Below, piece after piece: positions 1 through 61,964 of a DNA stretch of 61,964 bases. How positions within the stretch are numbered: the first letter of the stretch is position 1; every line of letters starts with the position of its first letter. The DNA comes from an uncultured Draconibacterium sp. (lineage in GTDB: Bacteria; Bacteroidota; Bacteroidia; Bacteroidales; FEN-979). A model generated the notes under the pieces. It did no database searches and had not been told where the DNA came from. It saw only the letters and a program-made list of their open reading frames with translations. Made by a program: the position numbers and the translations under genes. The DNA is taken from assembly GCA_964355945.1 (NCBI GenBank), contig CAYHGE010000010.1:1-61964 (forward strand). The letters run 5' to 3'.

Positions 1-1
1 T

Positions 2-556
2 TTCTCCCTTTGGACAAGAGAAGCTATTGGCTGCCTTCTCCGGGATAAATTTGGTGTAGTGGTTAGCTCATGGACCATTGGTCGTTATCTGAATACTTGG
101 GGTTTATCACCGCCAAGGCCCATTGACAAAACCAAAGAAAAGAAGAGTCCTGAAGTTAAAAAATGGTTAAAGAAAGATTATCCGTTCATAAAGGAGAGGG
201 CGATAAAAGAAAATGCCGAAGTCCAATGGGGTGGCGAAATTGGGATGAGAAGCAATCGTCTTGCCGGGATGATCCGGTCTAAGAAAGGAGAAGCGGCTGT
301 CATCATTTCATCCTTGAAAAGATTCAGTTTGAACATGATCTACTCGCACAATAATCGGGGGAAACTTCAATTCATGCTTGTTAAAAATGAAACCACATCG
401 TCAGATTTTGATAATTTCATGTCCAGGTTGGTCAAATTTAACCATCGTAAAGTGTTTTTAATTGTAGAGCATGACCATGCACATACAGAATGGACAATAA
501 AGGAATGGAATAGGAAGAATGCTGATGGAGTAGAATTGATTCTGCTCCCCAGCTAA
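2..556 (+). pseudogene. IS630-family transposase-derived ORF, catalytically degenerate and C-terminally truncated (5' end outside window)
   Basis: Frame is open back to base 2 (FSLWTREAIGCLLRDKFGV...WTIGRYLNTWGLSP), typical IS630 winged-HTH. Expected WGDE reads WGGE, LIVDN reads LIVEH, and the ORF stops at LPS* where LPSYSPELNP normally follows. Confidence 0.75.
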
Positions 557-561
557 AAGGG

Positions 562-1818
562 TCACTCACCCGGCTTTGCAGTTAGGGTCTGTTTATCCCA
601 GGCAGATTTTAATGCTTCCGTTTTGTATTCCTCGGCAATTTTAATATACCTGTCAAAAACACTTTCCTTTTTATGTCCGGTGATACTTTTAATGATTTTC
701 GTGTCCATCCCGAACATAAAGCTCAAAGTGACGAAGGTTTTTCTGGCGACATGGTTGGTGATGAATTCGTATTTGGGTTTAACCACGGTTTTTGCTTTCC
801 CTCCGATAAATTGTTGGATTCTGACCGATTCATTCATTTTTACGGCTTCACAACAATCTTTAATATAATCGTTTAATTTTTGAGATGAAATTTTTGGAAA
901 CACTGAGACTTGGTCGTGAGGGTATTTAAGAAGAATATCTTTTGCAAATCGATTCAATGGGATCCTCTCAATTTTTTGCGTTTTTACAATCGTTTTTTGA
1001 ATTTCGTCTTCCTTGATGTGTTCATGGGTTAAATCCCGCAAATCAGAAACCCTGAGTCCGGTAAAGCACATAAAGCAGAATAAGTCGCGTGCCTGGCTCA
1101 GTTTTTTTGATTCGAAATCATGATAAAGCAATCCCAATAATTCATCTTTGGTCAAATAGATAATTTCTTTTTCCCTGTCAGGTGCTGACAATTTCTTATA
1201 GGTGAGTGTTTTAATGTACTTCCTGTCGTATGCCCAGGTCATAAATGATTTTAGAACCCTGACGATCCTTGCAAAATAATTGTCCTGAACCTTTCGGACT
1301 GAAAACGCATAGTTTTGGAAACGGTCAAAAAATAAGTTGTCAATCATGTTGATGTCAATCTTTTTTCCTGAAGCCTGCTCGAAATCCATCAGGAAATTCT
1401 TTACGGTAGTATATCCTTTAATTGTCCAATTTGCACGGATGGGTTTGCTCATTTCAATATATTCATCGAAGAGGCCAAAGAAGGAACGTATTGTTCCTTT
1501 TTCTTCTTTTATTGAAATTGAATTCTTTAAATAGGCTTCGGTAATTGGAATTTTTTCACCGATAGCCTTGGCAATTGAATTTGTGGCTCGTTTATAATAT
1601 GCCTCGATGGTTTCATTTATTGCTTCATGATGATTCGTTTCCTCGTGTGCGTGCGGAGCTTTGACTTTCTCATTTTTTTGGCTCCAGTATTTTGAATGGA
1701 CCGCATGTCCAACAAAAAAAATGGTGCGTGAATACTCATGAGTAATTCTCATGATAATGGGTTGCTGACCCTTTTTATTCTTTTTACCTGGTTTTAAGTA
1801 AAAATGTATATTTGCCAT
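562..1818 (-). CDS. Tyrosine recombinase / site-specific integrase (Bacteroidota arm-binding + SAM-like + catalytic domains)
   Basis: TGLRVSDL (Arg), HVARKTF (HxxR), TGHK and RY catalytic Tyr; N-terminal PIIMRITH arm domain. Start placed at MANIHFYL (ORF track extends to 1857). Confidence 0.93.
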   Translation of the reverse strand: MANIHFYLKPGKKNKKGQQPIIMRITHEYSRTIFFVGHAVHSKYWSQKNEKVKAPHAHEETNHHEAINETIEAYYKRATNSIAKAIGEKIPITEAYLKNSISIKEEKGTIRSFFGLFDEYIEMSKPIRANWTIKGYTTVKNFLMDFEQASGKKIDINMIDNLFFDRFQNYAFSVRKVQDNYFARIVRVLKSFMTWAYDRKYIKTLTYKKLSAPDREKEIIYLTKDELLGLLYHDFESKKLSQARDLFCFMCFTGLRVSDLRDLTHEHIKEDEIQKTIVKTQKIERIPLNRFAKDILLKYPHDQVSVFPKISSQKLNDYIKDCCEAVKMNESVRIQQFIGGKAKTVVKPKYEFITNHVARKTFVTLSFMFGMDTKIIKSITGHKKESVFDRYIKIAEEYKTEALKSAWDKQTLTAKPGE

Positions 1819-1865
1819 AATAACGGAAATATTAGTGTTGACGGGCAAAGATAACATAAAAATGG

Positions 1866-1887
1866 GTACCCAAATAGAGTACCCAAA
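1866..1887. repeat. Direct repeat GTACCCAAA x2 (13-bp period), candidate integrase arm-type sites
   Basis: GTACCCAAA at 1866-1874 and 1879-1887, between the integrase start and the putative att core. Confidence 0.5.
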
Positions 1888-2000
1888 ATATTATGAAAAG
1901 CCATTTTTATCCGTTTAAACAGTTTCAGTAATAAAATTTATAGTATTGAAATACAATGAATTCATTAAAGCAGATTAAAGTACATAGTGATATGGGGTGG

Positions 2001-2016
2001 TCCTAGTGGGCCCACA
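2001..2016 (+). mobile_element. Putative att site: copy of a tRNA 3' end marking the right boundary of an integrated element
   Basis: TCCTAGTGGGCCCAC reads as T-stem 3' strand plus acceptor strand of a tRNA starting GGGCCCA/Y. No tRNA body upstream; ~180 bp from the integrase start; followed by a terminator-like hairpin. Confidence 0.55.
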
Positions 2017-2100
2017 AAAAATGAGCAATGAACAATGAGCAATGAATAATATCGGCGCTTTTATTCATTGCTCATTTTTTTATTGTTCATTGTTCATTAA
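2016..2100 (+). terminator. Heptamer-built hairpin / probable intrinsic terminator
   Basis: ATGAGCAATGAATAA pairs with TTATTCATTGCTCAT (2061-2075), followed by a T-run; arms are AATGAGC/AATGAAC heptamers. Confidence 0.55.
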
Positions 2101-2275
2101 CAGTTATTAGGAATAGATGAGGATCCTTTAAAACTTCAAGGAGAAAACAAAATGAATAAATGATCATTAAAATGCATAAATACAACGATATATCATTACA
2201 AAGGGTGGCATTATAAAAGAAAGAATTGAAAAAATCGAATTGGGCTTTTTGATAATCAATTGACGATTGTTCGAT

Positions 2276-2527
2276 TTACGAGAACTCCAGGATCAATCCG
2301 GGATCAATATTCAATTCTTTGTATAAACGCTTTGCCATACGCATCGATACCGGGCGTTTTCCAGTCATTATCTGACTGAAAGTAGATTCTTTTACATCAA
2401 GACATGGAAGAGCAAAAGAAATTGATCAGGCTGAATAAATCCGGGTTTATCTTTAGCTCCAACTCTTGTTATTGGGGCAATACCCACAAGCGGTTCGGGA
2501 TGACGATTCGGTGTCGATTTGTTCCAT
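2276..2527 (-). pseudogene. Decayed HigA-like XRE/HTH antitoxin gene
   Basis: Minus strand 2401-2276 translates LDVKESTFSQIMTGKRPVSMRMAKRLYKELNIDPGLILEFS*, a HigA-like HTH C-terminus with no in-frame start. Weak N-terminal remnants (MEQIDTES..., DKPGFIQ) lie in other frames. Confidence 0.5.
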
Positions 2528-2543
2528 AGGTAAAAAATATGTA

Positions 2544-2620
2544 AAATCGCAAAGGCGCAAAGACACGAAAACAGAATGTCTATTTTCACTTCTTTGCGCC
2601 TTTGCGCCTTCGCGGTAAAA
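2544..2620. repeat. CGCAAAGG-type short-oligomer inverted repeat
   Basis: cgcaaaggcgcaaaga ... tctttgcgcctttgcgccttcgcg; related element at ~8668-8742. Confidence 0.6.
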
Positions 2621-2633
2621 AAGAATGGTCAGA

Positions 2634-3479
2634 CTACACCGACAACTCCGAATTTCTTCTTCTCATGATATAGATGGCGCCAATGCTGAGCAGGGCTACA
2701 AACATAAAGATGAGACCCCATTCTGATGCGGTGGGGATGGGTGCAGGTGGAGGAACCAACAAGTCAGACCATGTCGTGGCAACCCTGATCCCGTCAACTG
2801 TTACATTTTGTATTGGTTGCCCGGTTAGCGGAGTAAACTGACGTATGGCGACTGAAGCGGGGTTGATTTCTGGTGTGGCTTCGGTAAGCGGTCCTATTGT
2901 TGCTGCTGGTTCTGTGAGAGGGATTGTGCCGTCAAAAATAAAAAGACTTACCTTGTCATTATTAATTCCGGCAACAATCTCATATTTTGCCACCAGCAGG
3001 TAGGTTGTTCCTGGTGTAAAAGTTGCAGCAGCATAAGTGCCGGTATTACTGCCCACACTAACTCCGAAATGATTTGTTGAATTCATAAATACTTTTCCCC
3101 TGAAAGTTGTGCCAATCGGATTGCCACCAAAATGGAAAAAATAACCGGTAGTGGCTGTTGTCACATTAACCATGAATGATGTATAAACGGTGCCTGCTGT
3201 TTGGACAGGGAATATTTTATGATCGTCCTCACCGTTATTATCAGCGAAGGCAGCATTACCGATCCCTGAGGATAGATACCCTGGAAATGTGAGCCCGGGA
3301 GCCCCCACGGTAATAGGTTGACTGGCAGCACCTGAATGAGCTGACCAGCCATGCGCAGTGATCAGATCATTTGCAGGATAGTCGAAGTTCTCTTCCAGCA
3401 ATGTTTGCGCTGTGCTGCTAAATTGAAATCCCAATGTAAGGGCAGCAATCATAATGGCAAAAAATGTAAATTTTTTCAT
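2634..3479 (-). CDS. Secreted protein with IPTL-CTERM sorting domain
   Basis: Sec signal (..STA-Q); C-terminal PIPTASEWG + transmembrane helix + RRR tail. Confidence 0.85.
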   Translation of the reverse strand: MKKFTFFAIMIAALTLGFQFSSTAQTLLEENFDYPANDLITAHGWSAHSGAASQPITVGAPGLTFPGYLSSGIGNAAFADNNGEDDHKIFPVQTAGTVYTSFMVNVTTATTGYFFHFGGNPIGTTFRGKVFMNSTNHFGVSVGSNTGTYAAATFTPGTTYLLVAKYEIVAGINNDKVSLFIFDGTIPLTEPAATIGPLTEATPEINPASVAIRQFTPLTGQPIQNVTVDGIRVATTWSDLLVPPPAPIPTASEWGLIFMFVALLSIGAIYIMRRRNSELSV

Positions 3480-3775
3480 AAGTTTTTTTTTAATTGTTAC
3501 GGATCGTTTGGTTCTCTGAACAAAAATAGTACAAGGAATATGATCTTCACAATAAATATTGAATTTTTCAGCTATTAATATTCTATCTAAATAAATATAA
3601 ATTAAAAATAATATTTTATATTTGTCGTCTCATTCGATTCTTTTCTTGCGAACTTGCATTTTCTTCCATTACCAGGCATCTCATAAATGATATTTCTGAG
3701 AATCTCTTAATTTCACTGATCACCTGTTAAGAATCTGTGAATTAGTTATATAGTGGGATTCTTGTAAATATCAGG

Positions 3776-5173
3776 ATGGCATTCAGATTGACACTTGTTT
3801 TAATGATGATACTCCATGCCTTCCAGGGCAGGACACAGACATTTGCCATTCATGATGTGCTGGTGAGCAGCCAGAATGCCAGGATCGTTGATGTTGAAAT
3901 CGATCCGTATCAAAACAGGATTTGTTTCCAGTCGCCGGATGATAACAAGTTATGGTTATGCCACCTGGATACCAACACCTGGGCACTGACGGTTCCTGAC
4001 GGAAAGGAGATCCTCATCGACAGTTCACTGACTTCTATAGATTTAACCTCTAATAGTGGTGAATGGGGTTATGACATGAACGGAACTTACATAGTTTACA
4101 ACAAGGAAGCCGACAGAAAGCGCTACATTGCAGTGGCAGCGGAAACGGGGCCAGTATGGTCGTTATGCACCCTCACCGATGCCCCGCACCGCATGAACCC
4201 TCATGCATCAAGAAACCCGGCCGACTCCTTTGTTGCGATACACTATGTGTCGACAATGCTCACCAATTACACGAAATATAAATACATCAACAACCCGGCA
4301 CACGAGTATTGGATTCACGATTTCAAAGATGCTCACTGGGGCAGTGATGAACAGATATTAACCGGAATCCTGAAGGGTAATCACCAGGTGGGGTTGTTTA
4401 ATCCTGTAAACCCAACCGCACCGGTTCAGCTGACATTCGATTACAGCAGGCACTATTCCCGTCCATTTAGCTGGCGCGCCCCGGAACACCAGAATGCCCG
4501 GATGTTCTTTGCGGTCGCAAACAGTGAAGAGCTGCAGGTGTTCAAAGAAGTCACTCCCAACAGCAACAGCTACAGGTTGTATATGACATTCACCAGCCCA
4601 TCCTTCAATCCTGCCTACAATAAAATCGGATCACCGGAACCGACCGTGTATGACGGACAATCGTACATTACCTTCATGGCGTCATCTTCAGAATTTGAAA
4701 CAGCCAATGTCCCCGGTGAAATATGGATTGCCAGAATAGACAGTGTCAACCCATTGTTCAGAATGGTTTCTGATTCGTCAGCGGGTATCCGTACGGATCC
4801 TGAAACACTTGCCACCCGCGACTCATTGTTGGTTTATTATACTGAAGTGAGCGAGCGATCCGGGCTTGAACGTGCTTACAAGCTCAAGAAATGTGATACC
4901 GGGATCGGGCTGAACCTGCCGACCCGTATTGGTGAACCCGCTGACAAGGGTAACGTAACAATGATACCTTTTCCGAACCCGTTTACAAAGCATATCCGGA
5001 TAAAAGGAGCGGCAGGGAATGAAGAATATCTGTTGACAAACAGTACAGGAGGAGTGATTTTTACAGGAAAAAACATTGAATGTGAGGATTTTGCAGGACT
5101 TCCCGTGGGAATGTATCTGCTTAAAATCATGACTGGCCGTTCATTTCAAACTATGCAACTCATCAAAGAATAA
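3776..5173 (+). CDS. T9SS type A sorting domain-containing protein, unknown N-terminal domain
   Basis: Signal peptide; C-terminal FPNPF...LPVGMYLLKI...LIKE. Confidence 0.8.
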   Translation: MAFRLTLVLMMILHAFQGRTQTFAIHDVLVSSQNARIVDVEIDPYQNRICFQSPDDNKLWLCHLDTNTWALTVPDGKEILIDSSLTSIDLTSNSGEWGYDMNGTYIVYNKEADRKRYIAVAAETGPVWSLCTLTDAPHRMNPHASRNPADSFVAIHYVSTMLTNYTKYKYINNPAHEYWIHDFKDAHWGSDEQILTGILKGNHQVGLFNPVNPTAPVQLTFDYSRHYSRPFSWRAPEHQNARMFFAVANSEELQVFKEVTPNSNSYRLYMTFTSPSFNPAYNKIGSPEPTVYDGQSYITFMASSSEFETANVPGEIWIARIDSVNPLFRMVSDSSAGIRTDPETLATRDSLLVYYTEVSERSGLERAYKLKKCDTGIGLNLPTRIGEPADKGNVTMIPFPNPFTKHIRIKGAAGNEEYLLTNSTGGVIFTGKNIECEDFAGLPVGMYLLKIMTGRSFQTMQLIKE

Positions 5174-5217
5174 TTTGATTAATCACAATCATATCAGTTG
5201 ACTTATATCGGTTTTTT

Positions 5218-5373
5218 ACCACTGAGGCACTAAGGGCACTTAGATTTCTAAGACGTTTCAACATTAATCTGCCGGATTTTATTTTCTTGGTGTTCCTGAG
5301 TGGTTCAAATTTAACATTACAATTGTATTTTTTTCTCCTTAGTGTTTCTGAGTGTCCTAAGTGCCTCAGTGGT
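5218..5373. repeat. Imperfect 27-bp inverted repeat built from ~9-mer units between convergent genes
   Basis: accactgaggcactaagggcacttaga (5218-5244) versus tctgagtgtcctaagtgcctcagtggt (5347-5373). Confidence 0.65.
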
Positions 5374-5459
5374 TGTGTATTCCAAAGGCCAAAATTCCAA
5401 GACATTGCTTAAATTAGAAAAAAAGATGTGTGTAAAGATTACAAACCGTTACTTTTATT

Positions 5460-7931
5460 TTAACGGTTGATAAATTTCAATGTTCTTGAAATTTCATTGC
5501 TTTTGAGCGTAACCAGGTAAAGCCCTTTTGCAAACCGCGAAAGGTCATAATCACGGTCAAGGAATACGCCTCCGGTGAGATCAATCCGGTCAGTCAGCAC
5601 AGGTTCTCCCACGATGGTGGTGATGACCACTTCCAGCAGCTGACAGGGATACCTGACTTCGAGATGCAGTTTTGAGTTGCCGGGGTTGGGATAGATCCTC
5701 AGTGTTCCATCCGGCAACACCTCTTCGATGGCAGTGCAGGCCGAGAAGGAGAAACTTACCCTGGAATCTGCAGAATCAACACAGCCGTATTCATTGAGCA
5801 CCTTAACCCGGTATGTTTGTACATCGTAGCCGAGTCCGGTGGTTTCCACCTCTATCGTTTGTGTGGTGGCTCCATTCGACCAATAGTAGACTGATCCGGG
5901 ATTGCCAGCGTCGAGGATGATCTTTTCATAGATGCAGGCAATGGTGTCGGCAGGCCAGTTGAGTATCTGGGGAAGCGGCTTTACATGCACATTCACCACT
6001 CCGGATGCATAGTTAAACCCATCGAAGATGGTAAGCATATAATTCGTGGTTACATCCGGAGCCACCAGCGGATCAGAGTCATGCGAAGTAAACCCCGGGG
6101 GAGTTGAGGTCCAGTCGTAGGTGTAACTTCCCGAGCCTCCTCCAACCATTGGATGCAATGTAGTGCGTTCTCCCTGGCACATCACCGCCGGGTTTGCAAC
6201 AGGATGGCATGCCAGCGGGCTCCCTGTAACAGAAACCATTACCTGCGATACTTCGCTGATGCATCCGGTGACATTGTCGGTGACAGTAAGGGAAAAGAGG
6301 GTGGTCACTGTCAGGTTGATGACCGCTGCAGTAAGGCTTGTTGAAGAAAAACCGGGGGGACTTGATGTCCAGTAAGCGCTGTAATTTCCCGACCCGCCGG
6401 AAGCTGTTCCATTCAGCGTGGCGTTTGTGCCATAAGGGATGCTGGTGTTTGACCCCGCGCCTGCGATGGGTTTTGGGTTGACAACGACCGTGGCTGTTCC
6501 GGAAACATTGCTGAATCCATCGCTGATTTGAACCGTGTATGTGGTGGTAGATACCGGGAAAACAGTGGGATTGGGAAGAGCAGAAGTAAACCCCGGAGGA
6601 TTTGACGACCATAAAAAAGCATAATTGCCACTTCCGCCCGACACCATTGCATTCAGTGCTGCGGAAGAACCTGCACAGATAGTCCCGGGTGATGCTGCTG
6701 CAAATACACCCAATGGCCCGCCAACAACGGTAACCAGCACGTCGGAGGTACCATGGCAACCCGCCTGGTCCGTCACATTCATGATGAAATTGACAGAAGC
6801 GCCCATGTTGATGGTAACAGGTTGTAAAACAGCAGGATTCGTAAGCAAATTTGCCGGCTCCCATTGGTAAGTGTATGGGCTTGCACCCCCGGAAACTGCT
6901 CCGTGAAGCGTGATGATGGCACCATTCGCAACCGTGGTATCGTTGCCGGCAGAAGCAACCGGCGCATTGATTTCAGCTAATTGGAAAGGATAGTCCTGGT
7001 AAACACAAATGTTATCGCATAGGTCACGGATATACCCGACGATATGCAGCGTATAACTGCCTGCTGAAAGTGCCGGATTGGTTTTCAGCGTGCAGCTTCT
7101 GCCGTTGGTGGCGCCTGTCCTGCAATCGGCAGAGGTAACATCGGTAATGGTGTAAGTTCCGGCCGGTCCTGTCAGGCTGAATTTCTCAGGCTTGTGAAAG
7201 AGATCGACACATTTCATGTTTTCAGAGAACTGTACAAAAAGGCTGTCGGAACCGGCACAGGAAACAGTTTGCTGAATGGAATCGATGGTAGCCGGTGTGA
7301 TGTCGAAGATGGAAGCCGTTGACCCGCTGAAATCAAGGGTATATCCCGACTGGTTTGTCGGTGACCAGTTGCTCACATTGAGGACGTAGGTTTGGCCTGT
7401 GAGTACCGTAAGATCTTTGTTGAACTTTTTTCCGGACACACCGGGGCCGTTGCAATTCAGATTATTCCCAAGAGCGGTGCTGATGCCGGTCGGACCATTC
7501 GTGCCGCCAACGCCATACGAGTTGCAACTGACCTGCAGGGTGGATGCACTGAGGTAGATCCGGTCGCATCCGGCATTGGTCATGTTAAAAAGAGACCAGT
7601 CGTAGTCGTTGGAAGGGTTGTTTGGCGTAAGCGTGAAACGAAGGATTCCGCTTGTTTGGACCGTGATCACATAAAATACATCATTTTTTTCACCATCCAT
7701 GCAGAGCGGGCAAACACTGTTGTTCCTGATTTCAGGATAGACATTTCCATGGCCGGTATAGGATGTTGTGGTCGTATAAATGGGCTGGCAGACCGGGATG
7801 GCGCCAAGGCAATCCTGAACGGTTGGCGGTGCATCGGTATTCTGAGCCAGCGATGAAATTCCATGTAACCACACCAGGCAAATCAAGGCCATGATGACAA
7901 TATTTTTCATGGATTTCAATATTATTTGCAT
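5460..7931 (-). CDS. T9SS-secreted adhesin-like protein (QDC..AIPVC N-terminus, SprB/PKD-like repeats)
   Basis: Repeated SGGSG(N/S)Y..W.S.PPGF units; C-terminal IYPNP...GLYLV..KFINR; likely start MKNIVIM at 7910. Confidence 0.82.
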   Translation of the reverse strand: MQIILKSMKNIVIMALICLVWLHGISSLAQNTDAPPTVQDCLGAIPVCQPIYTTTTSYTGHGNVYPEIRNNSVCPLCMDGEKNDVFYVITVQTSGILRFTLTPNNPSNDYDWSLFNMTNAGCDRIYLSASTLQVSCNSYGVGGTNGPTGISTALGNNLNCNGPGVSGKKFNKDLTVLTGQTYVLNVSNWSPTNQSGYTLDFSGSTASIFDITPATIDSIQQTVSCAGSDSLFVQFSENMKCVDLFHKPEKFSLTGPAGTYTITDVTSADCRTGATNGRSCTLKTNPALSAGSYTLHIVGYIRDLCDNICVYQDYPFQLAEINAPVASAGNDTTVANGAIITLHGAVSGGASPYTYQWEPANLLTNPAVLQPVTINMGASVNFIMNVTDQAGCHGTSDVLVTVVGGPLGVFAAASPGTICAGSSAALNAMVSGGSGNYAFLWSSNPPGFTSALPNPTVFPVSTTTYTVQISDGFSNVSGTATVVVNPKPIAGAGSNTSIPYGTNATLNGTASGGSGNYSAYWTSSPPGFSSTSLTAAVINLTVTTLFSLTVTDNVTGCISEVSQVMVSVTGSPLACHPVANPAVMCQGERTTLHPMVGGGSGSYTYDWTSTPPGFTSHDSDPLVAPDVTTNYMLTIFDGFNYASGVVNVHVKPLPQILNWPADTIACIYEKIILDAGNPGSVYYWSNGATTQTIEVETTGLGYDVQTYRVKVLNEYGCVDSADSRVSFSFSACTAIEEVLPDGTLRIYPNPGNSKLHLEVRYPCQLLEVVITTIVGEPVLTDRIDLTGGVFLDRDYDLSRFAKGLYLVTLKSNEISRTLKFINR

Positions 7932-7968
7932 GGTCAGGATTGAATGTCAGACAAATATACGAATCTAT

Positions 7969-8616
7969 TTAGAACTTGTATCCAACTTGTAAATTCAGGG
8001 TGCAAGTATGATCATCAATTTGATCAGACTTGCCCGTATCTGAGGTGTAATCGACAATTTTATTGAAATTCTTGTAATAGTCGAACACGATGCCAACTTT
8101 AAACCGTTTAATCTTAAAATCTATGCCTGCACCGGCAATCAGGCCGTACATGGTTTTATTCAGCTGGTCGGTTTCGGTGAATTGAGAAAAAAGATTGAAT
8201 GTTTGCGAATAACTCACCAGGTAGTCAAGCCTGGGGCCAATATGAATAAACGGGACTACCAGGTCCTTTACAGGAAGTTTGGCTTCAAACATTGTATTAA
8301 ATGTCACATAATTGAGGACAGTTGTAGCAGTTGTTTCTGATAGTCCTTCCGGGAACTGCAGGGGATTCAGAGAACCGGTGCCTCCTTTCTGAACAACACC
8401 GAGGTTGGAAGTCAGATTAAAATACTTGTAGTCCAGGTAATCCAGCCCAAGCAGGAAGTTAAATCCGATGATACCTTCATCAAAGATGTATTTGTCAGCA
8501 CCGGATTTATTCCAGTTAAGGTCTGAGAATGATGGACCAAATCTCAGATTCAGCGTCTGACCAAAACTACCGGCCATGATCATTCCGAAGCAAATTGAAA
8601 GGATGATGTTTTTCAT
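7969..8616 (-). CDS. Outer-membrane beta-barrel protein (porin/PorT-like family)
   Basis: Signal peptide, alternating amphipathic strands, C-terminal VGYKF. Confidence 0.75.
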   Translation of the reverse strand: MKNIILSICFGMIMAGSFGQTLNLRFGPSFSDLNWNKSGADKYIFDEGIIGFNFLLGLDYLDYKYFNLTSNLGVVQKGGTGSLNPLQFPEGLSETTATTVLNYVTFNTMFEAKLPVKDLVVPFIHIGPRLDYLVSYSQTFNLFSQFTETDQLNKTMYGLIAGAGIDFKIKRFKVGIVFDYYKNFNKIVDYTSDTGKSDQIDDHTCTLNLQVGYKF

Positions 8617-8667
8617 GTTTGATATTTTTCAGAACCGTTACGAAATTACAGGAATAAATTTTATTTT

Positions 8668-8742
8668 CCACCGCAAAGGCGCAAAACCGCAAAAAAATGA
8701 GCCATGAATCCCGGTTTAGCGCCTTCGCGACTTTGCGGTCAA
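8668..8742. repeat. CGCAAAGG-type inverted repeat
   Basis: accgcaaaggcgcaaaaccgcaaa ... gcgccttcgcgactttgcggt. Confidence 0.55.
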
Positions 8743-8776
8743 AGAAGGGTATGTGTTCCGGAAGAATTTCCACGTT

Positions 8777-8839
8777 AAAAAGTTATAACATTTAGGTGAA
8801 ATTTCATAACAGTCCGTCAGATTGAAAGCCCTAATTTTG
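8777..8839 (+). promoter_or_regulatory. Tandem 21-bp-period boxes plus -7 promoter (candidate AraC-activated promoter)
   Basis: AAAAAGTTATAACA and AAATTTCATAACAG (8799-8812), then TAATTTTG at 8832-8839; same geometry as 30128-30192. Confidence 0.55.
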
Positions 8840-8931
8840 AATGCTCATTATTATCCCCGGACAAATGAAGAAAACTTTATTTTCACCTGTCTTACTATCT
8901 GTGATGATGACCTCTGCGGTCCGGAATATCC

Positions 8932-10002
8932 ATGACTGACCTGGCACGAACCCGGTCATACCGGGATGGTACGGCTGACCTCTTAAAGGGGTTGGCTGTA
9001 CTTTTTATGATCCAGGTGCACATCATGGAGCAGTTTGTTACAGCCGATACCCAGGGCAGTGTGATCGGGAAAGTCTCCATGTTCCTGGGGGGGCCGGCAT
9101 GTGCCCCGGTCTTTTTAGCTGTGATGGGATATTTTCTGGCTTTTTCGGAGAAACCGCTCGCCTATTTTCTTAAACGTGGCGGAGTGTTATTTCTGGCAGG
9201 TATATTACTGAATATCGGACGTTCAGCACATTTACTGATCGAGATCTTCCAGGGTGAAACCTCAATCAATCCCTGGTTTTTCATCATGGGTGCAGATATT
9301 TTAACACTGGCAGGTCTCAGTATGATTGTTACTGGTTTTCTGCGTGTGATCCTAAAGGACAATGGCTGGTTTTATTTCATCACAGCCCTTATTATTGCAG
9401 CCTTAACCCCGATGTTAAACCAAATTGCCGCCACAGGCAAAGTGGGTGTGTATATCGCGGCCTTTTTTTGGGGATCGTCAGAATGGTCTTATTTCCCGGT
9501 TGTTCCATGGCTGGGATATGTCGTTGCCGGTTATGCTTTCCGCCTGTTTATAGTTCAGTACCCGTTATTGAACAAAATTGATGTGCAAAAGCAACTGCTT
9601 TATTTCATTCCCTTATGGATTGGGATTATGATCACCATTCCATATGCTTCCGTCATCACACACAACCTGTCGGAACCCGGAGGTTACTACCATCACGGGA
9701 TTCTCTTTTTTGTCTGGACACTCCTGTTTATGATCTCCTACCTGGTACTGGTGAAATTAACGGAGGTTTTATACGGAGAACAAGGGGTGGTGATCTTCAT
9801 TAAATGGATTGGCCGTAAAGTAACCAGCCTGTATGTCATACAGTGGCTGATCATCGGGAACCTGGCAACGTGGCTCTATCGCAGTCAGGACCTTTTCCAG
9901 TTTGTTGCATGGTTTGTCGCTGTCACCCTTGCCACAGTGATCATGGGATGGCTCGTTGAAAAGTTCCTGAAAAAAGTTTCAGCAGACAAATCCAGGAATT
10001 AG
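8932..10002 (+). CDS. DUF1624 / heparan-alpha-glucosaminide N-acetyltransferase-like membrane protein
   Basis: DLLKGLAVLFMIQVH, APVFL..MG, DIL..AG, YFPVVPW motifs; multi-pass hydrophobic. Confidence 0.8.
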   Translation: MTDLARTRSYRDGTADLLKGLAVLFMIQVHIMEQFVTADTQGSVIGKVSMFLGGPACAPVFLAVMGYFLAFSEKPLAYFLKRGGVLFLAGILLNIGRSAHLLIEIFQGETSINPWFFIMGADILTLAGLSMIVTGFLRVILKDNGWFYFITALIIAALTPMLNQIAATGKVGVYIAAFFWGSSEWSYFPVVPWLGYVVAGYAFRLFIVQYPLLNKIDVQKQLLYFIPLWIGIMITIPYASVITHNLSEPGGYYHHGILFFVWTLLFMISYLVLVKLTEVLYGEQGVVIFIKWIGRKVTSLYVIQWLIIGNLATWLYRSQDLFQFVAWFVAVTLATVIMGWLVEKFLKKVSADKSRN

Positions 10003-10004
10003 AG

Positions 10005-12056
10005 TTACCAGATTTTTACCTGAAGGCTGTCTGCCCGCCGCATGGGCTCCCCTTGCTTCACATCAAAAGCTGCATAAAACTCCGGGATATTAGCCAATGG
10101 CCCAAGAACCCGGAATTTCGCAGGTGAATGAACGTCGCTTTTTACCTGGTTGGCGATGGCCTCCGGGCGGTCGTTGATCATCCATGCCATGGCATAACCT
10201 AAGAAGTAGCGCTGATCGGGCGTGAGACCCGCGATGTTCTCCTTGTTTTTATATTGTGCTGTTTTTTTGAATGCTTCGTATCCAATTACAACACCGGCCA
10301 GATCGGCGATGTTTTCACCCTGGGTCATATCGCCGTTGATGTGGAGGCTGTCAACCGCGATGAATTCGTTGAACTGGCGTACGATCATCTTGGTTTTTGA
10401 ATAGAACCGAACACTGTCATCGATGGTCCACCAGTTGAACAGGTTGCCATACTCATCATATTTACTGCCCTGGTCATCAAAACCATGAGTGATCTCATGT
10501 CCGAAAGTTGACCCGCCAATGATTGAATAGAGGATGGCGTCATCCGCCAGTTCACGTTCAAATCCCGGAACGATGATGTTGCACCCGGGAACTACGATCT
10601 CATTGTTTGACGGGTTGTAGTAAGCATTGTAGGTTTGCGGCTGCATGTTCCACTCGTTCCGGTCAACCGGTTTCCCATATTTCGAGATCATGTATCCGAA
10701 CCACCATTTGTTGGAGTTCATGACATTTTGAATATATGAAGACCTGTTGATTTGCAAAGCACTCATATCTTTCCACTTATCCGGATAACCAACTTTGAAG
10801 ATCACCGCATCAAGCTTTTTCAGCGCCTTTGTTTTGGTGGTTTCACTCATCCAGTCGAGCGCTTTGATACGTTCGGCGTAAACTGTTTTGATGGCATTGC
10901 CAATCTCGCTGAGTTTTTCTTTGGTTCCTTTGGGCAGGTATTCATCAACATAGATTTGGCCAATCAACTCTCCCAGCGAACCGTCTGTCTCCTCAACAAC
11001 CCTTTTCCACCGGGGTTTGGGTTCCGGGACGCCGCGAAGCGTTGTGGAGTAAAAGTTAAAAGACTCCTGGTAGGTTTTGTCATCCAGGTAACGGGCCAAT
11101 CCATGAATATGATGGTATTTGAGGTAATCTTTCCAGACTTCAAGGGGAAATGATTTCAGATGCCGGTTAAAGGCAGTTAAAAATTCCGGTTGCCCGACAA
11201 TAACAGTGTCGACTTTTGTCAAACCTGAACTTTGGAAAAAGGTTGCCCAGTCGAATTCAGGAGTCATCCCGGTTAACCTCGTTGCGGCGAATTTGTTATA
11301 ATTTTTCAACGGGTCGCGTGTATCTGCCCGCTTGCGTGAACCGGATGCAATGGCGGTTTCAAGTTTCATGAGGTTTTCAGAGGCTTTTTTCGCATCCGTT
11401 TCCGGGTAGCCCATGATTTTGAACATGTTGGAAAGATGGTCTGTGAATTTTCCACGGATCATCACTGCACGGGCATCCTTATCAAAATAAAAATCCCGGT
11501 CGGGGAGGCTTAATCCGCCCTGGGAGATAAATACAGCGTTCTTACTGCTGATCCGGTCATCCTGTCCAATGTAAAAACCGAATGCAGGAGATCCGGATAC
11601 TGTATTGATGTAAGCAATCTCTGAGGCCAGTCCTTTCAGGTCTTTCACAGCATCGATCCGGTCGAAATCCTGTTTGAGGCCTGTGATCCCGTTTTTATTG
11701 AGGGCAAGGCTGTCCATTCCTGAAAAGAAAAAGTCACCGATCTTCTGTTTATTGCTTCCTGCCGCCTCGTTTGGATTGGCGGCGGAAGATTCGCAAATGT
11801 TTCTTATCTGGCTGTTAATCGTATCCTGGATGAGCTGCCATAACCCGTTGCTTTGTTCGCTTGCCGGGATAGGGTGCTCTTTAAACCATTTACCGTTGGC
11901 AAAGAGGAAGAAATCGTTGCCGGGATTGATGGTGCTGTCGATGTGTGATGCCAGCGGGTCGGTGGTTTGTTCGTTTTTTTGCCCTGTTTGGGAGTTGCAG
12001 GAAACCATTGCTGCCAGGAGGGCGAGCCATAGAAAGCTGGAATAATATCTGGTCAT
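10005..12056 (-). CDS. M13 family metallopeptidase (PepO/neprilysin-like) lipoprotein
   Basis: NAYY, HEITHGFDDQG, GENIAD, HSP motifs; lipobox MVSC. Confidence 0.95.
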   Translation of the reverse strand: MTRYYSSFLWLALLAAMVSCNSQTGQKNEQTTDPLASHIDSTINPGNDFFLFANGKWFKEHPIPASEQSNGLWQLIQDTINSQIRNICESSAANPNEAAGSNKQKIGDFFFSGMDSLALNKNGITGLKQDFDRIDAVKDLKGLASEIAYINTVSGSPAFGFYIGQDDRISSKNAVFISQGGLSLPDRDFYFDKDARAVMIRGKFTDHLSNMFKIMGYPETDAKKASENLMKLETAIASGSRKRADTRDPLKNYNKFAATRLTGMTPEFDWATFFQSSGLTKVDTVIVGQPEFLTAFNRHLKSFPLEVWKDYLKYHHIHGLARYLDDKTYQESFNFYSTTLRGVPEPKPRWKRVVEETDGSLGELIGQIYVDEYLPKGTKEKLSEIGNAIKTVYAERIKALDWMSETTKTKALKKLDAVIFKVGYPDKWKDMSALQINRSSYIQNVMNSNKWWFGYMISKYGKPVDRNEWNMQPQTYNAYYNPSNNEIVVPGCNIIVPGFERELADDAILYSIIGGSTFGHEITHGFDDQGSKYDEYGNLFNWWTIDDSVRFYSKTKMIVRQFNEFIAVDSLHINGDMTQGENIADLAGVVIGYEAFKKTAQYKNKENIAGLTPDQRYFLGYAMAWMINDRPEAIANQVKSDVHSPAKFRVLGPLANIPEFYAAFDVKQGEPMRRADSLQVKIW

Positions 12057-12195
12057 GGAGAATTTTTTCTAAAAATATCGGAAATGAATGAGGCAGCAAA
12101 GAAAAATCGATGAATGTGGTGAACTAAACGATATACCTGTGGAAAACCAGGCAGGTAGATTCCAGGAATGCTTTTCAGTGAAAGATCAAATAAAA

Positions 12196-12390
12196 TTAGT
12201 TCTCCTCAGGAATAATAATATTAAGGTCTTTGCAGATTTTCTGGGCCGTGAATTTTTTCACGTCACGGTGACGGGGAACGGTCGAAATAGCATTATTGGC
12301 AGGATTAAAATATAGACTATGGTTGCTGCCTTCCCGGAGAAGATAACAACCATTTTCTTCCAGATGACGGACTAATTTATTCCGTTTCAT
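12196..12390 (-). CDS. hicA: HicA family toxin
   Basis: 64 aa basic protein with REGSNH..Y and VPRH motifs. Confidence 0.88.
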   Translation of the reverse strand: MKRNKLVRHLEENGCYLLREGSNHSLYFNPANNAISTVPRHRDVKKFTAQKICKDLNIIIPEEN

Positions 12391-12623
12391 TAAGCGAATG
12401 ATAGGGTTTCCCTGTAGCTTTTTAACCCGTGTGGCTGGTTTTTTTGAGACAGAATTTTATTTGTTTCCAAAACCAATTGAATTGCCTCTATAAGATTGGT
12501 TTTTACTTCATCCAAGGTCTCTCCCTGCGAATTAGCCCCGGGAATCTCTTCGATATATCCGGAAAAACCACCTTCTGGTACTTCCAGAAAAACTGCGGTG
12601 AATGTGAGTTTTTTCAATTCCAT
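12390..12623 (-). CDS. hicB: HicB family antitoxin (short, no DNA-binding domain)
   Basis: EGGF...EEIPGANSQGETLDEVK.NL.EAI; stop/start overlap with hicA. Confidence 0.88.
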   Translation of the reverse strand: MELKKLTFTAVFLEVPEGGFSGYIEEIPGANSQGETLDEVKTNLIEAIQLVLETNKILSQKNQPHGLKSYRETLSFA

Positions 12624-12681
12624 TTTGAATACATATCAGATTATCACTTCAAAGGTACAGCATTTTCCTTTGAATTTAACA

Positions 12682-13071
12682 TCAGTGTCTCAGTGCTACC
12701 AGCAATGCCCCTGTGATATATGCTGCAATCCACCAGATATACGCCCCCCGGGAATACCAGTGAAGCCCTTTGGTTACGATGCTGCCCGGAGCATTCGTCC
12801 TGTAAAACCGCCAGATTAGAATGGCATCGATGAGCATGCCTGCCAGCGAAGAATATCCCAGGAATCCATGCAGTGTAAATGGCCCGCGGCTCGATCCAAG
12901 GATCATAAATGTTGTCGCAATGATGTCGAGCAGGACCCCGGAGGTGAGAAACGCAAGAACAGCCCTGGTAACCAGACGCTTGCGTTGTTCGGTAATGATG
13001 GCGATGCTGTAAGCGATCAGTGCAGTCTGTACAAGGATGATGCCGGTGAGGGAGAATGGGTTCATGGACAT
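12682..13071 (-). CDS. Four-helix membrane protein, HsmA/TIGR03987-like
   Basis: ALIAYSIA..TEQ, GVLLD..AT..M, LHG..G pattern. Confidence 0.6.
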   Translation of the reverse strand: MSMNPFSLTGIILVQTALIAYSIAIITEQRKRLVTRAVLAFLTSGVLLDIIATTFMILGSSRGPFTLHGFLGYSSLAGMLIDAILIWRFYRTNAPGSIVTKGLHWYSRGAYIWWIAAYITGALLVALRH

Positions 13072-13134
13072 GGATTGGTTGAGTCCGCAAAAGTAGTACT
13101 TTTTGGCAGACGTGCAGACGCGCAGAAGGTAGAC

Positions 13135-13168
13135 GAAAAAAGCCCCGGCCGGGTGAGGCTGGGGCTGG
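13135..13168 (-). terminator. Intrinsic terminator of the lipoprotein gene
   Basis: Minus strand agccccagcc-tcaccc-ggccggggct followed by a T-run. Confidence 0.65.
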
Positions 13169-13188
13169 AATGATGAGGTTTATTTTAT

Positions 13189-13893
13189 TTACTGAACTGT
13201 TCCGGTGGAAAGGTTGATGTAAAACTGTTTACCCAGTATGGTTAATGTGCCGGTATAATTTCCGGTGTAAACAAGCGTACCTGTGAAACCAAAACTTCTT
13301 CCTGTGCTTGTATTTCCGCTTACCACTATGGTGGCGGTTCCGCTCTCGGCAAGCATGGTTGTTTTACTGACCTGAAAATTGACCAGGGTGGTGCTTACTG
13401 TTGCGGTCATCGTGGTTTTGTTCCCGATTTTCATGGTGAAGGTGCCTTCACGCGACGATTGCCCGTTAACTACGTAACTGTCACCGGATAGTAAGCCGGT
13501 CACGTTTAACGCACCATCGCAGCTGATTCCTGCACTCACATTGGGTGAATTGTAGTTTCCCGAAGAATTATAGGTTAACTGAAAATTGTTAGGATTCAGG
13601 AACCCATACGAGTAGTTCATCTGGTATTGATACGTTATCACAGCACCCGGAATACTGGAAATTGTGAAGGAGGAATCGAACATGGCCGATTTCAGCGACA
13701 CTGCCTGCGAAAGTTCAACAGCATCTTCCACCTGCGTTATGGCGCCTGCATTCCCGGTACACAGGGATGTAGCCATGATCGAAGCTGCTTCGTCAGTTGT
13801 TGCATCCAAAGCGGGGGTTTCCTCTTTCTTTTTACAGCCGGCTATCATCATGATCGCCAGCAACATCATTGTTGCAAAATTTAACTTTTTCAT
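13189..13893 (-). CDS. Hypothetical lipoprotein
   Basis: Lipobox IAGC-KKKEE; Thr/Gly-rich beta-strand body. Confidence 0.8.
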   Translation of the reverse strand: MKKLNFATMMLLAIMMIAGCKKKEETPALDATTDEAASIMATSLCTGNAGAITQVEDAVELSQAVSLKSAMFDSSFTISSIPGAVITYQYQMNYSYGFLNPNNFQLTYNSSGNYNSPNVSAGISCDGALNVTGLLSGDSYVVNGQSSREGTFTMKIGNKTTMTATVSTTLVNFQVSKTTMLAESGTATIVVSGNTSTGRSFGFTGTLVYTGNYTGTLTILGKQFYINLSTGTVQ

Positions 13894-13940
13894 ATTTTGT
13901 TTTTAACTGGAATAATTCACAAATAATTATTTTTTCTATT

Positions 13941-14036
13941 TTTCTCGGTGATTCTCAGTGTCTTCTCAGAGAACCTCTGTGTAATTTTGTTTTTCAGAGT
14001 AACCACAGAGAAACTGCACAGAGAGCCACAGAGGAA
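13941..14036. repeat. CACAGAG/CTCTGTG short-oligomer inverted repeat
   Basis: ctcggtg..ctcagtg..ctctgtg opposite cacagag x3. Confidence 0.5.
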
Positions 14037-14068
14037 TTTTCATTAATAATACAGGTTAGGTTTGATGG

Positions 14069-14716
14069 TTATTTTTTGAGAAGGTCGTCGGTGATGAAGC
14101 GTTGCTGCGGATCCCAGAGCAGGAAAGCAACAGGGCTGTAATATCTGATAATTCCACGGTTTTCAAACCGTTTGATAAGCTGGGTACTTCCGATAAAGAT
14201 GAATTTATCATCGAGATAATCCTTCACGAGTGAGCTGACTCCCCTCTCCCAGGTGCCAAACAAGGTTGCCTGTTCATTTATGAGCAGGTTGATCTCCTTT
14301 TCATGTTTGTCGGCAATGGTCCATGCCTGTGCCATAATCCTTCGCATCTCGTCACGGCTTGCTTTCTGAGCCTCCTTTTGCTGCGCAGAGAAAGCAGTTG
14401 TCTTGCTAAACGAAAATTCTTCGGCAGTAAGAAAACCGGTTCCAGAGTTATTCCTTGATTTGATCAGCTGGCGGAGACGGCTGTTTAGCTGGTTGATCTC
14501 CTTTTTTTCTTCCTTGGAAAGAAATTGATCCAGCTTAACCCGTTGAGGCTGCATGAAAGGTTTTACATTCCTGTCAAGGTAATTTCGAATTTCAGAAACC
14601 AGTTTCAATTTTTCATTTTCAGTGGAGCTCCTGAAAGAGGTAAATAATACTAACCCGATCATCAGCAGCAAGGCCATACCGGAAGAACCTGATAGAATTT
14701 TTGTTTTTGTTTTCAT
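14069..14716 (-). CDS. Hypothetical exported helical protein
   Basis: N-terminal hydrophobic signal, charged helical body; divergent from the LytS/LytTR pair. Confidence 0.7.
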   Translation of the reverse strand: MKTKTKILSGSSGMALLLMIGLVLFTSFRSSTENEKLKLVSEIRNYLDRNVKPFMQPQRVKLDQFLSKEEKKEINQLNSRLRQLIKSRNNSGTGFLTAEEFSFSKTTAFSAQQKEAQKASRDEMRRIMAQAWTIADKHEKEINLLINEQATLFGTWERGVSSLVKDYLDDKFIFIGSTQLIKRFENRGIIRYYSPVAFLLWDPQQRFITDDLLKK

Positions 14717-14977
14717 GTGATGTTTTTTTAGAAGTTAGAATGTTTTTTGTTGACGAAGCAAAACTAGGTCATCTCTCATGCCGGAAAGAATAATTTCAAC
14801 CAACAACAGATTAGATACCACAACCGGATATGTGAGGTCCGATGTCGTTTATCGATATCGAATTCCCGTTGATGAGACAAAATATGCGGTAGGTTTAAAA
14901 AATGCAAGGTCATGATTGCATTACGACTATCATTGCAGTATATTTGATATGTTGTTAAAAGCCGGAAATGGTATATT

Positions 14978-15991
14978 ATGATGACGCAAAAAGGGTATCA
15001 ACGAATTTTGCATGCCGGATTCTGGGCTGTATTTTTCATCCTGAGTATAATAATCTTTTCCAACTTCTGGTCCCTTGAGATATCTTTCCTGCGTGCCCTT
15101 TTAAACGGCTCGTTGTTTATCCTGGTTTTTTATCTCAACCTGCTTGTCCTGATTCCTTACCTGTTTGTTAAAAAACGTTACGTTCTTTACGGGTTCTCCA
15201 GCCTGGTTCTTATCGTAGTCTTTATTACCATCCGAATCGCAATGAGGGAATTTCTCTATGGGCTTCCTTCCTCAGCAGAATTACACGACCGGCCATACCA
15301 GAGTGAATTTATGATTGTTACCAGTTTTCTTTTCATCTTCGGGCTCAGCATCTTTGTTAAACTCGCCAGGAACCATTTTGATGCTGCCGAACGTAACAGG
15401 GAGATCCTGAGACAACGGGATGAAGCGGAATTCAGGATGCTGAAAGCCCAGGTAAATCCACACTTCCTGTTCAACACCCTCAATAATCTGTATACGCTGG
15501 CCTATACCCGCTCAGAGAAAACAGCCGAAGCCATCCTCTCCTTATCTGAGATCATGCGATACCTCATTTATGAGGCTGGAGCCATACAAGTTCCTGTCGA
15601 AAAGGAGATCAGATTCCTGACCAACTATATTGAACTCGAGAAGTTGCGGATCGAAGACCCCTCAAAAGTGTCTGTGTATATCGAGAATTCATCTGAAAAT
15701 ATGATGATTTCTCCGCTGATTTTCATTGCGTATGTTGAGAATGCCTTTAAACATAGCGGTATCGATGTCGATCCGGAAGGGTTCATCCAGATTTTTTTGG
15801 CCTTTCGCACAGGCAAAATCTTATTCACATGCGAAAACAGCATACCGATTACTGATGTTCAGCACAAGGATGGAGGAACAGGGTTGCTCAATGCAAAGTC
15901 AAGGCTTGAACTGATTTATCCCGGGAAATCTGAACTGGTGATCAAAAAGTCAAACCTGGTCTATCACGTAACATTAACAATAGCATTATGA
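14978..15991 (+). CDS. LytS/YehU-type sensor histidine kinase
   Basis: LKAQVNPHFLFNTLNN, ENAFKH, GGTGL.N; N-terminal TM helices. Confidence 0.95.
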   Translation: MMTQKGYQRILHAGFWAVFFILSIIIFSNFWSLEISFLRALLNGSLFILVFYLNLLVLIPYLFVKKRYVLYGFSSLVLIVVFITIRIAMREFLYGLPSSAELHDRPYQSEFMIVTSFLFIFGLSIFVKLARNHFDAAERNREILRQRDEAEFRMLKAQVNPHFLFNTLNNLYTLAYTRSEKTAEAILSLSEIMRYLIYEAGAIQVPVEKEIRFLTNYIELEKLRIEDPSKVSVYIENSSENMMISPLIFIAYVENAFKHSGIDVDPEGFIQIFLAFRTGKILFTCENSIPITDVQHKDGGTGLLNAKSRLELIYPGKSELVIKKSNLVYHVTLTIAL

Positions 15992-16716
15992 AGATCCGCT
16001 GCCTGATTGCCGATGATGAACCACTTGCCATTAAGCTGATTGCCGATTATATTTCCCGTATCTCACACCTGGAACTCACCGGTAGTTGCAAACGGGCAAC
16101 CGATGTCCCCGGATTAATTGGCCAGGTTGATCTTTTGTTTCTGGATATCAGGATGCCAGGTCTTTCAGGACTGGAATTGCTGAGGTCGTTGCATGTAAAA
16201 CCCATGGTGGTGCTCATCACAGCCTACTCAGAGCATGCTGTTGAAGGTTTCGAACTCGATGTACTTGATTACCTTGTCAAGCCGGTCACATTTGAACGCT
16301 TTCTGTTATCAGTTAACAAAGCCACCAGACAGTTTGAAATGCAGCATCCGGCAACCGGTATAATCCAGGCAAATCAGGATGCAAAACCATCAGCCGAACC
16401 AGAAGGGAAAGACTATTTTTTTGTGAAAAGCGGTTTTAAATCGGTAAGGATCAACTTTGAAGATATTTTATATATTGAAGGATTGAAAGAATATGTAAGC
16501 ATATACACCACCGGCAACAAGCGATTCGTCAAGCTGGCAGCACTGAAGGATCTTGAGCGGATTCTCCCCCAAAGCCGGTTTCTTCGGATTCATAAATCAT
16601 ACATTGTGGCGGTAAACAAAGTGACCGCCGGATATGGCAATATCGTTGAACTAAATCAGGTTTGTTTGCCTATTGGCAGGATGTATAAGGATGCAGTCAT
16701 GAAGGTGTTTTCATGA
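15988..16716 (+). CDS. LytTR family response regulator
   Basis: DDEPLA, FLDIRMP, DYLVKP receiver; FLRIHKSYIV LytTR domain; 4-bp overlap with the kinase. Confidence 0.95.
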   Translation: MKIRCLIADDEPLAIKLIADYISRISHLELTGSCKRATDVPGLIGQVDLLFLDIRMPGLSGLELLRSLHVKPMVVLITAYSEHAVEGFELDVLDYLVKPVTFERFLLSVNKATRQFEMQHPATGIIQANQDAKPSAEPEGKDYFFVKSGFKSVRINFEDILYIEGLKEYVSIYTTGNKRFVKLAALKDLERILPQSRFLRIHKSYIVAVNKVTAGYGNIVELNQVCLPIGRMYKDAVMKVFS

Positions 16717-16777
16717 TACGAGATCCCTGGTTTTTATGGTTGTCACTCAGTGAAATCCCTTAACAAGTCACTAAATA

Positions 16778-18433
16778 TTGGAACCCATGAGGAAGTTATT
16801 TAAACCGAAATCAGCAATACTGATTTTTTTGGCAGTCGTCTGCCTCTTTTCTGGACGCTTGAATGCCCAGAACAACCCACCGCTCACCGTTGCGATTTAC
16901 GATTCTGCGGCAACAACAGGCTACATTTTTCTGGCACCTTACATTTTAACACCGCCATACACCTACGATCACCCGCAAATGATCCTCGACCGTTATGGAA
17001 ACACCGTCTATTACCGTGTTTTTATGAACGGTGGTATTGCAGCGACCACTGCCGATTTTAAACTCCAGTCCAATTGTTTGATGAGTTTTTACTCGCCAAT
17101 TCTCGGTAAATTCTATCTGATGGACAGCACTTTTTCGGTGGTCGATTCAGTAAGTGCCGGCAATGGTTTCGGAACCGACACCCACGAACTTCAGATACTT
17201 TCAGATGGGCATTATCTCATACTGGGAAGGGAGATGCGTGTGATGAACCTCACAGCTTACCATTGGTTCGGCCCTTCACATAATTTGCCCGGGAGTCCAA
17301 ATGCCGAGGTGACCGGCTCTGTGGTGCAGGAACTGGATGAGAATAAAAATGTCATCTTTCAGTGGAAAGCGCATGATCATTTTGATTTCGGAGATGTTGA
17401 CCCTTTTTGGCTCAGCAACCCGACATCGGTTGACTGGACCCACTCCAATGCACTCGAACGCGATTTCGACGGGAATATCCTCCTATCCTCCCGGCATTTC
17501 AATGAGATTACGAAGATCAGGAAAACTGATGGTGGCATCATCTGGCGCATGGGAGGGAAAAGCAATGAATTTGTTTTTACAAACGATACTTTAGGATATA
17601 CAGGGCAGCACGATATTCGCAGGTTGTCCGACGGGCATGTCACACTATGGGACAATGGGCAGTATACCGACCCGCCGGTTGGAAGGGCTTTGGAGTTCAG
17701 TCTTGACGAAACAGCAAAAACAGCTACACTGGAATGGGGTTATATTCAGGATTCAGGGATGTTCAGTTATGCCATGGGAAATCAACAACGGCTTTTGAAT
17801 GGGGACCGTTTTCTAACCTACGGATTTATTTCACCACCATATCCAATGGTCGCCCACGTTAAACCCGATAGTACCAAAGTGATGGAGATTTTCGCACCAC
17901 CGGGATATGGTTGCTACCGTGCATTTAATTATGAGACATTACCTTTTTCATTAAACCGGCCGGATTCTCATTGTGAAAAGAATGGCGATGTCTGGTATTT
18001 GGTGGCTGAGCCCGGGCACAGTGAATATTTATGGTCCACAGGTGAAACCACCCAGTCAATTCAGGTTACAACACCCGGAAGGTATCAGTTTTTTGTTCCT
18101 TATGGGAATGATGGCCATATAGGTTCAGAGATCATTGTGGTTAATAATTTATCCGGACAGGAAGATGAGTTCACAGAAATTGAAGATCAGGATTTTCGCA
18201 TATTTCCAAATCCCACCCCGGGTAACTTTACGATAGCATCCGCGAACATCCATTTTCGGGAGAAGGTTGCAGTAGAATTATATTCGATGCTTGGGACACG
18301 GATACTATCCATTGACCTGACCGGTACCATTAACGAACATCTGTCTCTAGGGAAATTTCCCGCAGGGCTCTATTTTGTCAGAATAGTGGCTGATGACAAG
18401 GTGGAAACTATCAAATTGGTGAAACGAAACTAA
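16778..18433 (+). CDS. Arylsulfotransferase (ASST) family protein with T9SS C-terminal domain
   Basis: DTHEL, DWTHSN, GQHD motifs; C-terminal IFPNP...GLYFV..KLVK. Confidence 0.85.
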   Translation: MEPMRKLFKPKSAILIFLAVVCLFSGRLNAQNNPPLTVAIYDSAATTGYIFLAPYILTPPYTYDHPQMILDRYGNTVYYRVFMNGGIAATTADFKLQSNCLMSFYSPILGKFYLMDSTFSVVDSVSAGNGFGTDTHELQILSDGHYLILGREMRVMNLTAYHWFGPSHNLPGSPNAEVTGSVVQELDENKNVIFQWKAHDHFDFGDVDPFWLSNPTSVDWTHSNALERDFDGNILLSSRHFNEITKIRKTDGGIIWRMGGKSNEFVFTNDTLGYTGQHDIRRLSDGHVTLWDNGQYTDPPVGRALEFSLDETAKTATLEWGYIQDSGMFSYAMGNQQRLLNGDRFLTYGFISPPYPMVAHVKPDSTKVMEIFAPPGYGCYRAFNYETLPFSLNRPDSHCEKNGDVWYLVAEPGHSEYLWSTGETTQSIQVTTPGRYQFFVPYGNDGHIGSEIIVVNNLSGQEDEFTEIEDQDFRIFPNPTPGNFTIASANIHFREKVAVELYSMLGTRILSIDLTGTINEHLSLGKFPAGLYFVRIVADDKVETIKLVKRN

Positions 18434-18438
18434 ACCTC

Positions 18439-21381
18439 CTATCCGTCATGGTGAACGGCTCGGTCGGTTTTCACAAGTAACTTAAACAGGGAGTGCTCGG
18501 CATTGAGCCTTTCAGCATTGCCATAAACACATATCACATTCTGGGTCAGCACATCTGCAACGAGTGATGCAAACCTCCGGATGTGCTCAGAAGTTGTTGA
18601 CAACACCGCATCACGGTCACCCTGAACCTCCTCAGCGGTTCTCTGAGATAAAAACATGCTTACGGCCTGGTCGCCTTTTTGAGAAGGTGTCAGGGGAGAG
18701 TCCATCTCTGAAATCGTTCCGATGATGTACCTGGTGATGCTTTTTTCATCGGCTGAAAATGCAGCAAGATATTCGGCTGTGTTGTCGAAATTTTCGATGG
18801 TGCCTCCCAGGTTCGGATCGCGATAGGAGTTGAAGGTGAAGTTTCCTCCGGGCGCAATGCTGCTGAAGCCTCCATATGCCCCGCCGATAACCCGGATACG
18901 GGTTTGAAGCCAGTCGGTCGATAAGATTTGGTTGAGAACGCGCATCCGTGCATCCCACTTGTAACCAAGTCTCTTATAATTAAAGCCTTTCACCACATAT
19001 TGTACGTTGGATGCCGCCATGAGCCCTTCATTCTGTTTTTCCAGGTTGAAACTCCAGGGGCTTTCAACCTGTGCTCCCTGGGGTAGTTGGCGGGCAAGAA
19101 AATCCAACCCTTTTGTAAAAACGGCCTGGTCTTTCTTTGCACTGGTAATGGAAACCATCAGGTTGTTCCAGGTAAACAACAGGGAGGCAACTTTCTCCAG
19201 GTTCGATATGATGACGGGTGAATTTGTGTCAAAGTTATGTAAAAGATCGGTAATGAACCAATAATAGGAGAGCCCGCCGGTAAGTTCATTGAACATTCCC
19301 TGGTTGCTGATATAAGAGGAAAATCGACGGCTTGCGATGTGATAACCATTGCCCTTCACCTGTGAATCAACCTGCGATTGATGCCGCGACAGGACGGTTT
19401 TAAGACGTTCGGAATCGTTGTAAACAGTATTGTTCAGGATCTCCGCGGCCAGTTCAAAAAGTTTTCCTGCCTTATAATTCATCACCTTTGAGGTTACAAC
19501 AAACCTGGGCAGGAGGTTGTTGTCGTCGGATTTGACCAGATGGGTGCGAAGGGAGGTGAAAAAGCCTCCTGTATGGATGTTGAGTGTCTTATTGAGGTCG
19601 CCAAAGGAGTAATTTGTTGTATTCATCGAACCGATAATATGCGTCAGCAGGGAGGCATATTGAATCAATTCCTGAGGTATCAGCTGCAAGTCGAAAAAGA
19701 GGTGGACATAAACGACATCGTTGGTGAATTGTTCATGCGTCAGCACAGGGATTCCCGTAATATTCTGAGAAGTTACCTCATAAAATGCCGCCTTTGGGTC
19801 AATATCGGATATTTCGAGCATTGGGATGGATGAAAGGGCCTCCGGTGTGTCTTCCCGCTGCTGGTATGTGATGAGCTCTTCAGTTTCAAGCACCAGCGTA
19901 TTCAGTGCCAGATCATTCAGGGTGGATTTGTAGGCAGCCAGTTCAGCTTCTGTTGATGCGTTTTGCTTTTTCTCAAGTCCGGCAGATGGCTCCAGGGTGA
20001 GCAACAGGGTATGCGGATTGTTCAGAAAGTATTTGAAGATGATTTTTTCAAGATAGTCGGTTGTAAGTGCTTTTTTTACCTCAGTCAGCGGGGCTTCATA
20101 TTCAAGACCCGTGAGCGGATCGTTGGCAAAGAACCAGCCCGGGAGCGTCATGTTCATATAGGTCAATCCCTTGTGTGCATCGTCGCCTTCCCGCAGGCGG
20201 AATTCAATCCGGTTGATCACCCCTTCGATCTCTTCTTTATTAAGACCATCGGTGGCTGCTTTGTGCAGGGTGGCTGTCACAATCTCCAGGAATTTTCCTT
20301 TATCTCCCGGATTGGCATTGAGGGCAGCGATTTGTACGGCGTGTTGTTTGAAATTGGATGCGGAAGCCGATACATCCTGGCCAATACCGGCTTCAAGCAG
20401 TGCTTTGCGAATGGGAGCTGACTCCTGGTTCACCAGCACTTCACACAGGATATCAAGCGCCAGGCTGAGGGCAAGGTCGGTATTGTGCCCGGCAATAAAA
20501 TTATAGGTGAGAAATGTTTGGTTTGCAGTTTCAGATTCCTCCATCACAGGGTAAAAGGAGGTGACCTCCTTCATGCCTTGAAATGGTTGCTGATCCTCAA
20601 TGGTGATAAGGTTTCCGGTCCTGGAATACTTTGAAAGATACTGTGCGTTAATGAACTCCAGCTCCCGTTCAATATCTGCATTGCCATAAAGGAAGAGATA
20701 GCTGTTTTCGGGATGATAGTATTTCCGGTGAAACTCCATGAAGATTTCAGGGGTAAGGGTTGGGATCGCAGCCGGTGTACCTCCTGATTCAAACCCATAA
20801 GCATTGTCTGGAAAGAGGTGTTTAAAAACCTGGTACCAAAGTTCACGCTGGGGATTCGAAAATGAACCCTTCATTTCGTTATAAACCACACCGGTATAGT
20901 TCAGCGGTTCATCCCTGCCGGTTAGTTCATAGTGCCATCCCTCTTGTTTGAGTATCCGTGGATCATCAAAAAGCAACGGATTAAAAACGGCATCCAGATA
21001 AACATGCATGAGGTTGAAATAGTCTTTCTCATTCATACTGGCCACCGGATACATGGTGTAATCCTTGGAAGTATAAGCATTTAAAAACGTACTCAGCGAC
21101 CCTTTCAGCAACACATCGAACGGGCTTTTTACAGGAAAACCCTTTGAACCATTGAGAACGGAATGTTCCATAATATGGGGTGCCCCGTTGTCCGATTCAG
21201 GAAAAGTTTTAAATCCGATGCTGAAAGTTTTGTTTGCATCTTCTGACATGATCTTGAGCAAGCGGGCACCGCTTTGAATATGCTCGAAATGGAGACAGTC
21301 TGCATTGATTTCGCGCACAAAACGCTGTTCAACGAGCCTGAAACCGTGATAAATATTGTCTGATATATAGGTTGTGGACAT
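18439..21381 (-). CDS. Insulinase family M16C metallopeptidase (presequence-protease-like)
   Basis: HIMEHSVL inverted zinc motif, FLNAYT, GVVYNEMKG, IRVIGGAYG, SYRDP. Confidence 0.93.
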   Translation of the reverse strand: MSTTYISDNIYHGFRLVEQRFVREINADCLHFEHIQSGARLLKIMSEDANKTFSIGFKTFPESDNGAPHIMEHSVLNGSKGFPVKSPFDVLLKGSLSTFLNAYTSKDYTMYPVASMNEKDYFNLMHVYLDAVFNPLLFDDPRILKQEGWHYELTGRDEPLNYTGVVYNEMKGSFSNPQRELWYQVFKHLFPDNAYGFESGGTPAAIPTLTPEIFMEFHRKYYHPENSYLFLYGNADIERELEFINAQYLSKYSRTGNLITIEDQQPFQGMKEVTSFYPVMEESETANQTFLTYNFIAGHNTDLALSLALDILCEVLVNQESAPIRKALLEAGIGQDVSASASNFKQHAVQIAALNANPGDKGKFLEIVTATLHKAATDGLNKEEIEGVINRIEFRLREGDDAHKGLTYMNMTLPGWFFANDPLTGLEYEAPLTEVKKALTTDYLEKIIFKYFLNNPHTLLLTLEPSAGLEKKQNASTEAELAAYKSTLNDLALNTLVLETEELITYQQREDTPEALSSIPMLEISDIDPKAAFYEVTSQNITGIPVLTHEQFTNDVVYVHLFFDLQLIPQELIQYASLLTHIIGSMNTTNYSFGDLNKTLNIHTGGFFTSLRTHLVKSDDNNLLPRFVVTSKVMNYKAGKLFELAAEILNNTVYNDSERLKTVLSRHQSQVDSQVKGNGYHIASRRFSSYISNQGMFNELTGGLSYYWFITDLLHNFDTNSPVIISNLEKVASLLFTWNNLMVSITSAKKDQAVFTKGLDFLARQLPQGAQVESPWSFNLEKQNEGLMAASNVQYVVKGFNYKRLGYKWDARMRVLNQILSTDWLQTRIRVIGGAYGGFSSIAPGGNFTFNSYRDPNLGGTIENFDNTAEYLAAFSADEKSITRYIIGTISEMDSPLTPSQKGDQAVSMFLSQRTAEEVQGDRDAVLSTTSEHIRRFASLVADVLTQNVICVYGNAERLNAEHSLFKLLVKTDRAVHHDG

Positions 21382-21513
21382 ATACAGGATTCAATTTGGT
21401 GGCAAAGATAACGCAACATTGGTTAAACAATTTTAACTGTGGGTAAGCTTTTTTTGCAGGGGGAGCTATATTGGGAAGATTTATATATATTTACAGTTCT
21501 TAGATTCAAATTT

Positions 21514-22359
21514 ATGAAAGCACTTCTCTCCTTGTTATTGCTGTTACCGTTTGTTGCAATCTCGCAGCCCGTTATGCCCCTTATTCCGGAAAATTTCCCG
21601 GATGCCATGGTCGGAGTATCTGCCACGTATGACATCGCCGCATTGCCTCAATATAATGATGAAGCGGCAGTTTTTATAGAATTTGGTTTCATGTCCCTCA
21701 TGGTTCAGGAAATTGCCTGGGCTACGGCAAAAATAAAAGTGGAAGTATATGAAATGGGGTCCCCTGATGCGGCATTCGGTATTTATTCGGTTTCGGCAAT
21801 GAAATGTTTGCAGCGGGATACGCTCACCTCGTATGATTGCCTCGGACCGTATCAGTACCAGGCAGCTTACGGGAATTTGTACATTTCCATCACCAGTGAA
21901 ACAGGTTCGGCTGCTGTCCGTGCCCTTTTTCTCCCCGTTGCCAATGCAATCATGCAGAAAAATTCCCGTCCTTTTTTCAAACTGCCGGATCCATTTAACC
22001 AGCCGCTGCTAAAAAATGCCAGGAAAACCCTTGTATTTATTCATGGTCCGGTAGGGCTTCAGAACTGCCTTTTTCCATGGCAGGATCTGTTTCTGACCGT
22101 GCGTTTCGGCATGTATGCCATCTCCCTGATGAATCCGCGGTCAGAGATGTATTTTGCGCGCATCTGGTTTGAAACACCTTCAGACCAGTTAAGGTTTCTT
22201 ACGTTGGCAGGGCTTACACAATCAGGAGTTCCGGTGCCCAATACCAATACCAATGATGGCCTTTACCGCGAATACCAGCAGGTGGATGATCAGACAATCT
22301 ATTTCCTGCAGAGCCAGGAACCCTGGCCGATAAGCGCAATTTTAAATCCGAGGAATTAA
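21514..22359 (+). CDS. Hypothetical exported protein (DUF6599-like)
   Basis: Signal peptide from MKALLS; VEVYEM.SPDAAFGIYS motif. Confidence 0.65.
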   Translation: MKALLSLLLLLPFVAISQPVMPLIPENFPDAMVGVSATYDIAALPQYNDEAAVFIEFGFMSLMVQEIAWATAKIKVEVYEMGSPDAAFGIYSVSAMKCLQRDTLTSYDCLGPYQYQAAYGNLYISITSETGSAAVRALFLPVANAIMQKNSRPFFKLPDPFNQPLLKNARKTLVFIHGPVGLQNCLFPWQDLFLTVRFGMYAISLMNPRSEMYFARIWFETPSDQLRFLTLAGLTQSGVPVPNTNTNDGLYREYQQVDDQTIYFLQSQEPWPISAILNPRN

Positions 22360-22415
22360 TTTCCGGAAACCGCGTCACCTTTTACCTGTTTTCCTGATTA
22401 AGCCATAAAATTCTC

Positions 22416-22910
22416 ATGGCATTATATCGGAAAAGGTACCGGATTGAATCAGCACGTTGGTCCGGTTGGGATTATTCTTCTGAAGGAACCTATTTTATTA
22501 CCATTTGCACGAAACCCCGGCTTGATGTTTTTGGACAGATCGTCAATAAAGCGATGGTATTGTCAAATCAGGGAATTGCCTTGGAGGAATGTTGGTGTTC
22601 AATTCCATTGCACTACAAAAACGCGGGATTAGGCGTTTTTGCCATCATGCCGGATCATTTTCATGGGATTATAATAATCGGCGGGACAACACAACCAATG
22701 GCCGGAAACCGACAAAACCGGCCATCATTGGGAAATATTATCGGATCATTCAAATCGGCGGCATCCAATAAAATTCATTCATCCGGATTTCCGGATTTTG
22801 GTTGGCAGGAACGATACAATGACAGGGTGATACGGGATGAACCGGAATTGAAACGAATTGAAAAATATATTCGGGATAATCCGAAAAATTGGAAACCACG
22901 GATATCGTAG
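22416..22910 (+). mobile_element. REP-associated tyrosine transposase (RAYT, Y1 HUH family)
   Basis: SARWSGWDYSSEGTYFITICT, MPDHFHG (HUH), WQERYNDRVIR, YIRDNPKNW; stop codon lies in a REP palindrome. Confidence 0.88.
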
Positions 22911-22934
22911 AGACGGGGCATGCCCCGTCTCTAC
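22907..22934. repeat. GTAG-type REP palindrome
   Basis: Perfect 28-bp palindrome GTAGAGACGGGGCATGCCCCGTCTCTAC. Confidence 0.9.
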
Positions 22935-22998
22935 GACAACGGAACAACAACCAATTTGCAGGACCATAAATGGAAACCCACGTTAAACCCCGGTCATA

Positions 22999-23682
22999 TT
23001 ATTTTATCAGCGACAACCCCTCCAGGGCCGACGTATCCTTTGGTTTGTTTAGCAGCACCTTGTTGAACATCACCTGGGCTTCACGTAATTTTCCAAGTTT
23101 GAAATTTGTCCAGGCAAACAGAATCATGGTGTCATAATCAAACGGATAGAGATTGATTACTTTCTCCAGATACTTTTCAGCCTTTGCATAGTCTTTCCGT
23201 CCATAATAGATGGAGCCCATGCGGTAATTAACGGTAGTGTTCTGAGGATCGATGGCCAGGATGTCATTGTACTGGGCAACTATGTGATCCCAGTTGCCAA
23301 GAGCGGAGGCAGGACTTGCAAATCCTAACTTTGCCTCAATTGAATATGGTTTTAATTTGATGGCTTTCTGATAATAGGCAGTCGATTCGGTGAAAAGCCC
23401 TCCAAGGTAGGTCAACCATCCAAGCCGGAGATTGGTCTCGTATGAATCTTCTGCATAAACTTTTTTTACTGTGGATATGGCATCGGCAAAATTTCCTCTT
23501 CCTTCATATTCCTGGCTTTTTGCAAAGGCTTCCTGCAGTGTGGCGTAATTAGTCTGGCTGAAAACGCTTAATGAAGCGAAAAAAAGTAGCGAAACTGCGA
23601 TGATGCGATATCGCGAAGCGACAAAATATTTTGCATTTTGCATTTTGCATTCTGCATTTTGCATTTTGTTTAAAATTTCCAT
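22999..23682 (-). CDS. Exported tetratricopeptide repeat protein
   Basis: Signal peptide (..VFS-Q), multiple TPR units; start overlaps the upstream gene. Confidence 0.88.
   Translation of the reverse strand: MEILNKMQNAECKMQNAKYFVASRYRIIAVSLLFFASLSVFSQTNYATLQEAFAKSQEYEGRGNFADAISTVKKVYAEDSYETNLRLGWLTYLGGLFTESTAYYQKAIKLKPYSIEAKLGFASPASALGNWDHIVAQYNDILAIDPQNTTVNYRMGSIYYGRKDYAKAEKYLEKVINLYPFDYDTMILFAWTNFKLGKLREAQVMFNKVLLNKPKDTSALEGLSLIK
23628..23669. repeat. Heptamer tandem repeat (ATTTTGC)x6 inside the TPR gene 5' end
   Basis: attttgc attttgc attttgc attctgc attttgc attttgt; encodes KMQNAECKMQNAKY. Confidence 0.9.
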
Positions 23683-25181
23683 GTGATTCCTCCGATTAGG
23701 GTATTTGTGTTATAGGGATTGTTTTTTGTTTTCTGGACTTCCTTGATTTGTTGTGTATCAGGATCCTCCTGTTTAATATAATATATCTGCTGGCTCTCTT
23801 TGCTGAAATACTGGTAAATGAGTGAAAGCTGAACGTGCTTTCCCACCAGGAACATCAGCGTTGCGCCTCCCCGGTAATTAATAATGTCGCTGTTGTTATA
23901 AACAACAGAACCATTGGAAATATTGGCGTTGGTGTAATCGCCATAATAGAAATTCGCTTCACCCCACATCCAGGGCGTGATTTTAGCGCCTAAAACCTGG
24001 CTGAACAACAGCCGCTTGTCTCTGCCTTGCATGAATCCGGTCACAGTCGTGGTGCCATAAAGGTTGAGGTTGCCTAAGGGATAATAGGAGAGGGAGGCAC
24101 CTAGTTGCTTTTGTTTATATCCATTCAGGTTCGACCAGCTTCCCGACAATCCGACATTTAAAAGGCCAAAGTCTTTTGTGATTGCCAGTGCTGCCACATA
24201 GTTGTTGAAGGAGGTGTCTTTTTGGGAGAATGAATAGTTTAATTGAGGGTACGACCAATTATAAGTGATGTTTGTGGAATTAGAATGAAACAAGGGGGCA
24301 TCAGCGGTTTCAGTCCGGTAAGATGAATTGGTCATGGTATAAGCTACATGCATGAAGTGAAATGCGGGCATGATTCTGAACCCTGATCCGGGGGCATATG
24401 AGGCCCCGATATGAAGTTCGTGCTGACTCACATGGTACCTGAAACTTGTATCATAAACAGCCCATTGATAACCATAGTTATACCATTGTCCGGAATCTTT
24501 TGGTGTTACATTGTACAATACAGTGTCTTGCAGCCCGGTAAACTTTTGCTCCCCCCTTCCATACTGAATGTACTTCGTTTTGGTAAAGTTGAGATAATTA
24601 TACGCAAATGAGAGGCCAATCCGGTTCGAAACCCTCATCTTCAGGCTGAGATTGCTGTAAAAACTATTGCCATAAAGATCCTGCTCCCCGTAAATACTGT
24701 CTTTCCCCATCAAAGTAGAGAGATTCGCCGGGTTTGCATTGCTGCTCAATGTATAACCGCTTTCCACATGAACATCCTGTACAACTTTGTCTATGGATTC
24801 CCTCGCTTCATTGGTCATAAAAGGCTCCAACTTGAAGGCCTGATCAGCCTGGTTGGAAAAAGTATATGCGTAATACAAATAATCGGCAATGATCGGATCC
24901 TGGGAATTAAATTCTCTTGCCTTCTTCAGATGGATGGATGCCTGGTAATATTTGGATTTGTTATAATAGGAAATCCCCATTCTTGTGCGCAGATAGTAGT
25001 AATCGATGTCCAGCTGCAAGGCCTGTTTCCCCACCAGGATCACACTGTCCCATTTTTTCTCCTCATAACAGCGGTAAGTCAGACGATCGACAGTTGCGAA
25101 ATCGAGTTTGACTGCTGCCATAGAAGAACCGCTGGTTAGCGAGAAAATGATGAATGCGAAGAACAGGATGTTAAATTTCAT
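23670..25181 (-). CDS. TPR + outer-membrane beta-barrel protein
   Basis: Signal peptide, N-terminal TPR helices, Tyr/Gly/Asn-rich strands, C-terminal GGITWKF. Confidence 0.72.
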   Translation of the reverse strand: MKFNILFFAFIIFSLTSGSSMAAVKLDFATVDRLTYRCYEEKKWDSVILVGKQALQLDIDYYYLRTRMGISYYNKSKYYQASIHLKKAREFNSQDPIIADYLYYAYTFSNQADQAFKLEPFMTNEARESIDKVVQDVHVESGYTLSSNANPANLSTLMGKDSIYGEQDLYGNSFYSNLSLKMRVSNRIGLSFAYNYLNFTKTKYIQYGRGEQKFTGLQDTVLYNVTPKDSGQWYNYGYQWAVYDTSFRYHVSQHELHIGASYAPGSGFRIMPAFHFMHVAYTMTNSSYRTETADAPLFHSNSTNITYNWSYPQLNYSFSQKDTSFNNYVAALAITKDFGLLNVGLSGSWSNLNGYKQKQLGASLSYYPLGNLNLYGTTTVTGFMQGRDKRLLFSQVLGAKITPWMWGEANFYYGDYTNANISNGSVVYNNSDIINYRGGATLMFLVGKHVQLSLIYQYFSKESQQIYYIKQEDPDTQQIKEVQKTKNNPYNTNTLIGGITWKF

Positions 25182-27388
25182 CGGCCGCTTACCAGTTTTA
25201 CTTCGGTTGTATTTTCGTTTTCATGAATAGTAAAACGCTCCAGACCATGAATACCGACAAACATTTCACACTCCATTTTCTTTATCTCCATATTGCCAAC
25301 CCTGGCCGATACTTCTGACCTTAAACGAATATTGGTTTGCATTATTGCATCTTCCATGCCAAGGTAGCTCAGGAGATATTCTGAACGGGTAAACAACATG
25401 AAAGGCGCTGCAAAGTCCTGAAAAACTCCCGCAATCCTGTTGTTGAAAGTATTCACAGGATATTGGTCTTTTACAAGAAGGTTCCGGTAGTAACCCAGCA
25501 TCACCTTGTAGGCTCCCAGGAAAAACTTGAAGAGAATCGACGACCTGTCTCCCTCAAAATGGGTAAAATAATGAATGTCGCCGTCGTTCCTGAACCATGC
25601 CCGTGAATGTGTTTTTTCACAATAGATATAAGTCTGGTTTATTGCATCAACCTGCACTTCCCAGCCAACAAGATACTCTTTACCGTTTTCGGGGGTTACC
25701 ATGAGCTTGAACTCCTGTCCCGGGATGAAATGAAATGCCTTTTCAAGGGATGCATTTTTACTGATATTTGAAACCATCACATTGTTCTCAGGGGTGGCAT
25801 ACGATTTCAACTCAAATGCCCCGCTTTTATGGCGGATGTAATGACTGATTGGATAGTCCAGCGTACGTGAACCTATATAGGGTGTGCTCTGGATCTGAAA
25901 GTGGATATGAGGCACCGGTGAACGTCCTGAGTTTCCACAGGCTGCCACAACCTGCCCCTTTTTAACGGAATCGCCGGCGGTAACTTTAAAACTTCCCTTT
26001 TTCAAATGAGACAATTTTGAGTACAGCTGATCGGTATGCCTCAGAATCAGGGTGTTCCCCCAGTTGTGTTCCAGGTCAACATTGCCAATGTCATTTTCTT
26101 CAACATCATCAACGATCTCCTCCACTGTGCCATCCGCCGGTGCGATCACCGGTTTGTTATAGGCGAAATACTCTTCCCGGCTGCTGCCATCCCGGGTGTA
26201 ACTTAGGCCGTCATCGTCCATCACCTCAAAATCCCAGGCATGACGCCAGTCGCCCTGGTGGGTGAATTTACCGTTGTGGCTTTGAGTCACCTTCCATTCA
26301 CCCCAGAAAGGCAGAATAAACGGGTAATAGAGTGACTTGCCAAAACGCGACTTGTAATTGACATGTGAATACAGGTTTTTCTCCGGTGAAAATTGTTGAT
26401 AAACCACCAGTTCAGGTTTGTCAAAAAACCGTTCCCTGAACTTAAGCGCGTAGAGGAATATCAGCACCACCAGGTTGAACGGGAGGGAATAAACCGATAG
26501 CTGGAAGATTGTAAAAATAGCCTGGGTACTGGTAAGTAGTATGGAAATCAATGGTGTGAGCAAAATAACCCATAAGAATGACCATCGAGAGGGGATGATG
26601 AAAAATCCGCCAACTGCAATTGCCGTAAGGATGAAGTTGAATCCGATGAAACCATAGCTCAGCTCACGAATGTCTGCTCCAATGAAATGGTAGTAGGCAT
26701 AAGCGGAAAAAAAACCCACCAGCGACAGGATAAATGCAATGCGGGAATAGATCAGCAGCCCTATTGAAATAAGGACCCCTGCAAAAAGGTGGTATTGGAA
26801 GAAGATCGCCCCCAGGGAAGTAAAATAAAGCCGCAGTGATTCAGGAAGGCCGAGGTCAGCCAGCCAGTTGTAGGAGACCACCATCCGCTGTCCGCCAAGC
26901 ATGAACATCTCGTTGGCCATGTAGATTCCCCGTTCGCTCACATGCAGCGTTGTAAATTGGCGTGTGGCAAGACTTACCAGCCATGTGCCCAGTAAAAAGG
27001 AGAGGCTTAAAAAGGGTAAACCATACTTGCCAACCACCCCTTCCAGGAACAGCGTAAGAAAAAGGGTAAGCATGGAGGCAAACACAAGAACAATGAAAAA
27101 TTCGCCTCCGGGCTGGTAATAAACCCCTAATCCCAGGCCAACAAGCAAACTGTTGAACCCGTAATACCCTTTTTTTATGTTGATCCGGTTGAACCCGATC
27201 AGGTATGCCAGGATATTCGTAACCATTACTGCCACCACGCCACTTATCCCGGCCCAAAAGTCGAAAAACGAAACAGCAATCAGAATCAGCGAAAATATCC
27301 TGCTGTTGGAAAAAAATATCTGAGTGTAGCTGTTCAGAATACTCGACAGAAAGGAGGGGAAAGTGGATGTCAGGCTTTTATAGTTCAT
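25178..27388 (-). CDS. Urea-transporter-family membrane domain fused to M23 peptidase and a C-terminal domain
   Basis: Duplicated UT signatures (QIFF...GYYGFN...GLPF; AIFF...GFIGFN...SLPFN); M23 motifs TH.G...AWD, PVIAPADG, WGN, HLKKGS, GNSGRSPVPHIH. Confidence 0.85.
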   Translation of the reverse strand: MNYKSLTSTFPSFLSSILNSYTQIFFSNSRIFSLILIAVSFFDFWAGISGVVAVMVTNILAYLIGFNRINIKKGYYGFNSLLVGLGLGVYYQPGGEFFIVLVFASMLTLFLTLFLEGVVGKYGLPFLSLSFLLGTWLVSLATRQFTTLHVSERGIYMANEMFMLGGQRMVVSYNWLADLGLPESLRLYFTSLGAIFFQYHLFAGVLISIGLLIYSRIAFILSLVGFFSAYAYYHFIGADIRELSYGFIGFNFILTAIAVGGFFIIPSRWSFLWVILLTPLISILLTSTQAIFTIFQLSVYSLPFNLVVLIFLYALKFRERFFDKPELVVYQQFSPEKNLYSHVNYKSRFGKSLYYPFILPFWGEWKVTQSHNGKFTHQGDWRHAWDFEVMDDDGLSYTRDGSSREEYFAYNKPVIAPADGTVEEIVDDVEENDIGNVDLEHNWGNTLILRHTDQLYSKLSHLKKGSFKVTAGDSVKKGQVVAACGNSGRSPVPHIHFQIQSTPYIGSRTLDYPISHYIRHKSGAFELKSYATPENNVMVSNISKNASLEKAFHFIPGQEFKLMVTPENGKEYLVGWEVQVDAINQTYIYCEKTHSRAWFRNDGDIHYFTHFEGDRSSILFKFFLGAYKVMLGYYRNLLVKDQYPVNTFNNRIAGVFQDFAAPFMLFTRSEYLLSYLGMEDAIMQTNIRLRSEVSARVGNMEIKKMECEMFVGIHGLERFTIHENENTTEVKLVSGR

Positions 27389-28743
27389 TTATCAAACTTT
27401 GCAAGGTGTGGTGGCACCTTCTCCATTCCATTCATGTTTTCAAGTGACTCCTTGCTGCGGATGAGATGCGGTTTTTCATCGAGATCGATGAGTACCACAT
27501 TGGGCCTTAAGGTAATAAACTGCATCCACTGCGTCATATTGTATGCGCCCACGTTGTGGATCACCACATGTTCACCTTTGTTGAGCAGGGGAAGATTGGT
27601 GCTTTCACGCACAACATCAATGTTCATGCAGAGCGGGCCATACAGGCAGGTATCTTCTGTATATTGCGTGAATGACTGAGCCGGCGTGATTTTGTGATCG
27701 TACCAGAATGCAGTGAAAAGGATATTCACCCCGACATCGAGAATGGTATTGCGGCGGCCGGTACTCGAACGCTTGTTGGAAACCACGGATCCTAAAAGAT
27801 AGCCGGCTTCATCAACAAGGGCACGCCCTGTTTCCAGGATCAGCAAAGGCAACTTGTCTTTTTTGAAATTACTGTTGATCAAAGCCGTGGATATGGCTTC
27901 GGCGAAATCGTCAAAAGATGGATTGGTGTCGCTTCCTGGCAGATAGGCCCCTTTAAGTGTGTTTTTTGAAGCAAAACCGCCTCCCAGGTCGATATACTTG
28001 ATCTCATGGCTGAACTTTGCTTCTACAGCCAAAGCCAGTTCGGCAAGTTTTGCTGCTGCAATGCCATACGCAAAAGGCGAAAGCATGAACGTTCCGATAT
28101 GGGAATGAAGTCCGACGAGTTCCATTTTTCCGGATTGCATGATCTTGTTGAGTGCGTCCCAGGCCTGGCCGTTTTCATAGTTGAATCCGAAGCGGTCCCA
28201 CATAGGATATACACCTGTATCCATGTTTACCCTGATGGCTACTCTCGGACGCTTGTTCAGCTTTCCCGAAAGTTCAGTGATGGAGTAGAGCTCGTCAAGG
28301 TGATCGATATGAATCAGCGAATCGTTGTTGATCGCTTTTGTAAGGTCTTCCTCGCTCTTGTCTGGACCATTGAAGATGATTTTCCTGCCATCCACCCCAA
28401 GGCTGATTGCCTTGTCATACTCAAAGCCCGACACTACCTCAGCCCAGGATCCCTCCTGGTGAAAGATGCTGCAAACGGCATTGAGATAGTTTGTCTTATA
28501 CGACCAGGCAAATTGCACCTTTGGATAACGTGTTTCAAATGCTTTCCTGGCTTTTTTGATGGTGGTTCGAATAGTCCGCTCGGAAATGACGAACAGGGGT
28601 GAGCCATACTCCTTTATTAAACTGTTAACTGCAACCCCGTCAATATGGGTCATGGGTTGGTACTCTGTTCTTGTTCCGAATTTATTGGGCATGCCGGTTT
28701 CAAGCTTCATAATAACCGGTCGTTCATATCTTAACTTGCTCAT
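27385..28743 (-). CDS. Fold-III PLP-dependent decarboxylase (diaminopimelate decarboxylase-like, substrate uncertain)
   Basis: WSYKTN (PLP Lys), HSHIG, DLGGG, ETGR, GPLCMNID, GAY. Confidence 0.88.
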   Translation of the reverse strand: MSKLRYERPVIMKLETGMPNKFGTRTEYQPMTHIDGVAVNSLIKEYGSPLFVISERTIRTTIKKARKAFETRYPKVQFAWSYKTNYLNAVCSIFHQEGSWAEVVSGFEYDKAISLGVDGRKIIFNGPDKSEEDLTKAINNDSLIHIDHLDELYSITELSGKLNKRPRVAIRVNMDTGVYPMWDRFGFNYENGQAWDALNKIMQSGKMELVGLHSHIGTFMLSPFAYGIAAAKLAELALAVEAKFSHEIKYIDLGGGFASKNTLKGAYLPGSDTNPSFDDFAEAISTALINSNFKKDKLPLLILETGRALVDEAGYLLGSVVSNKRSSTGRRNTILDVGVNILFTAFWYDHKITPAQSFTQYTEDTCLYGPLCMNIDVVRESTNLPLLNKGEHVVIHNVGAYNMTQWMQFITLRPNVVLIDLDEKPHLIRSKESLENMNGMEKVPPHLAKFDK

Positions 28744-28787
28744 AATTATGTTCTTAATTCAAAATTCGTTAATCAATATTCAATATT

Positions 28788-29834
28788 CTACAGCTCCCCG
28801 TAAATGCTGATCTGCTCGAACTCTGACCGGTCAACGATCATGTCCCAGGAGTAACGGATGAACATCTTTCCCACATCATAAGAGGTAAATGGCAGCACTT
28901 TTTCGCCCATGGCCAGGTTGACCAAAGCCTCAGGAATGTTCTGTCCCACGCCTACAGCGAGGTAGATCCATGCAGGAAGCCTTGGGTTGATCTCGAGCAG
29001 GTATAGTTCACCATCCTTGTTTTTCATCAGCTCAAGCTCAAACCCGCCACGCCATTTGGTGTTTTTCAGAAATTTACGGGTCATGTCGAGCATCTTTTCA
29101 TCTGAGATGGTAATCCCTCCCCATGCTTTGCCCTTATCCGTAATGTATTGCTTACGCATCGGAACAGCTCCGATGGTATTCCCTTTGCCATCCCCCAGCC
29201 CGGTTACATTGAATTCAGTTCCATGGATAAACTCCTGAATAATGATCGGAAGTCCCCACTTGGCGCTGATCTTATTGAAGTAGCTCTTCACCTGTTCAAT
29301 GCTGTATGCAATGGAAGCATCGTAGAATTTCCCCTTCACAATCATCGGAAAGGAAAATTCTGAAGGAAGGCTGTGAATAGTGTTTAAGTCGTAAATCACT
29401 TTGCTTTTCGGAACACTGATGTTGTATTTTTTCCCGAAATCGTTGAGGTTTACCTTATGGCGCTCTTCAAACTGGTGCATGGTAGGCAGGAACATGTGAA
29501 TGCCCATGGCCTTGAGTTTCGACTCCAGTTTGATAAACGGGTAAAGCTCTGCATCGAAGTTTGGAATGATCACGTCAAGCTTCTCTTTGTCATGAATATA
29601 TTCTATCCGGGAAAGCAGGGTATCGATTCCGGCTGACGGATATGGAATGGAATATGTCCGGTCAACCAGGTCGTGCATATAAATGCCCGGCTCCAGGGAT
29701 TCGTAAGATAGCCCGATGATACCAACGTCGAATGAAGCAGCCTCCCTCAATGCCCTGATCACGGAAACCCCCGGTCCCGGCGAGTCAATGGCGTTCAGCC
29801 CTGTGACGGCAATATTAAGCTTTCGTTTCTTCAT
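28788..29834 (-). CDS. ATP-grasp ligase (carbamoyl-phosphate-synthase-like fold)
   Basis: FPMIVKG, IIQEFIHGTEF, ELELM, LLEINPRLPAW; start at MKKRKL, overlapping the pqqD-like stop. Confidence 0.88.
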   Translation of the reverse strand: MKKRKLNIAVTGLNAIDSPGPGVSVIRALREAASFDVGIIGLSYESLEPGIYMHDLVDRTYSIPYPSAGIDTLLSRIEYIHDKEKLDVIIPNFDAELYPFIKLESKLKAMGIHMFLPTMHQFEERHKVNLNDFGKKYNISVPKSKVIYDLNTIHSLPSEFSFPMIVKGKFYDASIAYSIEQVKSYFNKISAKWGLPIIIQEFIHGTEFNVTGLGDGKGNTIGAVPMRKQYITDKGKAWGGITISDEKMLDMTRKFLKNTKWRGGFELELMKNKDGELYLLEINPRLPAWIYLAVGVGQNIPEALVNLAMGEKVLPFTSYDVGKMFIRYSWDMIVDRSEFEQISIYGEL

Positions 29835-30075
29835 GGCTTTCCAATAGGTTATGATGTTCAAGGATAGAGATAAAGTCGTGGTAGTCTTTCTCGAAGGTGG
29901 CCAGGTCTGTTGAATATTTATCCATGATGACCGTGTTTATCTGAACCGGAGTTTTTTCATCCCGGATGAGGTTGAGAATCTCGACTCCGATAGGATTTAT
30001 CGAATAAGATTCCCCCGTCACAGGATTGAAGAGCAGTCCGGCTTCGCTGACAGCAACATTTTTTCGTAGTTTCAT
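29815..30075 (-). CDS. PqqD-family protein (RiPP recognition element-like)
   Basis: 86 aa: LLFNPVTGESYSINPIGVEIL..I...I...Y......EKD..DFI..L...NLL. Confidence 0.85.
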   Translation of the reverse strand: MKLRKNVAVSEAGLLFNPVTGESYSINPIGVEILNLIRDEKTPVQINTVIMDKYSTDLATFEKDYHDFISILEHHNLLESHEETKA

Positions 30076-30089
30076 AATTTTAATTTTAC

Positions 30090-30117
30090 GTAGAGACGGG
30101 CCATGGCCTGTCTTTAC
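30090..30117. repeat. GTAG-type REP (variant) in the 5' UTR of the pqqD-like operon
   Basis: GTAGAGACGGGCCATGGCCTGTCTTTAC. Confidence 0.8.
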
Positions 30118-30127
30118 AATGATGATG

Positions 30128-30192
30128 CAATATTACATCTAATCAGCCCCCTGGCTGTTACGAAATTTAATAAAGGTTGTATGAAATTTTAT
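30128..30192 (-). promoter_or_regulatory. Tandem 21-bp-period boxes plus -7-like element, candidate AraC-dependent promoter of the operon
   Basis: Minus strand ATAAAATTTCATACAA and AAATTTCGTAACAG, then TAATATTG at 30135-30128. Confidence 0.6.
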
Positions 30193-30210
30193 CATGTCCC
30201 TGTATGGTTA

Positions 30211-30810
30211 TTAATTACTGTTAATTAGACCGTCCAGCCCGGACCGGCCTGAAGCAGGGGTTACCCTGTACTCAGTCACAGAAATGCCGGTGATCGATTT
30301 GAATTGGGTGGACAGGTATTGTACACTGCTGTAACCCATCATATAAGCGATCTCGCTGAGGGTAAGTTCTCCGTATTCAATAAGTTCTTTAACCTTCTCA
30401 ATCTTGTGGAGGATGGTAAATTTCTCGAGTGTGGTAATTTCATGCTTTGAAAAGAGGGATGAAATATAGGGATATGACATGCCGAACCGCTCCACCAGGT
30501 AATCTGAGTTGCGTACCATGGCATTGTAAGTCGAGTTGTGAACCAGATCAACGACCGCCTGTTTGATGTGTTCTACCAGTATCTTCTCCTTGTCGCTGAT
30601 GATTTCAAACCCGTAAACTTCCAGGATCGATTCTACTTTTTTCCATGTGATTTTCTTCGGATCCACTGAAAGGATCAGTAGTCCAAGCTTAATGTCTTGA
30701 ATTTCAATGCCATCCAGTGATAGCTCCTTCCTTAGCAGATGAATGCAACAGCTACAGGTCATGTTTTTTACATGAATTGTCCTGAAGGGAAGTGCTTTTT
30801 TTTTCTTCAT
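30211..30810 (-). CDS. AraC family regulator with N-terminal HMA-like (Cys) domain
   Basis: KNMTCSCC N-terminus; LTLSEIA..MGYSSVQYLSTQFK..TG HTH. Confidence 0.92.
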   Translation of the reverse strand: MKKKKALPFRTIHVKNMTCSCCIHLLRKELSLDGIEIQDIKLGLLILSVDPKKITWKKVESILEVYGFEIISDKEKILVEHIKQAVVDLVHNSTYNAMVRNSDYLVERFGMSYPYISSLFSKHEITTLEKFTILHKIEKVKELIEYGELTLSEIAYMMGYSSVQYLSTQFKSITGISVTEYRVTPASGRSGLDGLINSN

Positions 30811-30819
30811 AGACTTGGA

Positions 30820-32079
30820 TTATACGAGGTCATACCGGTATGAATCCTGGCGGATAAAGATAAATAATAAAATGGTAAAGGCCCATAAAGAAGATCCTCC
30901 ATAACTGACAAAAGGAAGCGGAATGCCAATAACCGGCACCAGACCGAGGGTCATCCCGATGTTGATGGCAAAGTGGAAAAAGAGGATTGAAGCCAGTCCA
31001 TACCCGTAAAACCTGCTGAACCGCGATCGCTGTCGCTCAGCCATCAGGATGACCCGGATGAAAAGACTCATATATAAGATGAGCAAAACCGATGAGCCCA
31101 GAAAACCCCACTCTTCACCAACTGTACAAAAGATGAAATCGGTGCTTTGCTCCGGCACGAAATTATATTTGGTTTGGGTCCCCTGTAAAAAGCCTTTACC
31201 GAAAAACTTGCCCGAACCGATGGCGATGAGGGACTGGTTAACATTGTAACCGGCTCCCTTTAGGTCAACATCCTGCCCGAGCAACACGTGAATGCGGTTA
31301 CGCTGGTGTGGCTCCAGGATGTTATTGACAGCAAAATTAATGGAAAATATAAAAGCGACCGACCCCAGGAAGATCATGCTGATGATCATGATGGAACGAA
31401 GCTTTCTGTTGCTGAAAAAATAAAATGTACCGGCAATAACCAGTAGCAGTGCAGCAAGAATGAGTTTTGGTACCACCAGCGCCAGGATGCCAAGCACCGG
31501 CAATACGATGAAGGCAAGAGGGATGAACCCTGTTAGTCCGGCGCGGTACAGCACAATCACCAGTGCCAGAAAGACGATGGCCGAACCGGTGTCATGCTGC
31601 AGCAATACAATCACCGCAGGCAAAAGGATAATGGCGGAAGCAATGACGAGGCTCCGGAATCGTGCAAGACTTACATCCAGGGTGCCAAGATACTTAGCCA
31701 AAGCCAGAACCGTAGCCATTTTGGCAAATTCCGCAGGCTGGATACCGAAGCCGCCAATGGCAAACCAACCTTTTGAACCGGCTATTTCCCGCCCCGAAAA
31801 AATAACAACCACGAGCAAAAACAGGAAAAAGCCATAGATAAACCAGGCAAATTGTGAGAAAAATTTAGGATCGATGATCAGGATGCCCATTGCCAGCAAC
31901 ATGGCTGCAATGATAAAAATCATCTGTTTGCCATACTTCTGTGTAAGGTCAACTATGTGATTATGATTTTCGTTATACACCGCGGCATAGATGTTCAGCC
32001 AGCCAATGAAGATCAGCGCGAGATAAAGCCCCACCACCAGCCAGTCAATCCGGTAGAATATTCCCTTGTCCTCTCTCAC
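30820..32079 (-). CDS. rodA: Rod shape-determining SEDS glycosyltransferase RodA
   Basis: QPAEFAK, QHDTGS, GYNVNQSLIAIGSG, PEQSTDFIF, GIPLPFVSYGGSS. Confidence 0.96.
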   Translation of the reverse strand: MREDKGIFYRIDWLVVGLYLALIFIGWLNIYAAVYNENHNHIVDLTQKYGKQMIFIIAAMLLAMGILIIDPKFFSQFAWFIYGFFLFLLVVVIFSGREIAGSKGWFAIGGFGIQPAEFAKMATVLALAKYLGTLDVSLARFRSLVIASAIILLPAVIVLLQHDTGSAIVFLALVIVLYRAGLTGFIPLAFIVLPVLGILALVVPKLILAALLLVIAGTFYFFSNRKLRSIMIISMIFLGSVAFIFSINFAVNNILEPHQRNRIHVLLGQDVDLKGAGYNVNQSLIAIGSGKFFGKGFLQGTQTKYNFVPEQSTDFIFCTVGEEWGFLGSSVLLILYMSLFIRVILMAERQRSRFSRFYGYGLASILFFHFAINIGMTLGLVPVIGIPLPFVSYGGSSLWAFTILLFIFIRQDSYRYDLV

Positions 32080-33910
32080 TTTCAGGTTGTTTTCCGTTTA
32101 TCAGGTTTCCATTTATCATGCGGTCTTCAAGGTCTTTACGCTTGACCGCACGGTTCAGATATTTTTCAATCATCAGGCTGGCGATTGGAGCAGCCCATGC
32201 AGCGCCATACCCGGCATTTTCCACAACCACCGAAATAGCAATCTTTGTGTTTTGTACCGGGGCAAATGCAAGGAAGATAGAATGGTTGTTGCCATGTGGA
32301 TTTTGCGCTGTACCTGTCTTTCCTCCCATTGTGATGCTGTCAATTTGGGCGATTTTTCCGGTGCCATTGGTAATTACATTGGCCATCCCTTCAATTACGA
32401 CATCGAAGTACTTCTGATCGACCAGAACCATGTTTTTTGTCCTGTAACCTTTATTTATGCTGTCTTTTTGGCCGATAGCCCTGATAATATGAGGGGTGTA
32501 ATACCATCCCCGGTTTGAAATCAGGGCCGCCTGGTTGGCCAGCTGCATCGGGGTGATACCGATTTCACCCTGTCCGATGGCGAGTGAAATAATGGTCATC
32601 GAACGCCACCTGTTTTTTCCATGATATTTGTCATAGTAAGTTGGGGTGGGAATGTTCCCGTTAAGTTCGCCGGGAATGTCGATTCCAAGCTTTTTCCCGA
32701 ATCCGAAACTCATCACCTCTTTACGCCAGCTTTCGTAAGCCTGGCGTGTGCTGACGTATGATTTCTTATCGATGATCGATTTGAAAACCCTGCAAAAATA
32801 GGCATTGCACGAGGTCTGAATGGCTCCTATCAGGTCGAGAGGAGAAGGGTGGGGGTGGCAACCTACTTTTTTACCGTTGCCCAGCGGGAAACCAGCGGCA
32901 CAGCCATAGCGTGTATCGGGGAAAAGCACGCCCTCCTGCTGCCCAACCAGCGCATCAACCAGCTTGAAGGTTGAGCCCGGCGGATACATGGCCATCAGTG
33001 CACGGTTGAACAGGGGAACAAATACAGTGTCCTGCAGCAGCTTCGTGTAATTTTTTTTACGGATGTTACCTGCGAGGAGGTTGGGGTCATATGAAGGACT
33101 GGTAACCACACATAAAATCTCTCCTGTCTGCGGTTCAATGGCCACAATGCTTCCTTTCTTGTTGGTCATCAGCAGTTCGCCGTATTCCTGCAATTCCGCA
33201 TCCAGCGAGGAGTAAAGGTCAGTGCCGGCAACCGATGTTGTATCGTATTTTCCGTCGCGGAAACTTCCCTTATCCCTGTTCAGTACATCAAATACGCGGA
33301 TCTTCAACCCCTTTTTACCCCTGAGGATCTCCTCGTAAGATTTCTCAATGCCATTGATACCGATGTAATCGCCCGACCTGTAATAGGGGTTCTTCTCGAT
33401 CACATCCGGACCAGCTTCCCCGATATAGCCAAAGGCATGTGCAGCCACCGGATAGGTGTATTTTCGTAAAGTCCTCGGCTGCACATAAAATCCCGGAAAG
33501 AGGAAAAGTTTCTCTTCAAGAAATCCATAACTGTCGCGTGTGATCTGGGCCTCAAAGATAGAAGGCCTGTATGGTGAAAAAGCTCTTGCACGTGAAAGTC
33601 TGTTGATAAACTCCGCTTTATCAATGCCGATCAGCTTACATAAAGCCAGGGTGTCCGGATTTTTAACCTGCCTGGGAACAACCATCAGATCATACGCGGC
33701 TTCATTGTAAACCAGCAATTTCCCGGTACGGTCAAATACCAGTCCGCGGGCCGGGTATTGGGTTACATAACGCAACACGTTGTTGTTGGCAGAAAGAATG
33801 TATTTATCTACGAGGATCTGAACATAGAAGAGCCGAACCAGGTAAACCAGGCCGATCAGCAGGAAAAACCCGATGATGATGTATTTCCGGTCAGCGTAAA
33901 TTCTTTCCAT
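32045..33910 (-). CDS. mrdA: Penicillin-binding protein 2
   Basis: YPPGSTFK (SxxK), SCN (SxN), KTGTAQN; N-terminal anchor. Confidence 0.95.
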   Translation of the reverse strand: MERIYADRKYIIIGFFLLIGLVYLVRLFYVQILVDKYILSANNNVLRYVTQYPARGLVFDRTGKLLVYNEAAYDLMVVPRQVKNPDTLALCKLIGIDKAEFINRLSRARAFSPYRPSIFEAQITRDSYGFLEEKLFLFPGFYVQPRTLRKYTYPVAAHAFGYIGEAGPDVIEKNPYYRSGDYIGINGIEKSYEEILRGKKGLKIRVFDVLNRDKGSFRDGKYDTTSVAGTDLYSSLDAELQEYGELLMTNKKGSIVAIEPQTGEILCVVTSPSYDPNLLAGNIRKKNYTKLLQDTVFVPLFNRALMAMYPPGSTFKLVDALVGQQEGVLFPDTRYGCAAGFPLGNGKKVGCHPHPSPLDLIGAIQTSCNAYFCRVFKSIIDKKSYVSTRQAYESWRKEVMSFGFGKKLGIDIPGELNGNIPTPTYYDKYHGKNRWRSMTIISLAIGQGEIGITPMQLANQAALISNRGWYYTPHIIRAIGQKDSINKGYRTKNMVLVDQKYFDVVIEGMANVITNGTGKIAQIDSITMGGKTGTAQNPHGNNHSIFLAFAPVQNTKIAISVVVENAGYGAAWAAPIASLMIEKYLNRAVKRKDLEDRMINGNLINGKQPESERGQGNILPD

Positions 33911-33917
33911 GAAACCC

Positions 33918-34445
33918 TTAGCGCCTCCTCAGAATGATGGGTGGCGTTGAATCCACATTGCTTTTGTGCAACGCACGGTCGTAGATGAAAAATTTGAATT
34001 TGACCGTGTCGTGCAATGGGGCTGGATTCAGCATCAGGGTGTCAAGAATCGTTCCTTTGATTGCCTTGTTTTGATCGATGGGTGTCAGATTGGGGATCCT
34101 TGCGTTATAGGAGGGATCAAGATCAACCTTTACGAAGGTGCCATTTCGCATCTCATAATAGTCGATGATATAATTGTAATAATAGATGCTTCCGGTATCG
34201 AATGGAGGGTTTTTTTGATTGTCTCCGAGACCGATGTCTCCGTTTCCGTCTTTGAAGGAAATGGTTAAATATCCTCTTTTAGCGTACAATCCTGAGTCGA
34301 ACTGCATGATGAAACCCTCATAAGCAATTACAGGAATGTCCGGATAAACCTCTTTTTTTACACACGATGTTCCCATAAGCCCGCAAACGAAGAGGGCAAC
34401 ATACCACCAGTTTCGAAAACCCTTGGAATTGAGATAAAACATCAT
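33918..34445 (-). CDS. Hypothetical lipoprotein
   Basis: Lipobox GTSC; FKDGNGDIG and IYDRALHKSN motifs. Confidence 0.75.
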   Translation of the reverse strand: MMFYLNSKGFRNWWYVALFVCGLMGTSCVKKEVYPDIPVIAYEGFIMQFDSGLYAKRGYLTISFKDGNGDIGLGDNQKNPPFDTGSIYYYNYIIDYYEMRNGTFVKVDLDPSYNARIPNLTPIDQNKAIKGTILDTLMLNPAPLHDTVKFKFFIYDRALHKSNVDSTPPIILRRR

Positions 34446-34605
34446 GATCAGGTCAACGTTAATTCAGTACCTTTACAGCCTGTAAAAGTACAAAAAAATC
34501 TGAAACCGGAACAGGTGAATCTGGAATCGGATGAACTTATAAACTCGTGATCCGGTGAACTTTTAAGCGGGTAAATGATTGCTTTAAATTGTTGATTTAT
34601 TCTTC

Positions 34606-35583
34606 ATGAAATCAAAAGAAAACGTATTTGAAATAACATCAGCGCATGAGTTCGAAGTTTATGCTCTGGAGTTATTCCGTTATCAGTACAGGCATAATGA
34701 AGTTTATCGTGCTTTTGTAGATGCCCGCGGGGTAACGCCTCAAAACATTTCAAAGGTGGAGGAGATCCCTTTTCTGCCCATCGAATTCTTCAAAACACAT
34801 GAAGTAGTTTGCGGCAGTGTTCCTCCCCAGGCTGTTTTTCGGAGCAGCGGTACCACGGGCATGGTCCGAAGCCGGCATCTGGTAACCGATTTGAACATTT
34901 ATCGCCGGTCCTTTATTAAAGGATTTGAAAGGTGTTACGGTGATCCGCAGGATGTTCAGTTTCTGGCCCTTACGCCAACTCCTGAACAGGCGCCGGACTC
35001 CTCTCTCGTGTACATGATCCAGAAACTGATGGATATCAGCAGCAGCCCTGAAAATGGGTTTTTCCTGGCGAGTCATTCCGGATTAAGTGCCCGTTTGCGG
35101 CAACGACGGGCAAGAAATAAAAAGGTGGTGCTGATCGGGTTGACTTATGCTCTGGTTGATTTTGCCAATAGCTATCCCGGCGACTACTCCCCGCTCATCG
35201 TGATCGAAACAGGCGGGATGAAAGGCCATCGCACTGAAATCACACGCGACGAACTTCATTACCTGCTTTGCCCTGCTTTTGGGATTGAACAGATCCATTC
35301 GGAATATGGAATGACCGAGTTGCTTTCGCAAGCATGGTCGCAGGGCGAAGGCAGGTTCAGCACGCCTCCCTGGATGAAAGTAATGATCCGTGATACAAAT
35401 GATCCACTGAGCTATGTTGGTCCCGGAGAAACAGGCGGGATCAATATTGTCGACCTTGCCAACCAGGACTCCTGCAGCTTTATCGCAACACAGGACCTTG
35501 GCCGTATGCACTACGACGGCCAGTTTGAAGTCCTCGGCCGCTTTGAGGCTTCTGATGCACGCGGGTGCAGCCTGTTGATTTGA
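34606..35583 (+). CDS. LuxE-like acyl-protein synthetase / acyltransferase
   Basis: IPFLPIEFFK, SSGTTG, ETGGMKG, SEYGMTELLSQA, TQDLG, GCS. Confidence 0.88.
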   Translation: MKSKENVFEITSAHEFEVYALELFRYQYRHNEVYRAFVDARGVTPQNISKVEEIPFLPIEFFKTHEVVCGSVPPQAVFRSSGTTGMVRSRHLVTDLNIYRRSFIKGFERCYGDPQDVQFLALTPTPEQAPDSSLVYMIQKLMDISSSPENGFFLASHSGLSARLRQRRARNKKVVLIGLTYALVDFANSYPGDYSPLIVIETGGMKGHRTEITRDELHYLLCPAFGIEQIHSEYGMTELLSQAWSQGEGRFSTPPWMKVMIRDTNDPLSYVGPGETGGINIVDLANQDSCSFIATQDLGRMHYDGQFEVLGRFEASDARGCSLLI

Positions 35584-35604
35584 ATAACGAATATTGAATA
35601 TTGA

Positions 35605-35826
35605 ATGACGGTCAGTCAGCCAAATAATCCGCTGCATGGAAAAACACTGGAGATGATACTCAACCATCTTCTTACCCTTTATCGCTGGGAAGACCTGTAC
35701 AAACGTATCAGAATCAATTGTTTTCTTGAAAATCCAAGTGTCAAATCAAGTCTGACATTTTTACGGAAGACACCCTGGGCACGCAAAAAAGTTGAAGATC
35801 TTTATCTTGAGAGCATAATTTCATAA
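35605..35826 (+). CDS. VF530 family (DUF2132) DNA-binding protein
   Basis: [30 protein letters not shown]. Confidence 0.92.
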
Positions 35827-35873
35827 TTTTGTATTTGCTGTTATAACGGAGTATTTACTTCAACTGAGCAAAT

Positions 35874-38800
35874 ATGGAAAAGCGTTCTTCTCTCCCTGCC
35901 ATTCTGTTGATTTTCATGGTCTCTCTTGTCGGTTTTAATGAACTGGCAGCACAATCCAACTCCAGGCAATCTTCTGCCGACACATCCGACTATCCTTACT
36001 GGATCCGAATGATGCAGGATCCTGATGCAAATTACTTTGCAACAGTTGGTGCATTCGAAAAATACTGGAATAACAGGCCTGTTACCAAAGGTTGTGGATG
36101 GAAAGTATTTAAAAGATGGGAATACGTCATGCGTGACCGTGTATCACCTGATGGGAAAAAGCCGCTGCCGGATGCCGTTTATAAAGAGTGGACCCGGTTC
36201 AACCTGGCAAATCGTTCTGCAACCGGCAGCTGGATTTCACTCGGTCCTTCAACAATCCCGTCGCCGGGACCCGCCGGTTACCTTGGACTCGGACGTCTCA
36301 ATGTGGTTGCTTTTCATCCAACCGACCAGAATAAACTCTATGTGGGGGCACCCTCAGGTGGATTCTGGTATACAACCGACAATGGTACGACATGGACTAC
36401 CTCTACCGATAACATGCCAACCATTGGTGTTTCCGCCATTGTTGTGGATTTTTCAAACCCGATGAAATTGCTGATGGGTACCGGCGACAGGGATCACGGC
36501 GATGCACCAGGGATGGGGGTGTTTAAAAGTTTGGATGGCGCAATATCCTGGACCCAGTCAAATACCGGCATGGGCAATACCACTGTATGTAAACTTGTTC
36601 AACATCCCGGAAATGCCCAGATTTTTTTAGCTGCCACTTCAAACGGCATTTACAGGTCAACAAACGGGGGAGGGAACTGGACGCTGACTGCCTCCGGTTA
36701 TTTTCAGGATATCTGTTTTAAACCGGATGATCCGGACATTGTTTATGCCGAATCTTCTTCCGATTTCTACAGATCATCGAATAATGGACTGACATTCTTT
36801 CAGGTCACCTCAGGACTAACCACAGGGCAGCGGGGTGCGATCGCAGTAACACCGGCCAATCCGGATTATGTCTATTTCCTTCAATCCGACAACTCCAGTG
36901 GATACAAGGGCGTGTGGAGATCAACAGATGCAGGCCTGAATTTTTCGACCCGGTCAACAACACCCAACATCCTCGACTGGTCCTGCGATGGCAGCGGAAC
37001 CGGTGGCCAGGGATGGTACGACCTGGTGATTGCAGCTGATCCATTGGATCCGGAAATTATATATGTTGGCGGAGTAGATGTGTGGAAATCAACGGATGGA
37101 GGTTCATCCTGGGCCATTAATTCGCATTGGTACGGGGGATGCAGTGTACCTGCGGTGCATGCCGACTGCCACTTTCTTGGGTTTTCTCCGGTAAACGGAC
37201 GGTTATATGCCGGCAATGACGGTGGGATTTACTATACTCCAGACGGCGGAACAACATGGACTGATTGCACGGTGGGCATGACCATCGGACAGATTTATAA
37301 GATCGGACAGAGCCAGACTGATGCGGCCAAAACAATCAACGGGTTTCAGGATAATGGCACCTATACCAACACCTCCTCGGGATGGGTTGCCACCGGCGGC
37401 GGAGATGGGATGGAGTGTGCAGTCGATTACCTCAATGCAGCCTATACGTATCATACCATCTATTTTGGTTCAATTTACAGAAAAATCAACAATTCAGGCG
37501 AGATGCAGATTGCCGGAGGAGGGGTTTTTGGCATCGACGAATCCGGTGGATGGGTTACACCCTTCCTCCTGAGTGAAGCAGAGCCTAAAATAATGTTTGT
37601 TGGATATAAGAATGTCTGGCGATGCAGTGATGTAACGTCCAACACCCCGGTGTGGAATAAAATTTCATCAGGAGAGATTGAAGATTGTTCCGTTCTTGAA
37701 CAGTCCCCGGCAAATCCTGATCTCCTCTATGTGGTGCGCTGGGGTGGGATGCAGCGAACAGAAAATGCAAATGCAACCGATCCTTCATGGACGATATGTG
37801 CGCTCCCTGGCGGCAATACCCCCACCGATCTGGAGGCCCATCCGACCGAACCAAATACAGTGTATGCAACAGGCGGGAACAAAGTCTATAAGTCAACGGA
37901 TAAGGGTGCCACATGGAACCTGGTTCCCGGAACCATCCCTGACATTCCCGTAAACACGATTGTTTATGATAAAAACAGCCAGGAAGGGTTGTATATCGGC
38001 ACCCAGACTGGCGTTCTTTACAGGAATTCCTCCCTCCCTGGTTGGGTTAATTTCAGTAGCGGACTCCCTGTTGTTGATGTAAGGGAACTTGAAATATTCT
38101 ATAACGCAAATCCTGCAAACAACAGGATCCTTGCTGCGACATTCGGCCGCGGACTTTGGAAATCCGACCTCTATTCACCGCCAAATTCACCGCCGGTTGC
38201 AAACTTTTCATTCAGCCCTTCGGTACCTTGCCAGGGGCAAACGGTACAGTTCAGCGACCTTTCATTGAATGTCCCGACATCCTGGTTGTGGTCGTTTTCC
38301 CCCAATTCTGTCGTTTTTGTCAACGCAACAAATGCTTCCTCCCGGAATCCGCAGGTTCAGTTCACAAACAATGTGAACTACACGGTCACCCTCACCGCCA
38401 CCAATGCATTTGGTGCTGCTTTTGCCGATACATTGGTATTCGCAGGTGGCCCTTATACTCCTGCGGCTTTCACGTTCGAATCAGGAATCTTTCCCGAGGG
38501 ATGGACCATCAGCAATCCCGATGCCGGCATAACCTGGTCCATTTCAAACGCCGGAGGCAGCCCCGGAGGAACCAAATCGGCATTTATTGACTTTTATAGT
38601 TACAATGCCGCCGGTCAACTTGACGACCTGATTACGAATCCTGTAAACCTCGAAGGCACTCTCAACCCATGGCTGAAGTTCAGGGTCGCCTACAGAAGAT
38701 GGGGTGGCGGATACAGCGACGGGCTGAAAGTGTTCATCTCTCCCGATTGCGGCAGTTCATGGAATACCACGCCATTATATGATAAGGCAGGAACTGAGTT

Positions 38801-39506
38801 GGCCACCGGGCCAGACCAGACGGATGCCTTTATCCCGGCCGTCGCTTCCGATTGGAGGTTGGATTCCATCGAACTGAAAGCATTCATAAATATGTCGGTG
38901 AAACTTAAATTTCAGGCTGTTTGCGGATGGGGAAACAATTTATATGTTGATGATGTTTCTCTGGCAGATGATCCGGTTCTTTCCATTCAGAATGTGACTG
39001 TCGGAATTGGAACGACTTCCTGTTACGATGCAATACAAACAATCCGTGTTGCAGGCAGCGGAACTACATTTGAGGTTCAAAGCGGAGGCAGTGCAAGCTT
39101 TATTGCCGGTCAGAATATCTTGTTTTTTCAGGGTGTCAAGGCAACCAGCGGAGGATATCTTCACGGGTACATCACCTCAAACAACCAGTATTGCGGGCAG
39201 GCACCGGCATCAATGGTAACGGCCGTTTCACCGGATGGATATGACGAAATGCCTGCAGCCGGGAATTTATTTAAAATCTATCCCAACCCGAATACTGGAG
39301 CTTTCACGCTTGAATTTTCTGATACAGGTTTCAGGGGCCCTTACGAGATTGAAATTTTCGGTATTCTGGGAGAGAGGGTGTTGCGGGAGAGAATCTCATC
39401 AGAACACAGGCACACATTTTCTTTAAATTCAATGCCTCCGGGTATTTACCTGGTGAAAGTGACAGGCGAAAATGGAACCGACACCGTCAAAATGATCCGG
39501 CAATAA
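35874..39506 (+). CDS. T9SS-secreted BNR/Asp-box (VPS10-like) beta-propeller protein with PKD domain
   Basis: Multiple S.DGG..W Asp-boxes, HAD.H, AATFGRGLW, PKD PVANFS, C-terminal IYPNP...GIYLVK. Confidence 0.88.
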   Translation: MEKRSSLPAILLIFMVSLVGFNELAAQSNSRQSSADTSDYPYWIRMMQDPDANYFATVGAFEKYWNNRPVTKGCGWKVFKRWEYVMRDRVSPDGKKPLPDAVYKEWTRFNLANRSATGSWISLGPSTIPSPGPAGYLGLGRLNVVAFHPTDQNKLYVGAPSGGFWYTTDNGTTWTTSTDNMPTIGVSAIVVDFSNPMKLLMGTGDRDHGDAPGMGVFKSLDGAISWTQSNTGMGNTTVCKLVQHPGNAQIFLAATSNGIYRSTNGGGNWTLTASGYFQDICFKPDDPDIVYAESSSDFYRSSNNGLTFFQVTSGLTTGQRGAIAVTPANPDYVYFLQSDNSSGYKGVWRSTDAGLNFSTRSTTPNILDWSCDGSGTGGQGWYDLVIAADPLDPEIIYVGGVDVWKSTDGGSSWAINSHWYGGCSVPAVHADCHFLGFSPVNGRLYAGNDGGIYYTPDGGTTWTDCTVGMTIGQIYKIGQSQTDAAKTINGFQDNGTYTNTSSGWVATGGGDGMECAVDYLNAAYTYHTIYFGSIYRKINNSGEMQIAGGGVFGIDESGGWVTPFLLSEAEPKIMFVGYKNVWRCSDVTSNTPVWNKISSGEIEDCSVLEQSPANPDLLYVVRWGGMQRTENANATDPSWTICALPGGNTPTDLEAHPTEPNTVYATGGNKVYKSTDKGATWNLVPGTIPDIPVNTIVYDKNSQEGLYIGTQTGVLYRNSSLPGWVNFSSGLPVVDVRELEIFYNANPANNRILAATFGRGLWKSDLYSPPNSPPVANFSFSPSVPCQGQTVQFSDLSLNVPTSWLWSFSPNSVVFVNATNASSRNPQVQFTNNVNYTVTLTATNAFGAAFADTLVFAGGPYTPAAFTFESGIFPEGWTISNPDAGITWSISNAGGSPGGTKSAFIDFYSYNAAGQLDDLITNPVNLEGTLNPWLKFRVAYRRWGGGYSDGLKVFISPDCGSSWNTTPLYDKAGTELATGPDQTDAFIPAVASDWRLDSIELKAFINMSVKLKFQAVCGWGNNLYVDDVSLADDPVLSIQNVTVGIGTTSCYDAIQTIRVAGSGTTFEVQSGGSASFIAGQNILFFQGVKATSGGYLHGYITSNNQYCGQAPASMVTAVSPDGYDEMPAAGNLFKIYPNPNTGAFTLEFSDTGFRGPYEIEIFGILGERVLRERISSEHRHTFSLNSMPPGIYLVKVTGENGTDTVKMIRQ

Positions 39507-39517
39507 AACCTAAAATA

Positions 39518-40765
39518 ATGATCAAACCCACTGTATTCTCCTGGAGCCAAATCAAACCCGCATTCAATTTCACTGTGCTGGTGGCTTCGCTTGGTTATTT
39601 CGTTGACATGTACGACCTGGTATTGTATGGCATCGTACGCATTCCAAGTTTGACAGACCTGGGGATTACCGGCGATGATTTGGTAACCAAAGGAGTATTT
39701 CTGCTCAACATGCAGATGATCGGCATGCTGATCGGAGGGATAATATGGGGGATCCTGGGAGACAAAAAAGGCCGGCTGTCAGTGCTTTTCGGATCGATCG
39801 CCCTCTATTCCGTGGCAAACCTTGCCAATGCATTTGTGACCACGGTGCCGGAGTATGCTGTAGCCAGGTTCTTTGCCGGAGTTGGACTTGCCGGAGAACT
39901 GGGTGCCGCCATTACCCTGGTGAGCGAGATCATGAAAAAAGAGTCCCGGGGATACGGAACCACCATCGTCGCCTCAGTCGGGATATTGGGATCTGTGACA
40001 GCCGGGCTCGTGGGCGATTATTTTCCGTGGAAATGGGCCTACATCTTTGGCGGTCTGCTTGGATTGGTTCTGTTGGTCCTCCGGGCTAAAATGCTGGAAT
40101 CAGGTATGTTTGCTACGGTTAAATCCAATAAGTCAATAAGAAAAGGCGATTTTCTGAGTCTTTTTACAAACCGCAAAAGGTTTATGAAGTACCTCAGGTG
40201 TATTCTTATCGGACTTCCAATGTGGTTTGTGGTTGGCATTCTCATCATCCTCTCTCCTGAATTTGCCGTTAAACTTGGGGTCACCGGAAGTGTTGCCGCA
40301 GGAAAATCGATCATGTATTGTTATTCCGGATTGGTATTAGGTGACCTGATCAGCGGTTTTTCGAGCCAGATTTTCCGATCCAGAAAACGAATCGTGCTTC
40401 TCTTTCTGTGTCTTGCTTCCGCCCTGATCATCGTGTACCTGAATGCAAACAATATCTCTGTGAACCTTTTTTACGCACTGTGTTTTGTTATGGGAATCAG
40501 CATAGGCTACTGGGCTGTCTTCGTAACGGTGGCCTCCGAGCAGTTCGGCACCAACCTGAGAGCTACTGTAACAACTACGGTTCCCAACTTTGTAAGGGGT
40601 GGCGTGGTGCTGATCACCCTCTCATTTGAAGCACTGAAGGGATCCTTTGGGCTGACAGGGGCTGCCGCCATTGTCGGATCAGTCACCATAATTCTGGCAG
40701 TGATCTCTTTGTTTTTTATGGAAGAAACCTACGACAAGGATCTTGACTACCTGGAAGAATCATAA
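39518..40765 (+). CDS. MFS transporter
   Basis: LGYFVDMYD, GDKKGR motif A, EQFGTNLRAT; multi-pass. Confidence 0.93.
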   Translation: MIKPTVFSWSQIKPAFNFTVLVASLGYFVDMYDLVLYGIVRIPSLTDLGITGDDLVTKGVFLLNMQMIGMLIGGIIWGILGDKKGRLSVLFGSIALYSVANLANAFVTTVPEYAVARFFAGVGLAGELGAAITLVSEIMKKESRGYGTTIVASVGILGSVTAGLVGDYFPWKWAYIFGGLLGLVLLVLRAKMLESGMFATVKSNKSIRKGDFLSLFTNRKRFMKYLRCILIGLPMWFVVGILIILSPEFAVKLGVTGSVAAGKSIMYCYSGLVLGDLISGFSSQIFRSRKRIVLLFLCLASALIIVYLNANNISVNLFYALCFVMGISIGYWAVFVTVASEQFGTNLRATVTTTVPNFVRGGVVLITLSFEALKGSFGLTGAAAIVGSVTIILAVISLFFMEETYDKDLDYLEES

Positions 40766-40791
40766 TTTGAGAATAGGGGTATAAACCATTT

Positions 40792-41490
40792 CTAGAACAA
40801 CGATAAATCCTGTGATCGCACCACGATTTCCGGCACTTCGTTTCGTGGCGAATTAACCAATTGTGAAACCGGCCATGCATCCATTAAATCCGCCGGAAAG
40901 GGTTTCAACAGTTCAACCAGCGTTGGATCTGGTTTTGGTGAAATCCAGCGCTGTTCATCATTCCGTTCAAGGATCACCGGCATCCGGTCATGGATATTTT
41001 CCATCAGCGAATTGGGTGCCGTGGTGATGATGGTAAACGAATGAATAATTTCACCATCACCGGAAACCCATTGATCCCACAATCCGGCAAAACAAAATGG
41101 TTCACCGGTTTTCAACCGGATGTAATATGGCGTAGAGACGGGGCACGCCCCGTCTCTACCGCCCCGTTTCCATTCAAAAAAACCTGTGGCCGGCACCAGG
41201 CATCTGCGATTTCGGAATACGGTTTTAAAAGATGGTTTTTCCACCAGGGTTTCTGCACGGGCGTTGATCAACGGCGACGGGGCATGTCCCGTCGGTACCG
41301 GTTTTGTCCAGGATGGAATCAACCCCCACCGGTAAAAATTCAGCGTGTCCGGCGCGTCATTGGTGATCACTGCCAGGTTCTGGGTGGGGGAGCAGTTATA
41401 CCTGGCTTTATATATCGCTGTCCTGACCCTGAGCCCGAACCGTTCCAGGATCATCGCATCTTCAACAGCAAAGGAGTATCGTCCGCACAT
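40792..41490 (-). CDS. SOS response-associated peptidase (SRAP/HMCES-like)
   Basis: MCGRY, WGLIPSW, INARAET, RCLVPATGFFEW, IHDRMPVIL, VNSP; carries two REP-derived loops. Confidence 0.93.
   Translation of the reverse strand: MCGRYSFAVEDAMILERFGLRVRTAIYKARYNCSPTQNLAVITNDAPDTLNFYRWGLIPSWTKPVPTGHAPSPLINARAETLVEKPSFKTVFRNRRCLVPATGFFEWKRGGRDGACPVSTPYYIRLKTGEPFCFAGLWDQWVSGDGEIIHSFTIITTAPNSLMENIHDRMPVILERNDEQRWISPKPDPTLVELLKPFPADLMDAWPVSQLVNSPRNEVPEIVVRSQDLSLF
41132..41159. repeat. GTAG-type REP within the SRAP CDS
   Basis: GTAGAGACGGGGCACGCCCCGTCTCTAC, translated as GRDGACPVST. Confidence 0.88.
41271..41298. repeat. REP variant within the SRAP CDS
   Basis: CGACGGGGCATGTCCCGTCG core + GTAC, translated as VPTGHAPSP. 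Confidence 0.7.
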
Positions 41491-41494
41491 GGTG

Positions 41495-42175
41495 TCAAAC
41501 TTTCCCGGCTACAACAATCACAATCTCCCCCTTAACCTTCTTCTGTTCGAAATAGACAATTAACTCTTTCATGGAACCACGGATATTCTCCTCAAAGATC
41601 TTGGTGAGTTCACGGGAAACACAGGCGTAACGTTCCTCTCCGAAATATTCGGCAAACTGGGTCAGGGCCTTCACCAGGCGGTGAGGCGATTCATAAAATA
41701 TCATGGTTTTCTCCTCTTCGGCCAGGGCCGTTAGCCGGGTATGCCTCCCTTTTTTATGGGGAAGGAACCCTTCGAAAACGAAATGGTCGGAGGCAATGCC
41801 TGAGTTGACAAGTGCGGGAACAAATGCCGTTGGGCCGGGAAGGCACTCCACACGCAATCCCGCCTGGATGCATGAGCGGACCAGCAGGTAGCCGGGATCA
41901 GAAATGGCAGGGGTTCCGGCATCGCTCACCAGGGCACAGGTCGCACCCTCTTTCAATCGTTCCAGCACGGTTTCAACGGTTTTGTGCTCATTGAACAGGT
42001 GGTGTGGAACCAGTTTTTTTTCTATTCCATAATGTTTCAGAAGGTTTCCCGAAGTGCGGGTGTCTTCTGCCAGAATAAAATCAACCTCTTTCAGTATGCG
42101 CAGGGCACGGAGGGTAATATCTTCCAGGTTCCCGATGGGAGTAGGGACAATAAATAATTGAGTGGGAGTCCTCAT
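41495..42175 (-). CDS. rsmI: 16S rRNA (cytidine1402-2'-O)-methyltransferase
   Basis: PTPIGNLEDITLRA, AEDTR, SDAGTPAISDPG, RELTKIFEE. Confidence 0.96.
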   Translation of the reverse strand: MRTPTQLFIVPTPIGNLEDITLRALRILKEVDFILAEDTRTSGNLLKHYGIEKKLVPHHLFNEHKTVETVLERLKEGATCALVSDAGTPAISDPGYLLVRSCIQAGLRVECLPGPTAFVPALVNSGIASDHFVFEGFLPHKKGRHTRLTALAEEEKTMIFYESPHRLVKALTQFAEYFGEERYACVSRELTKIFEENIRGSMKELIVYFEQKKVKGEIVIVVAGKV

Positions 42176-42188
42176 CGGTAATCCTGAT

Positions 42189-42890
42189 TTATATATTCAT
42201 CACGAGCTTAAACCCGACTCCGTGAACATTCAACAACTCTACCCTTGGGTCATCTTTGAGATATTTCCGCAACTTCACGATATATACATCCATGCTGCGG
42301 GCATTAAAATAACTGTCGGCGTTCCAGATTTCCTTAAGCGCAGTATGACGGTCGAGCACGTTGTTGGCATGGATGCAAAGCAATTTCAGCAATCCGGCCT
42401 CCTTGGAGGTCAGCTTCTGCTCATTGATTCCACTGATAAGCGTTTGCCGGTTGTAGTCAAAAACATACATGCCGATGGTGTAAACATTTTCATTCCCGTG
42501 GGTTTTCAGATTTTCATCTGTCCGCCTGAGAATAGCCTGCATCCGCAGCAGCAACTCTTCCATGCTGAACGGCTTGGTGATGTAATCATCCGCCCCGATC
42601 TCAAAGCCTTTCAGTTTATCCTCCTGCAGCGATTTTGCAGTAAGAAACAAGATCGGAATTTTCTTGTTTACAGCCCTGATCTCAGAGGCTGTGGCAAACC
42701 CGTCCTTGACCGGCATCATGATGTCGAGAATGCAGATGTCGAACTCCTTCCGGGTAAATGCGTCTGTGGCTTCCTGGCCATTGACACACAAAGTTGTTGC
42801 ATAACCTTTGGCATCCAGGTAATTTTTCAGGATATTGCCCAGGTTACGGTCATCTTCAGCAAGAAGTAATCTGGTTTGATTTTTATCCAT
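42189..42890 (-). CDS. rprY: OmpR-family response regulator (RprY-like)
   Basis: LLAEDD.NLG, DIMMP, GADDYITKPF, YFNARSMDVYIVKLRK. Confidence 0.85.
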   Translation of the reverse strand: MDKNQTRLLLAEDDRNLGNILKNYLDAKGYATTLCVNGQEATDAFTRKEFDICILDIMMPVKDGFATASEIRAVNKKIPILFLTAKSLQEDKLKGFEIGADDYITKPFSMEELLLRMQAILRRTDENLKTHGNENVYTIGMYVFDYNRQTLISGINEQKLTSKEAGLLKLLCIHANNVLDRHTALKEIWNADSYFNARSMDVYIVKLRKYLKDDPRVELLNVHGVGFKLVMNI

Positions 42891-42924
42891 CGTTATTTTT
42901 CTAATTATCGGCCAAGGTACGATT

Positions 42925-44211
42925 TTATTCTTTGATCACAAACGGAAGGAATACCTTGAATTTGGTCCCCTTGTTCACTTCGCTTTCCAGGCTGATCTTG
43001 CCGTGATGCTCCTCCACAATGGCCTTTACATAGTTCAACCCCAGCCCGAACCCGCGAACTTCATGGATGTTCCCGGTGGGTACCCGGTAAAGTTTGTCGA
43101 AGATCTTCTTCTGCTCATTTTTACCAATCCCGATCCCGTTATCTTCGATTGTCAACACGATGCCATTGCTGACATTCTCAGTGATTATCCTTATCACAGG
43201 CCTCTTTGGTGAATACTTGTTTGCATTGTCGAGCAGGTTGTAAACCAGGTTGGTAACGTGCACCTTGTCCCCTTGAATTTGCGAATTCGTTGCTTTTAGC
43301 CTGCGCTTGATCTCTCCGTCTTTGATCTCCACCTGGATCCTGAGGTTCTTGATCACATCAGTGATGATTTCATGCAGGTTGATGGTCTCTTTGTTCATCT
43401 TCAGCTGACCCTTGTCGATCACGGCAGTTTGCAGGATCTTTTCAGCCATACCGGCAAGCCGCTTGTTCTCCTCCTGAATCATGGAGAGATAACTGTCGAG
43501 AAAATCACCCGTCCCCCGTAGCTCCTTGTCACTCAGGGCTTCACAGGCCAGTGAAATAGTCGAAATAGGTGTCTTGAATTCGTGGGTCATGTTGTTGATG
43601 AAGTCGTTCTTCATCTCCGAAAGCCTCTTCTGCCGGAAGATGGTGGCAATGGTATAGGTAAATGAGTAAAAGATGACAATAATAAGGATGATTGAAATAA
43701 GCAGCATCCCCCAGAGTTCGGTAAGCAGAAACTGCTTCTCGCGGGGGAAATAGATCAAAAGGTATTCAGGACTGGTATAAATGTCGGCCTGAAACAAGAT
43801 AAAGGCATTGCCTTTTTCAATAAGGTCTTTACGGAAGTTTTGGGAGCGTTCCATCAAAAATTCCTGCCGTTCGGGCTTGTAAATGCAAAATTCGTAACGT
43901 GTGTCAACCCCGCGTATATTCAGGTGCAACCTGATTATTGAATCAAGTTCGGTAAATGTCAAAACACTGTCGTAAGGCAGATGCCGGTTGAAGTTAAGCA
44001 TGTTTTCATAAGGATTGATGAGCAGGGCCTTGTTTCGTTCCATCCGTTCCACCTTCTGTACCACCTTTACCATGGCTTCATTCACACTGCGGCGAAAGTT
44101 AGCCTCCTTGATAGCCGAGGCACTTTGGATCCAATAGATCTGGATGCCCATCAGCCCGATAAGGGCAATGGTCATGGCAATGATCGTAAAAATGACAATA
44201 CGTCTGTTCAT
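42925..44211 (-). CDS. rprX: Sensor histidine kinase (RprX-like)
   Basis: FINNMTHEFKTPISTI, NLLDNA.KY, DNGIG, GFGLGL; start at MNRRIV. Confidence 0.85.
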   Translation of the reverse strand: MNRRIVIFTIIAMTIALIGLMGIQIYWIQSASAIKEANFRRSVNEAMVKVVQKVERMERNKALLINPYENMLNFNRHLPYDSVLTFTELDSIIRLHLNIRGVDTRYEFCIYKPERQEFLMERSQNFRKDLIEKGNAFILFQADIYTSPEYLLIYFPREKQFLLTELWGMLLISIILIIVIFYSFTYTIATIFRQKRLSEMKNDFINNMTHEFKTPISTISLACEALSDKELRGTGDFLDSYLSMIQEENKRLAGMAEKILQTAVIDKGQLKMNKETINLHEIITDVIKNLRIQVEIKDGEIKRRLKATNSQIQGDKVHVTNLVYNLLDNANKYSPKRPVIRIITENVSNGIVLTIEDNGIGIGKNEQKKIFDKLYRVPTGNIHEVRGFGLGLNYVKAIVEEHHGKISLESEVNKGTKFKVFLPFVIKE

Positions 44212-44246
44212 TGTTGCAAAGGTATCGAAATTTGGTGCGCATTGAT

Positions 44247-44281
44247 TTAACAAAAATTAACGTATATTAATATTCCTTAAC
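44247..44281. promoter_or_regulatory. Four TTAA(C/T) repeats at 10-bp period between divergent promoters (candidate OmpR-family operator)
   Basis: TTAAC 44247, TTAAC 44257, TTAAT 44267, TTAAC 44277; -7 boxes at 44217-44224 (minus) and 44304-44311 (plus). Confidence 0.55.
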
Positions 44282-44315
44282 AGTTTCAGATAGTTCAATA
44301 GGTTAATTTTGCATC

Positions 44316-44441
44316 ACAGGATTTGAGACTAAAATATTTCAGGCAGAAAGTTTTCAGCAGATAACGAATGCCACAAGGTTTTTTGGATTTTGTTTATTGA
44401 TTTAAAAGTGTGTTCCCGGCAAGTGAGCACACTTTTTTTTT
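44316..44441 (+). ncRNA. Candidate small RNA divergent from rprX
   Basis: TAATTTTG promoter, no ORF of 60 aa or more in the track, U-rich tract, terminator aaaagtgtgttc..gagcacacttttttttt. Confidence 0.45.
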
Positions 44442-44487
44442 GCCAATGTCAACCTTATCACTAATTTCGTTCACAAAAAAATAAAAA

Positions 44488-44612
44488 AACCGACAACGCC
44501 CTCCCCCTCTCCTTCAGGAGAGGGGGTCGGGGGGTGAGGTGATAAAAAAACTTAACTAACCGACAACGCCCTCCCCCTCTCTCCTTCAGGAGAGGGGGTC
44601 GGGGGGTGAGGT
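44488..44612. repeat. Two ~53-bp direct repeats containing the palindrome CCCTCTCCTTCAGGAGAGGG
   Basis: aaccgacaacgccctccccctctccttcaggagagggggtcggggggtgaggt at 44488 and 44558. Confidence 0.85.
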
Positions 44613-44626
44613 CAAAACAAACCCCA

Positions 44627-45970
44627 ATGACAGAACTCAATATTGACATCTCCAGAATAAATTCCTTTATCGATGATCAGGCGTGGCCTGGCATAAAGGA
44701 AGAGTTGAACAATTGCTTTAATCAACTGACCTGCCAGACCGGCAAGGGTAACGATTTTCTTGGCTGGCTGGACCTCCCTGTGCAACTGGAGCCTGCCTTT
44801 CTTGCCCGTATTCAGGCAGATGCGGAAAAAATCAGGAGTATGGCCGAAATTTTCGTGGTAATCGGTATCGGAGGCTCCTATCTTGGCTCCAAAGCCGTAA
44901 TTGAGGCACTGGGAAATCCTTTTGAAGACCTGAAGAGAGGTTCCGGGTATCCTTATGTTGTTTTTGCCGGCGAAAACCTCAGTGAGAGTTACCATGCCCA
45001 CTTGCTGGAATTGCTTGATAACAGAGAGTATGCGGTTGCAGTGATCTCTAAATCCGGAACCACCACTGAACCTGCCATTGCCTTCCGGCTCATCAGGCAG
45101 CATATTGAGAAGAAATATGGCAAAACCGGTGCAAAAGAAAGAATTTTTGCCATCACGGATGAATCCCGTGGAGCTCTGAAAATGCTGGCGGATGCCGAAG
45201 GTTATGCAAGTTATGTCATACCTGATGATGTGGGTGGCCGGTATTCAGTGCTTACTCCGGTTGGACTTCTTCCCATTGCTGTGGCCGGGTTTGACATAAA
45301 TGCATTGGTAGATGGTGCAGTCAAAATGCGTGAAATAGCGATGAAATCGTCCGATTTTGACGAGAATCCCTGCGTGCAATACGCAGCAGCCCGTAATCTC
45401 CTGCTTCGAAGCGGGAAATTTGTGGAAATCCTGGTGGCTTTTGAACCGAATCTGCTCTATGTAATCGAATGGTGGAAGCAACTTTACGGAGAGAGTGAAG
45501 GAAAAGAGCAAAAGGGCATCTTCCCGGCAGGGGTGACATTTACGAGCGACCTTCACTCAATGGGCCAATACATCCAGGAAGGAATGCGCACCCTCTTTGA
45601 AACCGTGGTTTCTGTCGGGGAACCTGCAACCCGTCTGGTGGTTCCGAATGATCCCGACAACCTCGACGGCTTGAATTTCCTGTCAGGAAAGCGGCTCTCC
45701 GAAGTCAACCGCCAGGCAGAACTTGGCACCATGCTTGCCCATGTTGATGGCGGTGTTCCCAATATCAGGCTCACCATTCCCGCTATCAATGAGCATTATC
45801 TAGGGCAACTGATCTACTTCTTTGAATTTGCCTGTGCACTCAGTGGCTACGCCCTCGGGGTAAACCCATTCGACCAGCCAGGTGTCGAAGCCTACAAGAA
45901 AAATATGTTTGCCCTGCTCGGAAAACCGGGGTTTGAAAAGGAAACTGCCGAATTGTTGAAAAAACTGTAG
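44627..45970 (+). CDS. pgi: Glucose-6-phosphate isomerase
   Basis: GIGGSYLG, SKSGTTTE, DDVGGRYS, WWKQLYGESEGK, NPFDQPGVEAYK. Confidence 0.96.
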   Translation: MTELNIDISRINSFIDDQAWPGIKEELNNCFNQLTCQTGKGNDFLGWLDLPVQLEPAFLARIQADAEKIRSMAEIFVVIGIGGSYLGSKAVIEALGNPFEDLKRGSGYPYVVFAGENLSESYHAHLLELLDNREYAVAVISKSGTTTEPAIAFRLIRQHIEKKYGKTGAKERIFAITDESRGALKMLADAEGYASYVIPDDVGGRYSVLTPVGLLPIAVAGFDINALVDGAVKMREIAMKSSDFDENPCVQYAAARNLLLRSGKFVEILVAFEPNLLYVIEWWKQLYGESEGKEQKGIFPAGVTFTSDLHSMGQYIQEGMRTLFETVVSVGEPATRLVVPNDPDNLDGLNFLSGKRLSEVNRQAELGTMLAHVDGGVPNIRLTIPAINEHYLGQLIYFFEFACALSGYALGVNPFDQPGVEAYKKNMFALLGKPGFEKETAELLKKL

Positions 45971-46034
45971 ATACGGGGCATGCCCCGTATATGGGCGTGC
46001 CCATTTGTGGATACGGGGCATGCCCCGTATCTAC
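45967..46034. repeat. REP doublet between convergent pgi and purN
   Basis: GTAGATACGGGGCATGCCCCGTAT ... GTGGATACGGGGCATGCCCCGTATCTAC; contains both stop codons. Confidence 0.85.
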
Positions 46035-46597
46035 AATGTCACAACCCGTTCAATCACCTCCGCAAAATACCGGTACTCCAGCGCATGAACCTTCTCTGCC
46101 AGGGTTTCTGCTGTATCCCCGGAAACAACAGGGCATTTTGCCTGGAAGATTATGCGCCCTTCATCATAGTTTTCATCAACAAAATGTATTGTGATCCCCG
46201 ACTCAGTGTCGCCGGAAGCAAGCACAGCTTCGTGAACCTTTGAGCCATACATGCCTTTTCCGCCATATTTGGGAAGCAGTGCAGGATGGATGTTGATAAT
46301 CCTTGCGGGATAGGCTGTCAGAAGACTTTGCGGAATCAGCCAGAGAAAACCGGCAAGGACAAGGTAATCGATGTGATTTGCCTTCAGCAACTCAGGAATC
46401 TCGCAGGTTTCATAGAAAGAAGCCCGGTTGATTATCCTTGTTGCAACAGAGAGCTTTTCAGCACGGGTCAACACGTAGGCGTCTGGTTTGTTGCATAAAA
46501 CAAGGCTTACCCTGATGGCTGGATGCCCTGAAAAATATTCGATGATCCGTTGGGCGTTGGATCCGTTCCCTGAAGCGAAGATGGCGATTCCCGTCAT
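46031..46597 (-). CDS. purN: Phosphoribosylglycinamide formyltransferase
   Basis: IFASGNGSN, LAGFL, INIHPALLPKYGG, YDEG. Confidence 0.95.
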   Translation of the reverse strand: MTGIAIFASGNGSNAQRIIEYFSGHPAIRVSLVLCNKPDAYVLTRAEKLSVATRIINRASFYETCEIPELLKANHIDYLVLAGFLWLIPQSLLTAYPARIINIHPALLPKYGGKGMYGSKVHEAVLASGDTESGITIHFVDENYDEGRIIFQAKCPVVSGDTAETLAEKVHALEYRYFAEVIERVVTL

Positions 46598-46833
46598 GAT
46601 GGATGTCTTGGTGTTTCGCAAAAATACAAAACCATCTTAATCTAATAACCCTTAACCATGTGGAATGAAGATAGCCGTATGTCAGCAGGATCAATGTTGC
46701 AATGATCGATATTTTCTAAGTATCACAAAATCAATGATGTGAATTATTTAACTGTTAAAAATTCTTAAATTATGTTGGTTGGATGGAAGAATATTCTTTT
46801 CTTTGCAGTCGTTTTAACCAAAAAAAAATTAAC

Positions 46834-47070
46834 ATGTCTGACATTGCAGCAAAAGTAAAAGCTATCATCGTAGATAAGCTTGGGGTAGATGAAAGTGAAG
46901 TTACCATTGAAGCTAGCTTCACCAACGACCTTGGTGCTGACTCCCTTGACACCGTAGAACTGATCATGGAATTCGAAAAGGAATTCGATATTGCCATCCC
47001 TGACGATCAGGCCGAAAAGATCAGCACAGTTGGAGAAGCCATCGCCTACATCGAAAACAACACCAAATAA
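46834..47070 (+). CDS. acpP: Acyl carrier protein
   Basis: [14 protein letters not shown]; start MSDIAAKV. Confidence 0.97.
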
Positions 47071-47184
47071 ATTGCCAGTTTCTGGCAAAGTATTCGTGGA
47101 TCTTCATCCAGGAATAATTGTAATGAAATTAACCCCGCACTCAGCGGGGTTATCCATTAACCAATGAACATAAAATTGTAAATC

Positions 47185-48435
47185 GTGGAATTAAGGCGAG
47201 TTGTAGTAACTGGTCTTGGAGCGCTTACACCAATCGGGAATTCCGTGGATACCTTCTGGAATAACCTGATTGCTGGTGTGTGCGGTGCAGGGCCTATCAC
47301 CCGTTTCGATGTTTCCAAATTCAAAACCAAGTTTGCCTGCGAATTGAAGGATTTCAATGCAGACGATTTCTTCGACCGGAAAGAGGTGAGGAAGTTTGAC
47401 CGCTGCTCGCAATATGGTGTCGTGTGTGCTGACCAGGCTGTGCAGGACGCTGGATTTGACATGGCCGTACTCGACCCAGACAGGGTCGGTGTAATATGGG
47501 CTTCCGGCATTGGCGGACTTGAGACCTTTGCAACCGAAGTAACGGCATTTGCACTCGGTGACGGAACGCCTCGTTTTAACCCGTTCTTCATCCCAAAGAT
47601 GATCTCCGACATCACGGCAGGCCATATTTCGATGAAATATGGCTTCCATGGACCCAATTTTGCAACCGTTTCTGCCTGCGCATCTTCTGCCAACGCGTTG
47701 GTTGATGCGTTCAACTATATCCGCCTCGGAAAAGCGGATGTTTTTGTTGCAGGCGGTTCCGAAGCTGCCATCACCATGGTCGGTGTGGGTGGTTTCAACG
47801 CCATGCACGCGCTTTCAGTCAGAAATGATGATCCTGCAACCGCTTCGAGGCCATTTGATAAGGATCGCGATGGATTTGTAATGGGTGAAGGTGCAGGTGC
47901 TTTGATTTTCGAAGAACTCGGACATGCCCTGGCCCGTGGCGCAAAAATTTATGGAGAGATCATCGGCGGCGGCTTATCCGCTGACGCCTATCATATTACG
48001 TCACCTCATCCCGATGGATTGGGTGCCATTTTATCCATGCGTACTGCCCTGGCCGATGCAGGAATTTCAAAAGAGTCTATTGACCACATCAATACACATG
48101 GAACTTCCACTCCGGCCGGCGATATAGCAGAACCCAAAGCTATCGTGAGCTTGTTTGGCGACCATGCTAAAACTGTCAATATTAACTCAACCAAGTCAAT
48201 GACAGGTCACCTGCTGGGAGCAGCCGGTGCAATTGAATCCATTGCAACATTGCTTGCTGTGAAGCATGACATCATTCCGCCTACCATTAATCACTTCACC
48301 GATGATCCGGAAATTGCCCCGCTGAACTTTACGTTTGGCAAAGCACAAAAACGGACAGTGAATTACGCACTAAGCAATACTTTTGGTTTTGGTGGCCACA
48401 ATGCCTCCGTTATCTTCACAAAATTTAAGGAATAG
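47185..48435 (+). CDS. fabF: 3-oxoacyl-ACP synthase II
   Basis: SACAS, HGTST, STKSMTGHLLGA, NTFGFGG. Confidence 0.96.
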   Translation: MELRRVVVTGLGALTPIGNSVDTFWNNLIAGVCGAGPITRFDVSKFKTKFACELKDFNADDFFDRKEVRKFDRCSQYGVVCADQAVQDAGFDMAVLDPDRVGVIWASGIGGLETFATEVTAFALGDGTPRFNPFFIPKMISDITAGHISMKYGFHGPNFATVSACASSANALVDAFNYIRLGKADVFVAGGSEAAITMVGVGGFNAMHALSVRNDDPATASRPFDKDRDGFVMGEGAGALIFEELGHALARGAKIYGEIIGGGLSADAYHITSPHPDGLGAILSMRTALADAGISKESIDHINTHGTSTPAGDIAEPKAIVSLFGDHAKTVNINSTKSMTGHLLGAAGAIESIATLLAVKHDIIPPTINHFTDDPEIAPLNFTFGKAQKRTVNYALSNTFGFGGHNASVIFTKFKE

Positions 48436-48441
48436 TCAGCT

Positions 48442-49182
48442 TTGTGGTTTAGACCCTCTCAACCGGCGGGTGCTGAGTTTTCATCCGATAAAGAAGTTAA
48501 GCAGGCGATAAAGAGCATGCTGGGATATAAACCCGGAAATATCCGTTTATACCATCTTGCCTTTTTACACAAATCGGCAACCCAGGAAACAAATAGCGGC
48601 ATCAGGATCAACAACGAACGCCTGGAGTTTCTTGGTGATGCCATCCTTGATGCCGTTGCTGCCGACTATCTTTTTAAAACTTTCCCTACACGGGATGAAG
48701 GTTTTCTTACCGAAATGCGGTCAAAAATTGTCAGCCGGGTAATGCTGAACAAACTGGCTCAAAAGATGGGAATCGACTTGCTCATCCAGCTCGACGGCTC
48801 CTCTTCCGCTGCCTTCAGATCATGTAAAGGGGATGCATTTGAGGCCCTGATCGGAGCCATCTATCTTGACAAAGGATACGATTTTACACGAAAAATCATT
48901 CTCGACCGCATCATCGGCCGCTATTTTGACATGGACGACCTGGTAAACCAGGAGGTGAATTTCAAAAGCAAAATCATTGAATGGACCCAACGGGAAAAAA
49001 AGCAGGCCCGGTTTAATGTGGTCAATGAAATAGGGACCGGCTTTAAAAAACAATATGTAGTTGAATTACTGATTGATGATGAGCCAATTGCCCGCGGACA
49101 AGATTATTCCATCAAAGGAGCGGAGCAGAATGCAGCCGAAAAATCATGGCTAAAAATAAATGCAGAAACTATTGACCTTTGA
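48442..49182 (+). CDS. rnc: Ribonuclease III
   Basis: NERLEFLGDA, DAFEALIGAIYLD, C-terminal dsRBD. Confidence 0.95.
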   Translation: MWFRPSQPAGAEFSSDKEVKQAIKSMLGYKPGNIRLYHLAFLHKSATQETNSGIRINNERLEFLGDAILDAVAADYLFKTFPTRDEGFLTEMRSKIVSRVMLNKLAQKMGIDLLIQLDGSSSAAFRSCKGDAFEALIGAIYLDKGYDFTRKIILDRIIGRYFDMDDLVNQEVNFKSKIIEWTQREKKQARFNVVNEIGTGFKKQYVVELLIDDEPIARGQDYSIKGAEQNAAEKSWLKINAETIDL

Positions 49183-49228
49183 CCTTGAATTGGCTATCTT
49201 TGTTATGAATTAGTAAAGTGCCTTTCTC

Positions 49229-49690
49229 ATGGCCAAAAAAATATTTCTTGAATCAAGGTCACAACCTTCCCTTTTTACCATTTTCGGCATCTCATGCCAT
49301 TTAAAGGATTTCAGACTCTCCTTCCTTCTGAATAAAATGCTGGAACTGGAATTTGCCAAAATGGAAGACTTTAAAAGTTACTCCTTCTATTTCTGCCGTG
49401 ACGAGGATCACTATAACGGATATTATTTATTGGGAAACCGTGGGCCGGATTCAATTCTGCTGCCTGAACTTAAGCAAACGGATTTTATCCTGCTCATCGA
49501 AGGACCGTTTAAAAAAATTCAGAAAGAACAGCTGCTGATAAAAATCAGGGAAATTCAAAATGTGCTCACTGCATTTGAAGTACGCTTTGAAACCATCAAA
49601 AATTACGAGACATTATTCGCCGATCTTGAGCTTCACTTCATGAAAATCCTGAAGGAGGCAAAAATCAAATACTCACCCTTAAAAAAATAG
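49229..49690 (+). CDS. IPExxxVDY family protein
   Basis: GISCHLKDFRL.FLLN, LLPELKQTDF; follows rnc. Confidence 0.82.
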   Translation: MAKKIFLESRSQPSLFTIFGISCHLKDFRLSFLLNKMLELEFAKMEDFKSYSFYFCRDEDHYNGYYLLGNRGPDSILLPELKQTDFILLIEGPFKKIQKEQLLIKIREIQNVLTAFEVRFETIKNYETLFADLELHFMKILKEAKIKYSPLKK

Positions 49691-49701
49691 GAGATACTAC
49701 C

Positions 49702-50052
49702 ATGTTCGAGGATTTAAAAAAATCAATTGACAAAGGTCTGGATTTCGCATTTATGAATGCTGAAAAGCTGGCCCAGTCGGCAAAAGATCTTGCCAAGGAA
49801 AACAAGTTGAACAAAGAAGAGGCAAAAAAACTATATGATTACCTGGTCGCCAAATCAGAGGATGCAAAAAAAATCGTGGAAGATGATCTTCAGTTGCTCG
49901 TGAGGGCCACCCTTAAAAAGATGAACATTCCCTCCAAAGAGGAGATGAAAAAACTTGAAGAACGGATAAAAAAACTTGAGGGAGCAAAAAAAGCTTCGGC
50001 AAAAGCTAAACCTGCCCCAAAAGTGGCTAAAAAGCCGAAGCCGGGCAAATAA
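49702..50052 (+). CDS. Phasin-like coiled-coil protein with Lys/Ala-rich tail
   Basis: IPSKEEMKKLEERIKKLE; directly upstream of an ABC1 kinase. Confidence 0.7.
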   Translation: MFEDLKKSIDKGLDFAFMNAEKLAQSAKDLAKENKLNKEEAKKLYDYLVAKSEDAKKIVEDDLQLLVRATLKKMNIPSKEEMKKLEERIKKLEGAKKASAKAKPAPKVAKKPKPGK

Positions 50053-50073
50053 ACCACCAAAAAATAGTGAATC

Positions 50074-51723
50074 GTGAGAATGTCTGGGATTGGCTTGGCA
50101 GTTCATGAGTTGGGACGTGCACGCGAGATTATTGGCATTGTTGTCAAATATGGACTGAGCGAATGGGTCACAAATTCTGGATTGGGCAAGTTCTTTGTTT
50201 CAAAAAAGCGCCTGGCCCGAATTGAGCGGTACAATCAATGGGAACGGATCCGGATGGCTGTTGAGGAGTTGGGTCCTACCTTCATCAAATTCGGTCAGAT
50301 CCTTGCCGACCGGCCTGATATTGTCCCTGAAGAGTTGCGTGAACAGTTGAGAAAACTTCAGGATGAAGCCCAGCCCATGCCTGATGATCTGGCGATCAGG
50401 GAAATTGAGAAGGAACTTGGCCGGCCGGTGGGAGAACTTTTCCGGGAATTTGATACCAGCAGGCTTGCCTCTGCTTCCATGGCCCAAACCTACCGTGCTG
50501 TTTTGCTGAATGGGGAGGAGGTTTGTGTCAAGATTCAGCGACCCGGGATCGATAAAAAAATCGAACTCGACCTGAACCTGATGAATTTCTTTGCAGCAAG
50601 GATGCAACGACATAACCCGGAAATGGAGGCCATCAACCTTACCGGAGTAATCAGGGAATTCGGAAAGACGATAAAAAAGGAACTCGATTTTCATCATGAG
50701 GCAGCAAATATTGTCAGGTTCAACCATTGTTTTGCTGGAGATACCGACATCAAGGTTCCAAAGGTATATGCGCAATATACCACAAAACGAATGCTGATAG
50801 AGGAGTTTATCAGAGGAACAAAGGTGAGCAACCTTGAAAATTTACTTGAACTGGGTTACGACCTTAAAGTGCTGGCCCGCAAGGCTATAAGACTTGTTTT
50901 TGATCAGATATTTACCCATGGCTTTTTTCATGCCGATCCCCATCCGGGAAATATATTTGTTGTGAAAGGTGAAATAATATCCTTCATCGATTTCGGCATG
51001 ATGGGCTCCCTGCGGCCGGAACATCTTCAGTTTCTAGGTAAATATGTTATTGGATACATTGACCGCGATCCGCATGCAATGGCTGAGGCATTATTGATGG
51101 TTTCCGGAACCCATAATTTTGCCCGGCTCAGGGACCTTGAATTTCAGATTGGCGACATGCTTGCGCATTACAAACATCTCAGCATCGATGAGATGGATTT
51201 CGGCAAAGTCATGAATGAATCGGTTGATATCCTGATTCATTTTGGTCTGCGTATCCCGGCGGGCATTTATCTCCTTGTTAAAGCCCTCATGGCTATTGAA
51301 CGTGTCGCAGTGGTGCTTTTTCCCGGAATCGATTTTGCACATGAGATGCAACCTTATGCTATCGAACTCATTGCCCGCCAATATGATCCCAAGCGGATTG
51401 CCTCCGAAGTCTTTGATTCGCTGAAAGAGTACTATAAACTGCTGAAGGAATTACCGGCCGACCTGAATGAGATTATCTATAAAATCAAGGAAGGACGGTT
51501 TAAGACACAGATAGAGGTCAGGGGGCTGGAACCCCTTTCTGAACACCTCGACATCTCAAGTACGCGCGTTTCCATTGCCATTGTCCTGGCTGCACTGATT
51601 ATCGGGGCTTCGATCATCTCACAATGGGAACAAACACGATGGATCGGCGCCATCGTGTTCTGTATCGCAGGTTTATTCGGATTCTGGCTGCTGGTGAAAT
51701 TGTTCCGGCATAATAAATTGTAG
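50074..51723 (+). CDS. AarF/UbiB (ABC1) atypical kinase family protein
   Basis: LGPTFIKFGQ, ASASMAQ, VKIQRP, HADPHPGN, IDFGM; C-terminal TM helices. Confidence 0.92.
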   Translation: MRMSGIGLAVHELGRAREIIGIVVKYGLSEWVTNSGLGKFFVSKKRLARIERYNQWERIRMAVEELGPTFIKFGQILADRPDIVPEELREQLRKLQDEAQPMPDDLAIREIEKELGRPVGELFREFDTSRLASASMAQTYRAVLLNGEEVCVKIQRPGIDKKIELDLNLMNFFAARMQRHNPEMEAINLTGVIREFGKTIKKELDFHHEAANIVRFNHCFAGDTDIKVPKVYAQYTTKRMLIEEFIRGTKVSNLENLLELGYDLKVLARKAIRLVFDQIFTHGFFHADPHPGNIFVVKGEIISFIDFGMMGSLRPEHLQFLGKYVIGYIDRDPHAMAEALLMVSGTHNFARLRDLEFQIGDMLAHYKHLSIDEMDFGKVMNESVDILIHFGLRIPAGIYLLVKALMAIERVAVVLFPGIDFAHEMQPYAIELIARQYDPKRIASEVFDSLKEYYKLLKELPADLNEIIYKIKEGRFKTQIEVRGLEPLSEHLDISSTRVSIAIVLAALIIGASIISQWEQTRWIGAIVFCIAGLFGFWLLVKLFRHNKL

Positions 51724-51771
51724 AGACGCCCCATGGGGCGTCTCTACCTAAAACGCCCATGGGGCGTCTAC
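51720..51771. repeat. REP plus partial duplicate between convergent ABC1 kinase and pheS genes
   Basis: GTAGAGACGCCCCATGGGGCGTCTCTAC (51720-51747), then ctaaaacgcccatggggcgtctac. Confidence 0.8.
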
Positions 51772-52794
51772 CTAAAACGCCCCGGTAAATTGCCGTAAAA
51801 ACCGTACGTCATTTTCAAAAAACAACCGCAGGTCTTTAATCTGGTATTTCAGCATGGTGATTCGTTCGATACCCATCCCAAATGCAAATCCGGTGTAAGT
51901 CTGACTGTCGATGCCACAATTTTCAAGAGCATTCGGATCCACCATCCCGCATCCCAGAATCTCAACCCATCCGGTATATTTGCAGATATTGCACCCGACT
52001 CCGCCACAAATGTTGCAGCTTACATCCATTTCACCGGATGGTTCTGTAAACGGGAAATAGGATGGTCGCAACCTGATCTTTGTATTTTCGCCGAACATCT
52101 CTTTGGCAAAGTACATTAGTGTCTGCTTCAGGTCGGCAAAAGAGACATGCCTGTCGATGTACAAGCCTTCAACCTGGTGAAAAATGCAATGGGCACGCGC
52201 AGAAATGGCTTCATTTCTGAAAACCCGGCCGGGAAAGACCATCCTGATAGGTGGTTTGGTCGTTTCCATCGTCCTGATCTGCACGGATGAAGTATGCGTC
52301 CGTAAAAGGATGTCGGGATTTGTGGCAATGAAAAACGTATCCTGCATATCCCTTGCAGGATGATCAGCGGTGAAGTTGAGTGCGGAAAAATTGTGCCAGT
52401 CATCTTCAATCTCAGGCCCGTCAGCCACTGTAAAGCCAATCCTGCCAAAGATTTCATTGATCTGATTTCGTACGATTGAAAGTGGATGCCTCGACCCATA
52501 TTGAAGGCTGGCAGCCGGACGAGAAAGATCAAGGTTTGCCGATAAAGAGATTTCCTCCTCCTTAAATCCCGATTTTAACTCATCGATCTTCTGGCTGGCT
52601 TTGTTTTTCAGGTCGTTAAGCAATTGGCCGACTTCACGCTTCCTGTCGTTGGCAACAGTTTTGAAATCGTCAAAGAGCACTGACACCAATCCTTTTTTAC
52701 TGAGATACTTCAGCCTCAACTGCTCTACCTCATCAAGGTTTGCAGCTTTCAACAACTCAATTTCCTCAATCAGCTTATCAATACGTTCTTTCAT
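51772..52794 (-). CDS. pheS: Phenylalanine-tRNA ligase alpha subunit
   Basis: HPARDMQDTF, LLRTHTSSVQ, FHQVEG, YFPFTEPS, GMGIER. Confidence 0.97.
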   Translation of the reverse strand: MKERIDKLIEEIELLKAANLDEVEQLRLKYLSKKGLVSVLFDDFKTVANDRKREVGQLLNDLKNKASQKIDELKSGFKEEEISLSANLDLSRPAASLQYGSRHPLSIVRNQINEIFGRIGFTVADGPEIEDDWHNFSALNFTADHPARDMQDTFFIATNPDILLRTHTSSVQIRTMETTKPPIRMVFPGRVFRNEAISARAHCIFHQVEGLYIDRHVSFADLKQTLMYFAKEMFGENTKIRLRPSYFPFTEPSGEMDVSCNICGGVGCNICKYTGWVEILGCGMVDPNALENCGIDSQTYTGFAFGMGIERITMLKYQIKDLRLFFENDVRFLRQFTGAF

Positions 52795-52833
52795 TATATT
52801 TCCTCTCTCCTGTCACGCGTCACGCGTCACGGA

Positions 52834-53418
52834 TTATTCAACAATCTTAATCGTCATCTTCACATCTTTGGAAGGACGGTCGGATGCACCCTTTTCAACA
52901 GCAGCGATCTTGTCTATAACGGTCAACCCATCAGTAATCTGGCCGAAAACAGTATAATCATTATCTAGAAAATGGGCTCCGTTTTCCGGGTGAACAATAT
53001 AAAACTGGGAGCCGGATGAAGCTTTCTGAGGATTTGACGGTCCGCCTGTTCTTGCAGCTGCAAGAGCTCCCCTGTTATGCTTGAGTGAAGGGACGAACTC
53101 AGCAGGAACGGTATAACCCGGACCACCCATACCCAATGGTTGACCGGGTTTTGCATTTTTCGAGTCGGGATCGCCGCCCTGGATCATAAAATCTTTGATG
53201 ACCCGGTGAAACAACAAACCATCGTAATAGCCTGCCTTGACCAGTTTTACAAAATTGTCGCGATGCTTGGGGGTTTCGTTATATAGCATGCCTGTCATGT
53301 CACCATAATCGGTGTGAATTACAAATTTTACCACTTTTTCGTTGGTTTTAGTTTGAGAAATAGATGAAAGATTTAACACAAATACAAGTGCCAGAATGGC
53401 GAAAATGATTCTTTTCAT
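52834..53418 (-). CDS. Cyclophilin-type peptidyl-prolyl isomerase (exported)
   Basis: FHRVIKDFMIQGGDP, SGSQFYI, YTVFG; signal peptide. Confidence 0.94.
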   Translation of the reverse strand: MKRIIFAILALVFVLNLSSISQTKTNEKVVKFVIHTDYGDMTGMLYNETPKHRDNFVKLVKAGYYDGLLFHRVIKDFMIQGGDPDSKNAKPGQPLGMGGPGYTVPAEFVPSLKHNRGALAAARTGGPSNPQKASSGSQFYIVHPENGAHFLDNDYTVFGQITDGLTVIDKIAAVEKGASDRPSKDVKMTIKIVE

Positions 53419-53526
53419 AGTTTGGTTTTTTGGTTAGCAAAAATACAAAAAATTGACATCAACAAGGTTGATCGAAGTTGAAGTTTTTAATAGGCAACTT
53501 CAATATAATTCCTGAATTACTGCTTT

Positions 53527-54102
53527 TCAGGTAGTTGTTTTTTCAACATAACATCTTCTGCACAGTGGCTCATACGAATCCATCTCCCCCAGCATGACCA
53601 GGTGATCGTCCTGCACCATCCGATGGGTATAGTGCGCCAGGTCGCCGCAGTTCATGCAAATAGCGTGCACTTTGGTAACATCTTCGGCAACCGCAATCAA
53701 CGCAGGCATCGGACCGAATGGCTTTCCGAGATAATCCATGTCGAGGCCGGCAATGATCACACGGATGCCACTGTTGGCAAGCTGATTGCAAACAGACGGC
53801 AATTCGCTGTCAAAAAACTGAGCCTCATCAATGCCAACCACATTTACATCATTGGTGAGCAACAGTATTTGAGAGGCCGATTGCACGGGGGTCGACATGA
53901 TGGCATTTTCATCATGTGAAACCACCTGAATGTCATCGTAGCGCTTGTCAATCTCGGGCTTGAAAATCTCCACTTTCTGCCGTGCGATCTTGGCCCTTTT
54001 CAGTCGACGGATCAGCTCTTCAGTTTTTCCTGAAAACATTGAACCACAGATCACTTCGATCCAGCCCAGACGATTTAAGGGATTATTTTTTTCAATATGC
54101 AT
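53527..54102 (-). CDS. tdk: Thymidine kinase
   Basis: [21 protein letters not shown], Zn Cys motifs. Confidence 0.96.
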
Positions 54103-54231
54103 TCAGGAGGCTAATATTTTGTATTTTTATAGCTGAATTTGTTGCAAAAGTAAGCTTTTCTGGGTATTTCACAAACTCAATCAGATGGACCGGTTGTAAA
54201 TCAAACTTGAAGTATCCGCCAACCAGGGAAA

Positions 54232-54933
54232 ATGAAAATCATGAATAAAGAGATCATTAAGGATGAGATAAAATGGCTGCTTGAAGCCATCAATGAGCAA
54301 TTTGAGGCCATCCACCGCCACGGTGAAAAAATCCCGCAAATTGAATTTGATATCCTGATGGATAATGTTCGAAAATTTTATGAAAACATGAACTTGCTGC
54401 AGCGGTCGAACGACTCCTCTCTCCATCCGGAGCGTAAGATTGTATCGCAGGATAATCCTTTGACTGAATCAGTCGCTGTAATGCCTGAAGTTCGCCACGA
54501 AACTGCCTCCTTGCCTGTGCAGCAGGATAAGGTGCAGTTCAGGCCGGCAACTCCCGCCCCGGTTAGACAGGAAGCAAATATCGCATCTAAAAAACCGACC
54601 AGACCTCAGGAAATAGACCTGTTTGCCTCCGATGAACCTGCTTTCAGCATCAAGCTTAAAGAAGCACGAGAGAAATCGCTGGGACCAAAAATCCCGTCTG
54701 AAAGAATCGACAACCTCAAAACAGCCATTACCATCAACGAAAAGTTTATGTTTATCAACGAACTTTTTGATGGCAATCTGCGCGAATACAATGAGACAAT
54801 TGAAACACTGAATGGTTTCAAAACACTTGATCAGGCTGCCGATTATCTCGACCTGATGCGCAAAAAGAACTTCTGGAACACGGGCTCCAACGCATTTAAA
54901 AAACTAACGGAACTGGTGGAACGCCGGTTTTAA
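54232..54933 (+). CDS. Hypothetical protein
   Basis: C-terminal AITINEKFMFINELFDG..LVERRF segment resembling conserved Bacteroidota proteins. Confidence 0.75.
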   Translation: MKIMNKEIIKDEIKWLLEAINEQFEAIHRHGEKIPQIEFDILMDNVRKFYENMNLLQRSNDSSLHPERKIVSQDNPLTESVAVMPEVRHETASLPVQQDKVQFRPATPAPVRQEANIASKKPTRPQEIDLFASDEPAFSIKLKEAREKSLGPKIPSERIDNLKTAITINEKFMFINELFDGNLREYNETIETLNGFKTLDQAADYLDLMRKKNFWNTGSNAFKKLTELVERRF

Positions 54934-54935
54934 CC

Positions 54936-57830
54936 ATGAAAAAAATCCTTAAGATATCAGGAGTGATCCTTGTCGCCATCCTGCTTGTCCTTGTTTTTAC
55001 TCCCTTTCTATTCCAGGACAGGATCAGGCAGGAGGTTAAAAATCTGGCCAACCGTACACTGAAAAGCGAGCTGAATTTTTCAGAGATGAACCTCTCTTTT
55101 TTCAGCCATTTCCCAAATCTCAGCCTCACTCTGACCGATTTTTCCATTAAATCCTCACCGCCATTTGACAGGGATACATTGATAAGTGCAAAAGAAATTG
55201 CCTTCGGGGTCGACGTGAAAAGCCTGTTTGGCAAAACCATCAGGATTACACGGATCTATTTTAACAAGGCGAATATTAACATAAGATATAACGATAAAGG
55301 TGCTGCCAATTATGACATTTATCAGTCAAAAGATTCAGCATCAGTTGCACAGGATACTACATCCTCTTCCGGAGCAGCGTTGAATATTGAACATATTGTT
55401 TTTAAAAACTGCCGGCTTGTCTATGCAGACCCGTCAATCCCGTTGGAGGTGATTGCAAAAGGCATAAACTATTCCGGAACCAGCAGCATCACCAGCGACT
55501 TCTTCAATCTTACCTCAGAGGTGAAGATCGATTCACTTGACGTGATATATGATCACAGGAAATATATTGATGCGAAGCCGGTTACCGCAACATTGAACAC
55601 AAAAATCAACAGCAGGGACTTATCTGTCAATTTCGAGAAAAACGACCTTAAAATCAAGGATATCCCTTTGCAGTTTACAGGTAAGTTTAACTTTGAAAAA
55701 AACGGGTACCAGGTCAATCTGAACTTCTTGTCGGTAATGGAGAAGGAGTTTCTCAGCGCCCGTTTCAAAATCAGGCAATCGGAAACACTATGGATTTTTG
55801 CCAAAGTCAATGCAAGTGTTGACCTGGCGAAATGGTCGAAAGCCTTAGATGTTCAGAATGTTGCATTAAGGGGGCTCTATGAACTCAACCTCAACGCCGA
55901 AGGATCATACCTCACAGGGCCGGTTAAAAAAGGTTTCCGGAATGAAGCTGACACGGTCATCATCAGTATTCCGAAATTTGACCTGATGACAAAGCTGACC
56001 GGAGGGTATCTGAAGTATTCCGGTTTGCCTCAATCACTCAACGATATAAATTTTTCGCTCAACGCATCATGCCCTGATAACAACTACCAGAATATCAATG
56101 TTCAGCTGGAAAACCTTCATGCAAAGTTCCTGAAGAATGAGATTAAGGGATTTTTCAGGATGAAAAACCTGAAAGATTTCCCTGTTGAAGCAAGCCTGCT
56201 GGGAAGTTGCAACCTGGCAGAACTTAAAGATGTCGTCCCGGTCGATAGCCTTACCCTTGCCGGGATTCTGTATATGGACATAAAGGTAAACGGGAACTAC
56301 GCTCCGGAAAAAAAGATGTTTCCGGTTACTACAGCACTCATCAGCTTGCATGACGGAATTGTGCAGACAAAATACTATCCTCAACCGCTGGAGAAAATGG
56401 AGATGGTTGCGGAAATTAAAAATAATACCGGAACCATGAAAGGGATGGTCGTCAACGTGAAACCAATTGCGTTTATGTTTGAAGGCAAGCCTTTTACAAT
56501 CACCGCTGCATTGGAAAATTTTGATGACCTGCACTACAACGTGCAGTCAAAAGGGGTGATCGACCTTGGCAAAGTTTACAAAGTCTTTTCACAGAAAGGG
56601 CTTGAACTTGACGGATACATTGAAACCGACCTCTCACTTCAGGGAAAGCAGAGCGATGCCACATCGGGCCGCTATGCAAGCCTGAAGAACAGTGGTACAC
56701 TGAAATTGCGAAATATCGCAGCCACCTCTGCAGATTATCCGAAACCATTCATCATTAAATCCGGGGATTTCAGGTTTGACCAGGATAAAATATGGTTTGA
56801 TAACTTTCTGGCTACCTATGGTGTGTCAGATTTCCGACTGAAAGGCTTCATGAAGAACACAATTAACTATGCCCTGTCGCAGGGAGGAACCCTCACCGGC
56901 GATTTTCAGCTGAACTCCGATCTCATCAATGTCGATGAATTTATGGCATTCGCACCTGCCGGCACCGCTCCGGCCGTTGCATCTCCGGTGGAGACGGGGG
57001 TTGTCATCATTCCCCGCGATCTCGACATCAATTTCAAAGCCGAAGTAAAGAAAACAACCTTCCAGGGACTTGAGATCAAAGACCTGCATGGAGAAATCGA
57101 CCTGAAGGAGGGCATCCTGGTACTCAGTGATGCTGCATTGAACCTGATTGACTGCAAGGTAGCCATGGACGCCACTTATGGCAGTGTGACACCCGCTAAA
57201 GGGTTCTTTGACTTTCACATCAAAGCCGATGATTTTGACATTAAAAGGGCGTACAACGAAATTGCCATGATCCGTGAAATGGCTCCCTCTGCAGGAAAAG
57301 CAGAAGGGATCGTCTCAATGGACTACAGTGTCAAAGGGTTGCTCGATGCCAGCATGTTCCCGGTGTTGCCTTCTCTGGCAGGAGGCGGACTTTTCTCCAT
57401 AAAAAAAGTCAAAGTCTATGGACTCAAACTCTTCAACGACATCAGTAAAGGAACGCAGAAAGAGGGGATCAGCAATCCCGATATGTCGAAGGTTGATATC
57501 AAATCAACCATCAAAAACAACACGGTTACCCTCGAGCAATTCAAGTTTAAAGTGAAGGGCATCAGGGTGAGAATTTCGGGTACGACCACATTCGACAGCA
57601 AGTTGAATATGAAAATCAGGCTTGGCATGGGCCCCATGGGAATCATCGGGATTCCTATGAAGATTACCGGAACCGCGGACACCCCGGTAATTAAATATGG
57701 CAAGGGTAAGGATTCGGATGACCTTAAAGAATCTGATTACACCGATGAACTGCCAAAGGAGATGCTCGACCGGATAAAAAATGCAAAGGAGGATGCAGGA
57801 GATGAAGATCCTGAACCCGGAAATAAGTAA
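54936..57830 (+). CDS. AsmA family protein
   Basis: N-terminal anchor, SFFSHFPNLSL, repeated beta-groove segments. Confidence 0.88.
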   Translation: MKKILKISGVILVAILLVLVFTPFLFQDRIRQEVKNLANRTLKSELNFSEMNLSFFSHFPNLSLTLTDFSIKSSPPFDRDTLISAKEIAFGVDVKSLFGKTIRITRIYFNKANINIRYNDKGAANYDIYQSKDSASVAQDTTSSSGAALNIEHIVFKNCRLVYADPSIPLEVIAKGINYSGTSSITSDFFNLTSEVKIDSLDVIYDHRKYIDAKPVTATLNTKINSRDLSVNFEKNDLKIKDIPLQFTGKFNFEKNGYQVNLNFLSVMEKEFLSARFKIRQSETLWIFAKVNASVDLAKWSKALDVQNVALRGLYELNLNAEGSYLTGPVKKGFRNEADTVIISIPKFDLMTKLTGGYLKYSGLPQSLNDINFSLNASCPDNNYQNINVQLENLHAKFLKNEIKGFFRMKNLKDFPVEASLLGSCNLAELKDVVPVDSLTLAGILYMDIKVNGNYAPEKKMFPVTTALISLHDGIVQTKYYPQPLEKMEMVAEIKNNTGTMKGMVVNVKPIAFMFEGKPFTITAALENFDDLHYNVQSKGVIDLGKVYKVFSQKGLELDGYIETDLSLQGKQSDATSGRYASLKNSGTLKLRNIAATSADYPKPFIIKSGDFRFDQDKIWFDNFLATYGVSDFRLKGFMKNTINYALSQGGTLTGDFQLNSDLINVDEFMAFAPAGTAPAVASPVETGVVIIPRDLDINFKAEVKKTTFQGLEIKDLHGEIDLKEGILVLSDAALNLIDCKVAMDATYGSVTPAKGFFDFHIKADDFDIKRAYNEIAMIREMAPSAGKAEGIVSMDYSVKGLLDASMFPVLPSLAGGGLFSIKKVKVYGLKLFNDISKGTQKEGISNPDMSKVDIKSTIKNNTVTLEQFKFKVKGIRVRISGTTTFDSKLNMKIRLGMGPMGIIGIPMKITGTADTPVIKYGKGKDSDDLKESDYTDELPKEMLDRIKNAKEDAGDEDPEPGNK

Positions 57831-57880
57831 GATTGAATTTTGGTATCTTTAATATTGACGGCAATGCTTTCATGGATATA

Positions 57881-57932
57881 ACACGTGTCTTATTGTGTTA
57901 ATTTGCACGTGTTGATTATTTGTTTACATTTG
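57881..57932 (+). promoter_or_regulatory. Two CACGTG palindromes plus -7 box, probable TA autorepression operator
   Basis: ACACGTGT 57881, GCACGTGT 57905, TACATTTG 57925. Confidence 0.5.
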
Positions 57933-57957
57933 CTTTTCTATTCAATATAGCGTCACC

Positions 57958-58209
57958 ATGAGCACCAAGTTAACCCTGACCCTGGATCAATCAATTATTG
58001 AAAGTGCAAAGTCCTACGCAAAAGGTAAAGGCCGAAGCTTATCAGATATTGTTGAGAATTATTTGAAAACCATTAGCCGGGAACAAACAAAATCTGAAAT
58101 TGAGATCACTCCGGTCGTAAAATCCCTTAGAGGTTCATTTAAGGATCCTGGCGATTTTGACTATAAGAAAGAATTAGCAAAAGGACTGGCTGAAAAATAC
58201 ATGAAATGA
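57958..58209 (+). CDS. DUF6364 family RHH antitoxin
   Basis: TKLTLTLD..IIE.AK.YAK..GRSLS.IVENY. Confidence 0.85.
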   Translation: MSTKLTLTLDQSIIESAKSYAKGKGRSLSDIVENYLKTISREQTKSEIEITPVVKSLRGSFKDPGDFDYKKELAKGLAEKYMK

Positions 58210-58625
58210 AAAGGGTTTTGATTGATGCTGATGTAATCCTGGATTTTTTCTTTGACAGAAGGCCATTTTCAGAACATGCAACAATCCTGTTTTCATTATG
58301 TGAAGGGAAAAAAATCAGGGGTTTTATTACGCCAGTAACATACAGCAATGTTTATTATTTACTGAGACAAACCGCCAGGCATGAAAAAGTGATTGATAAA
58401 CTTGCACTGCTACTTTCGATTACAGATGTTCTGGCAATGGACAAAAAGGTTGTATTTCAGGCACTCAACTCCGGATTTAAAGATTTTGAAGATGCATTGC
58501 AGCATTATGCAGCATTTCAAAATAAAAATATTGATACGATAATAACGAGAAATATAAAAGATTACAAGTTAAGTGAAATCGGGGTATTGACTCCTGAAAA
58601 CTTTATTTCGACTATGGGTTTATAA
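58206..58625 (+). CDS. PIN domain (VapC-like) toxin
   Basis: LIDADVILD, DFEDALQ, TRNIKDY; 4-bp overlap with the antitoxin. Confidence 0.9.
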   Translation: MKRVLIDADVILDFFFDRRPFSEHATILFSLCEGKKIRGFITPVTYSNVYYLLRQTARHEKVIDKLALLLSITDVLAMDKKVVFQALNSGFKDFEDALQHYAAFQNKNIDTIITRNIKDYKLSEIGVLTPENFISTMGL

Positions 58626-58650
58626 CAAATATTGGAAGTCAGTGTTTATG

Positions 58651-59628
58651 TCAGAATACAACTTGTTCAATTTCTGAGAGTATCCTGAAAACTTCTTCTG
58701 TAGAATCCTGTGTTACCAGTTTCATCCTCCATGATTTGAAATTCGGGATGCCACGAAAATAACCGCTGTAGAGTTTGCGTATTTCGAACAGGGTGGCCCT
58801 TTCACCTTTGTATATTATTGAGGATTCCAGGTGCTGCCTGACGACAGAAATCCGTTCTGCAATCGTTGGCTCAGCAGAAACAGTGTGGTTGTTCAGCCAT
58901 GATTTGATCTCCCTGAAAATCCAGGGATTTCCGGTGGCGGCACGCCCGATCAGGATCCCGTCAACACCATAGCGGTTCCTCATCTCTTCAGCAATCTGGC
59001 CGGAAGTCACATCACCATTGCCAAAAACCGGGATATGCATTTTGGGATTGTTCTTCACCTCCCCGATCAGGGTCCAGTCTGCCTCTCCGCTGTAGAGCTG
59101 AGCACGGGTGCGCCCATGGATCGCAAGGGCACTGATACCCGCATCCTGCAGGCGTTCAGCAATGTCAACAATATCCTTGTGATCCTCGTCCCAGCCCAGC
59201 CTCGTTTTAACGGTGACAGGCAGCCGGGTTGATTTCACTACCGCGTCGGTCATCCTGATCATCTTCGGAATGTCCTGTAGCAGGGCAGCACCACCACCCT
59301 TCATCACGATCTTGCGCACGGGGCAGCCAAAATTGAGGTCGATGAAATCCGGGCCGGCTGATTCAGCCACCTCGGCGGCTTTCATCATCGATTCAACATT
59401 TTCGCCAAAGATCTGAATGCCGAGAGGCCTTTCCTGCGGCTCAAACCTCATTTTATTGTTACTTTTTTCGGCATCACGGATCAACCCTTCGGCAGCGATG
59501 AATTCTGTCACCAGCACATCCGCTCCGTACTGTTTGCAGATCACCCGGAATGGTGAGTCTGTAACATCCTCCATTGGGGCCAGAATGAGCGGGAAGCTCC
59601 CTAAATCAATATTTCCGATCTTTGGCAA
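58651..59628 (-). CDS. dusB: tRNA dihydrouridine synthase B
   Basis: LAPMEDVTD, DLNFGCP, HGRTR, GNGD; probable TTG start (LPKIGNI) downstream of a TATTTTTG box. Confidence 0.93.
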   Translation of the reverse strand: MPKIGNIDLGSFPLILAPMEDVTDSPFRVICKQYGADVLVTEFIAAEGLIRDAEKSNNKMRFEPQERPLGIQIFGENVESMMKAAEVAESAGPDFIDLNFGCPVRKIVMKGGGAALLQDIPKMIRMTDAVVKSTRLPVTVKTRLGWDEDHKDIVDIAERLQDAGISALAIHGRTRAQLYSGEADWTLIGEVKNNPKMHIPVFGNGDVTSGQIAEEMRNRYGVDGILIGRAATGNPWIFREIKSWLNNHTVSAEPTIAERISVVRQHLESSIIYKGERATLFEIRKLYSGYFRGIPNFKSWRMKLVTQDSTEEVFRILSEIEQVVF

Positions 59629-59664
59629 ATTGTGGTAATTTAGCGGCAAAAATAGCCATAATCC

Positions 59665-60597
59665 ATGGATTTTCGTAATCAACCGATCCTTGAAAGCCTG
59701 ACACCGGCCACCCGGTTGTTGTTTGTTATTTTACTCGTCATCTCATGCTTTGCAATCACATTCCTCATTGGATTGTTGCTGGCAGTACCTCTTTTTGGGT
59801 TAAGCCTGAATAACTTCATTGCGGCAATGTCCGACTACAATGATCCTAAAACAATTCAACTGCTTCAGTATTTCCAGGTAATTCAGTCGTTTGGCTTGTT
59901 TATTTTTCCTGCTTTGCTTGCCGGCTACTTCTTTGAACGAAACAGTGTCCGATACCTTTCTGCCAACAAGGCATCTAAATGGCCTCTTTACCTCGCTGTT
60001 CTGATCCTCATGTTTGTTTCACTTCCTTTTACCAACTGGATGGTGACAGCGAATGAGGCAATGAGACTTCCCGAATTTCTGAAAGGGATGGAGGATTGGA
60101 TGAAAACCACGGAGGAGGAAGCCGCAAAACTTACAGATGCCTTCCTGAACATGCCCACATTCGGTGGGTTTCTGTTTAACATCGTGATGATTGCCATGCT
60201 GCCTGCCATTGGAGAAGAATTTATGTTCCGCGGACTGCTGCAGCGGTTGTTCAAAGAATGGCTGGGAAATATCCACATTGCCATCTTTATCTCGGCCTTT
60301 CTCTTTTCTGCCATGCATGTCCAGTTTTATGGTTTTTTCCCCCGGATGATGCTCGGGATCATGTTTGGATACATGTTTTACATGACCGGTTCCCTTTGGG
60401 TGCCGGTTTGGGCTCATTTTATCAACAATGGTGCAGCGGTAACCGTTGCTTACCTCAGTCAGCATGGAATCCTGACAGGTGATTATGAAAACTTTGGTGC
60501 AACCGGGAATGTTTTTTTTATCCTATTGAGTGGATTGGCCATCCCGGCAATCTTTTATTTAATTTACAGGTTGAAACCCGCCGAGAACGACGGCTGA
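59665..60597 (+). CDS. CPBP family intramembrane metalloprotease
   Basis: GEEFMFRG, FSAMH, HFINN. Confidence 0.92.
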   Translation: MDFRNQPILESLTPATRLLFVILLVISCFAITFLIGLLLAVPLFGLSLNNFIAAMSDYNDPKTIQLLQYFQVIQSFGLFIFPALLAGYFFERNSVRYLSANKASKWPLYLAVLILMFVSLPFTNWMVTANEAMRLPEFLKGMEDWMKTTEEEAAKLTDAFLNMPTFGGFLFNIVMIAMLPAIGEEFMFRGLLQRLFKEWLGNIHIAIFISAFLFSAMHVQFYGFFPRMMLGIMFGYMFYMTGSLWVPVWAHFINNGAAVTVAYLSQHGILTGDYENFGATGNVFFILLSGLAIPAIFYLIYRLKPAENDG

Positions 60598-60627
60598 ATA
60601 ACTGTAAGGAGAGTGTGTTTAGTTTTT

Positions 60628-60830
60628 GGGCTGAAGCCCTGCACACATCTGCCTTCCTGGACCCCGGCCTGAAGGCCGGGGCAATCCAGGCCGGGGCAAT
60701 CCAGGCCGGGGCAATCCAGGCCGCCGGGGCAATCCAGGCCGGGGCGGGGATCTGCTGTAATTGCTCCCTGAATTGCCACGGCCTTCAGGCCGTGGTTCAG
60801 AAAGCTTGCAACATCAATGGGCTTTAGCCC
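60628..60830. repeat. Second REP family arranged as an inverted pair, with internal 15-bp tandem amplification
   Basis: GGGCTGAAGCCC..CCCCGGCCTGAAGGCCGGGGCAAT, (CCAGGCCGGGGCAAT) x~4, ATTGCCACGGCCTTCAGGCCGTGG..GGGCTTTAGCCC. Confidence 0.8.
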
Positions 60831-60872
60831 AACAATATTTAATAATTGGACCATTCAGCAAATTGTAATTGC

Positions 60873-61964
60873 ATGATATTCAGCAGTAAATATCTTTTCA
60901 CTGATCTCCCCGGAAGCAGGCTTTGTCCCTTCGACATCATCCTGTTAACCCTTTATGCACTTACTTGTCTTGGAATTGGACTGCATGCCTCCCGGCGAAA
61001 AACAGATTCCGACTTCATGATCGCCGGCCGGAAAATCGGAGTAATCGGGTTTGTTACATCAGTCGTGGCCAGTTATATAGGTGGTGCAGCCCTGGTCGCT
61101 TACACAGCCTATGTATATCGTTTTGGGATCTCGGCGATTGCAGTATTCCTTGGAACCGCCATCGGCTTCATCGTGTTCATCCCTTATGCAATGAAACTCC
61201 GGAAATTCAGCGGAGATCGCGAATTTTATACCCTGAGCGACTGGCTCAATTTTAAAATGGGAAAAACAGTTGGCCTCGCCTCCGCTGTAATTCTGATGCT
61301 CGTCTATTCAGGCATGTTGCTCAACCAGTTCATTGCAGGCAGCAGCATACTGGCAAACATCAGCGGCTGGTCCTATGAGACCGGACTCCTTATCAGCAGC
61401 TGCATCATTGCAACGTACCTTCTTGCCGGCGGGTTCCGCAGTGTGATCCGGACAGATATTTTTCAGTATATGGTCATGGTGGTGATGCTGGGGCTGCTTG
61501 GTGTTGTGATGATCAGCGACCAGCGCTCGTTTGTGATGGAACTGGTAGATTTCTCACGAATGAATGTCGGCATGACCATCGCCTTTACTGCATTTGGCAT
61601 ACTGATCATCTTCCAGTCGGCCGAATACTGGCAGCGGGTTTATGGCGCTAAATCCGACCGGGTCGTAAAGTCAGGACTGATCGGCTCGGCTATTTTTACT
61701 GTACTTACAGGAGTCGCCATTACCATGGTCGGACTCTCTGCCCATATCCACATTCCGGGGATAGAAGCCAAAGATGCCTTCGCTGAAGGATTGACACTGC
61801 TGATGCCGGATAAACTTCTGGGCGCCGCCCTGATCCTCATCTTTGCTGCGATCATGAGTTCAGCAGATACACAGATATTTGTCCTGGCATCTTCTGTGGC
61901 GGTTGACTGGGTGGACAAACTCTCCGGAAAAAAGTCGGACAACAAACGACGGATGAAGATCACC
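60873..61964 (+). CDS. Sodium:solute symporter family protein (3' end outside window; absent from the ORF track)
   Basis: Own translation: DFMIAGRKIG, ASYIGG, GGFRSVIRTD.FQ, YWQRVYGA, AAIMSSADT. Confidence 0.9.
   Translation, partial: MIFSSKYLFTDLPGSRLCPFDIILLTLYALTCLGIGLHASRRKTDSDFMIAGRKIGVIGFVTSVVASYIGGAALVAYTAYVYRFGISAIAVFLGTAIGFIVFIPYAMKLRKFSGDREFYTLSDWLNFKMGKTVGLASAVILMLVYSGMLLNQFIAGSSILANISGWSYETGLLISSCIIATYLLAGGFRSVIRTDIFQYMVMVVMLGLLGVVMISDQRSFVMELVDFSRMNVGMTIAFTAFGILIIFQSAEYWQRVYGAKSDRVVKSGLIGSAIFTVLTGVAITMVGLSAHIHIPGIEAKDAFAEGLTLLMPDKLLGAALILIFAAIMSSADTQIFVLASSVAVDWVDKLSGKKSDNKRRMKIT

Follow-up and report, generated by a model that had tools for sequence, protein, structure and literature searches.

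This study describes a bacterial cassette of six genes that is real, widely conserved and co-regulated, and for which no description was found in print. It lies at positions 22999-30075 of the window (the whole stretch of DNA analysed, 61,964 nucleotides) and is a 3+3 modular unit, in which a PqqD-like protein, an ATP-grasp ligase and a PLP decarboxylase are followed by a fusion of a urea transporter (UT) with an M23 peptidase, a TPR-barrel protein and a TPR protein. We tentatively propose that the first three proteins build an amide-linked amine in the cytoplasm, that the M23 domain frees the product at the UT pore entrance, and that the product then exits the cell. A preliminary description of this DNA had envisaged a self-contained, singly promoted pathway that makes, trims and exports such a compound; the conserved unit, the ligase-decarboxylase logic and the single promoter have stood, while periplasmic trimming and a polymer-type exporter have not.

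Gene order, conservation and common control

The six ORFs are all on the minus strand, and are listed here with their domains and the control region, in the direction of transcription:

30211..30810, (-), AraC-family regulator with a weak HMA-like N-terminal domain (HTH_18, 7e-13; HMA, E 0.076)
30126..30190, (-), conserved promoter/operator, from conservation upstream of the PqqD gene
29815..30075, (-), PqqD-like (RRE-fold) small protein, 86 aa, without signal peptide (Pfam PqqD, 1.4e-8)
28788..29834, (-), ATP-grasp ligase, 348 aa, carbamoyl-phosphate-synthase-like (PRK12767-type; Pfam ATPgrasp_Ter, 1e-10); listed as ORF 28788-29861, 357 aa from TTG
27385..28743, (-), alanine-racemase-fold PLP decarboxylase, DAPDC/FigC clade, 452 aa (FigC match; Pfam Orn_Arg_deC_N, 1.2e-29, and Orn_DAP_Arg_deC, 6.2e-12)
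25178..27388, (-), UT-M23 fusion, 736 aa
26387..27388, (-), urea-transporter-fold channel domain of the fusion, residues 1-334 of 736 (Pfam UT, 4.1e-60; VIA)
25796..26326, (-), M23 (LytM-type) metallopeptidase domain of the fusion, residues ~355-531 (Pfam Peptidase_M23, 4.7e-16; VIA)
25181..25756, (-), C-terminal beta-rich domain of the fusion, residues ~545-736 (pLDDT ~80-94)
23670..25181, (-), outer-membrane protein, 503 aa: signal peptide, TPR domain ~25-132, beta-barrel 133-503 (AlphaFold2)
22999..23682, (-), secreted TPR protein, 227 aa, with a signal-peptide-like N-terminus and without a lipobox cysteine (Pfam TPR_2, 1.4e-14)

For the ATP-grasp gene the ATG at 29834 is the likely start rather than the TTG, homologous ORFs being 347-351 aa long in 35 of 55 cases. 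With this start, the junctions are exactly those first reported for the six co-oriented genes: a 20-bp overlap, a 44-bp gap, and overlaps of 4, 4 and 13 bp, the last of which (barrel/TPR) recurs in distant loci. Contigs from RNA libraries span two operon junctions and cover parts of four genes.

Of 80 related loci, 53 carry the whole set of six genes in collinear order, an arrangement far beyond chance, and no other ORFs of at least 80 aa are widely conserved across these loci. The remainder comprises 20 loci truncated by contig ends and seven that carry the last three genes alone, the first three being absent although about 10 kb of upstream flank is present. The ATP-grasp gene was found in 30 of 400 genomes sampled from the phylum, and the PqqD gene and full-length UT-M23 in the identical 30, with UT-M23 and the ATP-grasp gene on the same contig. 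The gene neighbourhood and this 30/30 coincidence bear out the earlier view of a self-contained unit whose genes cluster across genomes, and no published account of a system of such composition was found.

The two halves can nonetheless be separated. Where a genome shows the 3+3 split, the triad of PqqD, ligase and decarboxylase genes is retained elsewhere in that genome (5/5). Metagenome contigs bearing the cassette range from 33 to 73% GC; UT-M23 lies downstream of the decarboxylase in 57 of 80 loci from the metagenome search, and the TPR gene adjoins UT-M23 on high-GC contigs as well. Natural ATP-grasp-decarboxylase fusions of the high-GC group have no UT-M23 nearby, and the triad can therefore work without it. 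One variant locus lacks the barrel, the TPR protein and the C-terminal domain of the UT-M23 fusion, which is there 521 aa long.

The single conserved promoter/operator upstream of PqqD consists of two similar, TTATA(A/C)CA-like half-sites with a spacing of about 21 bp and then a TAATATTGCA box, which lies some 50 nt ahead of the PqqD start. It was found 5' of PqqD in most related loci, distant ones included, and occurs once in the genome of origin (a reversed control gave no matches). In four of the five split genomes the same operator precedes both sub-operons and, bar one extra site in one genome, is found nowhere else. The AraC-family protein is a candidate regulator of the operon: its gene adjoins PqqD in 26 of 80 loci; in one genome from a different class it is immediately upstream, and in a second genome it is nearby. 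The first cysteine of its CxxC motif is not conserved.

The PqqD-ligase-decarboxylase triad

The decarboxylase is closest among solved structures to FigC (7kh2, N-citrylornithine decarboxylase; 9.9e-59), with DAP decarboxylases following at 1e-38, and it scores under both the lysA and FslC family cut-offs (233 against 500 for FslC). K83, H215 and C372 are present in all 58 sequences compared, as are the motifs GPLCMNID and GAYNMTQWMQFI. The possibility that this enzyme is simply the housekeeping, and only, LysA of the genome was rejected, a separate, intact lysA being present on another contig (397.7 bits against a cut-off of 297.9). The ligase has a mean column identity of 79% over 27 homologues. 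The fusions of the two enzymes fall into three protein clusters, 38-46% identical to the present ligase, and the one compared in its decarboxylase part (P0135) is 43% identical to the present enzyme and keeps the motifs; together with the FigC match, they strengthen the proposed pairing of a ligase with a fold-III decarboxylase. Across classes, identity is 42-64% for the ligase and 47-68% for the decarboxylase, with an invariant substrate-pocket motif, so that one fixed small substrate fits better than a variable peptide. At three high-GC loci the pair is followed by a P450 (L125, L128) and/or a TylF-like methyltransferase (L127, L128), an arrangement as in specialised-metabolite clusters, and a CAAX-type protease is also found near these relatives.

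BtrJ and PvsA are ATP-grasp enzymes. In the FigA/FigC (FslA/FslC) rhizoferrin route and in the SbnH, AcsE/PvsE and BtrJ/BtrK systems, as far as the available descriptions go, a ligase makes a side-chain amide or ester, and a DAPDC-related PLP decarboxylase of the alanine-racemase fold then removes the alpha-carboxylate, an order of steps that would apply here too. The available text of PMC7857480 places FigC, SbnH, AcsE, MccE and BtrK in one clade that decarboxylates side-chain-conjugated amino acids, and gives the substrate of BtrK as a glutamylated carrier protein of 87 aa, about the size of the 86-aa PqqD-like protein. The cassette differs in having no NIS (IucA/IucC) synthetase or acyl carrier protein, its small protein being of the PqqD fold; the FigC residues described as contacting citrate, R387 and N389, are Q405 and M407; and partners such as UT-M23, the TPR protein and the barrel occur in none of these pathways.

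The PqqD-like protein has invariant N-terminal strands and a variable C-terminal tail, and its best solved relative is the lasso-peptide RRE TbiB1 (3.3e-7). As in RRE-dependent RiPP maturation (lasso-peptide B1), it is small and stand-alone, and its gene lies just upstream of, and overlaps, that of a modifying enzyme. Unlike those systems, the cassette has no evident precursor gene: none of 583 small ORFs examined gave a conserved ORF of 18-75 aa inside or within 500 bp of the cassette, and no conserved precursor-peptide candidate was found nearby across 160 loci. No published example was found of an RRE with an ATP-grasp and PLP-decarboxylase partner set.

The channel-peptidase fusion and the outer-membrane proteins

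The channel domain has the same fold as urea transporters (UT/SLC14), matching human UT-B (VIA; Z 33.1, rmsd 2.8, 309 aligned) and D. vulgaris UT (Z 33.0); its urea_trans_yut score is 125.8, under the cut-off of 274.6. No variation is seen at Q23, F26, Y76 and S128, the residues on the cytoplasmic side of its pore, and conservation extends to both pore glutamines and the cytoplasmic urea site, judged by the motif given in the available text of PMC11589576. It departs from urea transporters in its fusion to an M23 peptidase and a further domain, and in its outer binding site, where I/L/F/M stand in place of the 5b threonine and Ile in place of the 3b aromatic. The UT-M23 architecture appears in the available part of PMC12998343 as a domain combination, for which neither a function nor a gene context is given there. 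The narrowness of a urea-type pore counts against the export route proposed below.

The M23 domain resembles LytM domains (VIA; Z ~14) and matches the LytM/ShyA/Csd families. H461, H494 and H496 align with catalytic and zinc histidines and are conserved in 45/45 sequences, while the HxxxD zinc motif is irregular (H383-x-x-D386, with H383 in 41/45). The domain is predicted to be cytoplasmic: solved UTs have intracellular termini (PMC11589576, available text), the positive-inside rule favours a cytoplasmic C-terminus in 45/45 sequences (K+R 12 against 4), and one complete genome encodes the M23 part as an ORF of its own that has no signal peptide. The trimming first suggested, at an inner-membrane channel-peptidase, is therefore unlikely to take place in the periplasm or at the sacculus. 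Sitting uneasily with this location, secreted proteins with signal peptides are the closest M23-only relatives found in other genomes, and the C-terminal domain has a weak likeness to periplasmic LolA-type folds; its matches are middling (VIA; ApoB Z 9.1, BDI_3050 lipoprotein Z 8.9, LolA Z 8.2), and an Atlas search gave none.

The barrel and TPR proteins both bear signal peptides. A Pfam search of the 503-aa protein gave no match, and the AlphaFold2 model (pLDDT 91.1) showed that it had rightly been called a TPR-barrel, with a TPR-like helical domain and a beta-barrel behind the signal peptide. The barrel matches a FadL homologue (Z 20.2), OmpG (18.7), Bacteroidota BAM-associated barrels and PorV (17.0-18.6), and PelB (14.0); it also resembles the uptake channel CymA, and the Atlas look-alikes are YaiO-type barrels with TPR. 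Unlike FadL, it has no N-terminal hatch, the TPR domain standing in that place. It is the least conserved part of the cassette, its profile detecting a barrel in 12 of the 30 positive genomes.

A proposed pathway and its alternatives

In the proposed pathway, the ligase would form an amide between the side chain of an amino acid and an acceptor. This acceptor is probably a small scaffold or a peptide, which the PqqD-like protein would present. The decarboxylase would then strip the free alpha-carboxylate from the appended residue, leaving a terminal amine. The second module would span the envelope, with the UT channel, its cytoplasmic M23 and beta-domains, the secreted TPR protein and, in many lineages, the outer-membrane TPR-barrel; the M23 domain would cleave a small product loose where the pore opens to the cytoplasm. 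From there, the product may exit via the UT channel and then the barrel.

An alternative, which we consider unlikely, is envelope modification, where the triad adds an amino acid to a peptide of the cell envelope (for instance a peptidoglycan precursor or lipid-linked stem peptide) and decarboxylates it to a bound amine, the M23 and beta-domains handle the lipid-linked precursor at the inner membrane face, and recognition of the modification in the periplasm falls to the TPR proteins. Some ATP-grasp enzymes are known to attach side-chain residues to precursors, M23 domains usually recognise peptidoglycan peptides (and the present one fits LytM/ShyA/Csd), and the C-terminal domain is weakly like lipid-binding half-barrels (Z 8-9). 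Enzymes like DAP decarboxylase require a free alpha-amino-acid end, and such an end could be provided by stem-peptide DAP or by a residue linked through its side chain. The operon has rodA and PBP2 as neighbours in the window, and also in 16-17 of the 80 related loci, but this linkage is restricted to close relatives, with varied flanks elsewhere, and no Mur, Fem, flippase or transpeptidase genes are conserved alongside the cassette in related or metagenome loci. Nor does it explain why a channel fold with conserved pore residues is retained, or why high-GC relatives adjoin a P450 and a methyltransferase.

It is likewise improbable that the cassette is a classical RiPP system, in which a ribosomal precursor peptide, encoded elsewhere or too short to have been called, is bound by the RRE, modified by ligase and decarboxylase, cleaved by M23 as leader peptidase, and exported. 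The likeness to lasso-peptide RREs, the tailoring-type neighbours of the high-GC relatives (P450, methyltransferase, CAAX-type protease) and the resemblance of the fusion to peptidase-containing bacteriocin exporters favour it, but the 160 loci yielded no conserved precursor candidate near the cassette, both enzymes are unusually conserved for RiPP tailoring, and a typical peptide would not pass a urea-type pore. MccE, of the same clade as the decarboxylase, does act on a microcin C intermediate (PMC7857480, available text).

Uptake, with the barrel and UT importing a small amide (urea or a relative) for capture or conversion by the cytoplasmic enzymes, is less probable still. AraC-type regulators often control catabolic operons, and the barrel resembles the uptake channels FadL, OmpG and CymA, but export is the usual role of an outer-membrane barrel that carries a periplasmic TPR domain, a ligase with a FigC-clade decarboxylase is a biosynthetic pairing, and relatives cluster with tailoring enzymes. 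UT channels are bidirectional (PMC11589576, available text) and the cytoplasmic urea site is conserved here, but a search of the genome of origin (89% complete) turned up no urease alpha subunit.

Polymer export, the main idea of the preliminary description, had a polyamide or other polymer made, trimmed and extruded as by PgaA, BcsC or AlgK/AlgE, and now seems very improbable. The cassette does share with PgaA, BcsC, PelB and AlgK/AlgE a periplasmic TPR domain on a barrel and a separate TPR protein; M23 enzymes cleave unbranched glycine-type peptides, and repeated ligation and decarboxylation could in principle yield a side-chain-free polyamide. However, the cassette lacks a polysaccharide synthase, and a polymer exporter is not indicated because no synthase, glycosyltransferase or polymerase is conserved within the unit in the 80 related loci or the metagenome loci. 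The barrel looks unlike PgaA/BcsC-type porins, FadL, OmpG and PorV-type barrels (Z 17-20) being nearer than PelB; moreover, the M23 domain is predicted to be cytoplasmic, and no part of the cassette is less conserved than the barrel. That the halves are unrelated neighbours with no common function, as the seven loci with the last three genes alone and the high-GC fusions without UT-M23 might suggest, is hardly credible, since ATP-grasp, PqqD and UT-M23 coincide perfectly in presence and absence across 400 genomes and the split genomes keep both halves, under a common and otherwise near-unique operator.

Layout and conservation of the cassette

The six genes considered here form a conserved, co-regulated cassette that combines a biosynthetic triad (a PqqD-like protein, an ATP-grasp ligase and a PLP decarboxylase) with an envelope module (UT-M23, a fusion of a urea-transporter fold to an M23 metallopeptidase, a TPR-barrel protein and a TPR protein). 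The most economical mechanism would be one in which a product is ligated, decarboxylated, released at the pore and then exported, a tentative reading that we place somewhat short of probable. The cassette and the features around it in the window are as follows.

22999-30075, minus strand: six co-oriented genes for the PqqD-like protein (86 aa), the ATP-grasp ligase, the PLP decarboxylase (452 aa), UT-M23 (736 aa), the TPR-barrel protein (503 aa) and the TPR protein (227 aa).
28744-28787: the 44-bp spacer between the ligase and decarboxylase genes. Many lake-metagenome DNA and RNA contigs end exactly here, with unlike sequence beyond, which suggests that strains coexist whose genes are conserved and whose spacers differ.
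30211-30810: AraC-family gene.
22416-22910, plus strand: 164-aa ORF downstream of the operon and convergent with it, weakly similar to IS200-type transposases (Y1_Tnp, E 0.0039); few relatives have it.
34606-35583, plus strand: LuxE-like acyl-protein synthetase gene upstream of the mreD-like/PBP2/rodA block.

The ATP-grasp gene most likely starts at the ATG at 29834, which would give a protein of 348 aa; the homologous ORF is 347–351 aa long in 35 of 55 cases. With this start, the junctions are those of the preliminary description, namely a 20-bp overlap, a 44-bp gap and then overlaps of 4, 4 and 13 bp, and its domain calls were reproduced by Pfam (PqqD, ATP-grasp, two alanine-racemase-fold decarboxylase domains, UT with Peptidase_M23, and TPR). 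Purifying selection on the cassette is strong, yet not one of the six proteins reached the curated cut-off of any NCBIfam model, and none matched a PADLOC defence model. Against Rfam, 22000-31500 yielded two sub-threshold chance matches to eukaryotic families and neither a riboswitch nor another known RNA, and consensus scans for sigma-70 promoters (15 observed, 12.6 in shuffles) and terminators (10 and 7.8) did no better than shuffled sequence. The surroundings are of Bacteroidota character, with T9SS sorting domains and with rodA, PBP2 and the AraC-type gene upstream of the operon. No account of the cluster was found in print, in keeping with its being called uncharacterised at the outset; the accessible text of one paper reports the UT-M23 architecture as a domain combination, with no function attached (PMC12998343).

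That the genes would co-occur as a unit was borne out. Searching species-representative genomes with the UT-M23 protein brought up 107 relatives. Of these, 80 were retained, and a tblastn search with all six proteins found the genes collinear and on one strand at 53 of these loci. Contig ends cut 20 others, and seven (L035, L046, L055, L056, L058, L061 and L077) carry UT-M23, with or without the barrel and TPR genes, and lack the PqqD, ligase and decarboxylase genes despite about 10 kb of upstream flank. In the five of these seven genomes that were followed up, the triad is intact elsewhere, with a ligase 71–77% identical. When ORFs of at least 80 aa were clustered across the 80 loci, only the six genes were widely common (77, 72, 66, 65, 55 and 55 loci); the AraC gene (26 loci, in each adjoining the PqqD gene), PBP2 (17) and rodA (16) occur among close relatives only, and other flanks vary. 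Five loci (e.g., L072:9123-9950) have a gene of the IF-2B family (methylthioribose-1-phosphate-isomerase-like) between the decarboxylase and UT-M23 genes.

The cassette is common in the phylum. Taking a ligase match of E ≤ 1e-40 as presence, an even sample of 400 genomes gave 30 positives, and full-length UT-M23 occurs in exactly the same 30, on the same contig; six other genomes have M23-only matches (E about 1e-31 to 1e-33). All 30 genomes, and weakly two others, are matched by the PqqD profile; the barrel profile matches 12, all within the 30. Two variant loci were seen. The first is L097, in a complete genome (G021:C1, about 2248–2254 kb), where the M23 and barrel genes are separated by a DUF4011 helicase that also has a REase_MTES_1575 domain and resembles part of a defence island. 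The reduced locus L100 (G094:C21) has the order ligase, 176-aa ORF, decarboxylase, 127-aa ORF and a 521-aa UT-M23 that lacks the C-terminal domain; its PqqD gene is on a different contig, and neither a barrel nor a TPR gene lies close by.

The biosynthetic triad

The possibility that the decarboxylase is simply the only LysA of its genome can be set aside: it scores 215 bits against the lysA model (TIGR01048, cut-off 297.9), and a separate contig carries an intact lysA of 384 aa, which scores 397.7. Its best solved relative is the N-citrylornithine decarboxylase FigC (9.9e-59), with diaminopimelate decarboxylases (DAPDCs) far behind (1e-38), and the loop after the catalytic cysteine reads GPLCMNID, where FigC has GPSCMQHD and the aligned DAPDCs have C-E-(T/S)-G-D. 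By similarity and active-site residues, the enzyme appears to belong to the FigC/SbnH/AcsE/BtrK clade and to be nearer to it than to ODC or ADC. According to the accessible part of the source, FigC, SbnH, AcsE, MccE and BtrK form a DAPDC-related clade acting on amino acids that are already conjugated on their side chains, and its non-DAPDC members probably serve specialised metabolism (PMC7857480). K83 (PLP), H215 and C372 (catalytic) are invariant among 58 decarboxylase sequences, as are Q405 and M407, which align to the citrate-contacting R387 and N389 of FigC. This invariance suggests that the substrate is fixed and is probably unlike citrate. An IucA/IucC-type NIS synthetase is absent from the widely conserved genes, which number six at the 80 loci and five at the metagenome loci described below. 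The cassette's own genome also carries a third lysA-like paralogue, scoring below the cut-off (220.5 bits), at G000:C90:1541-2761 (locus L002), where it adjoins a VitK2_biosynth gene (futalosine-route menaquinone) and a nucleoside-phosphorylase-family gene.

The ligase is strongly conserved, and its kinship to ATP-grasp enzymes of solved structure is distant; the best profile matches are carbamoyl-phosphate synthetase (6e-11) and the 331-aa 2pn1 (8.5e-8). Its gene adjoins that of the decarboxylase at every locus with enough flank, and a length-extended protein search found three clusters of single-protein ATP-grasp–decarboxylase fusions (894, 903 and 759 aa; 38–46% identity to the ligase). The one fusion compared, P0135, is 43% identical to the decarboxylase over its full length and keeps the active-site motifs. 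Adjacency and fusion point to the decarboxylase being partnered with this ligase, which would make its conjugated substrate. Ten further protein clusters (P0125–P0134; 707–718 aa) are 31–36% identical to the ligase; two of them are named from Candidatus Rokubacteria MAGs, and P0125, the one scanned, has two ATP-grasp stretches by Pfam.

A metagenome scan with one fusion gave another 80 loci, on contigs of 33–73% GC. At 57 of them the decarboxylase gene is followed by UT-M23, usually with PqqD in front and a TPR gene behind. UT-M23 is missing from the vicinity in a high-GC subgroup, where a single ligase–decarboxylase ORF was seen in L111 only; in three loci of the subgroup the pair is followed by a P450 (L125, L128) and/or a TylF-like methyltransferase (L127, L128). 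Also near the pair in this subgroup are genes for an amine oxidase, a CAAX-type protease and a GNAT-MarR protein.

The small protein that opens the cassette has a PqqD recognition fold (Pfam PqqD 1.4e-8; TbiB1 3.3e-7), and its nearest relatives are the RREs of lasso peptides, which would suit a classical RiPP pathway with an unseen precursor, perhaps one shorter than 18 aa or encoded elsewhere. In and beside the cassette, no ORF of 18–75 aa is conserved beyond seven closely related loci, and the small ORFs shared by those seven are pieces or shadows of neighbouring genes; we regard the RiPP reading as unlikely. Fused forms of PqqD were sought and none was found, which is weak evidence. A role as a LysW-like carrier, by way of a conserved acidic C-terminus, was considered and rejected, since the C-terminal tail is variable.

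The envelope module

The predicted model of UT-M23 (pLDDT 81.1) comprises a UT fold, a LytM/M23 domain and a well-predicted C-terminal beta-domain. The UT fold matches UT-B (Z 33.1, rmsd 2.8, 309 residues aligned) and the D. vulgaris UT (Z 33.0), and the M23 domain matches the LytM fold (Z about 14). For the C-terminal domain, structural matches are middling (LolA, lipovitellin and a Parabacteroides lipoprotein, Z 8–9) and an Atlas search gave none that was usable.

The accessible text on UTs places both termini inside the cell and describes a long intracellular loop and C1 helix after helix 5b (PMC11589576). In all 45 sequences the predicted cytoplasmic loops are richer in K+R (median 12 vs 4 in the other loops), at least three positive charges lie just after the last UT helix, and in one complete genome (L097) the fusion is split into two overlapping ORFs, one for the UT and one, with no signal peptide, for the M23 and C-terminal domains. 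From the intracellular UT termini, the charge bias and the split ORF, the M23 domain is predicted to be cytoplasmic and not outside the membrane, where peptidoglycan is; that the closest M23-only relatives are secreted speaks against it. H461, H494 and H496, which align to catalytic or zinc histidines, are conserved in 45 of 45 sequences, and the first zinc motif, HxxxD, is irregular (H383-x-x-D386). An alternative in which the cassette modifies an envelope peptide seems to us improbable.

The pore itself was mapped by hand from motifs. Urea is recognised in UTs, by the part of the source available, through a Q-Pa/T-5a/T-5b/Q-Pb motif (PMC11589576). Both pore glutamines (Q23, Q198) are invariant, and so is the cytoplasmic site (Q23, I/V24, F26, Y76 and S128); T-5a is an invariant Ser; on the outer side the pore is altered, with I/L/F/M at the T-5b position and Ile for the 3b aromatic. 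No match to urease alpha was found in the cassette's own genome, which is 89% complete. Such a pore could also serve the uptake of a small amide, a reading that we consider decidedly unlikely.

The 503-aa protein has no Pfam match. Its model (pLDDT 91.1, pTM 0.80) consists of a signal peptide, a TPR-like domain and a beta-barrel, and so agrees with the suggestion of a TPR domain and an outer-membrane barrel in one protein. The best structural match of the barrel is a FadL homologue (Z 20.2, rmsd 3.7, 283 aligned), followed at Z 17–19 by FadL, TodX, OmpG (18.7), Bacteroidota BAM-associated barrels and PorV (17.0). By structure, the N-terminal domain resembles TPR proteins (Z about 14, in a range flagged as common for repeats), and an Atlas search returned YaiO-type barrels with TPR. 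The barrel evolves fast (26–84% identity where the ligase keeps 67–97%) and is missing or replaced in some lineages; in one distant genome a 280-aa protein takes its place, aligning to the barrel profile by hhalign at E 0.0015 over 56 columns only. Polymer export, which a PelB match (Z 14.0) and the presence of BcsC among the Foldseek matches (2.1e-7) might recall, is most unlikely, no inner-membrane polysaccharide synthase being conserved with the cassette at the 80 related or the metagenome loci.

Control, expression and wider meaning

Upstream of the PqqD gene at most loci, distant ones included, two similar half-sites about 21 bp apart are followed some 20 nt later by a TAATATTGCA box. We read this box as a putative Bacteroidota-type -7 element. 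The pattern has a single match in the cassette's own genome, at the cassette, and its reversed control has none. In split genomes the same element stands ahead of both sub-operons; in four of them the pattern matches exactly at the two sub-operons, one of these genomes having a third copy, and a fifth split genome and some clades are without this form of the operator. The third copy (G002:C22:1994-2049, locus L110) lies about 270 nt before the gene of a secreted protein of the arylsulfotransferase family (Pfam 9.3e-21). Kinship of that gene with the ASST-like T9SS cargo gene of the window (16778-18433) was considered and dropped (BLASTP E 0.05, not significant).

Three metatranscriptome runs, from two studies by their codes, contain contigs of at least 95% identity (most at least 99%) to stretches of four genes, those for the barrel, UT-M23, the decarboxylase and the ligase. 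The decarboxylase–ligase spacer is bridged by one RNA contig, and another just bridges the UT-M23/decarboxylase junction; such contigs prove neither transcription nor a single transcript, and the uncovered parts (e.g., PqqD and much of ATP-grasp) are no sign of silence.

On the widest interpretation, the cassette would be a new trans-envelope device to make, cut and vent, found in many phyla, in which the UT fold is an inner-membrane conduit for a small amine or amide metabolite. The metabolite would be assembled on a PqqD-held scaffold by the ATP-grasp ligase and the FigC-type decarboxylase and freed by the cytoplasmic M23 domain at the pore mouth, under a dedicated operator that may respond to metal or envelope stress. 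Taken as a whole this is speculative and unlikely. If the mechanism of ligation, decarboxylation, release and export holds, it would give a function to UT-M23 fusions, so far noted only as a domain combination, a case of an M23 peptidase acting inside the cell, and, in bacteria, a task for the urea-channel fold that does not involve urea. Since the operator is conserved, the 3+3 modularity is clean and complete genomes carry the cassette (several positive genomes of the sample, each in 1–4 contigs), the question can be approached directly by knockouts and metabolomics.

As to stress, one metagenome clade has a ZraP/Spy-type Metal_resist protein, a YHS-domain protein and a TAT-signal multicopper oxidase at the flanks of its cassette, and in other clades, as at L024 (Bacteroidales), the adjoining genes encode a histidine kinase together with a sigma-54 response regulator. 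The metagenome loci with metal-resistance or kinase/response-regulator flanks (L136–L138, L146, L151 and L153–L156) are closely related to one another, so a link of the cassette to metal or envelope stress is a hint, no more. In a distant genome from another class, PqqD is immediately preceded by the AraC-family gene; in a second genome, from the window's class, this gene is found about 2.5 kb ahead of PqqD. Its product has a weak HMA-like segment at the N-terminus, with an MTCxCC motif (Pfam HMA E 0.076); a metal-sensing CxxC was judged insecure given that E-value and a Ser in place of the first Cys in several homologues. Finally, a GC-rich palindrome, GAGACG...CGTCTC, lies in the 5' UTR of PqqD, after the -7-like box and ahead of the start codon (30092-30114, minus strand). 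It recurs in the close relatives L009, L011, L012, L062 and L084, the last with three tandem copies, and could be either a REP-like element or a hairpin with a regulatory role.

Follow-up and report, generated by a model that had tools for sequence, protein, structure and literature searches.

Urea transporter (UT) proteins are regarded as simple urea pores, passive and bidirectional, and M23 enzymes as external cell-wall hydrolases, the characterised members acting on peptidoglycan outside the cytoplasm. Why are the two joined in one protein of an uncultured Draconibacterium sp., and what might this protein do? We analysed the gene in its context, a DNA stretch of 61,964 nucleotides (the window), and compared the encoded protein, UT-M23, with its relatives. 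Tentatively, and with a probability that we put slightly below even, we read UT-M23 as the inner-membrane part of a six-gene Bacteroidota cassette, in which the M23 domain would release or unmask a small product for export.

Located on the minus strand, the gene occupies exactly the position given in a preliminary description made from the sequence, and the fusion described there is real, both Pfam domains being located in one 736-aa ORF (Table 1). UT (PF03253) matches aa 15-315 (E 4.1e-60, 203.9 bits vs a cut-off of 25) and spans model positions 2-291 of 292, while Peptidase_M23 (PF01551) matches aa 410-501 (E 4.7e-16, 59.2 bits vs a cut-off of 28.7); the presence of both scores in a single ORF is far beyond chance. 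The motifs named in that description were located: GYYGFN (aa 74-79) and GFIGFN (aa 246-251) in the two UT repeats, THQG (aa 376-379), AWD (aa 384-386) and PHIH (aa 493-496) in the peptidase, and KFRER (aa 316-320) directly behind the last membrane helix (302-315 in the model). The further domain that it had noted is also present (aa 505-736) and has no Pfam or NCBIfam match. An AlphaFold2 model of the full-length protein reached a mean pLDDT of 95.2 and a pTM of 0.90, the latter implying, in our reading of the model, that the three domains keep a fixed arrangement.

Table 1. Coordinates of the UT-M23 gene, its domains and residues, and its neighbours in the window
Feature	Position	Strand	Remarks
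AraC-family regulator	30211..30810	minus	immediately upstream of cassette; Pfam HTH_18 E 7e-13
PqqD-like protein, 86 aa, first cassette gene	29815..30075	minus	Pfam PqqD E 1.4e-8; 47/51 loci
ATP-grasp ligase	28788..29861	minus	Pfam ATPgrasp_Ter, ATP-grasp_3; 49/51 loci
PLP-dependent decarboxylase	27385..28743	minus	stop overlaps UT-M23 start (ATGA); 49/51 loci
UT-M23 ORF, 736 aa + stop	25178..27388	minus	channel, linker helix, M23, C-terminal beta domain
UT-superfamily channel, aa 1-320	26429..27388	minus	two inverted repeats; Pfam, dvUT match, Foldseek
Pore positions Q23, F78, L82, S128, A194, F197, F250, L254, S301		minus	mapped by dvUT alignment
Linker, aa 321-359	26312..26428	minus	conserved helix aa 335-349, without membrane helix
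M23 metallopeptidase domain, aa 360-504	25877..26311	minus	Pfam, conservation, Foldseek
H377 codon	26258-26260	minus	
D386 codon	26231-26233	minus	
H461 codon	26006-26008	minus	
H494 codon	25907-25909	minus	
H496 codon	25901-25903	minus	
C-terminal domain, aa 505-736, 232 aa	25181..25876	minus	beta-rich; structure model
503-aa envelope protein	23670..25181	minus	start overlaps UT-M23 stop; 50/51 loci
TPR protein, 227 aa, last cassette gene	22999..23682	minus	Pfam TPR families; 51/51 loci

The channel has the UT fold, with two inverted five-helix repeats, each containing a tilted pore helix. It matches dvUT, a bacterial urea channel of solved structure, both in sequence (3k3f, E 1.2e-19) and in structure (Foldseek to 3k3f/3me1, E 1e-14, TM 0.83-0.88 on target). 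The comparison of pore residues with dvUT proposed in the preliminary description gave a divided result: the Phe, Asn and Leu residues are kept, whereas both central Thr are replaced by Ser and the outer Glu by Ala. Among 120 aligned family members, N79 is found in 114, N251 in 118, F131 in 119 and F197 in 116. The dvUT position T130 corresponds to S128 (S97, T17, A5, N1 in the family) and T294 to S301 (S57, A34, T14, I10), so that Ser or Ala occupies the first position in 102/120 and the second in 91/120 members. The outer-site E187 of dvUT corresponds to A194, and the five commonest residues listed for this position in the 120 members (A73, S21, G7, T5, V3) include neither Glu nor Gln. The central (Sm) filter of Leu, Thr, Leu and Thr is identical in dvUT, UT-B and UT-A2 (PMC4357013); in UT-M23 it reads L82, S128, L254 and S301. 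The score against the urea-transporter equivalog TIGR03441 (NCBIfam) was 125.8 bits, below the cut-off of 274.6. This conservation pattern argues that the pore is under selection, yet with a selectivity filter altered in comparison with characterised urea channels.

On which side of the membrane, then, does the peptidase lie? Alignment of the UT domain with dvUT covers its whole length (query 10-320 to chain 14-316). In UT proteins, the N- and C-termini lie on the cytoplasmic side (PMC9097623) and the inter-repeat loop is external (PMC4357013). Just 37-54 aa separate the M23 core from the final helix in each of the 120 family members, and past residue 316 no 19-residue window exceeds a Kyte-Doolittle value of 1.6 in 114 of them. 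Lys and Arg average about 5.9-6.9 per predicted inner segment against 2.0 per outer segment. Since the domain aligns throughout with dvUT, no later helix follows and positive charge accumulates on the inner side, the M23 domain is most likely cytoplasmic; the extracytoplasmic location usual for M23 domains is thus not what homology predicts here. The linker carries the motif 'SPExNLY', with P335 in 116/120 and E336 in 119/120 members. Stand-alone M23-C-terminal-domain forms (L032 and P0261) start inside the linker and have no signal peptide. In L032, the two frames of the split form overlap in a frameshift manner, and the M23 and barrel genes lie apart, with about 6 kb of foreign ORFs between them; this may be a decaying locus, and these features make it weak evidence on topology. 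Among the stand-alone relatives of the M23 module that were read, the nearest (L017, 393 aa) has a signal peptide and degenerate catalytic residues. The earlier suggestion that the peptidase faces the cytoplasm and processes a substrate before export is well supported in its topological half by the dvUT alignment and fold, the short linker and the inner Lys/Arg bias, whereas the processing half is something we infer.

The peptidase had been described as apparently intact, and this agrees with conservation: H377, D386, H461, H494 and H496, the five candidate catalytic residues, are each invariant in 120/120 members, as are T376, Q369, N445, S487, G488 and Q500. Of the Zn ligands proposed earlier, H377, D386, H494 and H496 stand; H383 of 'HAWD' is variable (H44, Y23, F18, K14). 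Four residues before D386 lies R382 (R42, K21, S17, A16 in the family), and the canonical HxxxD motif is absent. Because H383 varies and H377 does not, the metal motif is H377-x8-D386, combined with H494-x-H496 and the third catalytic His, H461. In structural searches (Foldseek), the domain resembled ShyA, DipM, EnpA and Csd1/2 (E 1e-6 to 1e-5), including EnpA 6smk (E 3.4e-6, TM 0.74 on target). It shares with LytM, lysostaphin, EnpA, MepM and ShyA the fold, the HxH, the third His and the Asp ligand; in contrast to their HxxxD, the first motif here is H-x8-D, and an insertion of about 20 residues lies between D386 and the conserved P413. A longer His-Asp spacing is known from LasA-type M23A enzymes too. 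Unlike those peptidases, the M23 domain of UT-M23 has a predicted cytoplasmic location, is fused to a channel and has cytoplasmic biosynthetic enzymes as partners. Judged by its residues, it is an apparently working zinc peptidase.

The C-terminal domain is modelled as a curved antiparallel beta sheet or open barrel (pLDDT 95.1). Among solved structures it comes closest to YmcC/LolA-like folds, a borderline match with E ~1e-4 and probability 1.0, yet a TM of just 0.3-0.4 (Foldseek). VIA-align gave Z 9.3 to 4fvs and 8.0-8.1 to LolA, with unrelated membrane barrels at 8-9 and the typical best Z of unmatched models at 7-8.

The genes around UT-M23 form a co-linear series with it, in the order PqqD-like protein, ATP-grasp ligase, FslC-like decarboxylase, UT-M23 as the fourth gene, TPR-barrel and TPR protein. 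The ligase likely starts at the ATG at 29834, overlapping the end of the PqqD-like gene, and its profile matches carbamoyl-phosphate synthetase (1a9x, E 6.6e-18). The best match of the decarboxylase is N-citrylornithine decarboxylase FslC (PDB 7kh2, E 9.9e-59), with 202 bits vs 136 for the best diaminopimelate decarboxylase; it also matches BtrK (E ~1e-20). Against the NCBIfam FslC model it scored 233.3 bits, short of the cut-off of 500, and by these scores it is classed as a relative of FslC and not as its ortholog. The substrate of FslC itself is an amide conjugate of ornithine. The 503-aa protein combines a signal-like N-terminal segment with a TPR-like stretch, and its beta-rich C-terminal part has a final aromatic residue; on these features it is probably an outer-membrane TPR-barrel. 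It has no sequence match in Pfam or PDB, and an Atlas feature score of 0.96-0.97 to YaiO-family TPR barrels serves as a lead only. The 227-aa TPR protein, with its hydrophobic N-terminal segment, is probably periplasmic and shows weak matches to BcsC and PgaA (NCBIfam). The AraC-family regulator is an occasional neighbour, adjacent in 21/51 loci, and between it and the PqqD-like gene no precursor peptide gene was seen in this window.

Relatives of the fusion are encoded by at least 588 species genomes, and the architecture already appears, with no function given, in the list of a 2026 paper. Neighbours were counted in 51 further loci with enough flank, beside 14 phylum-wide loci. The ligase, decarboxylase and UT-M23 genes are co-linear in 14/14 of the latter, gene order is constant across the former, and the six-gene set is conserved across Bacteroidota. 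A three-gene variant (L035) lacks the PqqD-like, barrel and TPR genes, so the envelope proteins are dispensable for the core; of UT-M23 itself, only the C-terminal domain is missing there and the M23 domain is retained.

In the mechanism that we propose, the ATP-grasp ligase would couple an amino acid, through its distal amine, to a carboxylate in the cytoplasm, and the FslC-like decarboxylase would next strip the alpha-carboxylate. The M23 domain, in this reading packed together with the beta-trough domain against the cytoplasmic side of the channel, would cut one amide bond of the intermediate at the inner pore mouth and so release or unmask the product. A small, uncharged or slender amide or amine could then diffuse outward through the UT pore and cross the outer membrane via the TPR-barrel and TPR proteins. 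We infer the substrate, the product chemistry, the direction of flux (export) and the link between hydrolysis and permeation; processing before export agrees with the biosynthetic enzymes conserved as cytoplasmic neighbours and with the presence of two envelope proteins. A further-reaching version, which we regard as possible but doubtful, is a trans-envelope export device in which a passive UT pore is made effectively one-way by a tethered cytoplasmic amidase freeing the permeant at its mouth. Here the ATP-grasp and FslC-like enzymes would build the permeant, a small amide or amine, on a scaffold that is a protein or resembles a peptide, with the PqqD-like protein as guide; it would represent an undescribed class of secreted Bacteroidota metabolites; in its boldest form, a slender linear oligo-amide would be threaded through the pore to a PgaA/BcsC-like TPR-barrel.

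The same parts could also be arranged for uptake. A small external amide or ureido compound would enter by the barrel and the UT channel, hydrolysis by the tethered M23 domain would pull the flux inward, much as urease does for the UreI channel, and the ligase and decarboxylase would process the fragments. UT channels, being passive and bidirectional, allow this direction, the predicted cytoplasmic side of the M23 domain suits it, and a dedicated outer-membrane protein fits uptake as well as export. However, synthesis is indicated by a ligase that consumes ATP and by a decarboxylase whose nearest relative is FslC, an enzyme of siderophore biosynthesis; the cassette has no conserved catabolic or binding-protein genes in the 51 loci, and uptake in Bacteroidota is usually TonB-dependent and SusC-like, with no such gene in the cassette; we consider import unlikely. 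Somewhat less probable still is that the M23 and C-terminal domains form a gate or docking platform, that is, a pore plug or regulator or a tether for soluble enzymes, any hydrolysis being off the pathway of the product. The modelled pTM suggests that the soluble domains pack rigidly on the channel, the Pro-Glu motif of the linker is nearly invariant, and non-catalytic LytM-type regulators such as EnvC and NlpD are known. Such regulatory domains lack metal ligands, whereas here the five catalytic residues are invariant, and the three-gene variant keeps M23 while dropping just the C-terminal domain.

The database annotation would make UT-M23 a plain urea channel with an accessory domain, in line with its strong Pfam UT match, the source name 'urea transporter' and the retained pore Phe, Asn and Leu. 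Against this stand the low equivalog score, the replacement in most members of the central Thr shared by dvUT, UT-B and UT-A2 (PMC4357013), constant neighbours unrelated to urea, and a urease alpha subunit that was not found in the 89%-complete source genome; this reading is very improbable. We give least credence of all to a periplasmic peptidoglycan hydrolase on a UT-like anchor, with its topology inverted relative to known UTs and a tie to the neighbouring RodA/PBP2 genes. Known M23 enzymes do act on peptidoglycan, RodA and PBP2 are encoded just upstream here, and NCBIfam gives partial matches to MepM, ShyA/ShyC and Pgp3; these reach just 19-42 bits vs cut-offs of at least 300, and RodA/PBP2 are adjacent in only 10/51 well-flanked and 0/14 phylum-wide loci. 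Moreover, the topology by homology, the charge bias and the lack of an extra helix place the domain inside, and its constant partners are a cytoplasmic ligase and decarboxylase.

The export reading can be set beside several known systems. With UT/SLC14 proteins (dvUT, Yut, UT-B, UT-A), UT-M23 shares the fold, the inverted repeats and the pore Phe, Asn and Leu; by homology its termini are cytoplasmic too, and it is presumably a trimer like them. It differs in a predicted 416-aa cytoplasmic extension and a biosynthetic operon, with no urease found in that genome. In bacteriocin export, peptidase-containing ABC transporters (PCATs) follow a comparable logic: their own peptidase faces the cytoplasm and cuts the cargo just before translocation. 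However, UT-M23 has only the UT and M23 Pfam domains, with no C39 or ABC domain, ATP-driven transport or double-glycine precursor; its scaffold is a passive pore and its enzyme a metallopeptidase. As no domain is shared with PCATs, the likeness is one of logic and not of membership. Helicobacter pylori UreI (PMC3863980) feeds a small amide to a cytoplasmic amidohydrolase, urease; both channel family and enzyme are unrelated to UT-M23, which is one polypeptide and whose neighbours suggest synthesis over urea use. The pairing of a decarboxylase with an ATP-dependent amide ligase recalls FslA/FslC (rhizoferrin) and BtrJ/BtrK (butirosin side chain). The ligase here is no NIS synthetase, however, but an ATP-grasp enzyme near carbamoyl-phosphate-synthetase-type domains; the cassette has no ACP-type carrier, and those pathways have no UT-M23. 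The signal peptide and the TPR-like and barrel-like parts of the 503-aa neighbour resemble PgaA/BcsC-type exporters and YaiO barrels, again as a lead only, the cassette having no polysaccharide synthase.

The occurrence of the fusion in hundreds of species, beside a ligase and a decarboxylase, suggests that both folds were recruited for a new job, namely making a small molecule and moving it across both membranes. If so, this would be the first cytoplasmic role of an M23 amidase, the UT fold would gain a non-urea substrate, chemistry would be coupled to passive transport in a new way, and a handle would be offered on an unexplored metabolite of environmental and anaerobic Bacteroidota; the names 'urea transporter' and 'peptidase M23' in databases would then need correction. 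At present, thousands of sequences are labelled with one or the other of these names.

UT-M23, the 736-aa protein in which a urea-transporter (UT) channel is joined to an M23 peptidase, is encoded by a single minus-strand open reading frame that its coordinates in the table below delimit exactly. By Pfam, aa 15-315 form a UT domain (E 4.1e-60) and aa 410-501 a Peptidase_M23 domain (E 4.7e-16), with no match in aa 505-736; the fusion and the further C-terminal domain noted in the preliminary description are therefore both present. All motifs quoted there were also located, namely GYYGFN (aa 74-79) and GFIGFN (aa 246-251) in the channel, KFRER (aa 316-320) directly after it, and THQG (aa 376-379), AWD (aa 384-386), and PHIH (aa 493-496) in the M23 region. 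The full-length AlphaFold2 model, built with 122 family sequences, reached a mean pLDDT of 95.2 and a pTM of 0.90; its helical channel extends to residue 315 and is followed by a linker helix (335-349) and beta-rich domains. Since the pTM is high, we read the model as indicating that the three domains are held in a fixed mutual arrangement. In Foldseek comparisons, it matched the solved bacterial urea channel dvUT (3k3f/3me1; E 1e-14, TM 0.83-0.88 on target) and the M23 enzymes ShyA, DipM, and EnpA (E ~1e-6, TM up to 0.74 on target). The linker helix carries a near-invariant SPExNLY motif (P in 116 and E in 119 of 120 family members), which could form a plug, a latch for the zinc site, or a piece of the pore exit.

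The catalytic residues were assessed in an alignment of UT-M23 with 119 representatives of 690-770 aa from a 50%-identity library, giving the 120 rows to which the family counts refer. H377, D386, H461, H494, and H496 are each conserved in 120/120 sequences, as are T376, Q369, N445, S487, G488, and Q500. In the zinc-ligand motifs proposed earlier, H377, D386, H494, and H496 thus stand. The histidine of HAWD (H383) is replaced in most members (H44, Y23, F18, K14). Since H383 varies and R, K, S, or A occupies the position four residues ahead of D386, the first ligands form an H-x8-D motif and not HxxxD. The segment from D386 to the conserved P413 is longer by approximately 20 residues, which explains why the Pfam match begins only at aa 410. 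EnvC and NlpD are examples of dead M23-type domains; the invariance of the entire catalytic set argues against such a state here and supports, at the level of sequence, the earlier proposal that the peptidase is intact; it is probably an active enzyme. Among the proteins examined, the nearest stand-alone relative of the M23 module comes from another genome (L017, G189:C9, 1477-2658, minus strand; 37% identity over aa 358-535). This 393-aa protein is secreted and has a signal peptide; it lacks the third histidine as well as the TH and D ligands, and resembles a degenerate factor of the LytM type.

Residues 10-320, the UT part, aligned with positions 14-316 of the solved dvUT chain. According to the review PMC9097623, UT proteins have both termini in the cytoplasm and an extracellular loop between their two halves; in PMC4357013, the T5a-Pb loop is assigned to the periplasmic side. 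Only 37-54 aa separate the last UT helix from the M23 core in 120/120 family members, and no 19-residue window above a Kyte-Doolittle value of 1.6 was found after residue 316 in 114/120. Family means of Lys+Arg were ~5.9-6.9 on segments predicted inside, compared with 2.0 on those predicted outside. Together, the dvUT alignment, the short linker, the general lack of a later hydrophobic window, and the charge distribution support the suggestion that the M23 domain faces the cytoplasm, a location that homology makes very probable. Stand-alone proteins composed of M23 and the C-terminal domain start within the linker without a signal peptide in two cases, the library representative P0261 and a split cassette copy in another genome (L032); the latter is weak evidence of topology because its frames overlap in a frameshift-like manner and ~6 kb of unrelated ORFs precede its barrel gene. 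In L032 (G016:C1, 7944-17609), the UT gene encodes 358 aa and the gene for M23 and the C-terminal domain 393 aa, with ORFs of 471 and 1363 aa in the inserted segment; the locus may be a decaying copy.

Pore residues were compared using the dvUT site names in PMC4357013, with positions taken from the dvUT alignment (chain index = paper number + 3). At the central sites, L84 and L247 of dvUT correspond to L82 and L254 of UT-M23, whereas T130 and T294 are replaced by S128 (family: S97, T17, A5, N1) and S301 (S57, A34, T14, I10). The outer E187 corresponds to A194 (five commonest residues: A73, S21, G7, T5, V3), with neither E nor Q among these five. F197, F78/F250, and both GFN asparagines (N79 in 114/120, N251 in 118/120) are kept. 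The likeness to dvUT therefore holds for the phenylalanines, asparagines, and central leucines but fails for both central threonines and the outer glutamate; the pore is under selection, yet has a filter unlike that of characterized urea channels. The urea-transporter equivalog model scored 125.8 bits on UT-M23 against a cut-off of 274.6. The source genome (89% complete) contains one UT gene, and a search of it for a urease alpha subunit found none.

The C-terminal domain (aa 505-736), when folded alone, gave a pLDDT of 95.1 and forms an extended, curved sheet of antiparallel strands plus three short helices. Foldseek related it to YmcC-like and LolA/LolB/RseB/LppX proteins at E ~1e-4, with a TM of just 0.3-0.4, and VIA-align to a Parabacteroides lipoprotein (4fvs, Z 9.3) and LolA (Z 8.0-8.1), in a comparison in which lipovitellin/ApoB barrels and unrelated outer-membrane barrels also scored Z 8-9; the best ESM Atlas scores (0.80-0.81) were below the useful range. 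The modeled resemblance to open beta-troughs, folds that often hold hydrophobic ligands, is thus borderline and serves as a lead. Since few residues of the domain are invariant in the family alignment, a role in binding or packing appears likelier than catalysis.

The genes of the cassette all lie on the minus strand, with ends overlapping or almost abutting.

Features of the UT-M23 cassette and its surroundings (positions in the window)
Feature	Position	Strand	Basis or description
RodA, PBP2, and a 175-aa ORF without family, upstream of the regulator	30820-34445	-	FtsW/RodA/SpoVE family; transpeptidase and dimerisation domain
AraC-family regulator, upstream of the cassette	30211-30810	-	
PqqD-like protein	29815-30075	-	Pfam, E 1.4e-8
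ATP-grasp ligase	28788-29861	-	Pfam
PLP decarboxylase	27385-28743	-	Pfam
UT-M23	25178-27388	-	Pfam
SPExNLY linker motif (P335-E336 of UT-M23)	26381-26386	-	
503-aa protein	23670-25181	-	Signal-like N-terminus, TPR-like stretch, beta-rich part with terminal aromatic residue
TPR protein with hydrophobic N-terminus	22999-23682	-	Pfam and sequence
REP-associated tyrosine transposase-like ORF, directly downstream of the cassette	22416-22910	+	NCBIfam NF047646, E 1.1e-11, 44.8 bits (cut-off of 80 not reached); weak Pfam Y1_Tnp
980-aa M16C/PreP-type peptidase, past the cassette	18439-21381	-	Pfam M16C_assoc, E 6.9e-67

Among solved structures, the closest relative of the decarboxylase is the N-citrylornithine decarboxylase FslC (7kh2; E 9.9e-59, 202 bits), compared with 136 bits for the best diaminopimelate decarboxylase and 76 bits for BtrK. 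The ATP-grasp ligase, as a single sequence, had no matches among solved structures, and its profile matched only generic carbamoyl-phosphate-synthetase-type and biotin-carboxylase domains, which are uninformative on its substrate. The 503-aa protein resembled YaiO-type TPR barrels at Atlas scores of 0.96-0.97, which we treat as a lead, and gave no matches to solved structures at E up to 1. A LysW-type role for the PqqD-like protein, as a carrier whose acidic C-terminal acceptor would be conserved, was considered and provisionally set aside: the tails (n=53) are acidic, but their length and last residue vary (A13, E11, D9, N7, others), so no acceptor is conserved. A complex prediction for aa 331-736 of UT-M23 with the PqqD-like protein scored 0.08 against a mark of 0.32, a value with no bearing on binding either way. 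A promoter and terminator scan of 22300-30400 did not exceed shuffled sequences (15 vs 15.0, and 11 vs 8.4), and no Rfam families were found in 22000-31000.

UT-M23 is a variant of two known folds within a widespread system. A word-index search that scored 8000 candidates recovered 4098 relatives at E <= 0.001, with both Pfam domains in all of the best 120, and an exhaustive search gave 719 clusters of 50% identity with E <= 1e-30. The gene was found in 14 of 200 other genomes sampled from the phylum, once split and once without the C-terminal domain; ligase, decarboxylase, and UT-M23 genes were co-linear in all 14 loci, accompanied by the TPR gene in 12, the PqqD-like gene in 12, and a barrel protein detectable with the query from the window in 6. 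A pattern scan of species genomes yielded at least 588 relatives, of which the best 80 were retained; the genomes listed include MAGs assigned to Draconibacterium orientale and others labelled Alphaproteobacteria and Clostridia. In the 51 retained loci whose upstream and downstream flanks measured at least 3 kb and 2.8 kb, respectively, gene order was constant (PqqD 47, ligase 49, decarboxylase 49, barrel 50, TPR 51). A search begun from a MAG labelled Chlorobiota recovered nearly the same contigs and coordinates as the phylum sample and so gave no further evidence of spread to another phylum. An AraC gene was adjacent in 21/51 loci, the M16C peptidase in only 6/51, and RodA/PBP2 in only 10/51, all closer relatives, and in 0/14 phylum-wide. 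The N-terminus of the regulator is weakly HMA-like (Pfam HMA, E 0.076; NCBIfam CopZ, E 0.0011) and contains a CxxC pair; its assignment as a metal sensor was dropped, with the pair kept in just 10/24 homologs beside other cassettes.

The constant partners are cytoplasmic enzymes for amide formation and alpha-decarboxylation. UT-M23 probably has its intact amidase on that side of the membrane too, with two envelope proteins following in line. In what we consider the most economical reading, held tentatively at somewhat under even odds, the cassette would be a line for synthesis and export, and the M23 domain would carry out hydrolytic release or unmasking where a modified UT pore opens to the inside. 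Import toward a cytoplasmic sink, by analogy with the logic of UreI and urease, appears unlikely. The soluble domains might instead serve in gating or docking, but the invariance of the catalytic residues makes this less likely, and we rate it as rather doubtful. Two simpler explanations are at odds with the features tested: that UT-M23 is a plain urea channel, which we regard as very improbable, and that its M23 domain is a periplasmic cell-wall hydrolase, to which we give slightly less credence still.

The accessible text of PMC12998343 (Biol Direct 2026) lists M23 peptidase domains among the modules C-terminal to bacterial UT domains, one of them modeled, and in that text the combination appears without function, topology, or gene context; a full-text literature search found no other account of it. 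Variants of the cassette include a three-gene minimum in another genome (L035, G089:C21, 4729-9762), in which UT-M23 measures 521 aa, lacks the C-terminal domain, and is accompanied by the ATP-grasp and decarboxylase genes. The vicinity of this locus yielded no PqqD-like, barrel, or TPR genes, so that the accessory genes are absent along with the C-terminal domain. Two small ORFs there (176 and 127 aa), with no family or similarity match, look spurious. The library representative P0170 is almost double in length (1305 aa), with UT and M23 in its first 512 aa and another ~640 residues that Pfam leaves unmatched; either fusion to the following gene or an error in gene calling could account for this length.
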